DNA of 64,000 nucleotides, taken from Eledone cirrhosa (Eukaryota). Within the stretch, counting starts at the first letter, position 1. Each line of letters opens with the position of its first letter. Below the pieces are notes generated by a model. It was not told where the DNA came from. It was given only the letters and a program-made list of their open reading frames with translations, and made no database searches. Shown in pieces: positions 1 through 64,000 of this stretch. Location: the NCBI GenBank assembly GCA_964016885.1, contig OZ024742.1:283464001-283528000 (forward strand), given 5' to 3'. A program made the position numbers and the translations under genes.

Positions 1-2568
1 AGGTTATAATCGATATTCTTTTTTCTATAATTATTAATTATTTCAGCCAAGGATGTTGTATTAGCTAATGCGGCATTTTTAAAACTGTGTTTGTGGGTAT
101 TAAATCTTACTTTAAATTGGTTAGAAGTAGCTCCTATATATGAATAAGTTGAGTCCTTAGTGTTAATTTTACATTTATATACTATGTTATTTAATAAGGC
201 AATTTCCTTTTAATGGGCAATTTGCTTTGTTTCTACAGTTAAAACCATTCGTGAATCAGGGGAGTTAGTCAAATTAGGTGTGGAATTTACTCGACTTGTT
301 ATATGTGAAGGAGATGGTGGTTTGCTGCGGTTTATTTTAGTATTATTGTTAGTTTGATGTGTTGGTGGTATATTCATGGTTTTTTTACATTTTTATGCAT
401 TGTAGGCACTTATATTTTGTTGTATATTTTTGGTAGTGGAGTAGGAGAATTTGACCGTTGATCTATTTAAAATTTGATGGTATTTATGGTTTGGCGGGAA
501 GTTTTTCTCTAGGATAGTAAAAAATATTTTAGGGATATTATCTTTAATTTGTAGATTAAATGGAGCATTATACCAAGTAACTCGTCTATTACGGTTTCGA
601 TGTTGTTTTTTTATACGATCTATCCTGATGTTTATTAAGAGAGTTAGTATTAGTGAATTTATTATACATATGTTTAGTTAGATTTACTGATTTAGGTGTT
701 TTAGTCTGATTATTAGGAATTTTGTTAGTAATGTTATTAACATATATTGGAGTATTAGGGTGAATGGTTTTTTGAAAGTTATTATATTGTATGTGAGAAG
801 AGGTAGAGAAATTAAGTTTTAAGTTGGTATTTTGGGGTATAGTGTGAGTGGCATTTAGGTGTGTATTTTTCATTTGGTGTTTTTTGGTAATATTGGGTTG
901 TATGTTTGTAGTATTATTGTTACAAGGTATATAGACTAATTTGTTTTTGTGGCCTCTTCTAGCTAAAGCTTCGTTATAAAAAGTCGCATTTTTATCGAAT
1001 ACATCCTGGTTAGATGAAAGGTTAGAAATTCTAAGTGAGATATTATATGCTAGGTTTTTAAGGATAGATCTAGGGTGATTGGATTGTGAGTGTATGTAAT
1101 GTAAGTTTTGGTTAGGTTTATGGTAAGGTTGGTCGATACCCGTAGATAAGTCTAAAGTTATATCAAGGAAATTAACTACTTTACTGGTGTTTTCAAATGT
1201 AATAGTGAGACTATAATAGTCTTTGAGGAAAGTTCTAATAAGTCTTTTATTTTTTTCAATTTCTGATAGGCTAAGTGTAGTGGAAAGAAGAAGACAGTCA
1301 TCACGATATAAACCACCTTTAAGGCGGGGAAAAGAAGCATTTATGTTAAATAGAAGAAAGAAGCCCACAAGATCGGTAATTTGGGCAGAATCACTAGAGC
1401 CCATAGTAATGTCGAATAGATTACTATATGTATTTCTGGTCCAGTATTCCTTCTGAAATTCCAGTAGTGTTTGTCTAGTGTGCGTGATAATATTAATGTC
1501 ATCCATAGTTAAGTTTGATCTATTTTTGGCAAATATCAAAGCTTTGTTCAGGAGTATGGGTGATATAGAGGGATAATAAGCATCCATATCGAATTGTAGA
1601 AATGAAGCAGATGATTTATTTCTAATATTAGTAAACCAGTTAATTACCTGGGATGTGTTTTCCCAGAGTGGTAAATTAACATGTTTTCTTAATTATGGGA
1701 TGACTCTATCTAAAAGATTGTTTACTAATGATGCCAATCTCAGATTTGGAAGGGCATATAAGTCTTATAGAAGGATTAGAGTTAAAATTAGATTTGTGAT
1801 CTTTCAGGTTAAAGTGTGATTTTTTTCAGTCCCAAAGGTTCAGTTCTATCTTCAATATTGAGTTTATTTACTATGTTGTGTGTTTTGTTGTTGATATTGA
1901 TAAATGCCGCATTATTTGTTTTTTTTAATAATTTTTCCTGAGTTCTTTATAAATGAACTCATTGTAATTATCAATATCCATGTGGTACAGATTTCCAGTT
2001 TTGTCAGAGTGGACATGGATTTTGTTAGATTTTTTTAGATCCAATAGGGTAGAATCAAGATCCTTTTGAAAATTAGATTTATATTTCTTAAATTTGAGGT
2101 GTTTGATTAAGTTAAAAAGGTCTTTCTCGAAGTTTTCAAGCAAGGAGTTGTGTGGTGGGTTCTTATATGTAGTGAAATCATATAAATATTTCTTATCGGT
2201 ACATTTTGTTTTTTTATCAAAGTGGTAGGCGGTCCATCTGACCCTTTTGATGAATTGGTTGGTTTTTTTGTATCATAAGAAGTAAGAATTCATCCTTAGA
2301 AGGTATTGGTATATTCTTTAAAGAAGTTCCCAAGTATTGTTTTTCCATTGTAATATGGATAATGGACAAGAAAGAGAGCTCAATATATTTCTCAAGACAG
2401 CATATATATGTGTAGGTATGTATATTTCCTCTGATAATTTGTAATATTTAGACATAGATCTATATGATATACATACCAACACACATATATATCCTAGAAA
2501 CGATCGTAAAATGATGAATTTTTTAATATAAGGAACTGTTTCTTTGTTTTTATTCATTGTTTTTATTA

Positions 2569-2572
<4 letters not shown>
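1..2572 (-). mobile_element. Degenerate Penelope-like retroelement (RT + C-terminal GIY-YIG endonuclease) with an inverted terminal repeat at 2380-2572; continues past window start
   Basis: Minus-strand translation, with frameshifts and stops: KNIPIPSK..FIKRVRW (about 2320-2235), HSDKTGNLY, QFDMDAYYPSI, FDITMGSSDSAQ, GLYRDD, VNFLDITLDL, YIHSQSNHP, then NCRNKANCPLKGNC-IVYKC-YIGATSNQFKVRFNTHKHSF (about 240-80). Abuts a (TA)n tract. Confidence 0.9.
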
Positions 2573-2649
<77 letters not shown>

Positions 2650-2673
2650 TATGTTTTGAAACAGCGAGCGAGT

Positions 2674-2841
2674 TTGAAAATTAGAAATAGAAGCTTTCAC
2701 CGTATTTTTTTACTAAAGAAATTTTAGCCTAATAGTCGGGTTTAGAACCCTCAAATAAATGCCAAAAGATGAGTATTGACGTACACTATCAGGCTAAAAA
2801 AAGGTTAGTAAAAATATACGGTGAAAGCTTCTATTTCTAAT

Positions 2842-2846
<5 letters not shown>
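2674..2846. repeat. Short inverted-repeat element between two (TA)n tracts
   Basis: gaaaattagaaatagaagctttcaccgtat...tactaa is mirrored by ttagta...tacggtgaaagcttctatttctaattttc. Confidence 0.6.
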
Positions 2847-2928
<82 letters not shown>

Positions 2929-3057
2929 GAACAGATTAAAGTTTAAGCAAAGAATCTGACACACTCACAGAGACGCATACACATATAGAAACACACATAG
3001 ACATCTACACGTATTTAGCTTGTACATACTAAACTGTGTCAAATTGTTATGTTGAAG

Positions 3058-3186
3058 GAAGGAGAAACCCCAATGCACTACGCCACCGACCTTGTACCGA
3101 ACAAGACACGGGCGGAATTTGACGATACTGACGTCATCAAAACATTGCTGGCTTTCGGCGGAGATATCAGCTGTACCACCAAATTG
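3058..3186 (+). CDS. nompC: TRPN/NompC exon (ankyrin repeat)
   Basis: aag|GAA...TTG|gtagg, phase 0. EGETPMHYATDLVPNKTRAEFDDTDVIKTLLAFGGDISCTTKL. Confidence 0.85.
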
Positions 3187-4501
3187 GTAGGTTGTTATTT
3201 ATCTATATATGTAAATGGTAGATGTCTGTATGTATCCGCTTTGAAATTAGAAATCAAAAACGAATAGGCTACGTAGCCGGTAAACCCAAAATGGACGCAA
3301 CACACACATCGCTTTAGCGTTTCACCAGCCCCTTACTTCCTCAATCATTACATAGATGTGTGTGTATGTAATGAATATTTTGTATAATGTGTCTATTTAT
3401 GAATGTGTGAGTAGATGTGTGTATGTGTTGGTTTGCACTTCTGTTGACTGTATTTGTTTATGTATTTACGTGTAGATTGTCGACTAAATGATTTTAACTT
3501 GCTTTTTTTAACAATTGATGGAAGAAAAGATTTCAAATTGTCTTAACTCAGACCGTAATGGGCCACAACTTATGGTGTCTGAGACTCTTACCGGCAACAT
3601 AGCCTGGGAGTCTATTTTACCGGGACCAGCTACATAGCCACTCCCAATTAAAAACACCAACACTCACAAAATCATATACATTATTGTTCTCCGTCTCACC
3701 GGACAGATAATGGTAACGTTTATTTTTATGTATGGTACAGTAATTTATATAAAATTCTCTTTTTTTTTTTTTTTTTTTTTCGTATTCATATTTTTAAAGT
3801 TTGGCTTTTTATTTTTTTTTTTTTTGCAGTTGTCTCTGTGGAGAAATAGGGAGAGAATGAGAGAGTGGAAGCGAGAGATTATGGTAGCAAGAGAGAAAAA
3901 TAGAGAGCTTGAGAGTTGAAGAGAGAGAAAGAGAGAGAAAGAGAGAAGAGAGAGAGTGTGTGTGTGTGTGAGAGAGAGGTGGGAGAGAGAGAGGGAGCGA
4001 GAGAAAGAAAGAGATGAAGTGTAACAGAATACGAGAGTGAAAAGCGTAGAGAAGGGGAAATAGAGAGAGGCAGACATGGACACATACGTATTAAACACAC
4101 AAGCACACAACTAATGGCGAATGAGTTGAGAATTAAAGTTAGGAAAGTAATATAGAAATATCGACAGAGTAAAAATGAGAGACAAAAACTGAAACGGTCG
4201 AGATTTAAAGAAGAAAAGGAAAATGTGTAACAGACAGTAAGAGTGGATGACAGCGTTCTTTGTGCGTGTGTATATATGTGTGTATGTGTATGTCTGTGTG
4301 CATGTTAGTGTGTGCTTTCTATGTGTATATGCAATATGCACGCATGGGATTATATGCATATATCCATTTCATGTATGTATAATATTATGTGCCTTTGTAT
4401 GTATGTATGTATGTATGTATGTATAAATATATATATATATATATGTGTGTGTGTATGTGTGTGTGCGAGTATGTGTGTGTGTGCGAGTGTGTGTGGGTGT
4501 A

Positions 4502-4536
<35 letters not shown>

Positions 4537-4705
4537 ATGTGTGTATGTGTGTGTGTCTCTGTATGTGTGTATGTACGTACGTATGTGTGAATGTGCATAC
4601 GTCGACTTTGTCCATCGTGCTACGCAAAATGTAAGCCCCACGTAAGCCACCATATAATATATGAATCAATCATTTCTTTTAAAACGTCTCTTCCCAATCT
4701 TTCAG

Positions 4706-4822
4706 ACACGTGAAACTCCATTCCATTATGCTGCCCGGTCGGGCAACAGTAATGTACTTCTGGAAATCACCAAGAGTAAATGTCCAGCAGACATGCGTGC
4801 TATTGTCAATAAACAGTCAATA
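4706..4822 (+). CDS. nompC: TRPN/NompC exon (ankyrin repeat)
   Basis: ttcag|ACA...ATA|gtagg. TRETPFHYAARSGNSNVLLEITKSKCPADMRAIVNKQSI. Confidence 0.9.
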
Positions 4823-4877
4823 GTAGGTACTAATTTTACTTATTTCATTTCTTTCTATTATTAAAGTTGTGCTGTGC

Positions 4878-5480
4878 AGTAGATTGGCAGTATCGGGACA
4901 GTGTCGGAGAACATGCTTTGCGGCATATAGTTACGTCCCTTTATGTTTTTGGTTCGAATCCCGCTGTGGTTAGCTTTGTCTTTCATCCTTACGGGATCGA
5001 TAAAATAAAGTACCAGTAATGCACTGGCGTCGATTTAATTGATTCCCCCCCCCCCAAAAAAAAATTGTTGGCCTCGTGCATAAATCGGAAACCATTATTA
5101 AAGTTTGGCGGTGGATTGGTAGTATTGGTAGAGGGTTGAATGCCATGCTTTGAAGCATAGAGTTACAGCCCTTTACGATCTGAGTACAAATCCCGCCGAA
5201 TTTAACTTTGCCTTTCATCCTTATGGGGTCAATAAAATAAAGTACCAGTAATGCTCTGGGGTAATTGCTGACCGTATGCCAAAAAAAGAAACAATTATTA
5301 AAGTTGTGCATATGTGCATAAGACAGTGGATTAACAGTATCGATATTTAGTTACGACTTTCTACATCCTCAGTTCAAATCCCGCCGAGATTAACTTTACC
5401 TTTCATCCTTACGGGGTTGATGTAATCAACTTTCCCCGATATACAAATTGCTGTCTTTATGTCTAGATTAGAAATCATTT
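4878..5480 (+). mobile_element. Three tandem copies of tRNA-derived SINE family 1
   Basis: A-box-like TGGCAGTATCGG, B-box GTTC(A/G)AATCC, body aactttgcctttcatccttacggggtcgataaaataaagtaccag. Many copies in the window. Confidence 0.8.
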
Positions 5481-6320
5481 AAAAAGTTTTGTATAGAAAG
5501 TCTTTAGAGATGCAGATTTTTTAAATATAACTTTTATAGATATAAGATATCGTTTTCGTGGAAATTCTATCTAAAGAAGTAATATTTTTTTTTTTAATTC
5601 TCACTTTTAAATGTTTCATATACACAACCTTGATTTTCTGAATAACGAAGCTTCAAAATTTCCCAACCAAATAGATTTTCTCACTTTTCTTTATATCTTT
5701 TTTCACACGTTTTCCCTTCTTATTTTTATCCTTCATACACTTCGAAGGAACGTAGTCAAGTAATTAGGGTGTTGGGTTAACGGTCATAAAGTGGTGTGTT
5801 CGATTCCCAGACCAGGCGACGCGTTTTATGTCCTTGAGTAAAGCGCTTCATTTCACGTTGCTCTAATTCACTCAGCTAAAAAATGAGCACCAAACGGCTA
5901 CAGCTGAGGGTTCAAGACTCTACCTTATGGCGGAATTGGACGAGGAATTGTACTCTCGGTTGTTTAACGTCCAGTTGTTTAACGTCCAGTTGTTTAACGT
6001 CCGAGATAAGCTCCGAGCATCGTTCAACACACGCAAAGCATGGAAACTTAAATCTAAGACGATAATTCTAACTATAACTCATATACCTCGTTGTTATTGT
6101 TTCGGTTAGTTTTTTGTTGTTTTTCTTGTTATTGTTTTTCACTTGCTATGTCTGATAGAAATGGCAGTACCTATAGCTTTCATAGGAGTTCCGATAACAG
6201 TGAGATTATGGCCCTTTATGTTCCTTATTCTTCTTCCCGGTTGTGTTTTTGTTTAACTTTTGTCTTCGAATTCTTCAATTATTTTCTGTTTGTTTTCTTT
6301 TCTCTTCCTCCTTCTTACAG

Positions 6321-6419
6321 AATGGTTGGTCACCTCTGTTGGTTGCCAGTGAGAAAGGTCAGGTGGAAATTGTCAAGATTCTTTTGCAGAACAACGCTCG
6401 TATCGATGTCTTTGATGAG
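6321..6419 (+). CDS. nompC: TRPN/NompC exon (ankyrin repeat)
   Basis: ttacag|AAT...GAG|gtaag, 99 nt. NGWSPLLVASEKGQVEIVKILLQNNARIDVFDE. Confidence 0.93.
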
Positions 6420-6649
6420 GTAAGATTTATCTACAACACTATAGTTTTTGATAACATTGACTGTAATAATACCTTTATCATGATAACTTTGATATCTTTG
6501 GCTGTAATTATGTCTTCGTCTTACATAGCAATAATGTCTTCAATCTGAAATCTTTTACCACAATAATGTCTTTATCTTGATATCTTTCACTGTAATAATA
6601 CCTTCATAATATTAGTTGTTGTCTTTTGTTATTAAGTTGAAAGCTTTGA

Positions 6650-7390
6650 GACGATGGATTAACTGAACAGGTAGAGCGTTGGACAAAATGTTTTGCTGCT
6701 TTTAGTTATGGTTCTTAATGTTCTGATTTCAAATCCCGTCAACATCAACTTAGTCTGTTATCCTTCCTGGATCGATAAAATAAGGTACCTGTAACGCACT
6801 GGGGTCGATTTCATCGACTTTCCTTTTCCCTTCAAATTGCTAGCCTTGTGCCAAAAGTAGAAATTTAGGGTGGTCGATTGGCAGTATTGGTGAAGCGTCG
6901 GACAAAATACTTTACGCTATTTATAAGACTTTCTGCGTACTGGGTTGATATCCCACCGAAACCAACTTTGACTTTTCCCTTTATGGGTCGGTAAAATAAA
7001 ATACCAGTTAAGTACTGGGGCCGATATAATCCATTTTTCTCTATCCCCCAAATTGCTGGCTCTGAGCCAATGTTAGAAAAAATTATTAAATTGAAAGTTA
7101 GTTATTTCACTAAACTTCTAATAATTATTGATTATTTGCTAATTAAAACTGAAAGGCAGCATATTTTGTATGAAATATGATCACAAAAAGGTCAACTAGC
7201 TCGGTATTTGTTCTGGTTCTCTGCGTTCTGAATTCAAATATCTCCGAGGTCAACTATGCCTTTTATCCTTTTGGGGTTGATACGTACCAGTTCATTGGCG
7301 GTGGATTTCACCGAATTATTAATACGTCGGATGGGATGCTTTGTGGAATCTGTTCCGGATCTGTGCTTCTGAATTCAAATCTCGCCACCT
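6650..7390 (+). mobile_element. Cluster of degenerate SINE family 1 copies
   Basis: Repeated A/B-box heads and tcatcc..gggtcgataaaataa body. Confidence 0.7.
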
Positions 7391-7489
7391 CTCGCTGAAA
7401 AAGCGGTGACGTTTCTGCAAGGATTTGCGGCTGACAGATATTTTCCTTGGTTCAATCAGCTTTTTTCCTTTCATCTTTCCGAGAGGAAG

Positions 7490-7870
7490 AGGATGCCAAT
7501 CATATTTTGACGAGTACTAATCATATTTTTACAGTTAGCAATTATTTTGACTACTACCAATTTGACGGATGACAATTCACTGTTTACGGTTGTCAACCAA
7601 TTTCAACGATTACAAATTTTAGTTTGACAATTATAAATCCTACATTTCAAAAATTGTTAATCATATTTTGACGACTACCAATCATATTTTGATGACTGCA
7701 AGTCCTATTTTGACACTTGTCAATCATATATTGACTACCAGTCATAGTTTGACGACTGCCAGTCATATTACGACGACTGGCAATACTAATTTGACAGTTA
7801 TCAATCATATATTGACGTCTACCAATCATATTTTGATGGCTGTTAATCCAATTTTGACAATTACCAATCA
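7490..7870. repeat. Degenerate minisatellite, unit about 21 bp
   Basis: Repeats of gacgactaccaatcatatttt. Confidence 0.8.
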
Positions 7871-8027
7871 CTTTTTTTCTTTAAAATCTGCCCATGTCTA
7901 AGGAAATACTTCCCAGGAATTAAACAAATTGGCGAGTAACAGTATTTCCAGTTCGTTCTTTCTTTATTGAATTGTATTCCTAATTTGTTTATCTTTTTCT
8001 TCTATATTTTTTCTTTTTCCTTTCCAG

Positions 8028-8228
8028 CATGGAAAAGCAGCATTGCACTTAGCTGCAGAGAATGGCCATGAAGAAGTAGCAGATTTATTGCTAGAATACA
8101 AAGCTTTTGTGAATGCAAAATCCAAAATCGGTGTGACGCCACTTCATTTAGCTGCACAAAATGGCTTCTGCAACTTAGTAAAGTTACTCATTGAAAAGCA
8201 CAGTGCATCAATTGATGCCCTAACATTG
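8028..8228 (+). CDS. nompC: TRPN/NompC exon (two ankyrin repeats)
   Basis: ttccag|CAT...TTG|gtatg. HGKAALHLAAENGHEEVADLLLEYKAFVNAKSKIGVTPLHLAAQNGFCNLVKLLIEKHSASIDALTL. Confidence 0.95.
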
Positions 8229-8448
8229 GTATGTAGTGAATGCTCAACTCCTTCATTATGTGTGTGCGTGTGGGGGTGCGGGGGTGCGCGTGTGTGTGAG
8301 TGTGTATGTGTGCGTGTGTGTGTGTGCGCGTGTGGTTATATATTTGTGTAAGTGCGTACAAGAGAAATAGCATGTATGAGTTAGTATGTATTGAATGCTC
8401 GACTCGTCAGTATGTGTGTGTGTATATATATTATATATATATATATAT

Positions 8449-8539
<91 letters not shown>

Positions 8540-8906
8540 CTGTGCATAAATGTGTGTGTGTAAGACAGGGGAGTGTGTGTACGTGTGTTTGTGTGTATGC
8601 TTATCTATATATCAAAGTGAATATGAATGTGAGTGTATGTGTATGAGGGAAGTGTATGTTTGTGTGTTTGCGTGTGTGGGTGCTTATCTATTTATGTGAG
8701 TGTATGTTTATGAATGAAATGCGTGTTTGTGTGTGTAGATGTGTGAGTGCTTATCTATATATGAAAGTGAGTAAGTTGTATGTGTATGTATGTGCCAAAT
8801 TGAAATAATGACTCCTATGTATAATTTACCAATTTTCTTGTTTCTCCTCACCACTACCAACACCAAATATATATACATATATATATGCATATATATATAT
8901 ATATGC

Positions 8907-8938
<32 letters not shown>

Positions 8939-8952
8939 AACCAAATCAACAG

Positions 8953-9051
8953 AAACAAAAGACCGCACTCCACATGGCAGCACAAAATGGTCGTATTGAC
9001 GTCTGTAGTTGTTTGTTAAACATGAATGCCAATCCTTGTACAACAGACTCG
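8953..9051 (+). CDS. nompC: TRPN/NompC exon (ankyrin repeat)
   Basis: aacag|AAA...TCG|gtagg. KQKTALHMAAQNGRIDVCSCLLNMNANPCTTDS. Confidence 0.9.
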
Positions 9052-9125
9052 GTAGGTCTTTCATTCTATCTTTGGGCAAATGTTTGAGTTATCTTTTGGG
9101 GAATTAAGTTTGAATTTCATTCACC

Positions 9126-9159
<34 letters not shown>

Positions 9160-9300
9160 TTGGGGGGGGTGCGTGTGTGTATGTGTGTGTGTATATATAT
9201 ATATATATATAAATATTTACACATAAATCAATATATTATCAAATAATTCTCTGGACATGCTTTACTGTATAGTATATATATATATATATATATACATTTG

Positions 9301-9341
<41 letters not shown>

Positions 9342-9364
9342 ATCCATGTGCTACCTGCAGTATT

Positions 9365-9429
<65 letters not shown>

Positions 9430-9557
9430 ATATGTATATATGTATATATGTATATATATAAATATATATATGTATATTTAGTTATATGTATGTATGTATA
9501 TATATGTATGTATATATGTATGTATGTATATATGTGTATAGGTATATATATGTCTAT

Positions 9558-10154
9558 GTTGGTGCTACTGGTAACATGCATCCCAGTACAACCTGTCCCA
9601 TGGTCGGGTCGTTGGCGACTAAACTGGCAACCCCACCAAGGTTTCTTGGTGAGGAGGGTGACTTTGGACATCCTGCAGGACTAAAAACAAAACCTGTCAA
9701 AGGGCAAAGGAGCTCTTAAGAGTCAATGGCCATCCAAAATGACCGGGAGAGATGACCCCTTAGCCTTTGTCAAGGCAGAATTCTAGGAGAAGGAAAACTC
9801 TGATATAACACCTGCAACCCTGATGGTATCCAATGATGTTGACTTGTTCTTCTTTTTGGTAAATATCATCTTGGTTAAGAGAGTGGGACTGGCTTTGTGC
9901 AGTGCCTTTGCTCACTATAAAAGCTTCACAGCACAGGCATTGCTTTATATCTGGAGATCTCTCTGCACTTGTCGTCACATGGAACCATGGGCCCAGCACT
10001 ATATGTCAATAATTGTCACAAGTGTACTGTTTGTACCAGAGTTTTCAAGTCGCTGGCTGGACTAAAAAGTCACACTCGTTCAGCGCATTGGTAGGGGTTC
10101 TCCTACATGGATATAAAAGTAGTGGCCGTACTCGAAAACGAGTTGGCAGCCGCC
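9558..10154 (+). mobile_element. About 600-bp non-coding dispersed repeat, copy 1 (probable non-autonomous RTE-associated retroposon)
   Basis: Near-identical to 16481-17088 and ends in a (TATG)-type tail; related fragment at 10260-10470. Confidence 0.75.
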
Positions 10155-10504
10155 ATGTATATATGTATGTATATATGTATGTGTATATATATATATATGC
10201 GCGGGGACATAGAAATAGTCGGGCTGGACACCCGATCGTACGGTTAAACCACTGGGAGTGAAGGACCCCTAGCCTTTGTCAGGGCATTCTTCTAGGAGAA
10301 GGCAACTCAGGAAACTGGGATAACTGCAATATAAAACCTACGGCTCAGTAGTTACCGATGATGTTGATCTTTTCTTCTTTTCGGGTTATAGCTACAGTCA
10401 CTCAGAGAGTGGGATTGGCTCAGTGCATAGTCTTTCCTCACTTTAAATAATATCTTCACGCACAGGCATTGCACGATAGAATTAATTAATAATTATTAAT
10501 TGTT

Positions 10505-10690
10505 TATACTTTTGGCACAAGGCCAGCAATCATCTCAGTGCATTACTGGTACTTTATTTTATCGACCCCGTAAGGATGAAAGGCAAAGTTAACCTTGGTG
10601 GGATTTGAACTCAGATCGTAAAGGCCCGTAACTCCATGCTGCAAACCTTGGCGTCCGACCCTCTAACGATACTACCAATCCACCGCTTAA
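10505..10690 (-). mobile_element. SINE family 1 copy
   Basis: Reverse complement of the SINE head and body (ctggtactttattttatcgaccccgtaaggatgaaaggcaaagtt...gatttgaactc). Confidence 0.8.
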
Positions 10691-10772
10691 TAATTATTAA
10701 TAATGGTGTATCGTACAATGGCCATACTCGATCACGAGGGGCAGCCATCATATATATATATATATATATATG

Positions 10773-10843
<71 letters not shown>

Positions 10844-10869
10844 GGGGGGGGGGGTATTGCTATTTATTA

Positions 10870-11095
10870 GCAAAGGCGAAAAATTGGTATTGGTTCCGGC
10901 TCTCTGCTCTCTGAGTTCAAATCTCGCCGAGGTCAACTTTGCCTTTTATCCTTTCGAGGTCTATAAATAAAGTACCGGTCAAGTCCTGGGGTTGATTCTT
11001 CCTCTATATCTCTTTCTCAATTCATCTCTCTCTCTCTCTATCTATATATCTATCTATTTCTATCTCTCTCTCTCCCTCTCTCTCTCTCCCTCTCT

Positions 11096-11175
<80 letters not shown>

Positions 11176-11320
11176 ATTTTCTATCTTTCTCTGGAAGAAA
11201 TCTGCTGTACTCAGGCCTGGAAGGGGATGGGCTCCGCCAGGCTTAAAACGCCCAAGAAATGCCGTATATGAATACGACACCTCTACGACTCTATCAGGAG
11301 TTACGAGACCATGCCATACC
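10870..11320 (+). mobile_element. SINE family 1 variant with (CT)n and a 3' extension; second copy at 22375-22700
   Basis: Shared ggaagaaatctgctgta.tcaggcc...gctccgccaggcttaaaa...ctacgactctatc.ggagttacg. Confidence 0.7.
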
Positions 11321-12643
11321 ATTTGTAGCAAATAGAAACTACAACTTAATTGGGATATTTGATCTATTTATCCTAAACGGACGGTAGTCCGTTTAGTAAT
11401 ATTGTTGTGGTCGTGTTTTCGTTGGCAATCGTCTGTTTACGACAGTACAGCGCGGCTCTACTTTATTTAACTGAGATAAAACTTATATGAGCATGAACAG
11501 TAGATCATTACGCATCTTTTGGCTTAAAAATCTAGAAATTTGGTCCAGCGGGAAAAAGTTTATAATCAAAGTTTGCTGATAAATCTTGTGTTCAAGTGAG
11601 TGAGTAGTAAGCGTGACGCTAGGGGAGGTAATCCAGAAATGACGACGTTTGGAAAAGTTTAATTACTGCATGAAAGAAATGATTCAAAAATTGAACTTGC
11701 CCAATCTTCACAACATTGAAAATTGGTCAAAATTTGACAAATCTGACTTCAAACCAGATATGATTCATTTGAACAATGTTGGAAATCTTAAATTGACACA
11801 AATTTTTGCCAATGTTTTTGCCACCTGATCCTTGTTCTATCGCTGACTGACTAATTTTGTGACTTAATAAAATGTCATCATACTAGTAATGCACAATGGT
11901 CATTTTTAAATTTAAATTTTATTAAATAGTTGTTGCTTGCATTGCCTTAAAATAGTAACAAGAATGTACACATACTTTTTAAAAATACATCATTATCAGT
12001 CAAATCAGTCAAATGTCACTAAAAGCCAGGTGGTCGATAACAACTTCTATAAGATTAGTTACATGCTCACACATTGGATCACCTCTCATCAATGGCATTG
12101 GGTGTCTGAGATAATCGTGGAGATAACTGATGAAGTCACAAATGAAGTGATGGTCTTCCAGTGTGAACAACTCCCTATATCCATTGATATATGTGATGGC
12201 TTCCGATTCATAGGTGCATTTTATGAGGAATTCCATGCATCCGATTTTCAGTGATTCAATGGGCATTTTATCAGAGATGATAAGGTATTTGAGCACGTTT
12301 TGCTTTGTAAGTAAATTGGAGAGAATCACTGCAGTCAAAGTCATTTCTTTGCATGGGTTTTTGTCCATTCTAAAAAGTCAAAATGATAAAGTATTACTAC
12401 TATATAACTTATATCTATTGTTGTAACACCATTGAAATGCACAAGTTTCACCAATTCACTATTATGCACTAATCATCTCAAATGCATTCATGATTTACTA
12501 GCTTTGTCATTAAGCCAGTTGCCTCAACTAGATTGCAATTATACTCAAAAGAACTTTAAAATGTCAATCACTTGTCAGTAATTCACTATGATCATTTAAT
12601 TATTAGATAGTTGTTGCTTGCATTGTCTTAAAAAATAGTAGAC

Positions 12644-13734
12644 CAGATAGAAAAATGCGTACAGCAAAAAAAAGTAATATTGTTGGAATATAAACCTTTA
12701 AAAATACAGGACAAGAAACTAAAATAAAACTTTAAAAATACAGGACAAGAAACTAAAATAAAACTTTAAAAGAATAGGACAAGAAACTAAGATAAAACTT
12801 TAAAGAATTGGACAAGAAATAAAAAAATGTACAATAATATTAGTGGCAAAATGTTTTTATTCGTTTCCTGTGCTATGCCCCAGTATCTTCTTGATTAGTG
12901 CATAATAATTGTCATGCTCTCATTGTGCGTTGCCCCTGAGCGGTTGGTTCTGGTTGGGATTGGTTGGCTGAGCAGTTCTGCTCCGTCAGAATGACCATTG
13001 CAAGAAGAATTGGCCGATGCAGCTGCAGGTCTCCTCCAAGAATGCACTTCTGGACCCGCAACACCAGACGAAGATGGAGAAGACGACCGGGACAAGATGT
13101 CGACTCTGACCACCGACTACGGCACCTCCCTCAACCACCGGTCCTCCCTCCCTCTGTCCCGTCATCCCTCCAGTCCTCCTGCTCCCCCTTCCTGTACCAG
13201 AAAGCTGTGGCACGCATTCATCTGGACTGCCGGACTTGAACTCAAGGACAAGATGCAAGGAGAAGATGGACGGGTTGGTCAAGATCAAGGATGGGCGGGA
13301 CGACAAGACCGTCCGCTGCTGCTCAAGATCTGTGCTCATGGGCCCATGGGTCCATTCACATTATGCATGACACATGAGGCGTGTCGCCGAATGATGAAAT
13401 AGGGGTATGGTTATGGCCCAATTGGTGTTCAAACCAGGATCAAATGATCCCCCCGGTTTGACGACGACCTCTGAATGTGGAACCCAGAGCCTATGAATGT
13501 GGAACTCGATTTTTTTACCAATAAAAATTTTGCCACTAATATTATTGTAAATTTTTTTATTTCTTGTCCAATTCTTTAAAGTTTTATCTTAGTTTCTTGT
13601 CCTATTCTTTTAAAGTTTTATTTTAGTTTCTTGTCCTGTATTTTTAAAGTTTTATTTTAGTTTCTTGTCCTGTTTTTTAAAGGTTTATATTCCAACAATA
13701 TTACTTTTATTTGCTGTACGCATTTTTCTATCTG
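12644..13734. mobile_element. Foldback/MULE-like element with about 215-bp TIRs and a GC-rich core
   Basis: TIRs at 12644-12860 and 13518-13734, with about 34-bp internal subrepeats (caggacaagaaactaaaataaaactttaaaaata). Flanks atagtagac / atagtataa resemble a degenerate target duplication. Confidence 0.75.
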
Positions 13735-13872
13735 ATAGTATAATGTGTATTCGTTGGTGACGTTACAAATTAATATTTATGACAACACAGTATATATTAG
13801 AAAATCTAAGATAAATTTAATTCTTTTATTTATAACCCTCTCCGTGAAATGTAAAAACTTGTCAAAACATTA

Positions 13873-14075
13873 TTGTTATACTTTGGGAGGGTCATGCTGC
13901 CAATAAAAATACACGCACTTGTTGGTTTTCACTTCAATTTATTATAAATTTCCGGTTGGTTGGTTGGTTCAATAACCGGATGGTTGTTTATATATTATCA
14001 AAGCTCTTTCGTCACATAATGTGACCTCCTCAGTGACTGATGTCTTATTTTGTGTCTCTCCTTTGTTCTGTCAAA
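13873..14075 (-). mobile_element. Solo PLE terminal-repeat fragment with HHR (13996-14038), related to 34794-36803
   Basis: ttgttatactttgggagggtcatg start shared with 34794. Minus strand: gtca CTGAGGA g gtcac..gtgac GAAA gag CTT tgat. Confidence 0.8.
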
Positions 14076-14291
14076 ACATTGTTATTTTTTTCGTAGACAA
14101 AGAAATACAACTGCCTTTACATGTTTCACGACTACTTGACTGTTCATAAGAAGACAAGTACTCTAATTTTCTACTTATGAAAAGAACTGAAAGTAGTTGT
14201 TATTTATGTCAAACACAAACCAGATATCAGAATTATACTAAATTGTCTTAAATGAAAACGTATATGTTTACTTATATTTGTGTACCTGTAG

Positions 14292-14393
14292 CTTGGACAA
14301 ACGCCTCTCCATCTGGCTGCCAAAAATGACCACTCTGAAGTAGTCAAGTTATTTCTCAAACACAAACAAGAACTGGTGTCCATGAACAGTATG
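14292..14393 (+). CDS. nompC: TRPN/NompC exon (ankyrin repeat)
   Basis: ctgtag|CTT...ATG|gtaag. LGQTPLHLAAKNDHSEVVKLFLKHKQELVSMNSM. Confidence 0.93.
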
Positions 14394-15244
14394 GTAAGGT
14401 TTTAAGAATTGCTTGTCCCTCGTATCAAAACTGCTTTATTATATTTTAAGATGTAGCGTGATCGATTAAGACAAATATCAAGAAAATATTCGTTTTATTA
14501 ATAAAAATGATTTTAAAAAATCACAAATAAATCTATTTCGAATAACAACACTACAGATATTTAAAAACGAAAAATGAAGGGAAGGGTCAGCGGGTAACAG
14601 GAGAATGGGAATGGAGGGGTGTGATAGGCTCTAGGCCTATGACGCAGTGGTGTTGGGGTTGCGCCTCGCTGACAAGACCGCAAAAGCATTTCCAAGATTC
14701 AATCCTACTATGTGGCACAGTACTTTTTACAATAGCCTCCATTCAACCCAACTTTGTGAGTGAAATTGTATAAACGGAAACTATAAAGAAGTCCGTTGGC
14801 TGGGTTGTACATTGTAATTCAAAAAATCAGTCTTTCCACATTCTCAGTGCCACACTGACATGTTTAGCGTTGGTAGGTGTGGTCACAACAAGAAGTGTCA
14901 AAAACTAAATTTATCAGCTTGCCAAACTTGGAATTATTTTATTTCGGAAAATGGGGTGCACATTGTAGAACCAGCCTATCGGTTTCGAGTATGGCATAGC
15001 TATCAAAATTTTGTGTGAACAGTGTATGATGAAACTAAAATTAACGAGATTGTCAGACTTAGCCACGGCTGTTTAAATATTGAATTCTGTTTGTGTAAAT
15101 ACAAGAGAATTTGTAAAAAAGTAAATAAAGAAAATTCTTGAATGATTTCTGTTATGTAAACAGAGGAAATTGTATTGTGTAATTTCTGTTGTGTAAATCC
15201 AGCTGTGTAAATACGGAGAATTTTTATTGTATAAATTCTGTTGT

Positions 15245-15668
15245 CATAGCCGGCGCCAGAGTATTTAGCGCCCTAGGTTAACCATACAATGTGCGCCCCA
15301 TTTTCACAAATAAAATAATTTCAATTTACAGTTGGTAAACTGACGAGCCTAATTTTTGGTACTTTTTTGCTCTGATCACAAGAAAATTACTAAGCTTGCA
15401 TTTTCAACTACACAGGTCACAGTCACCCACGTCAAATTTTGTGACAGTTCATAACACCATACGAAACTCTCTACCGTTTGGAATATTTCTACAACACTGC
15501 TACGCAGCAAAGATGATTTATTTATTGATCGTAGTGAATTATTATATATTATATTTAATTATACAAATTCATATAAAACTGTGATCCTTTAAGCCTCAAT
15601 AATGCGCCCCTCTGAGGTCTGCGTCCTAAGTGGCTTCCTAGTTGGCTTTAATGGTAGCGATGGTCTTG
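15245..15668. mobile_element. Possible hAT-type MITE interrupting a degenerate minisatellite (15070-15770)
   Basis: catagccggcgcca ... tggtagcgatggtcttg ends with subterminal gcgccc motifs; aattctgttgtgtaaa repeats on both sides. Confidence 0.45.
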
Positions 15669-16431
15669 AATACATGAGCTATTTTTGTGTAAGCACATGG
15701 AATTTGTGGTGTGTAAATTCAGGGATTTTGTTGTTGTATAAATTCTGTTTAGTTAAATTCTGTATAACTATATAAGTGAAATTTGGTAAACTGAAACTGT
15801 GGAAGCCCGTATGAAAGACGGGTGATAAACTTAATACTTCGTCTGGTTTATCACCACCCACTGGCTTCCAATCCTTCTCTCGTCAAGTCATTGGAGAAAA
15901 TGTCCACCCTATTTCACTCACACACAAGCCTAGGTCGACCTTCGACTATGATAAAACACACCGCCCATAGATTCTATGTAGTAGGATCGAACCCGAGACT
16001 TCACATATTCAAAGCAAACTTCTTAACCATGTAGTCATACCCATAACCATTAATCGTATTGATTCTGCCTCTAGATTACTTTTAGACCTAACGTAATCTA
16101 CGGATAGAATCAACACGACAAAATGTGTGACAAGACTGGGACTTTGAATTACAAGTGCACTCAATCCGACAGGTTTCCGCGTAGTTTCTGTTCACTCAAT
16201 TTCGGTCACAAAAAGATACATGTCCACGATGCCACGTAGTGGGATCGAGCCTGAATCTTCGTGATTGCGAAGCGAACTTCGTAACCACTCAGTCATGCAC
16301 TAAATGCCATAATTTACCAAGGCACTAAGAGTACAGTAATAATAATATATGAGTAAACTAATAAGACAGTCGTAGTTAATAAGAAATACCACTTTTGCTG
16401 ATAGGTGTTAAGTGTTATATATACATACATG

Positions 16432-16470
<39 letters not shown>

Positions 16471-16480
16471 ATGTATTTAT

Positions 16481-17088
16481 GTCAGGTCACCAGTTGGTGC
16501 TACTGGTAACATGTATCCCAGTACAACCTATATCATGGTCGGGTCGTTGGCGACTAAACTGGCAACCCCACCAAGGTTTCTTGGTGAGGAGGGTGACTTT
16601 GGACATCCTGCAGGACTAAAAACAAAACCTGTCAAAGGGCAAAGGAGCTCTTAAGAGTCAATGGCCATCCAAAATGACCGGGAGAGATGACCCCTTAGCC
16701 TTTGTCAAGGCAGAATTCTAGGAGAAGGAAAACTCTGATATAACACCTGCAACCCTGATGGTATCCAATGATGTTGACTTGTTCTTCTTTTTGGTAAATA
16801 TCATCTTGGTTAAGAGAGTGGGACTGGCTTTGTGCAGTGCCTTTGCTCACTATAAAAGCTTCACGGCACAGGCATTGCTTTATATCTGGAGATATCTCTG
16901 CACTTGTCGTCACGTGGTACCATGGGCCTAGCACTATGAGTCAATAAGTGTCACAAGTGTAGTGTTTGTACCAGAGTTTTCAAGTCGCTGGCTGGACTAA
17001 AAAGTCACACTCGTTCATCGCATCGGTAGGGGTTTTCCTACATGGATATAAAGTCGTGGCCGTACTCGAAAACGAGTTGGCAGCCACC
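16481..17088 (+). mobile_element. About 600-bp non-coding dispersed repeat, copy 2
   Basis: Near-identical to 9558-10154; embedded in (TATG)n. Confidence 0.75.
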
Positions 17089-17145
17089 ATGTATGTATGT
17101 ACGTATGTATGTATGTATGTATGTATGTACGTATGTATGTACGCA

Positions 17146-17246
<101 letters not shown>

Positions 17247-17338
17247 ATATAACTCAAGGAAACGAACGAGCAAGAGGTATATATGTGTATATATATATTT
17301 GAAAAGGGAAGTAAGGTTCTATAGACACTCACACACGC

Positions 17339-17374
<36 letters not shown>

Positions 17375-17390
17375 CTTGTCTCCGTGTGTC

Positions 17391-17451
<61 letters not shown>

Positions 17452-17480
17452 TGACACACACATATATATATATATATAAA

Positions 17481-18028
17481 ATATTAAAAAAATAATGAAT
17501 AAAACAATGAAACAGTTCCTTATATTAAACAAAAAAAGTTCATTATTTAACGATCGTTTCTGGGATATATATGTGTTAGAATTGGCATGTATATTTAACA
17601 GATCTATGTACAAAATTATACAAAATTATACAAACTATCAAAATTAAATATACATACCAACTCATATATATGCCGTCTTCAGAAATAAATTATTTCTGAA
17701 GACGGCATATATATGAGTTGGTATGTATATTTAATTTTGATAGTTTGTATAATTTTGTATAATTTTGTACATAGATCTGTTAAATATACATGCCAATTCT
17801 AACACATATATATCCCAGAAACGATCGTTAAATAATGAACTTTTTTTGTTTAATATAAGGAACTGTTTCATTGTTTTATTCATTATTTTTTTAATATCTT
17901 GACTCTGTATTCCGTTTATCTTTCACCGAAAGTGATTTTTCATTGCATCTCTTCTTTCCATGATATCCGGATTACATTGAGTTCTTCATACGGATTGGAC
18001 ACTACCGTAAACTCTTGGTAGATTTATC

Positions 18029-18031
<3 letters not shown>
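17481..18031 (+). mobile_element. Palindromic PLE terminal-repeat insertion (IR 17481-17897, unique tail to 18031) in (TA)n
   Basis: Near-perfect 417-bp palindrome centred near 17689; homologous to 2386-2572. Confidence 0.85.
17689..17836 (+). ncRNA. Type I hammerhead ribozyme with 115-nt stem II (mirror copy on minus strand)
   Basis: attattt CTGAAGA [long hairpin] GAAA C GATC GT T aaataat. Stem III ACGAUCGU is palindromic; GUU cleavage triplet. Confidence 0.75.
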
Positions 18032-18069
<38 letters not shown>

Positions 18070-18070
18070 G

Positions 18071-18117
<47 letters not shown>

Positions 18118-18207
18118 TTGTCCCCAAAAAATGTATACACACTTTGATTACCTGTACAGGCAATATTTATCAGAATGTTGTTGAAGTGTGTATACAGGGA
18201 CACTCTG

Positions 18208-18310
<103 letters not shown>

Positions 18311-18321
18311 TGGAGGAGAAA

Positions 18322-18352
<31 letters not shown>

Positions 18353-18527
18353 GTATGCATAAACTAATAAAAGAAAATATATTCCTGAAATTAATATTCC
18401 CCTATTCTTTCTTCTTATTCTCTCATGCATTCTGTCTTCTTTTTTTTCACAACCATTGCTTCCGCAGGATATCGTGAGTAACAATTTCCTTTCGTCGCTC
18501 CTATCAAACCCGTGTGATGCAATTATG

Positions 18528-18607
<80 letters not shown>

Positions 18608-18810
18608 CGTGTGTGTGTGTGTGTCTGTGTGTGTATGTGTGTGTGTGTGTCTGTTTGTGTGTGTGTGTCTGTGTATGTTTGTGTGTGTCTGTGTGTGTGT
18701 GTGTGTGTGTGTCTGTCTGTCTGTCTGTGTGTGTGTGTTTGTGTGCCTGTGTCTCTGTGTGTCTGTGTGTGTATATGTGCGCGTGTGCGTGTGTGTGTGT
18801 GTGTATGTGT

Positions 18811-18906
<96 letters not shown>

Positions 18907-19244
18907 CTATGTTTGTATATGTGTATATGTTTTGATGTTTTGGAAAAGCCATATTTGCCAATAATTAAACATATGTGCTGATTTTTGTTTTCCTTCCAGA
19001 ATTTCATGTGTATTTCTACTACATATTCTCCTGTGCTTCTGTCTTCCTGAAGTGTGTGCTGTATTGTGTATTCTTATTTTTTGTTCTGGGGTAAAGACTT
19101 CTCCTATTAGTGTACTACATCCGCCTAGTTTTGTTGTGAGGTTTAATTTGTTTTTCTGGTGTTATTTTCGTGTTTGTTCTGTTGTGTCTGAAATATGTAG
19201 TGCAAGTTGTGTTATTTTATTAGATGGGGGTAAATATATTCATT

Positions 19245-19760
19245 ATTAGGTTGACTTTGCCTTTCATCCTTACGGGGTCGATAAAATAAAGTACCAGTAA
19301 TGCACTGGGTAATGGCTGGCCTTGTGCCTAAAGTAGAAACAATTATTATTATGTGGATTGGCAGTATCGGTAGAGGGTCGAATACCATGCTTTGCAGCAT
19401 AGAGTTACTGCCCTTTATGATCTGAGTTCAAATCCCGCCGTGGTTAACTTTCCCTTTCATCCTAACGGGGTCGATATAATAAAGTACCAGTCACGCACTG
19501 GGTCGATTTAATCGACTTTCCCCTCTCAACCAAAAAAAAAAAAAAATTGTTGGCCTTCTGCCTACATCAGAAACCATTATGACATTTTCATTGATGTAAA
19601 GGTGGCAAATTGGCAGCCATTAGAACAGTGGATACAATTCTTTGATGTATTTGTTCCGGCTCTCTTGCACTATGAGTTCAAATCCCACCGATATCCATTT
19701 TGCCATTCACCTTTTCGAACTCAATAAATAAAGTACTATTCCAGCACTGAATTCGATTCC
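19245..19760 (+). mobile_element. SINE family 1 cluster
   Basis: TGGCAGTATCGGTAGAG ... GAGTTCAAATCCCGCCG ... tcatcc..cggggtcgata. Confidence 0.8.
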
Positions 19761-19929
19761 TCCTCATTTCCTTTCTTTCTCTGGAAGTAACCAGCCCCTA
19801 CTATTCCATCAGGCTTTAAGGGACCGTGACGTGGATGAATGTGTTAATATGTCTTTATTGTCATTGGTAAACCTCTCTTTTACTCAATGTAAATACCCCA
19901 CTGTGTTGTGTTCATTGTTAACTTATATA

Positions 19930-20458
19930 TTTCGCTACTATATGTAACACAACACTAGTGCATGTAACACTACTGCGTGTTACACCGAGTTACAAAAACG
20001 CTACAGCAAGTTAGATATTTACATAGTGACACTACTATATAACACTACTTACTATGTGTTATACAGTGACACTACTATATATAACATGTGACACTACTAA
20101 ATGTAACACAGTAACACTACTATATGTAACACAGTGACACTACTATATGTAACACAGTAATACTACTATATGTAACACAGTGACACTACTATATGTAACA
20201 CAGTAATACTACTATATGTAACACAGTAATACTATTATATGTAACAGAATAACACTACTATATGTAACACAGTGACACTAGTATATGTAACACAGTGACA
20301 CTACTATATGTAATACAGTGACACTACTATATGTAACATGTGACACTACTATATGTAACACAGTGGCACTACTATATGTAACATAATTGCACTACTATAT
20401 GTAACATAATTGCACTACTATATGTAACAGAATAACACTAGTATATGTAACAGTGACG
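19930..20458. repeat. 23-bp minisatellite
   Basis: Repeats of acactactatatgtaacacagtg. Confidence 0.9.
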
Positions 20459-20570
20459 CTGTTAGACGTTTGATCATGACTGTAGCTGCGTCTTACACTG
20501 TGTCAAGCACACACATGCACACAGACACACGCGCACACACACACACACACACGCGCGCACACGCGCACGC

Positions 20571-20624
<54 letters not shown>

Positions 20625-20664
20625 ATGTATTTAATTTCTTTCGTTTCTTGTTGCCCCATTACAG

Positions 20665-20769
20665 AATGGTATGACCTGTGCCCACATTGCTGCCGAAAGG
20701 GGTAGCGTGGCTGTGATAAAAGAACTGATGAGATTCAGCCGAGCTACAGTGACTTCCGTCAGGAACCGC
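20665..20769 (+). CDS. nompC: TRPN/NompC exon (ankyrin repeat)
   Basis: ttacag|AAT...CGC|gtgag. [35 protein letters not shown]. Confidence 0.93.
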
Positions 20770-22220
20770 GTGAGTATATATCTATGTACTATAGTATACA
20801 GGGGGAGCATTAAGTCTTTCCCTGGTTATAAAATGCCATATCTCGGGATTTTACTTTAACATTGATTTAATTTATAAATTTCAAGTTTAAAGTTTTTCTG
20901 AACATTTTTTACATTTTCTCTTCTACAGGAAGTAGTTATAATTTTCAGTAACAAAATGGCATCTATGAAATAAAAAGCTCAGTGTGGAAAGACTATGCTC
21001 ACCTGGTATTATTAAGGCCCGCGGTCTAGTGGTTAGAGTGTTGGTCTTATGATCGCAATGTCGTGAGTTCGAATTTTAGACTGGGTGGCGTGTTTTGTTC
21101 TTGAGCAAAACACTACATTTCACGTTGCTGCTTTCAATGCAGCAGCGTGAAATCTTGTACTCTTAATCTATTGGTATCAATGAAGCCAGGATAAATTCCA
21201 TCCTAATGAGCTTCCAGGCTTTAGACAGACTATACTTTAACCCTTACCTTATAGTATACCATAGGATAAACCAATAGGTCTAAGTCACTGCTGCATGTGT
21301 AAATCAATTAAAATAATTAGATACACTGAACTGTCGTTAGAGCGTAGCACAAAATTACTTGCTGTTTCTTCCGATTCTCTGAGCTCTGAGTTCAAATCCC
21401 GCCGAAGTCAATGGTGTATTTCATCTTTTCGGATGGCAAAGGCGTTGTATTTACGATCATAATGTCGTGGGTTAGTTTCCTTGGCTGGGTTATGTGTTGT
21501 GTTCTTGAGCAAAACACTTCATTTCACATTGCTCCAGTATACTCAGCAATAGCTGGGGGCTGAACCCTGAGATGGACTGACGTCCTGTCCAGGGAGGAGT
21601 CTTGTACTCTCAGTCGCTTCACGCCATGAAACCGGGCTAAGCACCGACCTAACGAGCCTTCTTGCTTAGATTAGACCAATCTGGGTATGGGCAATCGAAC
21701 GAGATGTTTTGCGGTATTTGTTGCTGCCCTTAGCGTTTGGGATTCAAATACCACGGTTGTCAACTTGGGTTAACATCACCACTTGGCTCGCAGATGCCTT
21801 CAGAGGAGTCCGCTCTCTTGCAAACGTTAAGTTCAGGTTTCCAGTTTGAGGATACCTTTCTTGCTTCCTCCCTCCCTCCCTCCCTCCTTCAATCCTCCCA
21901 GTCTCGGAGGGGTTGAAGGGTGTCATGGGCAATGTCTTTTTGTCGGGGGAACACGGGTTTATAGACGATTGAAACTACCGCCCAGAATTAGAGCCCTTGC
22001 CATTCACTTCCTTTTCCGTTTTTTTTTTTATTTATATTTTCTTATTTTACGTTCCAGCCATTCTTCTCAATCTAAAATTATTTTTTCTTTTTCTATTAAA
22101 TTATATTTCCATGATGTATATTTTACATGGCATAAAAGACGGCGACTATATTACCCATATTTCATTTATTGATCCAACAAACATAAAGATCGACTGAATG
22201 GATATTAATATTCTTTGCAG

Positions 22221-22322
22221 AAAACAGGAAACACGGCTCTACACCTGGCTGCCGCTGGTGGTCATAAGAATGTATTACTTACCATATTAGAGGCTGGTGC
22301 TCTTGCCACTGATGAGAACCAT
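22221..22322 (+). CDS. nompC: TRPN/NompC exon (ankyrin repeat)
   Basis: ttgcag|AAA...CAT|gtaag. KTGNTALHLAAAGGHKNVLLTILEAGALATDENH. Confidence 0.92.
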
Positions 22323-22751
22323 GTAAGACTGTTTTATTGATATTACTGATTTAAATCTATGTCTGAATATTATGTAGGCGATGGATTGACAGAGTCGTTA
22401 GAACGTCGGATCGAATGCTTTATGGTATCCGTTCCGACTCTCTGCTCTCTAAGTTCAAATCCCACCGAGGTCAACTTTGGCTTTCGGGGGTCGATAAAAA
22501 AAAGTACGAGCCTAGTACAGGGATCGATTCTTCCTCTATATCTCTTTCTCATTTCCTCTCTCACATTTTCTATCTTTCTCTGGAAGAAATCTGCTGTATT
22601 CAGGCCTAGAGAGATATGGGCTCCGCCAGGCTTAAAATGCCCAAGAAACGCCGTATGTCAATACGCCGCCCCTACGACTCTATCGGGAGTTACGGGGTCA
22701 TACATACATACATACATAATACATACATGAATATATATATATATATATATT

Positions 22752-26916
<4,165 letters not shown>

Positions 26917-26917
26917 A

Positions 26918-27175
26918 AGGCGCATGGCTTAGTGGTTAGAGCAGTAGGCTTGCAATTGTGAGTTCAATTCTCGGACCGGGTGATCTGTTGTTTCCTTGAG
27001 CAAGACACTTTATTTCACGTTGCTCCAGTTTACTCAGCTGAAAATGAGTACCAGCAATAGCTAGAGGTTTAACCCTGCGATGGACTGGCGTCCTGTCCAG
27101 GGGGGGGGAGTCTTCTACTCTCAGTCGCTTTACGCCATGAAACCGGCCAAATGAGCCTTCTGGCTTAAGACAGAT
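26918..27175 (+). mobile_element. tRNA-derived SINE family 2; further copies at about 5750-5900, 21015-21130 and 21460-21670
   Basis: TGGCTTAGTGGTTAGAGC A-box, GAGTTCAATTC B-box, ccttgagcaagacactt...ttgctccagtttactcagctg body. Confidence 0.75.
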
Positions 27176-27483
27176 TTTAGACTTTTTAGATAATATAAAT
27201 AAAGTTTCATACACTATTTAACATGTGTGCGTTACCTTGGGTATCGGAGTCCAGTTATGGCCACCACTATATAATAGAGGAGCCACTTCAATACTGGCCT
27301 CTCATCGTGCGCTAGGCCCCGAAACCTAAGGTCGAGCATATATGTTAAGTGTATGAAACTTTACTTATACTAAATAAGGTCTCTTGCAATAGATTGAACA
27401 TTGTTTTCCTTGACCTTTTATCAACGGATATCTTGCATATATATATATATATATATATAAATGTGTGTGTGTGTGTGTGTGTG

Positions 27484-27517
<34 letters not shown>

Positions 27518-27537
27518 CAGCCATATATATATATATA

Positions 27538-27639
27538 CAGGGTGTTCCAAAAAATGTATACACACTTTCATTACCTGTACAGGCAATATTTATTAGAATG
27601 ATGTTGAAGTGTGTATACATTTTTTGTGGGGGACACCCT

Positions 27640-27640
<1 letters not shown>
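27538..27640. mobile_element. Tc1/mariner-like MITE; related copies at about 18115-18208 and 44987-45297
   Basis: ta|cagggtgttccaaaaaatgtatacacact ... agtgtgtatacattttttgtgggggacaccctg|ta. Confidence 0.75.
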
Positions 27641-27715
<75 letters not shown>

Positions 27716-27852
27716 GTATATATATATGTATATATGTATATATATATGTATATATGTATATATATATGTATATATATATGTATATATGTATATGTATATA
27801 TATATGTATATATGTATATGTATATATATATATATGTATATATATATATGTA

Positions 27853-29021
27853 TAATATGTTGAGAAGGTAACACACCAGAGAGAGATATATAGCGCGTTA
27901 TCAATAATACAGGGAAAAAAACCACCAGTGTATGGAATCTATAACCTATGAAAGGCAGACTATAGACACGATAATTAAAAATATAAATTAAAGCGTAAAT
28001 AAATACCTTTATAACTATATAACACACGTACAAATCCAAAGATATGTTTCACCAGAAAATGTGTTGAAAGAAATGGTAGTCTCGGTTCATCAGCGTGTGT
28101 AAGGCTATACATTTCAGACAACACTAAGAGAATTTTACAATTGACTGTCCAGCTACACGTGGGAGAGAGAAGTCACAGCGTGTTTAAGGGCAGTGAACCA
28201 GTGGCCTCTGAGAGACGAACTGCTAGAAAGGGCAGCCCAAAGCCACTCAGAGAAGAGTGCTCAACCAAACAGAGATAGGAAAGACTGTTGTTAGGAGAGG
28301 TTATAGATTCCATACACTGGTGGTTTTTTTCCCTGTATTATTGATAACGCGCTACATATCTCTCTCTGGTGTGTTACCTTCTCAACATATTATACTTTAA
28401 AGGGCTCAGGATCTCTTCCCCTTTGAGCACATTATTTACAGGGAATAACGACGGCCTATGCCTCCGTTAATTTATCGTGATATTTCGCTCCTAACAACAG
28501 TCTTTCCTATCTCTGTTTGGTTGAGCACTCTTCTCTGAGAGGCTTTGGGCTGCCCTTTCTAGCAGTTCGTCTCTCAGAGGCCACTGGTTCACTGCCCTTA
28601 AACACGCTGTGACTTCTCTCTCCCACGTGTAGCTGGACAGTCAATTGTAAAATTCTCTTAGTGTTGTCTGAAATGTATAGCCTTACACACGCTGATGAAC
28701 CGAGACTACCATTTCTTTCAACACATTTTCTGGTGAAACATATCTTTGGATTTGTACGTGTGTTATATAGTTATAAAGGTATTTATTTACGCTTTAATTT
28801 ATATTTTTAATTATCGTGTCTATAGTCTGCCTTTCATAGGTTATAGATTCCATACACTGGTGGTTTTTTTCCCTGTATTATTGATAACGCGCTATATATC
28901 TCTCTCTGGTGTGTTACCTTCTCAACATATTATACTTTAAAGGGCTCAGGATCTCTTTCCCTTTGAGCACATTATTTACAGGGAATAACGACGGCCTATG
29001 CCTCCGTTAATTTATCGTGAT
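27853..29021 (+). mobile_element. Non-coding HHR element: 5' inversion plus about 1.35 tandem copies of a 540-bp monomer (retrozyme-like)
   Basis: 27853-28296 is the reverse complement of about 28488-28934; 28298-28483 recurs at 28838-29021; no credible ORF; (TA)n flanks. Confidence 0.85.
28685..28763 (+). ncRNA. Type I hammerhead ribozyme with full stem III (inverted copy at 28022-28100)
   Basis: acacacg CTGATGA acc..ggt GAAA catatc tttg gattt GTA cgtgtgt. Confidence 0.85.
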
Positions 29022-29118
29022 ATATATGTATATATATATATGTATATATATATATGTATATATATGTATATATATATATGTATATATATATATGTATATA
29101 TATATATGTATATATATG

Positions 29119-29205
<87 letters not shown>

Positions 29206-29506
29206 GTATATATATATGTATATATATATATGTATATATATATATGTATATATATATGTATATATATATGTATATATATATATGTATATATATATATGTA
29301 TATATATATGTATATATATATATGTATATATATATATGTATATATATATATGTATATGTATATATGTATATATATATATGTATATATGTATATATATATA
29401 TATATGTATATATGTATATATATATATGTATATATATATATGTATATATATATATGTATATATATATATGTATATATATATATGTATATATGTATATATA
29501 TGTATG

Positions 29507-29559
<53 letters not shown>

Positions 29560-29656
29560 GTATATATATATATGTATATATATATGTATATATATATATA
29601 TATGTATATATATATGTATATATATATATGTATATATATATATATGTATATATATA

Positions 29657-30618
29657 TGTAAGTATGCATGTATACGTACATACATATATGTATTTAACTC
29701 ACTCAATATGCAAATTAGGCTGCTCAGCCGTTAATTTTCATAAGGAAAGTATATACTTTCGAACGTTCAACTATCTGGCAGATGGGTAAACGGTGCTGAT
29801 GATAGCTAACAAGCTTGAAACTAGTACATCGTTCCTGTGTCAGTGTTGAACAAAAAGGTGACGTGGTTGCCTTAACACCGTATGGCATAAATTCAGGCTG
29901 TTCAGTTTGTTTACAAACGAACAAAGCGACGTTATAATAAGAGCCGCTAAACTGATACGTGCATATATGTATGTGTACCTGTATGCATATGTATGTATAT
30001 ATGTATATATATATATATATATGTGCATGCTACTGTACGTCTGTATACATATATGTATGTACGTATACATGCATACTTACATTTAAGTAAGTGCCATACT
30101 AAGAGTGAGAAATGAAATTTCGTTTTCATTTTGTTTCAATTTATCGTTTTCGGTATGCCTGACCGATTTAACTCACTCAATATGCAAATTAGGCTGCTCA
30201 GCTGTTAATTTTCATAAGGAAAGTATATACTTTCGAACGTTCAACTATCTGGCAGATGGGTAAACGGTACTGATGATAGCTAACAAGCTTGAAACTAGTA
30301 CATCGTTCCTGTGTCAGTGTTGAACAAAAAGGTGACGTGGTTGCCTTAACACCGTATGGCATAAATTCAGGCTGTTCAGTTTGTTTACAAACGAACAAAG
30401 CGACGTTATAATAAGCGCTGCTAAACTGATACGTGCATATATGTATGTGTACCTGTATGCATATGTATGTATATATGTATATATATATATATATATATGT
30501 GCATGCTACTGTACGTCTGTATACATATATGTATGTACGTATACATGCATACTTACATTTAAGTAAGTGCCATACTAAGAGTGAGAAATGAAATTTCGTT
30601 TTCATTTTGTTTCAATTT
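29657..30618 (+). mobile_element. Two-copy insertion of the 474-bp HHR repeat with a short 5' inversion; HHRs at 29789-29833 and 30263-30307
   Basis: Reverse complement of the 53562-57478 unit with 474-bp period; 29657-29690 is antisense to about 30521-30557. Confidence 0.9.
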
Positions 30619-31981
<1,363 letters not shown>

Positions 31982-34712
31982 TCAGTGAAGAACACAACAA
32001 ATGCTGCAGTAGTAGGAGTGGGTTTTGTGTTCAGTGCAAAAACCAATCTGTTGGTGAGGGAAATAATGCCTATCTCCCCGCGAGTGTTGAGGGTGACCTT
32101 CAATGGAAACCCAAGACTGACAGTCATCTCAGCCTATAGTCCAACCGAGGGGGACAGTGATGTGAATGCGGAGGAGTTCCATGAGGAGGTGTGTAGAGCT
32201 GTCAACACCACTCAGGCACACACTATCCTGCTTGTTTTGGGGGACTTCAATGCACATCTGAGTAAGGAGGGCAGTGAAGATCCTTGCTGGTACTTCCATA
32301 ACAACACCAACCGAAATGGAAGACTACTGAGAGACACCCTGCTGGAGGCGAACTTGATGGCGACCAACCTAAGGTTTGGGAAGAATCTGGGGAAGATGTG
32401 GACCTACATCTCAGATATGCACCTGTCCAAGTCCCAGATTGATTTCATTCTGGTGAGGAAAAAGTGGCGGAATAGTGTTCTGAACACGGAACCATACAGC
32501 TATTTCAGTACACTGGGTAGTGACCACCGGCTTGTTATGAGTGAGGTCCGCGTGAGCTTAAGAAAGAGCAAGGCTCAGCCCCGGAGAACAATCTATGACT
32601 GGGGAGCTTTCAAGGAAGATGATAAGCTACAGGAGAGGTTCACAGTGGAAGTGAGAAACAGGTTTAGTGCTCTGTGTGGAGAGTCAGAGGAGAGAGAGAT
32701 TGGATGGACTGAGGAGAGTGTGACGAGGAGGTACGGGCACTTCACCAATGCAGTGGCGAAAGCAAGTGAAACCCTGGTGCCGAGAAAAAAGAACAAAGGG
32801 AAGCACGTCAGCTCTGCAAACCCAAAATTGTGTGCAGCCAGAGAACACCTGAAAGCTGCCAGGGACCAATTCTATGCTGATCCTACGGAGGAGAGGATGG
32901 AGACTGTGGAGGTGATGAGGGAAGAGCTCTGTACCGCTTACACTGAGGTCAGAGAGGAGGCACTGATAGAGAAGATCAGAAGTGTGGAGAGAGCGGTTGA
33001 CAGATCTGGATGTAAGGAGAGCTGGATGATCATCAATGAGATCACAGGGAGGAAGAAAAGGTGTTCGAGTCAGATCCAGAGAACGGGGCCCGAGGATAGG
33101 AAGAGGAAATGGCTAGACCATTTTAGGACCCTACTAGGAGAGCCACCCTCCACAGCCCAGAGCACTGGGGAGATCAGGCGGCTGTTTGAGGAACTGGATG
33201 TTGAGACAGAGCCCTTCACCAGAGAGGAGCTTCAGAGAGCCAAGAAGAAGATCAAGGAGGGCAAGGCTCATGGAGAAGATGGAGTGGCATCAGAGGTGAT
33301 GAAGAGGTGTGATTTTGATGATATCATCCTGGGGTTCTGTAACGGGGCACTGGAGAAAGGAGTTGCCCCGAATCAGTGGAGGATCAGTAACATCGTCCCA
33401 GTGCCAAAGAAAGGAGATCTCTCTAACACCAACAACTAGCGGGGGATCTCACTGACGTCACTTGTGGCAAAGACCCTCAACAGGATGATTCTTAACAGGA
33501 TCCAGCCTGAGATGGAGAAGAAGCTCAGGGACAACCAGAACGGCTTCAGAGAGGGTAGATCAACCACCAGTCACGTCCTGATGCTGAGGAGGATATTAGA
33601 GGGAGCTAGAGCAAAGTGCCTTCCTGCGGTCATGGTTTTCATTGACTTTAGGAAGGTCTTTGATTCTGTGGACCGTTACTGCCTGATGAAGATCTTACAG
33701 GCTTATGGAATCCCCAAGAGGATAGTGGACCTGATATCACTGCTCTACACCAACACCAAAGCCTGATGGGATGACAGAGTTCTTTGAGATACTGGCTGGA
33801 GTGCTCCAGGGAGATACATTGGCTCCCTACCTTTTTATCATCGTAGTGGACTATTGTATGCGCCTTGCACTGGAGAAACACCAGGACACTGGCTTTACTG
33901 TAGCACCGGCTCAGAGCAGGAGAGTTGGGGCGAAAAAGGTATCGGATGCTGAATTTGCCGACGACATAGTTTTGGTGACAAATACAGTGAAGGAGGCAGA
34001 GGATTTGATGCGGGAGGTTGAGACTGTGTCGATGAGTGTGGGGCTGAGAATGAATGAGACTAAAACAAAATATCTGGTAGAGAATGTTGAGAAGCCAGAG
34101 GGGATCACTAATGTAGGCGGGAAGCCGCTGGAATTGGTTGAGGACTTCCTGTATTTGGGAGCAAAGATTGGGAATACGGAAGATGATGTGGTTGAGAGGA
34201 AGAGCAAGGCCTGGGCGGCGTGTCACAGCTTGAGATCGGTGTGGAAGTCGGACCTTCGTAGAGACCTGAAAATCCGCCTCTTCATTGCTGTAGTGGAGTC
34301 TGTGCTGCTGTATGGGTCTGAGACTTGGACACTGACCAAGAGACTCACTCAGGTGGTGGATGGGTGCTACACGAGAATGCTGAGGATGGCTCTGAACATT
34401 AATCAGTATACACTGAGGATGAAAAACTCAGAGCTGTATGGGAGCATCCCAAAAGTCAGCTCAAAAGTGACACAGAGGAGACTGAGGTTGGCTGGACATG
34501 CTCACCGACATCCAGAGTTGACATTGCACTCAGTGCTCCTTTGGGAGCCCCTACATGGACACACTAGAAGAGGAAGACCAAGGTTAACATATGTTGATGC
34601 CCTAAGGACAGACACTGGTCTGTTGGAGATGCAGGATATGGCAGCGATAATGAGGGACAGAGACCGCTGGAGAGAACTCGTCCATGGATCTCGGGAATTT
34701 TACCCGCCTTAG
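31982..34712 (+). mobile_element. RTE-clade non-LTR retrotransposon, 5'-truncated, disabled (AP endonuclease + RT)
   Basis: APE motifs SAYSPT, LGDFNA, QIDFIL, SDHRLV. RT motifs QNGFREGRST, FIDFRKVFDSV, GVLQGDTLAPYLF, FADDI; C-terminal LLYGSETW, GRPRLTY. In-frame TAG at 33437 and a deletion/frameshift near 33763; TATG tail. Confidence 0.93.
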
Positions 34713-34721
34713 ATATGTATG

Positions 34722-34791
<70 letters not shown>

Positions 34792-34793
34792 TG

Positions 34794-36803
34794 TTGTTAT
34801 ACTTTGGGAGGGTCATGTTGCCAATAAGAAACACACGCACCAGTTGCTTTCACTTCAATTTATTATAATAAATTTATAATAAATTTATAAATTTATAAAT
34901 TTCTGGTTGGTTGGTTGGTTCCACAACCAGATAGTTGTTTATATATAGTCATAGTTCTTTCGTCACACACTCTGTGACCTCTTCAGTGACTGGGGATTCC
35001 TTTCTTTGTTTCTGTGCCTCTCCTTTGTTCTGTCCTACGCCATTTTGTTTCTGTGTGTGTGTTGTGTGCTCAGTCTGCGCATGCGCCACATCCGGGTGTC
35101 TGTGTGTGTTTATGTTCATTTATTTATTTGTTTATTTACATGTTACTGGCTGGTTGTTTGTTCTATGTGTGTGTGTGTTTTCATTTTGTCCTTAATTGTA
35201 AGTTGTGATGTTGCTGTTCCACTCATATTTTCTATTTAATTTTGGTTGTAATTCTTTTATGTTTATTGCCTCTGTAATTTGTCTAAACATTGCGTCTTTT
35301 CTGTGTGTAGATTCTATTTTTATTTCTATGTTCTCTAATTTACCCTTGTGTTCTATTTTAGCATGTTGGTAGAGTACAGATGATTCTTTACTATCTTGAA
35401 GGTCTCGCCAGTGTTCATTTAACCGTTCCCCTACACTACGAGCTGTCTCACCTATGTACACTATATTTTTGTCTCTACATTGTCCTTCAGTACATCTTAT
35501 GCTATACACTACATTTTTAGTTTTACAGTTAATATGGGGGCTTATTTTACAGTTTATACATTTCTTATCTATACATGAGGGTCTTTGGAAAGGGTATGTC
35601 CATTACGCGAGCGCTGCATGAGCTTACGCAAGCCATTTGCAGATTTTTCTCCCAGTTGCTGGGCCTCAATTCTATTATGCTTCTTGCTATACTGTTCTAT
35701 AATATTTCTAAGTTCGGATCTAGCTATACTAAATTGTGCTTCTGTTTGTTCATCGATCTGCGACGGCAATTGCGTGCGTTTGTTAAATGGTAGAGTCGTG
35801 GCGTGGACTCGTCGCAGGTCGAATACAACCCCTAGAGGTGAATTAGCTTACAAATTTAGAAGGGCCCTAAATAAACATAAACTCAATATTAAGATAGTAG
35901 AAAGACCAGGTACCTCCGTAAAAACACTTATTAGCAAGACATACCCTTTCCAAAGACCCTCATGTATATATAAGAAATGTATAACCTGTAAAATAAGCCC
36001 CCATATTAACTGTAAAACTAGAAATGTAGTGTATAGCATAAGATGTACTGAAGGACAATGTAGAGACAAAAATATAGTGTACATAGGTGAGACAGCTCGT
36101 AGTGTAGGGGAACGGATAAATGAACACTGGCGAGACCTTCAAGATAGTAAAGAATCATCTGTACTCTACCAACATGCTAAAATAGAACACAAGGGTAAAT
36201 TAGAGAACATAGAAATAAAAATAGAATCTACACACCGAAAAGACGCAATGTTTAGACAAATTACAGAGGCAATAAACATAAAAGAATTACAACCAAAATT
36301 AAATAGAAAATATGAGTGGAACAGCAACATCACAACTTACAATTAAGGACAAAATGAAAACACACACACACATAGAACAAACAACCAGCCAGTAACATGT
36401 AAATAAACAAATAAATAAATGAACATAAACACACACAGACACCCGGATGTGGCGCATGCGCAGACTGAGCACACAACACACACACAGAAACAAAATGGCG
36501 TAGGACAGAACAAAGGAGAGGCACAGAAACAAAGAAAGGAATCCCCAGTCACTGAAGAGGTCACAGAGTGTGTGACGAAAGAACTATGACTATATATAAA
36601 CAACTATCTGGTTGTGGAACCAACCAACCAACCAGAAATTTATAAATTTATAAATTTATTATAAATTTATTATAATAAATTGAAGTGAAAGCAACTGGTG
36701 CGTGTGTTTCTTATTGGCAACATGACCCACCCAAAGTATAACAATATCGGTTTCAACACACGATTTCAGATAAAGAATCTTGCTAAACAAATTCAGAAAC
36801 GAA
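34794..36803 (+). mobile_element. Truncated Penelope-like element (Naiad-like C-terminus) with about 800-bp 5' inversion; GIY-YIG fragment at 35826-36346
   Basis: TPRGELA..KIVERPG..CIYKKCITC..NCKTRNVVYSIRC..YIGETARSVGERINEH..RQITEA..LNRKYEWN. 34794-35598 is the reverse complement of about 35940-36745; unique tail to 36803. Clade assignment is from memory of motifs. Confidence 0.88.
36547..36591 (+). ncRNA. Minimal type I hammerhead ribozyme (inverted copy at 34947-34991)
   Basis: agtca CTGAAGA g gtcac agagtgt gtgac GAAA g aa CTA tgact. Confidence 0.8.
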
Positions 36804-36830
36804 ATATATATATATATATGTATATATATG

Positions 36831-36863
<33 letters not shown>

Positions 36864-36874
36864 GTATATATATG

Positions 36875-36931
<57 letters not shown>

Positions 36932-36946
36932 GTATATATATATATG

Positions 36947-37059
<113 letters not shown>

Positions 37060-37284
37060 GTATATATATATATGTATATATATATATGTATATATATATA
37101 TGTATATATATATATGTATATATATATATGTATATATATATATGTATGTATATATATATATATGTATATGTATATATATATATATGTATATATGTATATA
37201 TGTATATATGTATATATGTATATATGTATATATGTATATATGTATATATGTATGTATATATATATATGTATATATATATATATG

Positions 37285-37333
<49 letters not shown>

Positions 37334-37400
37334 GTATATATGTATATATATGTATATATATATATGTATATGTATATGTATATATGTATATGTATATATG

Positions 37401-37443
<43 letters not shown>

Positions 37444-37475
37444 ATATATATATATATGTATGTATATATATATAT

Positions 37476-37913
37476 GACCAAAGATTAATATGGTTCGTTG
37501 ATTACTCAATGGATACAATTTTACAATAGTTTAGAAGCACTCAACTGAAGTTTTCCTGGAGTTTTTAATATTATTCAAAATATTAACAAATGAAAAATAT
37601 TCTCATAATCAAAATATATACTTTATTATATATATTTCAAAGGTACTGTGTTTTTTTTTTTCAGTACGTCCTCATCAGACAAAATATATGATTAGATATA
37701 TGACATACCACTACGGTCTTGATTATACAATTCCAATACACTGCCAATACTGGAATTGTATAATCAAGACAGTAGCGGTATGTCATATATCAAATCATAT
37801 ATTTTGTCTGATGAGGACGTACTGAAAAAACAACACAGTACCTTTGAAATATATATAAAGTATATATTTTGATTATGAGAATATTTTTCATTTGTTAATA
37901 TTTTGAATAATAT
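37476..37913 (-). mobile_element. Palindromic PLE-type terminal repeat with HHRs (minus copy about 37617-37688 intact; plus copy about 37798-37864 with a 3-nt loss)
   Basis: IR 37568-37913. Minus strand: tatattttgt CTGATGA ggac gtactg..cagtac cttt GAAA tatatat A ataaagtata. Confidence 0.75.
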
Positions 37914-37914
37914 G

Positions 37915-37949
<35 letters not shown>

Positions 37950-38139
37950 GGCTGATTAACAACATGCTTTCTCTCTTCTCTTACTATTCCCTTGTTTTCT
38001 TTTTTTACTCTTGTCTGTCTTTTTTTTTTCTTTTTTTTTTCGTTTCTGTCCCAAACATCTTCTCTTCTCTTTGCTTTTATCTTCCATTGAAAGACAGACG
38101 TCCGAACATTAAATCTCTTTTCCAACGTTATTACTAGTA

Positions 38140-38355
38140 TTGTAGGATTGGCAGTATCGGTAGAGCGTCGGACGCCATGCTTTGCAGCATAGAGTTACGC
38201 CCCTTTATGATCTGAGTTCAAATCTCGCCGAGGGTAACTTTGCCTTTCATCCTTATGGGGTCGATAAAATAAAGTACCAGTCACGCACTCGGGTCGAAAT
38301 AATCGACTTTCCCCCTCCCCCAAAATGGCTGGCCTTGTGCCTATATAAGAAGCAT
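38140..38355 (+). mobile_element. SINE family 1 copy
   Basis: Full head and body. Confidence 0.8.
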
Positions 38356-38495
38356 TACTATTATTGTATTGTGTTGTACTCTTGTAATGCTTTTCTTCTT
38401 GACCTTTCTTTTCCTGTTACCCACCCTACTACCCTAAGTATCGAGTACTCTGGTGCGTTATTGTCCACCTGGTTTCTTACCACACTTTCTTTGTT

Positions 38496-38533
<38 letters not shown>

Positions 38534-38641
38534 AACAAACGTACGTATGTATACTTATTTATATGTGTGTGTGTATGTATGTGTATATGCGTCTGTGTGT
38601 GTGTGCGTAATTAAACTAGCTTTCCTCTTGTTATTTTACAG

Positions 38642-38740
38642 TATGGAATGACAACTCTACATCTTGCAGCACAATATGGCTACGTCCACATCCTTGAAGC
38701 CCTAAAGGATTCCATCTCATGGGAATACACAAGCAAAAAG
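38642..38740 (+). CDS. nompC: TRPN/NompC exon (ankyrin repeat)
   Basis: ttacag|TAT...AAG|gtaag. YGMTTLHLAAQYGYVHILEALKDSISWEYTSKK. Confidence 0.92.
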
Positions 38741-38929
38741 GTAAGGTAATTCTTCAAATTCTGTCTATTTTACGAGAGGTATCGAGTGTATATATAATTT
38801 CACATGAAAAGCAGAGGGTAAATAGGGGTAACTGGTTGGGAGTTATTAATATAAAGGTTGGATAGTAATAGCTGTTACACCTTTAATCATAACAGTCAGA
38901 CATTTCGTCATTATTTTAACACCTATGAT

Positions 38930-39372
38930 AATGATTTCTACTATAGGCACAAGTCCAGCCATTTGGTGGGGAGCGGAAAGTCGATTAAATCGACCCCAGT
39001 GCATTACTGGGGCTTTATTTTATCAACCCCGTAAGGATGAAAGGCAAAGCTAACCTCGGTGAAAGTTGAACTCAGAACGTAAAGGGCCATGACTCTGCGC
39101 CACTAAGCATGTTGTCCGACGCTCTACCGATTCTTCCAATTCCCCTTATGTAGCGCCTATGATAATAACTGTAAGACCTTTAGTTATATCTGTAATACCT
39201 TTCATTATAACTGTAGGGCGGTGGATTAGAAGTATCGGTAGAGCGTCAAACACCAAGCTTTGCAGCATAGAGTTACGGTCCTTTACGGTCTGAGTTCAAA
39301 TCCCGCCGAAGTTAACTTTGCCTTTCATCCTTACTGGGTTGATAAAATAAAGCCTATAGTAGAAATCATTAT
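38930..39372. mobile_element. Divergently oriented pair of SINE family 1 copies
   Basis: Minus copy about 38930-39145; plus copy about 39215-39372. Confidence 0.75.
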
Positions 39373-39544
39373 AACTGTAACACTTTTTATCATATGATCA
39401 GAACTGATCTGGGGTTCAACTACAACAACAACATCAATAACTATATCATAAAAAGGAAATAAGTGCACAACAATTGTTTAATCTTTTTAATGATGTATTT
39501 TTTTAATACAGATATTAACTCTAGATTCTATTTCGTGTTTTCAG

Positions 39545-39673
39545 ACTGGACTCACTGCACTCCATATTGCTGCCCGATACGCACAAGTAAACTTTGTACA
39601 GGAGATGTTAACACGGGTGTCGGCCATTGTACCCAGTAAATGTCCTTCTGAGACGAATTCACCAGACATAGAG
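39545..39673 (+). CDS. nompC: TRPN/NompC exon (ankyrin repeat plus loop)
   Basis: ttcag|ACT...GAG|gtatg. TGLTALHIAARYAQVNFVQEMLTRVSAIVPSKCPSETNSPDIE. Confidence 0.92.
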
Positions 39674-40505
39674 GTATGTTTTGGATCATAGCTCAAATAG
39701 TGGCTCTGATGAGGGACAGTATTTACAGACGGAGTAACGGTTCAATGATACAGAATACTTAAAGAATGATCAAGGATCAAGAGAGGACATGATTTAATGG
39801 CGAATCTAGGATCAACAGTACAACGATCACGCGCAATTGAGGATAGCTTGGTAGTAGTGTACACCATCCTTTCAATAAGGGTTTTAGACGCTCATTTAGT
39901 CTCGAGCTGACACAAATACCCTGTCGACCCTCCAGCTCTTGCTCTAGTCAGACATCCAGTATGTGAGAGCTGGGGGGCTGCACTAGCACTGAGATGGTGC
40001 TTTCTTTGTCGACACCGAAAGGATGATAGGCAAAGTGGTCCTTAGCGGAAGATGAATTCAAATACACAGGGAGCCGGAATAAATATTGCAACGCATTGTA
40101 TCCGATGTTTTAGGACTCTGATAACCACCTTATAGGATCTCGATTAAATAGGATTTAAAGTAAAGGGATAAAAGTAAAGATGATTTGAAGAGAAATCAAG
40201 GGCCGAAGTATTATGGCGTTGTTAATATCAGTATTTGCTTTCTATGAATTAAAAAGAATATTTGAGGGATTTTAACAAAGCTCAGAGACATTTTTGGGTA
40301 GGTGTCATAGTCGACTAGCACGACTTAGCCCAAGAGACAGCATCACTTTTTTTATTCCTTTCCTCATTTCTAGACAAAGAAGGAATTGGGAAATGTTAAA
40401 TTCTACCTTCCTCACGGTAACTGAACCAATACTCCTGTCCAAACTCCAGCTCGTATACACTCTACCATTTTATTAGGTCTTTTCAGTCGGATTGTACTGG
40501 ATGTA

Positions 40506-40868
40506 CACCACCACCACCACAACAGCGACGACAACGACGACGACGACAACAACAATAATAACAGTGACGACGACGACAACAACAACAACAGCGACGACGA
40601 CGACGACGACGACAATAACAACAATAATAACAGCGACGACAACAACAATAATAACAGCGACGACGACGACAACAACAACAGCAACGACGGCGATGATAAC
40701 AGCAACAGCGACGATAACAACAATAATAACAACGACAACGACAATAACAGCGACGACGATGGCGACGACAACAACAACGACGACGACGACGACAACGACA
40801 ACAACAATAACAGCAACGACGATGGCGACGACAACAACAACGACGACGACGACGGCAACAACAACAAA
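40506..40868. repeat. Imperfect (ACA/ACG/ATA)n trinucleotide repeat
   Basis: Directly visible. Confidence 0.9.
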
Positions 40869-41102
40869 CATTATTTTACTTATATCTTTGCTGGATCATG
40901 ACTGATCGGATCTTGACAACAACAAACTCTACTTTTCTTAGATCTGTCTCACTATTGACAAAATCTAACAACAACAATAAAAACCGTTACCTTTCTCGTA
41001 TCTATTCAATCATTACCAACACCACATACAACAACAACAAATCTGTCTGAGGAATTTAATCTGTCATGAATGTCATTAATTTTTTTTTTTTTTCTTCTAC
41101 AG

Positions 41103-41210
41103 TATGGTTTGACTCCTTTACATATGGCAGCACAATCTGGTCACGAAGGGCTGGTTCGAATCCTGCTCAACTCCGCTGGGGTATATTTCGATGCTTATAC
41201 AGCTATTAAT
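41103..41210 (+). CDS. nompC: TRPN/NompC exon (ankyrin repeat)
   Basis: ctacag|TAT...AAT|gtaag. YGLTPLHMAAQSGHEGLVRILLNSAGVYFDAYTAIN. Confidence 0.93.
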
Positions 41211-41498
41211 GTAAGTTTTTTACATCAACATTGAACGATATATCATATAACGATGGCTCAAAATCCACTTTCACCCACTCACGATTTCAATTACAATAAA
41301 CATTATTATAACGAACTGGAAGATGCGAACGTTGTAATTCATTTGGAACAATAAAGTTCTCATATCCATCATCAAAACTTTTAGACTTTCGCGATCTCAT
41401 CTTCAGGATGTGAAGTGTTGTTGACGTGTGTAGTAGATTCCTTTTCTTTTGTAGTAGGAAAACGTTATTTAAGTAGTCTTTATCGCCAAAATTCGAAA

Positions 41499-41547
<49 letters not shown>

Positions 41548-41550
<3 letters not shown>

Positions 41551-41872
41551 CGAAGGAAATGTGGTAAGGAACCAGGTGGACCATAACGCACCAAAGTACT
41601 CAATACTTGGGGTAGTATATATGGTGGTATATATATATAGGAAAAAGTATGACCCCCGACGGCAGAGCTCAAGCCGTTTCGACGGCTATTTCTGGACTAA
41701 ACATTAGTCCAGAAATAGCCGTCGAAACGGCTTGAGCTCTGCCGTCGGGGTCATACTTTTTCCTATTTCCCACTCTACTACCCTAAGTATTGAGTACTCT
41801 GGTGCGTTATGGTCCATCTGGTTCCTTACTACAATTCCTTTTCGCTGGCCACTTTGTTGATTATTACGCAGC

Positions 41873-41873
<1 letters not shown>
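41548..41873 (+). mobile_element. Fold-back repeat family in (TA)n; other copies at 48660-48878 and a fragment at 38420-38490
   Basis: agtccagaa.tagccgtcgaaacggcttgagctc.gccgtcggggtc... present as an inverted pair at both loci. Confidence 0.75.
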
Positions 41874-41906
<33 letters not shown>

Positions 41907-41965
41907 AGAAAAGGCTTTCTGAACACACAAGCCGAAACCGCTTGGCAACGCGGTTTGGTTTTACA

Positions 41966-42057
<92 letters not shown>

Positions 42058-42086
42058 TTAAGAATATTTGTATCACTTTTCTTCAG

Positions 42087-42284
42087 GGTTACAGTCCGTT
42101 TCATTTAGCCGCACAATCCGGACACACATCGGTGGTCAGTCTCTTACTGAGTAAGTCAACAACCCAGTTACACTGTGTAGACAAGCACAAGAGAACAGCA
42201 TTACACTTGGCTGCAGGTAATGGCCATATAAATATGGTTCGTCTATTGATGGGTCAAGGTGCTGATATTAATGCTGTTGAAGAG
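42087..42284 (+). CDS. nompC: TRPN/NompC exon (two ankyrin repeats)
   Basis: cttcag|GGT...GAG|gtaaa. GYSPFHLAAQSGHTSVVSLLLSKSTTQLHCVDKHKRTALHLAAGNGHINMVRLLMGQGADINAVEE. Confidence 0.95.
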
Positions 42285-42307
42285 GTAAATATATTTACAG
42301 TATGTCT

Positions 42308-43055
42308 TTGATTGGCAGTATCGGTAGAGCGTCGGACAACATTCTTTGTGGCATACAGTTACGTCCCTTTACGTTCTGGGTTCAAAATCCCACCGTGGTT
42401 AGCTTTGCCTATCATCCTCACGGGGTCGATAATATAAAGCACCAGCAATGCACTGGGGTTGTTTTAATCCACTTCCACCACCCCATATTTGTTGGCCTTG
42501 TGCCTAAATCAGAAACCAAGGGCGGTGGATTGGCAGTATCGGTAGAGGGTCGGATGCCATGCTTTGACGCATAGAGTTACGGCCCTTTACGGTCTGAATT
42601 CAAATCCCGCCGAGGTTAACCTTGCCTTTTATCCTTACGGGGTCGATAAAATAAAGCACCAGTAACGTACTGGGGTCGATTTAATCGACTTTCCCCTCCT
42701 CCAAAATTACTGGCCTTGTGCCTATACTAGAAATCATATCTACAAAGTTATCCTCATGGCTCAAGGACTTGGAGATTCGTGTTTTAGCACGAATCTCCTG
42801 GCCCTCTGTCACTCGTATAACTTCTCATCTATAATAATAATTGTTTCTACTTTAGGCACAAGGCCAGCAATTTTGGGGAAAGGGAAAAATCGATTAAATC
42901 GATCCCAGTGCATTATTGGTAATTTATTTATCGACCCCGTAAGGATGAACGGCAAAGCTAACATCGGTGTGATTTGACCTCAGAACGTAAAGGGCCGTAA
43001 CTCAATACTGCGAAGCATTTTGTCCGAGGCTCTACCGACACTTCCAATCCACCAC
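42308..43055. mobile_element. SINE family 1: two + copies (42308-42735) and one - copy (42840-43055)
   Basis: A/B boxes and conserved body. Confidence 0.8.
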
Positions 43056-43145
43056 CCTATAATAATTATTATTACACACACACACAGATATATGTAACAT
43101 GATAAAATATATGTTAGTGCCTCAATGTATGTGTTCCTTTTGTAG

Positions 43146-43352
43146 AATGGCTGTACATCACTGCATTACGCCAGCAAATATGGTTACTTAAACGTTGCCA
43201 AACAACTGGTAGAGAGTGGTGCCAGTACCAATGTCACCTGTCACGACGGCAAGTTACCAATCTGCTATGCCTCTGCTTCCAGTCACACAGACATTCTTCA
43301 TTTCCTCATGAAGAAGGATCTAGACACCTACCACTTGATGGAGGACAAAAAG
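43146..43352 (+). CDS. nompC: TRPN/NompC exon (last two ankyrin repeats)
   Basis: tgtag|AAT...AAG|gtaag. NGCTSLHYASKYGYLNVAKQLVESGAS...GKLPICYASASSHTDILHFLMKKDLDTYHLMEDKK. Confidence 0.93.
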
Positions 43353-43909
43353 GTAAGTAAGCCTAAGTCTTCTTTGTTGGTCCTCTATTATTTCGTCTTG
43401 AGCAGTGAGTTGTCAAAGTCGTTAAGGCAAATCTGTCAACTCTCCCCGTCCGAGATCACATTGGATAATAAAGTCTAGACATACTCATAAAAAGATGTAA
43501 TGGTCACAGTTAGACTAGTTCTGATCATAAGTCTGCTAATGAGAACAGAACTTAATCCAAATAACAACAAGAAGCACACCTGCGACCCGCATGAAGGTTT
43601 TTACTGCGCGAGCATATTTTATCTTCGTAATATAAAATTTAAATTAGTTGTAATGTGCGCAATTAGTTGTCGTGTGTCGCCCTCAGACAACACATATGTG
43701 ACCCATGTGGCCCTCGGGGGACCCTCAGTTTGACATGCTTGATCTAGACTATATTATAGGCGGCCAACGTTGGATAGACTGCTGTAGAGAAAGAATTACC
43801 TCCACTGTTGGATTGTTGCTGTATTTATTGACTTCCTTTTCTTCTTCTCATTTCCCCCCCCCCCCTTACCTTTTTGTTCCCTTTAGTAATGTGTTTTGTT
43901 TTTACTAAG

Positions 43910-44300
43910 AATTGTTGTTGTTGTTGTTGTTCTTCTTCTTCTTCTTCTTCTTCTTCTTCTTCTTCTTTTTTGCCCACTTATTCCTGAGAGGGTCGTGGGA
44001 GCAGTCCTCAAACACGCCTTGCAGGTCCTGTCAGAAGCAACTGATCCGGCTGGATCCCCAAGCGTGACCAGCCAATCTTATTGATGTTATCCAATCATCT
44101 TGCTCGGGGTCTAGTCTTAGGTCTCTTGCTGGTTGGTTTTGCCCGTAAAATCTGTCCATCGATTCTTTCCTGAGACATTCTAACCACATGCCCATAGTAC
44201 TGGAGTTTTGATCTCTCAATTTGGAGAAGTAGTGGCTCTACCTGGAGTGACTCTCTGATCTCTGAGCTACGCACTTTATTGAGTAACATTTCTTCAAAGA
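43910..44300 (-). mobile_element. 3' fragment of an RTE-like LINE with (AAG)n/(AAC)n tail
   Basis: KVRSSEIRESLQVEPLLLQIERSKLQYYGHVVRMSQER..KRP..RPR. Confidence 0.75.
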
Positions 44301-44573
44301 AAGTTACTTTTTGTAGTGACACTTACACGACCACTTTACAGTGGGAGGGGTGTTGGCATACTATCTATATGCTTCAGCTTGGGCTTGTACCGATGGGAAA
44401 TCGGAGAAATAGCGGCTCTACCTGGAGTGACTCACTGATCTCCGAGCTGTTCTGCTATAGAACGGGTCGCAGGTGGCGTATAGCGATACGGCCACCAGAA
44501 TTATTCTTAAAAATAAAATTACAACAAAAAAAAATCAACTATTGTATGTTTGTTTGTTTTTTCTTTAATGCAG

Positions 44574-44873
44574 TTTGTATTCGATTTAATGGTGTGTGGC
44601 AAACTGAACCACAACAAGTGTATCCAAGATTTTGTGCTTATCTGCAAAGCACCACTAGAGGCAGCCGTGAAGCTGTGTCGTAACTTCAGAACTATCGCTT
44701 CGAAGGAGAAAGAACGCTCCAAAGATCTCGAACTAGCTGCTGACTATTGTGAAGAAATGGCCACCAATATCATGACTATCTCGTCGAGTCTTTATAATTC
44801 TGAACCGCTTCTCCGGTCGGTGGACCAGAACAATACTCAGTTCTTGGACTTCCTCATAGAAAACGAGCAGAAG
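44574..44873 (+). CDS. nompC: TRPN/NompC exon (linker helices)
   Basis: tgcag|TTT...AAG|gtgag. FVFDLMVCGK..IQDFVLICKAPLEAAVKL..KEKERSKDL..FLDFLIENEQK. Confidence 0.95.
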
Positions 44874-45233
44874 GTGAGAATAGTTTTTCATTGGATTTGA
44901 TATTTTTTACGATGGTTTCGTAATTCTGTTGAAGTCCATGTCAAAACAGTAAGGCGCACACACACACACACACACATTTATATATACAAGGTGTCCAAAA
45001 AATGTATACACACTTCAACAGCTTCTCCGGTCGGTGGACCAGAACAATACTCAGTTCTTGGACTTCCTCATAGAAAACGAGCAGAAGGTGAGAATAGTTT
45101 TTCATTGGATTTGATATTTTTTACGATGGTTTCGTAATTCTGTTGAAGTCCATGTCAAAACAGTAAGGCGCACACACACACACACACATTTATATATACA
45201 AGGTGTCCAAAAAATGTATACACACTTCAACAG
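44808..45233 (+). repeat. Tandem duplication (about 214-bp unit) of the exon 3' end, donor site and intron start
   Basis: cttctccggtcggtggacc...cacacttcaacag occurs at 44808 and again at 45022. Confidence 0.9.
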
Positions 45234-46003
45234 CATTCTAATAAATATTGCCTGTTCAAGTAATCAAAGTGTGTATACAATTTTGGGGGACACCTTGTAT
45301 ATATATATATATATGCACACATAAACATACACACACGTACATATTCACACACACGCACATTCACACCACACATATACACAAACACCCAGATATACATTTT
45401 TTGTTTGTTGGGACTCCGTCGGTCCCGACGATGAGTCTTCCAGTTGTACGATCAACGAAATTAAGGTGGAGTGGCTAAGCATTCCACAGACACGTGCATT
45501 TTTTACATAGTTCTCAGGAAGATTCGGTATGATACAGTGGGACAATGTCGGCCTTTGAATTACATGTACAACTCATTTTTTGCCTTAGTGTTTTGCTCAA
45601 GGACACAACGTGCCACCCGGAATCGAACTCACGATTTTACGATCATGAAGTGAATACCCCTCACATACAGCCCACACAAATATATATACATGCGCACACA
45701 TACACAAAGATATGTGCAGACCGTCTGGGACAAAAAGCTATGGTGAGACTTGGGTTCTTGGAGAAAGAACGTTGCTCTATAATCTAATCCACACGCTAGA
45801 GTTAACCGCCATACCTTGAACAATAAAAAAAATCAAGACCTTTAAACAGCTGTTCGAAGAATGACGAAAAGAACAAGACACCCTTTTTATATTCATATAT
45901 ATGGATATTTTTAATCTTTTCTGTGCAACATTGACACCGATCAGGTGGTTGGTCAAAATAAATGCTAAGACTGCAATCATGATGAGAAAACACACACACA
46001 CAT

Positions 46004-46055
<52 letters not shown>

Positions 46056-46240
46056 AGGGGGTGTAACTTGGAGTTACTGCATTTCATTTTCTTATAGCAT
46101 TTTAAAGGGTCCGTCGAGCTGCCAATCATTGAGTCAGGTAGGATCGATACAGATCGAACCTTGAGCTGATCAGTGGCAAAACGCGCGTCACCTACCAATA
46201 AATGTAATGAAGGAGTAACCAATCGTCCTTGTTATCCTTT

Positions 46241-46388
<148 letters not shown>

Positions 46389-46389
46389 T

Positions 46390-46785
46390 ATATATATATA
46401 TATAATAAGGTTACTTATGTACTCCGGATGGTCATGGGCACTTTCATTTTTCCAGATTTTGATTATAAGGTCTCCCGGCAGATAACCCCCTTCAACCGCT
46501 TCCTTGGAGTCGACTGAAACACTGCAGTGCAATGCAACAAAACGTCATAACTTCTGGAGTTCGCAACCGATTTTCACAAAATTTGACACATGGGCTACGT
46601 TTGTTCTACAGATGAATGTGAATTGGCACATATTGAGTAGGGGACCCCTGGGGGAAGGAAAACCCTTTGGGGAAAAGCCGATGATTTTGTAAAAGTATAG
46701 TTTTCGAAACAGCACTGAAGTTTTGACATAAATGGTATACATAACTGCTATTTAATACCCGAGCAACGCCGGGTACCCCTGCTAG
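46390..46785 (+). mobile_element. Non-autonomous Helitron-like element
   Basis: 3' hairpin acccgagcaacgccgggt followed by CTAG|T; 5' tatatataataa start. 5' boundary uncertain. Confidence 0.7.
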
Positions 46786-47595
46786 TATATATATATAATA
46801 AGCTGACGGGACTTGCATGGGTTTCACTGTTATTACCGGTTGAATCTCAGTATACTCAATAGGTAATGTAAAATTCCAGAGTAGACACATAGTTATTCGC
46901 TTCAATACAACACACATAAATGGGTACCTTCAATCTATACCCGTACTCGAATTTCGGCCACACTTAATGCAGCAATAGAGTGCACAGCATCCACTGCCTG
47001 CATTTATTATGCAACAATGCACAATTGGCGTATGTGGCTTCATCAGTGGGTTTCGCCTAATCAATAACCAATCGATCGACAGAATTCGATTCCAGTCAGT
47101 GTCGACAGTGAATGCGACGGCCGGCACAGTAAAACATCAGCAACTAAAATCCCTACGCGTCATCACAATGCCATCAACCGATTGGCTATTGGTTCGGAAA
47201 TTTACGTGACGATAGGAGACGAATTTCAAATAGTTCCGCTCCCGCCATAAGCCCTCAGCCAACTTATTTCAAACACAAATTAACAATGGCTCCAGTCTCC
47301 AAGCACCATGGCGTGAAATAGTGTGACAGTAACAATGGTAGTGCCTAAAACCGTTTGACATTAAATGCCACCAGGCGATTAGACAGCAATACAGAGTTAG
47401 CGAGCTGGTTAGAATTCGAATTCTACATATTTTGACCAACCACGTGCGTAAACCGGTCAATATCACAACTTGCACAATTCAATAGGTGAGTGAGAGAGAC
47501 AGATATAACATGTCAGCGCGCTAATTCTGTATCGTTGTCTAATCGCCTGGTGGCATTTAATGTCCGGAAAGGTTTTATATATATATATATATATA

Positions 47596-48587
47596 CAGTG
47601 GCGGACTGGCCAGGTTGCCAGGTTACCCAATGGCAAGTGGGCCCCAGGGAGCCCACAGTAGCATTGCAAGAGCCCACAGTAGCGTTGCAGGGCCCACTGT
47701 AGTATTTTAGGGGCCAATACTTTGCTTTCAAAGAATACCCGAAATCTAAGAGAAAGAATAAAAAAAAATTTTAAATAAATAAAACAATTAAGCAAAGCAT
47801 TTGGTCAACCAAGGAGGGGGAGAAATGAGGTGGAACAGAAATGAAACATGGATTGCAGGTTAAAATGTAGTCTAGATAGATGTGAAACAAAACGAGGATG
47901 TAGTTTATGGAAAACCCAAGTGATTTAGAAGTCGACCTTAAGTAGGAGCAATAACATTAAGAAAGACATAAACCATTTTTAAATTTTTGAAAGTAGATTT
48001 GCAAGTATGAATTTTCATAAGATTTTCGTAGTTGTCTCTGTGGCCTAGCGGTAGGTACTGGAGACGCTGGAAATCCTGGCCTTGAGTTCTATCCTGGTCA
48101 AGAGGTGCATGTAACCGTTTTCAGTTTTTATTTTACAACCAATAGAAAAAAACTGAAAAGATTTATCACCCTTCTCCCGATCAGGATCGAACTTCAGACC
48201 AGGATCACCACTGTCTGTGATTCCTCCAACTAGGCCATTGAGACAGCTACAAAAGTATACTGAAAATTGATAATTATAAACCTACTTTCAAAATCAAAGT
48301 TAAAAAGATGTGGTGTCGTTGATGGCTTTCCTAGAGCTATTAGTAATATTTAGGGTCGACTTCTGGTCATTATTGAAAGTCTCTGGATTTTGCAAAATAC
48401 ATAATATTTTTTATTGGAGAAGGTAAGATATTTTTCCGCAAAAATTTGATTGCACTGTTTTGTTTCCACTTATGTATTTTTCGAAAATGTTATTTACTCA
48501 TTATAAAAATCAAATGATAGCATTCTATATGTAGGTGGGCCCCCTTCATCTCCTGGCAACCAATATTTTTAGACCCAGTCCGCACTG
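47596..48587. mobile_element. hAT-like non-autonomous DNA transposon in (TA)n
   Basis: TIRs cagtggcggactgg / ccagtccgcactg; subterminal gggccc repeats. Confidence 0.65.
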
Positions 48588-48598
48588 TATATATATAT

Positions 48599-48663
<65 letters not shown>

Positions 48664-48956
48664 AACGAGTAGGACCCCGACGGCTGAGCTCAAGCCGTTT
48701 CGACGGCTAATTCTAGACTTTTTTTTTTTTTTTTTTTTAGTCCAGAATTAGCCGTCGAAACGGCTTGAGCTCAGCCGTCGGGGTCCTACTCGTTCCTATT
48801 ACCCACTCTACTACCCTAAGTATTGAGTACTTTGGTGCGTTATGGTCCACCTGGTTCCTTACCACATTTCCTTCGTTATATATATATATATATATATATA
48901 CATACATACATGCATACATATTCTCCATTTGAGTTTCTTAAAATGAATACATACAC

Positions 48957-48989
<33 letters not shown>

Positions 48990-49305
48990 TGTATGTATGT
49001 ATGTATGTATGTATGCACTTTTACAAACTCCTGGAACTATCTTGACTTATATATGTGTGTGTGTTAAATATTTCCGTAGAAAAGGTAAAGGAAAGACGAG
49101 TGCTCTATGTATTGTACAGAGCTATTTAATTACATTACAAACAACACAATATAATTATTCCATTACCAAATGTTTCAAGAAATTAGTCGATTCTTATATT
49201 TGTATGTGTGTATATATATTTTTTTCCGTTATAAGATGTTATTTTAACTCAGCCTCACTTTCATTCTTAATAGGTATCAATTTCAAAATTTATATCCAAA
49301 ACATA

Positions 49306-49383
49306 ATTATTTTATCTGATGAACAGGCAGGACGTTTCTATAAGGATCGTCTAGTTTCTTGAAACGTTTGGTAATGGAATAAT
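49306..49383 (+). ncRNA. Degenerate type I hammerhead ribozyme
   Basis: attattttat CTGATGA ..ggacg..cgtct.. GAAA C gtttg GT A atggaataat. Confidence 0.6.
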
Positions 49384-49714
49384 CATATTGTGTTGTTTAT
49401 TGTGTATTTTATTTTATTTTATTATTATGTAATTAAAAAAATATATTTATATATGTGTGTGTGTGTGCGTGTGTTTGTGTGTGTGTGCATGTATGTATAC
49501 TTTTATGTATGTATGTATGTATCCACGTTATATGCATCCATATTACAAAATTACACACAAATATACGCATACATCCCCCCCCCCCCCACACACACACACA
49601 CATCGTTCATAGATACACGTACATAAATATATACTATATCCTCACACATCCAAATAACATGCCAACAGTTTGGTTACAATGCAGCTCCTCTGAAACTTGC
49701 CCCATCTGTTGTAG

Positions 49715-49866
49715 GCTGTGGTGGCACATCCAACAGTCCAGCAACATCTATCTTACATCTGGATGGGGAGTTTGGAGTGGTCAAGTGCCCAGATATTTTT
49801 GTTATTCCTTGTCTGTCTACTTCTACCTCCTGTATGGTTAATACTCTCCTTACCCCTTAATCACAG
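49715..49866 (+). CDS. nompC: TRPN/NompC exon (pre-S1 elbow)
   Basis: tgtag|GCT...AG|gtaag. AVVAHPTVQQHLSYIWMGSLEWSSAQIFLLFLVCLLLPPVWLILSLPLNH(R). Confidence 0.93.
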
Positions 49867-50661
49867 GTAAGTTACTGTTATAATAAATATTTATGTTAGA
49901 AGACAGCATGTATGTGAAGGGATTTAGAGTAAACTATATATAAACCTGGTGGTACCCATCCCTCTTCAGATCGAAACACAACTGATATCTTCCAGAGAAA
50001 CAGAGAGATGAAAAGCGACAGAGAATTGCAAAAGAAAGTATAGAGGGAAAATTGACTCTAGTATCGAAATGGTACTTTATTTATAGACTTTGAAAGGGTG
50101 TAAATCAAAGGTGATCGTGGCAGAATTTGACCCCAGCGCCTAGATAGCCGAAACGAATACATCGAAGCATTTTATCCGATGTTCTTACGACTCTGCTAAT
50201 TCAACGTCTTAAATCGTAATATAATTTATATAAATCATTGTGAGAAATGGGGTTTAAATTGTTACAATGCAATGTAAATTAGAAATAAAGGAGTAAAAAC
50301 GGGAGTAAAGAAAGACAAAAAGATAAAACCAAACAACAGACAAAAAGACAAAACCAAACAACAGTTTATTTCATGATATTTCGGCGTTAAATCCCTCTTT
50401 TTAAGAGAAAAATGAAATGGTGTGTGATGGTGGTAGCGAGATGGGCTCCTCAGTGCAGATATAAGGATCAAAGAGTTGGTGACATGCGCAGGTTAGTATA
50501 GTCACAATAGCAAATCAGCTTCATGTAATTCGCGTCTGCTGTTAATAGAAGGCGTTACTCTATTCATGAAACTTTGCCTCTTAGATTCTTAAGTTTCCAA
50601 TGTTTCGTTCGGTGGTTTCCATAATCATTCTAGCAATATATTTTCCTGTTTTGCCTCCTAG

Positions 50662-51545
50662 GTACGCCAAAACACCAATCATCAAATTCATGGCTTACCT
50701 GATATCTCATCTTTATCTCTTGACACTCTTCACCATCACAGTTGTGTTACCAATCAAACCGATCTCAGTGAATCCAAGCCTCATTCCTTTCTGGTACGAA
50801 TGGATTCTACTAGCTTGGTTGTCCGGCCTTCTGGTTGCCGAAATCACCAACCCAGCTGATAGGGCTGGTCTCGGGTGGATCCGAATCATAACCCTGGTTG
50901 TCTGTGCTATTGGACTACTCGTACATTTACTGGCCATCGTGCTCTTCTTCTACAGCGACGAAGATCTACGTGTGTACCTCTACATCAGGAACCAGTTCTT
51001 AGCTTTCGGTATGCTCCTCTGTTTCGTACAGCTGCTCGAGTTTTTTTCCTTCCACCATTTATTCGGTCCGTGGGGTGTGATCATCCACGACCTTATTAAA
51101 GACTTGATTAAATTCCTTGTGATTCTGCTTCTGTTCATGGTAGGTTTCAGCTTCCATCTGGTGGCCATTTACCAACCTGTCTACAACAAAGATCTTTCGG
51201 CCAACATATCAGTAATGGACATGTTTGAGTTTCTGTTCTTCTCGCTGTTTGGTCTGGTCGACCGCGACAGCTTCCCACTTCTCTCGAACTCTCTAGAGTG
51301 GGTCAACAAACTAGTGGACGCCATTTTCGGTATCTACATGATGGTTACGTTGATCGTCTTGATAAATTTGTTGATTGCCATGATGTCGGACACTTATCAA
51401 CGTATTCAGAGTCAGTCAGACACTGAGTGGAAGTTTGGACGGGCAAAACTGATCAGAAATATGAACAAACAATCTATATCACCTCCACCTATCAACCTGT
51501 TCACCAAGTTCTTGGCCTACTGCTGGGCCTTCTACAAACACAAAT
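50662..51545 (+). CDS. nompC: TRPN/NompC exon: S1-S6, pore and TRP box
   Basis: cctag|G TAC...AAA T|gtaag. PIIKFMAYLISH, WYEWILLAWLSGLL, FHHLFGPW, FEFLFFSLFGLV, VLINLLIAMMSDTYQRIQSQSDTEWKFGRAKLIRNM. Confidence 0.97.
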
Positions 51546-51602
51546 GTAAGTATCTGGCCAGCACTTTTCCTAGCTTTCTACAATCGTGACACTTTTTTTT
51601 AA

Positions 51603-51801
51603 CAGTCCACGACAGTATCGAGGGTACTTTTGAATTTTTCCCATTGACCCATCATTGCCCAGAAAGCAATAGAGATCGCCGCAAAGTTCATATTCTGACT
51701 AATTTTTCGCCTCCAGTTTTAGGTGTATCGTGCAACATCAGAGGCTGTGTTAAATTTTTTTAACAAGTTTTATAAGTACCCCTCGATGTTGTCGCGGACT
51801 G
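51603..51801. mobile_element. MITE with about 28-bp TIRs
   Basis: cagtccacgacagtatcgagggtactt / aagtacccctcgatgttgtcgcggactg. Confidence 0.6.
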
Positions 51802-52021
51802 TAAATAAAAGTTTTCATGCCGCATTAGTTATGTTTCGTTAGCGACACAAAATTAACGAAATTAATAAATAAACAACTCAATATCATAACAAGTATCTCC
51901 AGTCACGTGTCTAATTTACAATAAAGAGTTATCAGATCTCAAATATATTTCACAGCCAGATATTCGTAGAAATTGATCTGGTTTGACATAATCTCACAAC
52001 ACAGATTGGAAACTCCTGATT

Positions 52022-52023
<2 letters not shown>

Positions 52024-52053
<30 letters not shown>

Positions 52054-52615
52054 CATACATACATACATACATACATAAGGATTGCAGCGTCTTCGCAGAC
52101 AATTGCCGTCTCTTATTGATTCTTCATTGTCATCCCATCCCCGTCCATGACTTCGTTGATGACTTTGTAGACCAGCTGCAGATCTGTATGGTTTACGACA
52201 CAGGTGACAGAAGAGAGTTGTGCTTTCCACAGGACCGGTGGGGTCACCCTGTGAGACACAATCTTTATGTACCACCATGTGCTTTTTTTAGTCCGGAACT
52301 AGTTCTACACACTTTGTTGCATATCATGCACATTGTTTCGCCAGGTCTTTGTTGAGTGGTGTTGCAGGTGGTTATCCTTTCATGTGACTTCAGGTGATTA
52401 ACATAACCAGCCTTTGAGAGGAGTACACGCTGACAGAAATTGCATGTGAGCACAGCCCTGTGAACACAGCCCTTCCGGTGCTAACGCTTCAGCTGTTTAT
52501 GTTCTAGACGACATTCCTCAAAAGTTTTGCAACTGCCCTTTATGCACTTTCTCTACTCAGCCCTATTTAGAGTTATCTCCTCCCAGTTGTCTATATTAAA
52601 TGCCTTCTCAACCCT
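52024..52615 (-). mobile_element. 3' fragment of an RTE-like LINE encoding three C2H2 fingers, (ATGT)n tail
   Basis: CNFC..HLKSH, CMIC..KH.., CHLC..HQRSH, frameshifted; upstream NIDNWEE..NRAE*R. Confidence 0.65.
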
Positions 52616-52798
52616 TTCTTTTTGATCCAGCGAAACATCGAGGGTATGATTGCTGAGGGAAGAGAAGGCTAAACCAGCACTGGGCTGGCATTTTCATGGT
52701 CCATCCTAAAACGATGACAGGCAAAGTGGATTTCAGCAGGATTTGAACTCAAAGACCCAAAACACATATCACTCTACCTAATGGACCACCTTATATAT

Positions 52799-52887
<89 letters not shown>

Positions 52888-52900
52888 CATGTATGTAGAT

Positions 52901-53067
52901 CAGGGATTCCCAAACCTTTTCAAACACGGGACCCTTTTTGGTTCAGAAACTTTTGGGGGAACCCCAAAGTCTAGTACAGTTATATGGTCGTAATATAAAT
53001 ATACTCCTCTACCTTTTTTCACGGAAGCCCAGACATTCCTTTGCAGGACCCACTTTAGGAACCACTG
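52901..53067. mobile_element. hAT-Charlie-like MITE
   Basis: cagggattcccaaac ... ctttaggaaccactg; 8-bp flanks atgtagat / atttagat. Confidence 0.75.
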
Positions 53068-53228
53068 ATTTAGATAAACAAAATAGAAAAATATGGAGGG
53101 AGGGGTGCGGATTTTGTGCCACGTATCAAATTTTAATGGTAATGTCACCTTGATTAAATAGTATAAGCTATTTGACCTAATGATTTCTATTTTATTATTG
53201 TTATTTTTATCATCTACTTACTATTAAG

Positions 53229-53363
53229 GTAAATTATGCACAGTGAATGTACAGCCGTACCTTGATGAACCTACTGACCTACAGAATGTCGAGTCACATT
53301 CACCAGATGGGCTTGTCCCTTACGAACAGGAAAGCTGGAAAACCAACAAAATTTCACCAGAAT
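53229..53363 (+). CDS. nompC: TRPN/NompC exon (C-terminal tail; gene continues downstream)
   Basis: ttaag|GT AAA...GAA T|gtgag; phase fits the previous exon. (C)KLCTVNVQPYLDEPTDLQNVESHSPDGLVPYEQESWKTNKISPE. Confidence 0.72.
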
Positions 53364-53522
53364 GTGAGAACATTTTTGCATTGCATATTTTATATTTTAC
53401 TTACTTTTATTAACCTTCACTTCAGTATAAGTGCAGATGTTGTTTGAGTGGCAAATAACGCATAAGCGTTAACCTAATATATACCTTCCATACCGATTGT
53501 GTTGTTACTTCTGTTTACCTTT

Positions 53523-53561
<39 letters not shown>

Positions 53562-53565
<4 letters not shown>

Positions 53566-53679
53566 AAACAAAATGAAAACGAAATTTCATTTCTCACTCT
53601 TAGTATGGCACTTACTTAAATGTAAGTATGCATGTATACGTACATACATATATGTATACAGACGTACAGTAGCATGCAC

Positions 53680-53712
<33 letters not shown>

Positions 53713-54153
53713 TATACATATGCATACAGGTACACATACATATATGCACGTATCAGTTTAGCGGCGCTAACGTCGCTTTGTTCGTTTGTAAACAAACTGA
53801 ACAGCCTGAATTTATGCCATACGGTGTTAAGGCAACCACGTCACCTTTTTGTTCAACACTGACACAGGAACGATGTACTAGTTTCAAGCTTGTTAGCTAT
53901 CATCAGCACCGTTTACCCATCTGCCAGATAGTTGAACGTTCGAAAGTATATACTTTCCTTATGAAAATTAACGGCTGAGCAGCCTAATTTGCATATTGAG
54001 TGAGTTAAATCGGTTAGGCATACCGAAAACGATAAATTGAAACAAAATGAAAACGAAATTTCATTTCTCACTCTTAGTATGGCACTTACTTAAATGTAAG
54101 TATGCATGTATACGTACATACATATATGTATACAGACGTACAGTAGCATGCAC

Positions 54154-54186
<33 letters not shown>

Positions 54187-54627
54187 TATACATATGCATA
54201 CAGGTACACATACATATATGCACGTATCAGTTTAGCGGCGCTAACGTCGCTTTGTTCGTTTGTAAACAAACTGAACAGCCTGAATTTATGCCATACGGTG
54301 TTAAGGCAACCACGTCACCTTTTTGTTCAACACTGACACAGGAACGATGTACTAGTTTCAAGCTTGTTAGCTATCATCAGCACCGTTTACCCATCTGCCA
54401 GATAGTTGAACGTTCGAAAGTATATACTTTCCTTATGAAAATTAACGGCTGAGCAGCCTAATTTGCATATTGAGTGAGTTAAATCGGTTAGGCATACCGA
54501 AAACGATAAATTGAAACAAAATGAAAACGAAATTTCATTTCTCACTCTTAGTATGGCACTTACTTAAATGTAAGTATGCATGTATACGTACATACATATA
54601 TGTATACAGACGTACAGTAGCATGCAC

Positions 54628-54660
<33 letters not shown>

Positions 54661-55101
54661 TATACATATGCATACAGGTACACATACATATATGCACGTA
54701 TCAGTTTAGCGGCGCTAACGTCGCTTTGTTCGTTTGTAAACAAACTGAACAGCCTGAATTTATGCCATACGGTGTTAAGGCAACCACGTCACCTTTTTGT
54801 TCAACACTGACACAGGAACGATGTACTAGTTTCAAGCTTGTTAGCTATCATCAGCACCGTTTACCCATCTGCCAGATAGTTGAACGTTCGAAAGTATATA
54901 CTTTCCTTATGAAAATTAACGGCTGAGCAGCCTAATTTGCATATTGAGTGAGTTAAATCGGTTAGGCATACCGAAAACGATAAATTGAAACAAAATGAAA
55001 ACGAAATTTCATTTCTCACTCTTAGTATGGCACTTACTTAAATGTAAGAATGCATGTATACGTACATACATATATGTATACAGACGTACAGTAGCATGCA
55101 C

Positions 55102-55134
<33 letters not shown>

Positions 55135-55575
55135 TATACATATGCATACAGGTACACATACATATATGCACGTATCAGTTTAGCGGCGCTAACGTCGCTT
55201 TGTTCGTTTGTAAACAAACTGAACAGCCTGAATTTATGCCATACGGTGTTAAGGCAACCACGTCACCTTTTTGTTCAACACTGACACAGGAACGATGTAC
55301 TAGTTTCAAGCTTGTTAGCTATCATCAGCACCGTTTACCCATCTGCCAGATAGTTGAACGTTCGAAAGTATATACTTTCCTTATGAAAATTAACGGCTGA
55401 GCAGCCTAATTTGCATATTGAGTGAGTTAAATCGGTTAGGCATACCGAAAACGATAAATTGAAACAAAATGAAAACGAAATTTCATTTCTCACTCTTAGT
55501 ATGGCACTTACTTAAATGTAAGTATGCATGTATACGTACATACATATATGTATACAGACGTACAGTAGCATGCAC

Positions 55576-55608
<33 letters not shown>

Positions 55609-56049
55609 TATACATATGCATACAGGTACACATACATATATGCACGTATCAGTTTAGCGGCGCTAACGTCGCTTTGTTCGTTTGTAAACAAACTGAACAG
55701 CCTGAATTTATGCCATACGGTGTTAAGGCAACCACGTCACCTTTTTGTTCAACACTGACACAGGAACGATGTACTAGTTTCAAGCTTGTTAGCTATCATC
55801 AGCACCGTTTACCCATCTGCCAGATAGTTGAACGTTCGAAAGTATATACTTTCCTTATGAAAATTAACGGCTGAGCAGCCTAATTTGCATATTGAGTGAG
55901 TTAAATCGGTTAGGCATACCGAAAACGATAAATTGAAACAAAATGAAAACGAAATTTCATTTCTCACTCTTAGTATGGCACTTACTTAAATGTAAGAATG
56001 CATGTATACGTACATACATATATGTATACAGACGTACAGTAGCATGCAC

Positions 56050-56082
<33 letters not shown>

Positions 56083-56523
56083 TATACATATGCATACAGG
56101 TACACATACATATATGCACGTATCAGTTTAGCGGCGCTAACGTCGCTTTGTTCGTTTGTAAACAAACTGAACAGCCTGAATTTATGCCATACGGTGTTAA
56201 GGCAACCACGTCACCTTTTTGTTCAACACTGACACAGGAACGATGTACTAGTTTCAAGCTTGTTAGCTATCATCAGCACCGTTTACCCATCTGCCAGATA
56301 GTTGAACGTTCGAAAGTATATACTTTCCTTATGAAAATTAACGGCTGAGCAGCCTAATTTGCATATTGAGTGAGTTAAATCGGTTAGGCATACCGAAAAC
56401 GATAAATTGAAACAAAATGAAAACGAAATTTCATTTCTCACTCTTAGTATGGCACTTACTTAAATGTAAGTATGCATGTATACGTACATACATATATGTA
56501 TACAGACGTACAGTAGCATGCAC

Positions 56524-56556
<33 letters not shown>

Positions 56557-56994
56557 TATACATATGCATACAGGTACACATACATATATGCACGTATCAG
56601 TTTAGCGGCGCTAACGTCGCTTTGTTCGTTTGTAAACAAACTGAACAGCCTGAATTTATGCCATACGGTGTTAAGGCAACCACGTCACCTTTTTGTTCAA
56701 CACTGACACAGGAACGATGTACTAGTTTCAAGCTTGTTAGCTATCATCAGCACCGTTTACCCATCTGCCAGATAGTTGAACGTTCGAAAGTATATACTTT
56801 CCTTATGAAAATTAACGGCTGAGCAGCCTAATTTGCATATTGAGTGAGTTAAATCGGTTAGGCATACCGAAAACGATAAATTGAAACAAAATGAAAACGA
56901 AATTTCATTTCTCACTCTTAGTATGGCACTTACTTAAATGTAAGTATGCATGTATACGTACATACATATATGTATACAGACGTACAGTAGCATG

Positions 56995-57034
<40 letters not shown>

Positions 57035-57478
57035 TATACATATGCATACAGGTACACATACATATATGCACGTATCAGTTTAGCGGCGCTAACGTCGCTT
57101 TGTTCGTTTGTAAACAAACTGAACAGCCTGAATTTATGCCATACGGTGTTAAGGCAACCACGTCACCTTTTTGTTCAACACTGACACAGGAACGATGTAC
57201 TAGTTTCAAGCTTGTTAGCTATCATCAGCACCGTTTACCCATCTGCCAGATAGTTGAACGTTCGAAAGTATATACTTTCCTTATGAAAATTAACGGCTGA
57301 GCAGCCTAATTTGCATATTGAGTGAGTTAAATCGGTTAGGCATACCGAAAACGATAAATTGAAACAAAATGAAAACGAAATTTCATTTCTCACTCTTAGT
57401 ATGGCACTTACTTAAATGTAAGTATGCATGTATACGTACATACATATATGTATACAGACGTACAGTAGCATGCACATA
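53562..57478 (-). repeat. Tandem array of a 474-bp unit (8 full copies + partial), one HHR per unit: retrozyme-like family A
   Basis: Near-identical units with 474-bp period; (TA)n at both ends. Confidence 0.95.
53869..53913 (-). ncRNA. Type I hammerhead ribozyme, family A (repeats every 474 bp)
   Basis: AACGGUG CUGAUGA U AGCU AACA AGCU U GAAA C UA GU A CAUCGUU. Confidence 0.85.
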
Positions 57479-57627
57479 TATATATATATATATATATATA
57501 AGCAAAGGGGATATTTAATTTGTTGGTAATTCAACAAATATATATGTTTATAACTGATTCGAAGCACTCGACAGTTTCCGTTAAGATCTTCTTCCTGAAT
57601 ATGTCAATATTTATAAAACAAACTTTG

Positions 57628-57688
57628 TATTTTATCTGATGAGGGCGTACCAAAGTTTTAGTACCCTTGAAATATATATAATAGAATA
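57628..57688 (+). ncRNA. Type I hammerhead ribozyme in a short insert between (TA)n tracts (57500-57733)
   Basis: tattttat CTGATGA gggc gtac..gtac cctt GAAA tatatat A atagaata; similar to the 37.6-kb HHR. Confidence 0.7.
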
Positions 57689-57730
57689 AATATGGTTTTA
57701 TAAATATAGTTTCCATTTATTTAATATCAT

Positions 57731-57780
<50 letters not shown>

Positions 57781-57783
<3 letters not shown>

Positions 57784-58528
57784 GTATAAAAATCAATACA
57801 ATATAATTACCTCATTACCAGAGGTTTCCCGAATGAGGCGAATATGAAATAAACGACTTCATTCGTTCGTCAGACGAGGCAATATAAAACATGGGCAAAT
57901 ACTTAGAAAAACACATCAAGAAAATCAAAAAAAATATAGATAAATGAAATAGAAATTGAAATATATAAAAATCTATCAAGAAATATAGCTAGGTGTGTGT
58001 ATATGTATGTATATGTATGTATATACGCTCACAGATGTGCATATATGTATATGTGTACATGTATATGTATAGTGAGAAAGTGTGCGTAATTCTAAAATAG
58101 GGCAAATGTATCTATATGTCTGTATTATACAGACAGAAATGGTTACATCGTAAATATAGGAATATGACTATACATATACATGTACACATATACATATATG
58201 CACATCTGTGAGCGTATATACATACATATACACACACCTAGCTATATTTCTTGATAGATTTTTATATATTTCAATTTCTATTTCATTTATCTATATCTTT
58301 TTTTGATTTTCTTGATGTGTTTTTCTAAGTATTTGCCCATGTTTTATATTGCCTCGTCTGACGAACGAATGAAGTCGTTTATTTCATATTCGCCTCATTC
58401 GGGAAACCTCTGGTAATGAGGTAATTATATTGTATTGATTTTTATACATTAAATTTTGCTCTGATACTTACATAGAGCACTCTTCATTTCTATGACCTTT
58501 TCTGTTTCCAACGGAAATTTCAATACTT
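57781..58528 (+). mobile_element. Palindromic PLE-type terminal repeat (IR 57781-58450, tail to 58528)
   Basis: About 300-bp arms; (TA)n on both sides; HHR in each arm. Confidence 0.85.
58349..58424 (+). ncRNA. Type I hammerhead ribozyme (inverted copy at 57807-57882)
   Basis: ttgcctcgt CTGACGA a cgaatga..tcattcg g GAAA CC tct GG TA atgaggtaa. Confidence 0.82.
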
Positions 58529-58639
58529 ATATATATATATATATATATTTATATATTTAAATATATATATATATATATACTTATATATATATATATACTT
58601 ATATATATATATATATATATACTTATATATATATATATA

Positions 58640-58800
<161 letters not shown>

Positions 58801-58853
58801 TTATATATATATATATATATATACTTATATATATATATATATATATATATATA

Positions 58854-58915
<62 letters not shown>

Positions 58916-58920
<5 letters not shown>

Positions 58921-61900
58921 GTTAAAGATGTACATCCATATATGTATACTGAAATACTAGTATGTATATGAATACACACACGTATACATATGTAGATGTA
59001 CCAAGTTTTTTTTTTCACTGGTCACTTTACTGTGAGTGGCCAGCTATTCCGTATGTAAACACACAGACAAACCGGTTTTTATAGTCATACTGGTTTTTGA
59101 GGAAACACCTTTCCTCTATTCTCCAGAAAGCCAGACAAGGAATATTGAACTAGTTTCGTTGTTGTTACAACTCATCAGCAATATTTACCTATCTTCCGGC
59201 CTCTCTAGAGAATCGTAAAAGCACATATCGTTATATGCTTTTTCTATGAAAATTAGTAGTGGGCAGACTAATTTGCATAGAGTGTGAGTAAGTACCGGTT
59301 CAACGGAGACGATCAAAACAAATAACGAAACGAAATTAAATTTCGTTTCGTTTGTAACTCACTTTTGTATGACTGACGCTTAAACAATTAAGTTAAAGAT
59401 GTACATCCATATATGTATACTGAAATACTAGTATGTATATGAATACACACACGTATACATATGTAGATGTACCAAGTTTTTTTTCACTGGTCACTTTACT
59501 GTGAGTGGCCAGCTATTCCGTATGTAAACACACAGACAAACCGGTTTTTATAGTCATACTGGTTTTTGAGGAAACACCTTTCCTCTATTCTCCAGAAAGC
59601 CAGACAAGGAATATTGAACTAGTTTCGTTGTTGTTACAACTCATCAGCAATATTTACCTATCTTCCGGCCTCTCTAGAGAATCGTAAAAGCACATATCGT
59701 TATATGCTTTTTCTATGAAAATTAGTAGTGGGCAGACTAATTTGCATAGAGTGTGAGTAAGTACCGGTTCAACGGAGACGATCAAAACAAATAACGAAAC
59801 GAAATTAAATTTCGTTTCGTTTGTAACTCACTTTTGTATGACTGACGCTTAAACAATTAAGTTAAAGATGTACATCCATATATGTATACTGAAATACTAG
59901 TATGTATATGAATACACACACGTATACATATGTAGATGTACCAAGTTTTTTTTTCACTGGTCACTTTACTGTGAGTGGCCAGCTATTCCGTATGTAAACA
60001 CACAGACAAACCGGTTTTTATAGTCATACTGGTTTTTGAGGAAACACCTTTCCTCTATTCTCCAGAAAGCCAGACAAGGAATATTGAACTAGTTTCGTTG
60101 TTGTTACAACTCATCAGCAATATTTACCTATCTTCCGGCCTCTCTAGAGAATCGTAAAAGCACATATCGTTATATGCTTTTTCTATGAAAATTAGTAGTG
60201 GGCAGACTAATTTGCATAGAGTGTGAGTAAGTACCGGTTCAACGGAGACGATCAAAACAAATAACGAAACGAAATTAAATTTCGTTTCGTTTGTAACTCA
60301 CTTTTGTATGACTGACGCTTAAACAATTAAGTTAAAGATGTACATCCATATATGTATACTGAAATACTAGTATGTATATGAATACACACACGTATACATA
60401 TGTAGATGTACCAAGTTTTTTTTCACTGGTCACTTTACTGTGAGTGGCCAGCTATTCCGTATGTAAACACACAGACAAACCGGTTTTTATAGTCATACTG
60501 GTTTTTGAGGAAACACCTTTCCTCTATTCTCCAGAAAGCCAGACAAGGAATATTGAACTAGTTTCGTTGTTGTTACAACTCATCAGCAATATTTACCTAT
60601 CTTCCGGCCTCTCTAGAGAATCGTAAAAGCACATATCGTTATATGCTTTTTCTATGAAAATTAGTAGTGGGCAGACTAATTTGCATAGAGTGTGAGTAAG
60701 TACCGGTTCAATGGAGACGATCAAAACAAATAACGAAACGAAATTAAATTTCGTTTCGTTTGTAACTCACTTTTGTATGACTGACGCTTAAACAATTAAG
60801 TTAAAGATGTACATCCATATATGTATACTGAAATACTAGTATGTATATGAATACACACACGTATACATATGTAGATGTACCAAGTTTTTTTTCACTGGTC
60901 ACTTTACTGTGAGTGGCCAGCTATTCCGTATGTAAACACACAGACAAACCGGTTTTTATAGTCATACTGGTTTTTGAGGAAACACCTTTCCTCTATTCTC
61001 CAGAAAGCCAGACAAGGAATATTGAACTAGTTTCGTTGTTGTTACAACTCATCAGCAATATTTACCTATCTTCCGGCCTCTCTAGAGAATCGTAAAAGCA
61101 CATATCGTTATATGCTTTTTCTATGAAAATTAGTAGTGGGCAGACTAATTTGCATAGAGTGTGAGTAAGTACCGGTTCAACGGAGACGATCAAAACAAAT
61201 AACGAAACGAAATTAAATTTCGTTTCGTTTGTAACTCACTTTTGTATGACTGACGCTTAAACAATTAAGTTAAAGATGTACATCCATATATGTATACTGA
61301 AATACTAGTATGTATATGAATACACACACGTATACATATGTAGATGTACCAAGTTTTTTTTCACTGGTCACTTTACTGTGAGTGGCCAGCTATTCCGTAT
61401 GTAAACACACAGACAAACCGGTTTTTATAGTCATACTGGTTTTTGAGGAAACACCTTTCCTCTATTCTCCAGAAAGCCAGACAAGGAATATTGAACTAGT
61501 TTCGTTGTTGTTACAACTCATCAGCAATATTTACCTATCTTCCGGCCTCTCTAGAGAATCGTAAAAGCACATATCGTTATATGCTTTTTCTATGAAAATT
61601 AGTAGTGGGCAGACTAATTTGCATAGAGTGTGAGTAAGTACCGGTTCAACGGAGACGATCAAAACAAATAACGAAACGAAATTAAATTTCGTTTCGTTTG
61701 TAACTCACTTTTGTATGACTGACGCTTAAACAATTAAGTTAAAGATGTACATCCATATATGTATACTGAAATACTAGTATGTATATGAATACACACACGT
61801 ATACATATGTAGATGTACCAAGTTTTTTTTCACTGGTCACTTTACTGTGAGTGGCCAGCTATTCCGTATGTAAACACACAGACAAACCGGTTTTTATAGT

Positions 61901-62972
61901 CATACTGGTTTTTGAGGAAACACCTTTCCTCTATTCTCCAGAAAGCCAGACAAGGAATATTGAACTAGTTTCGTTGTTGTTACAACTCATCAGCAATATT
62001 TACCTATCTTCCGGCCTCTCTAGAGAATCGTAAAAGCACATATCGTTATATGCTTTTTCTATGAAAATTAGTAGTGGGCAGACTAATTTGCATAGAGTGT
62101 GAGTAAGTACCGGTTCAACGGAGACGATCAAAACAAATAACGAAACGAAATTAAATTTCGTTTCGTTTGTAACTCACTTTTGTATGACTGACGCTTAAAC
62201 AATTAAGTTAAAGATGTACATCCATATATGTATACTGAAATACTAGTATGTATATGAATACACACACGTATACATATGTAGATGTACCAAGTTTTTTTTC
62301 ACTGGTCACTTTACTGTGAGTGGCCAGCTATTCCGTATGTAAACACACAGACAAACCGGTTTTTATAGTCATACTGGTTTTTGAGGAAACACCTTTCCTC
62401 TATTCTCCAGAAAGCCAGACAAGGAATATTGAACTAGTTTCGTTGTTGTTACAACTCATCAGCAATATTTACCTATCTTCCGGCCTCTCTAGAGAATCGT
62501 AAAAGCACATATCGTTATATGCTTTTTCTATGAAAATTAGTAGTGGGCAGACTAATTTGCATAGAGTGTGAGTAAGTACCGGTTCAACGGAGACGATCAA
62601 AACAAATAACGAAACGAAATTAAATTTCGTTTCGTTTGTAACTCACTTTTGTATGACTGACGCTTAAACAATTAAGTTAAAGATGTACATCCATATATGT
62701 ATACTGAAATACTAGTATGTATATGAATACACACACGTATACATATCTAGATGTACCAAGTTTTTTTTTCACTGGTCACTTTACTGTGAGTGGCCAGCTA
62801 TTCCGTATGTAAACACACAGACAAACCGGTTTTTATAGTCATACTGGTTTTTGAGGAAACACCTTTCCTCTATTCTTCAGAAAGCCAGACAAGGAATATT
62901 GAACTAGTTTCGTTGTTGTTACAACTCATCAGCAATATTTACCTATCTTCCGGCCTCTCTAGAGAATCGTAA
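58916..62972 (-). repeat. Tandem array of a 469/470-bp unit (about 8.6 copies, 9 HHRs): retrozyme-like family B, left arm
   Basis: Near-identical units; length varies by 1 nt in a poly-T run. Confidence 0.95.
59141..59185 (-). ncRNA. Type I hammerhead ribozyme, family B (repeats every 469-470 bp)
   Basis: AAUAUUG CUGAUGA GUUGU AACA ACAAC GAAA C UA GU U CAAUAUU. Confidence 0.92.
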
Positions 62973-64000
62973 TGTGCTTTTACGATTCTCTAGAGAGGCC
63001 GGAAGATAGGTAAATATTGCTGATGAGTTGTAACAACAACGAAACTAGTTCAATATTCCTTGTCTGGCTTTCTGGAGAATAGAGGAAAGGTGTTTCCTCA
63101 AAAACCAGTATGACTATAAAAACCGGTTTGTCTGTGTGTTTACATACGGAATAGCTGGCCACTCACAGTAAAGTGACCAGTGAAAAAAAAACTTGGTACA
63201 TCTACATATGTATACGTGTGTGTATTCATATACATACTAGTATTTCAGTATACATATATGGATGTACATCTTTAACTTAATTGTTTAAGCGTCAGTCATA
63301 CAAAAGTGAGTTACAAACGAAACGAAATTTAATTTCGTTTCGTTATTTGTTTTGATCGTCTCCGTTGAACCGGTACTTACTCACACTCTATGCAAATTAG
63401 TCTGCCCACTACTAATTTTCATAGAAAAAGCATATAACGATATGTGCTTTTACGATTCTCTAGAGAGGCCGGAAGATAGGTAAATATTGCTGATGAGTTG
63501 TAACAACAACGAAACTAGTTCAATATTCCTTGTCTGGCTTTCTGGAGAATAGAGGAAAGGTGTTTCCTCAAAAACCAGTATGACTATAAAAACCGGTTTG
63601 TCTGTGTGTTTACATACGGAATAGCTGGCCACTCACAGTAAAGTGACCAGTGAAAAAAAACTTGGTACATCTACATATGTATACGTGTGTGTATTCATAT
63701 ACATACTAGTATTTCAGTATACATATATGGATGTACATCTTTAACTTAATTGTTTAAGCGTCAGTCATACAAAAGTGAGTTACAAACGAAACGAAATTTA
63801 ATTTCGTTTCGTTATTTGTTTTGATCGTCTCCGTTGAACCGGTACTTACTCACACTCTATGCAAATTAGTCTGCCCACTACTAATTTTCATAGAAAAAGC
63901 ATATAACGATATGTGCTTTTACGATTCTCTAGAGAGGCCGGAAGATAGGTAAATATTGCTGATGAGTTGTAACAACAACGAAACTAGTTCAATATTCCTT
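62973..64000 (+). repeat. Family B array, inverted right arm (HHRs at 63013-63057, about 63483-63527, about 63952-63996); runs off window
   Basis: Reverse complement of the left-arm unit after the junction gaatcgtaa|tgtgcttttacgattc. Confidence 0.95.

Follow-up and report, generated by a model that had tools for sequence, protein, structure and literature searches.

Insertion junctions of the Penelope type on a tandem hammerhead repeat of Eledone cirrhosa

A 474-bp tandem repeat, here called family A, occurs as two insertions in the 64,000-nt stretch of Eledone cirrhosa DNA that we analysed (the window). Its sequence and the anatomy of its junctions lead us to conclude that family A is probably a non-coding hammerhead non-LTR retrozyme copied in trans by a Penelope-like (PLE) reverse transcriptase (RT)/GIY-YIG protein. 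Two family-A insertions and one family-A inversion are visible with their flanks in this 64-kb window.

Results

The host gene is a TRPN1/NOMPC-like ankyrin ion channel, with 13 exon matches on the plus strand between 3055 and 53398. Its largest exon is 97% identical to an ankyrin/ion-channel protein of O. bimaculoides (P0001), and other matches listed are named TRPN1 or NOMPC. Exons at 22218-22322 and 38642-38740 lie on either side of the smaller family-A insertion, which is therefore intronic. It belongs to a chain of five insertions in one intron (27850-37913: element C, the small family-A insert, a LINE, P1 and element D), with TA-rich spacers of up to 1.4 kb. The LINE (31983-34712) is near-complete, with APE and RT domains, is broken by a stop and a frameshift, and has TA tracts on either side. 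A similar chain occupies 53526-64000 (the large family-A array, a D-like fragment, element E and family B). The window also contains a diverged dispersed repeat of about 215 bp, abundant and often in tandem or inverted pairs (4857-5430, 6652-7088, 10489-11043, 19248-19778, 38128-38364, 38925-39354 and 42310-43074), which is probably a SINE.

The small family-A insert is built in the order (TA)n, inverted arm, 1.95 units of the 474-bp repeat, unique tail, (TA)n.

29020 to 29655, no strand: left TA-rich microsatellite flank (target tract)
29656 to 29693, minus strand: inverted arm of family A, 38 nt exact; its start is site 2 (partner position 30558)
29692 to 30617, plus strand: body, 926 nt, 1.95 units of 474 bp
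29789 to 29833, plus strand: type I hammerhead motif, copy 1; predicted cleavage after 29826; U.U at the first stem II pair
30182 to 30189, also at 29708, plus strand: ATGCAAAT octamer, conserved in families A and B; candidate promoter element
30263 to 30307, plus strand: hammerhead copy 2; predicted cleavage after 30300; stem I pair broken by G>A at 30269
30559 to 30617, plus strand: unique 3' tail between site 2 and site 1, with a hairpin inside
30618 to 31982, no strand: right TA-rich microsatellite flank

The arm is the perfect reverse complement of 30521-30558. A preliminary description of this DNA had given the inverted copy 35 bp; we count 38 nt of exact match, and 35 lies within the ambiguity of the edges, where the outermost 1-3 nt possibly belong to the flank and the innermost 2 nt (AT) are common to the body. 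Arm and body thus join at a 2-nt AT microhomology. The statement that the inversion lacks the last 60 nt or so also holds: the tail after 30558 measures 59-62 nt and is present at the 3' end alone. The insert ends at 30617-30620, where it reads ...TTTCAATT and then passes into TA alternation, with a maximal match to 30620. Both flanks have a TA/AT score of 0.86, and no TSD is discernible in them.

Four substitutions separate the two units of the small insert. Three of the four lie inside the stretch compared with the public run X1, in which 98.8-99.8% of the depth carries the other letter at those positions; because each is rare there, they are private and probably later mutations. The G>A at 30269 is private to the second hammerhead copy and breaks a stem I pair beside the core.

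The second insertion is larger and lies on the opposite strand.

53562 to 57500, minus strand: large family-A array, 8.3 units; same 3' end as the small insert; 5' end within the unit's own (AT)12 run
57501 to 57732, plus strand: D-like hammerhead fragment in antisense, directly next to the 5' end of the large array; outer edge at site 2 of element D, then (AT)n

At its 3' end the array reads ...TTTCA(AT), followed by TA at 53562 and a flank with a TA/AT score of 1.0. This end agrees with that of the small insert to 2-3 nt, as the preliminary description had claimed; two random breakpoints would fall within 3 nt of each other on a 474-nt unit with P=0.015. The shared end had been placed about 318 nt downstream of the cleavage site, and in the small insert it indeed lies 317-320 nt after the predicted cleavage at 30300. 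Less of the stated setting could be kept. Opposite strands and an intronic insert of about two copies are borne out, but the large array sits 3' of the last mappable exon (53231-53398), and because it lies beyond that exon we do not place it in an intron.

A 6-nt indel is common to both units of the small insert and absent from all units of the large array, so the two insertions come from different source copies. Within the array, units 3 and 5 share a variant that the other units lack. No family-A inversion is present at the array's 5' end, where the junction consists of the unit's own (AT)12+A, without any extra target repeat, and then the D-like fragment; the length of this run matches 7 of the 8 other runs in the array.

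Every family-A unit carries one type I hammerhead, giving 10 hammerhead copies, one of them with a stem I mismatch. Stem I of the motif is 7 bp long, stem II is short, and stem III is minimal and palindromic. Against the Rfam model HH9 it scores 18.5 bits in family A and 37.7 in family B, both under the gathering score of 52. Between the A and B hammerheads the core is kept and both partners differ in 6 of the 16 pairs, a count based on 3 distinct rows in two families, and self-cleavage of family-A RNA is predicted from the motif together with this covariation. A stem II G-C pair is described as highly conserved in hammerheads (PMC4209133); with U.U in its place, family A may cleave slowly. 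The scanner missed the second hammerhead copy of the small insert and those of elements P1, C, E and F, which were read by eye. Motif scans returned 0 matches in metagenome, viral and prokaryote genome contigs, and Rfam miRNA matches in the window were discarded as TA-repeat noise.

The family-A unit contains no credible ORF: its longest ATG frames are 40-76 aa and mostly microsatellite-derived. A PLE RT or GIY-YIG ORF is absent from both A and B, and neither family shows sequence similarity to coding PLE termini within the window. The GC content of the array is about 0.35, and the monomer folds stably (z -8.4), in part through a TA-rich hairpin. With tandem type I hammerhead units, non-coding sequence and GC below 50%, family A has, as judged from its DNA, these features of the non-LTR retrozymes.

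All 20 of the ATGCAAAT octamers in the window lie inside A or B at a homologous place (29708, 30182, 53987-57309 and 59271-63859), in family A about 118 nt upstream of the predicted cleavage site. The octamer is a possible internal promoter. Newt satellite 2 has an snRNA-type promoter; our literature search found no paper on an octamer promoter in hammerhead satellites.

The relative of family A at the end of the window, family B, is also inverted.

58915 to 62972, minus strand: family B inverted arm; 469-bp relative of A, 8.6 units; starts at the homologous site 2 beside (TA)n
62972 to 64000, plus strand: family B body, at least 2.2 units; continues beyond the window

The family B arm is 4058 nt long and meets the body at a 1-nt overlap. 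It starts 2-4 nt past an ACTTA common to A, in a small hairpin loop homologous to that of A. Its units are near-identical in both arms, with 3 substitutions and changes in A-run length over 10 full units. This near-identity suggests that the multimers were made at insertion, and is equally compatible with a circle and with an uncleaved transcript as their source.

Taken together, the ends point to two start sites on the unit, at about +318 (site 1) and about +258 (site 2) from the predicted cleavage, the tail being the distance between them. Site 1 is found in 2 of 2 family-A insertions in the window, and site 2 in one family-A copy and, by homology, in family B. The inverted 5' arm occurs in one of two family-A insertions and in the single family-B insertion. 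Related copies repeat site 2 in the hairpin loop of A and B, at the edges of F and F0, and at the edges of D and the D-like fragment. Eight regions folded around site 2 have no structure in common (z +0.7 to -3.5). A P1-like copy at 13871 was considered as a second site-2 edge and rejected because its sequence continues past site 2.

Evidence from outside the window came from comparing the family-A monomer at 29880-30353 with 4 of 24 public runs; 29980-30076 was skipped as repeat, so that the comparison bears on site 1. X1 contains 4629 contig pieces matching the monomer, spread over 90-100% identity, and family A must therefore be large and diverse in X1. Among the loose ends listed, 12 of 94 rows, one X9 contig has its loose end at 30144, followed by (AT)n, as at the junction of the small insert. 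Consensus loose ends at 30125, from at least 17 X1 and at least 3 X9 contigs, carry variant tail letters and then AT-rich sequence at roughly that same position. One X9 contig among them begins at 30302, beside the predicted cleavage site. X4 yielded one self-closing 470-nt contig, a closure that tandem DNA produces too. The independence of these data is limited, because X1 is possibly the source of the window itself and the X9 end possibly belongs to the same locus. With that proviso the 3' site is supported by the contig ends, and the evidence for the inversion site is one family-A copy and its homologues.

The same layout, TA, inverted arm, body, tail and TA, is complete in seven elements of the window: A, P1, P2, C, D, E and F.

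1 to 2570, minus strand: F0, broken RT+EN PLE with Hydra-like motifs; inverted arm 2382-2570 beside (TA)38; 3' end outside the window
17481 to 18030, plus strand: element F; inversion, long-stem-II hammerhead, 133-nt tail resembling the start region of F0
22755 to 26692, plus strand: P2, coding PLE fragment; inversion, broken GIY-YIG frame, variant hammerhead, tail of about 107 nt, TA on both sides
27850 to 29020, plus strand: non-coding element C; inversion, partial tandem, hammerhead, 85-nt tail
34794 to 36803, plus strand: P1, coding PLE fragment; 807-nt inversion, GIY-YIG frame with CX4CxxC linker, hammerhead, 59-nt tail, TA on both sides
37477 to 37913, minus strand: non-coding element D; inversion, hammerhead, 91-nt tail
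57780 to 58527, plus strand: non-coding element E; inversion, hammerhead variant, 76-nt tail

The preliminary description had reported this layout in the coding PLE fragments, and we find it whole in P1 and P2; F0 has its 5' edge alone in the window. Tails measure 60 nt in A, 59 in P1, 107 in P2, 85 in C, 91 in D, 76 in E and 133 in F. Site 2 and site 1 both lie 3' of a hammerhead-like cleavage site in 7/7 elements, and the TA/AT dinucleotide content is at least 0.7 at 12 of their 14 outer edges, as against 7.3% of 30-mers in the window.

GIY-YIG matches have E-values of 2e-4 in P1 and 8e-3 in P2, just below or well below the Pfam cut-off. P2 and F0 align with three RT+EN proteins (P0121-P0123) that carry CxCX5C-like linkers; F0 has the motifs RWT and DKT, and the EN of P2 has CxxC and CxH. 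Hydra clade criteria are RWK-like and DKT motifs, a CxCX5C linker, and CxxC and CxH in EN (Craig 2021, PMC8557442). By the motifs given there, F0 and P2 look Hydra-like and P1 looks Neptune-like.

Several details of these elements are recorded here in their own right. The tail region of P1 (36723-36803) runs into an apparent ORF start (MTHPKY...), with a related start at about 13896 on the minus strand; a tail running into an ORF start is reported for other PLEs. In the hammerhead variant of P2 (26495-26537 and 22798-22840) TTGAAAA replaces the core CTGANGA. In element F the stem II region of the hammerhead-like motif at 17690-17836 extends over about 120 nt; the inverted arm of F0 is a related copy of this motif. 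Element G (221-bp inverted repeats, 12644-13734) was left out of the count because it is without TA flanks and no hammerhead was detected in it; its inverted repeats hold 34-bp tandem units around a GC-rich core, it adjoins a P1-like fragment, and it is possibly a non-autonomous DNA transposon. Further palindromes, also outside the count, lie at 2677-2844, 39011-39354, 41553-41840, 42519-43058, 47927-48364 and 48662-48796.

Discussion

The junctions of family A can be read as the product of one reaction. A PLE enzyme would nick both strands of (TA)n, and the 3'-OH of each nick would prime a cDNA at an internal site of the RNA, one at +318 and the other at +258. Each cDNA would extend upstream across the hammerhead sites, to a variable length, and the two would be joined head to head, leaving an inversion, a body and a tail. 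We infer the enzyme and the order of the steps from an anole PLE (Frangieh 2024), and take the anatomy as observed. That a PLE RT/GIY-YIG protein acts in trans had already been proposed in the preliminary description; the anatomy supports it and matches the two-start mechanism of the anole element (PMC11167929). The same description had reverse transcription begin at one fixed internal site. Fixed internal initiation stands, but at two sites.

For such a reaction the RNA template would have to span cleavage sites. We give an even chance to an uncleaved multimer; a circle is possible, on the doubtful side of even, and template jumping or later expansion is distinctly unlikely. A template of "circular or multimeric RNA", as first put, survives as a disjunction, but for its circular half an uncleaved multimer fits at least as well.

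A PLE could have inserted copies of a self-cleaved, circularised monomer, the arrays arising by rolling-circle reverse transcription, an account that we regard as rather doubtful. Inserts that cross 2, 8 and 9 predicted cleavage sites, family B units that are almost alike (3 substitutions over 10 full units) and unit differences in the small insert that are private and probably later all agree with it, as do the stable fold of the monomer (z -8.4, partly from the TA-rich hairpin) and the circles formed by coral, mussel and axolotl retrozymes (PMC7229834). However, a variant common to units 3 and 5 is unexpected from a single circle without later exchange, the stem II U.U may slow cleavage in family A, and the anole PLE works in vitro mainly on unprocessed RNA, with no requirement for cleavage (PMC11167929). 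The variant in non-adjacent units would be at home in another scheme, in which a PLE inserted a partial tandem of one to two units and the long arrays grew later by unequal crossing-over, like satellite DNA. The partial tandem in element C is a possible starting point for such growth, and a 2026 preprint raises local amplification from a pLTR (10.64898/2026.07.22.740005). We nevertheless think it quite unlikely, given that both arms of family B hold multiple units, almost identical to one another, and meet at an overlap of 1 nt, and that the small insert already spans two predicted cleavage sites.

That family A is a SINE-like element mobilised by a LINE such as the APE+RT element at 31983-34712, and that its inversion comes from ordinary twin priming, seems very unlikely to us. 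A LINE with APE and RT domains does lie in the same TA tract, and twin priming with microhomology is known for LINE-1. In twin priming, however, the second cDNA starts at variable internal positions, unlike site 2, which recurs at homologous positions in related copies; moreover, the 3' end of family A is internal to the tandem unit, and neither poly(A) nor a 3' end in common with the LINE was found. It is scarcely credible that the coinciding ends come from replication slippage, recombination or assembly errors at AT-rich spots near microsatellites. Long TA tracts are difficult to assemble, and the unit has an internal TA run into which the 5' end of the large array falls, but the 3' end and the inversion start are outside that run, two arrays of different subfamilies (distinguished by the 6-nt indel) have the same end, and one layout recurs in seven elements of different sequence families.

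Copying by a PLE might extend to two RNAs in one integration, although we consider this unlikely. The large array and the D-like fragment would then be a chimera, with priming at site 1 of A for the body and at site 2 of a different, D-like RNA for the inverted arm (57501-57732), and multi-unit arms such as the 8.6 units of B would be rolling-circle copies of circles that the ribozyme had made. In its favour, the junction consists of exactly the unit's (AT)12+A and the antisense fragment stops at site 2 of D, a geometry expected when two RNAs are used in a single insertion. If so, A and D-like RNAs would share one dimeric enzyme. Two successive insertions into a single TA run would give the same picture and explain it too.

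PMC7229834 and the 2026 preprint, whose arguments come from co-occurrence and phylogeny, both leave open the identity of the enzyme that spreads animal hammerhead tandems and the question of whether arrays form during insertion or by later growth. Compared with these lines of evidence, the junctions of an insertion are a more immediate trace, in a sample that is small here. The PLE-type junctions on family A support the existing, unproven idea that PLEs move such repeats. They locate two start sites at nucleotide level in a short non-coding RNA, with candidate driver clades in the same genome, and the link between PLEs and retrozymes therefore becomes testable in silico and in vitro.

Metazoan non-LTR retrozymes, and the proposal that PLEs mobilise them, are described in PMC7229834 (Cervera & de la Pena 2020) and PMC8969392. 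Like family A, they are non-coding, low-GC tandems with one type I hammerhead per unit, found as dimers to multimers and co-occurring with PLEs. Their units are 150-450 bp (PMC7229834) or 51-972 bp (10.64898/2026.07.22.740005), compared with 474 bp in family A. Expression and circles are known for retrozymes, whereas family A is known here from DNA, with no pLTR similarity found locally. Li, Clavereau & Pollet 2026, the authors of that preprint, treat vertebrate co-occurrence and pLTR phylogeny and leave the mechanism open in the text available. The tail/inversion junction of family A is not described for retrozymes in the available text of PMC7229834 and the preprint, and the word "tail" has 0 uses in the latter. 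A literature search, mostly outside subscription papers, Repbase and supplements, found neither a PLE tail/inversion junction on a retrozyme nor an octopus retrozyme; the supplements of PMC7229834 and of the preprint may bear on this. The 2026 repeat annotation of O. vulgaris (PMC13282606) lists 31 recently active PLE families, and the words hammerhead, ribozyme and retrozyme do not occur in its main text as available.

The signature of EN+ PLEs is an inverted 5'-truncated copy, a one-sided tail, (TA)n targets and no discernible TSD (PMC8557442, PMC3846280). The Hydra and Neptune clades share with family A the inversion, the one-sided tail, (TA)n and a hammerhead upstream of the 3' end. Family A differs from EN+ PLEs in having no ORF, a longer tail and perfect multi-unit arrays; tails in the window (59-133 nt, 60 in family A) exceed the 30-40 bp reported. 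Its hammerhead is of a short-helix-II kind, in contrast to the minimal PLE type with long helix II. In vitro, the PAc Poseidon element of Anolis cuts both strands of AT-rich DNA and uses two internal RT starts that bound the tail (PMC11167929). PAc thus resembles family A in having two such sites downstream of a hammerhead define the tail, although those of PAc lie in an AC-rich stem-loop within an autonomous ORF and those of family A are deduced from two non-coding genomic copies. Chlamys elements (MRC1) are, like family A, non-coding, multicopy, head-to-tail and PLE-mobilised, but they are algal, generally driver-like at the 3' end and mostly without canonical hammerheads (PMC8557442). Overall, the insertion signature is known PLE biology, and family A is an added member of the animal non-LTR retrozymes.
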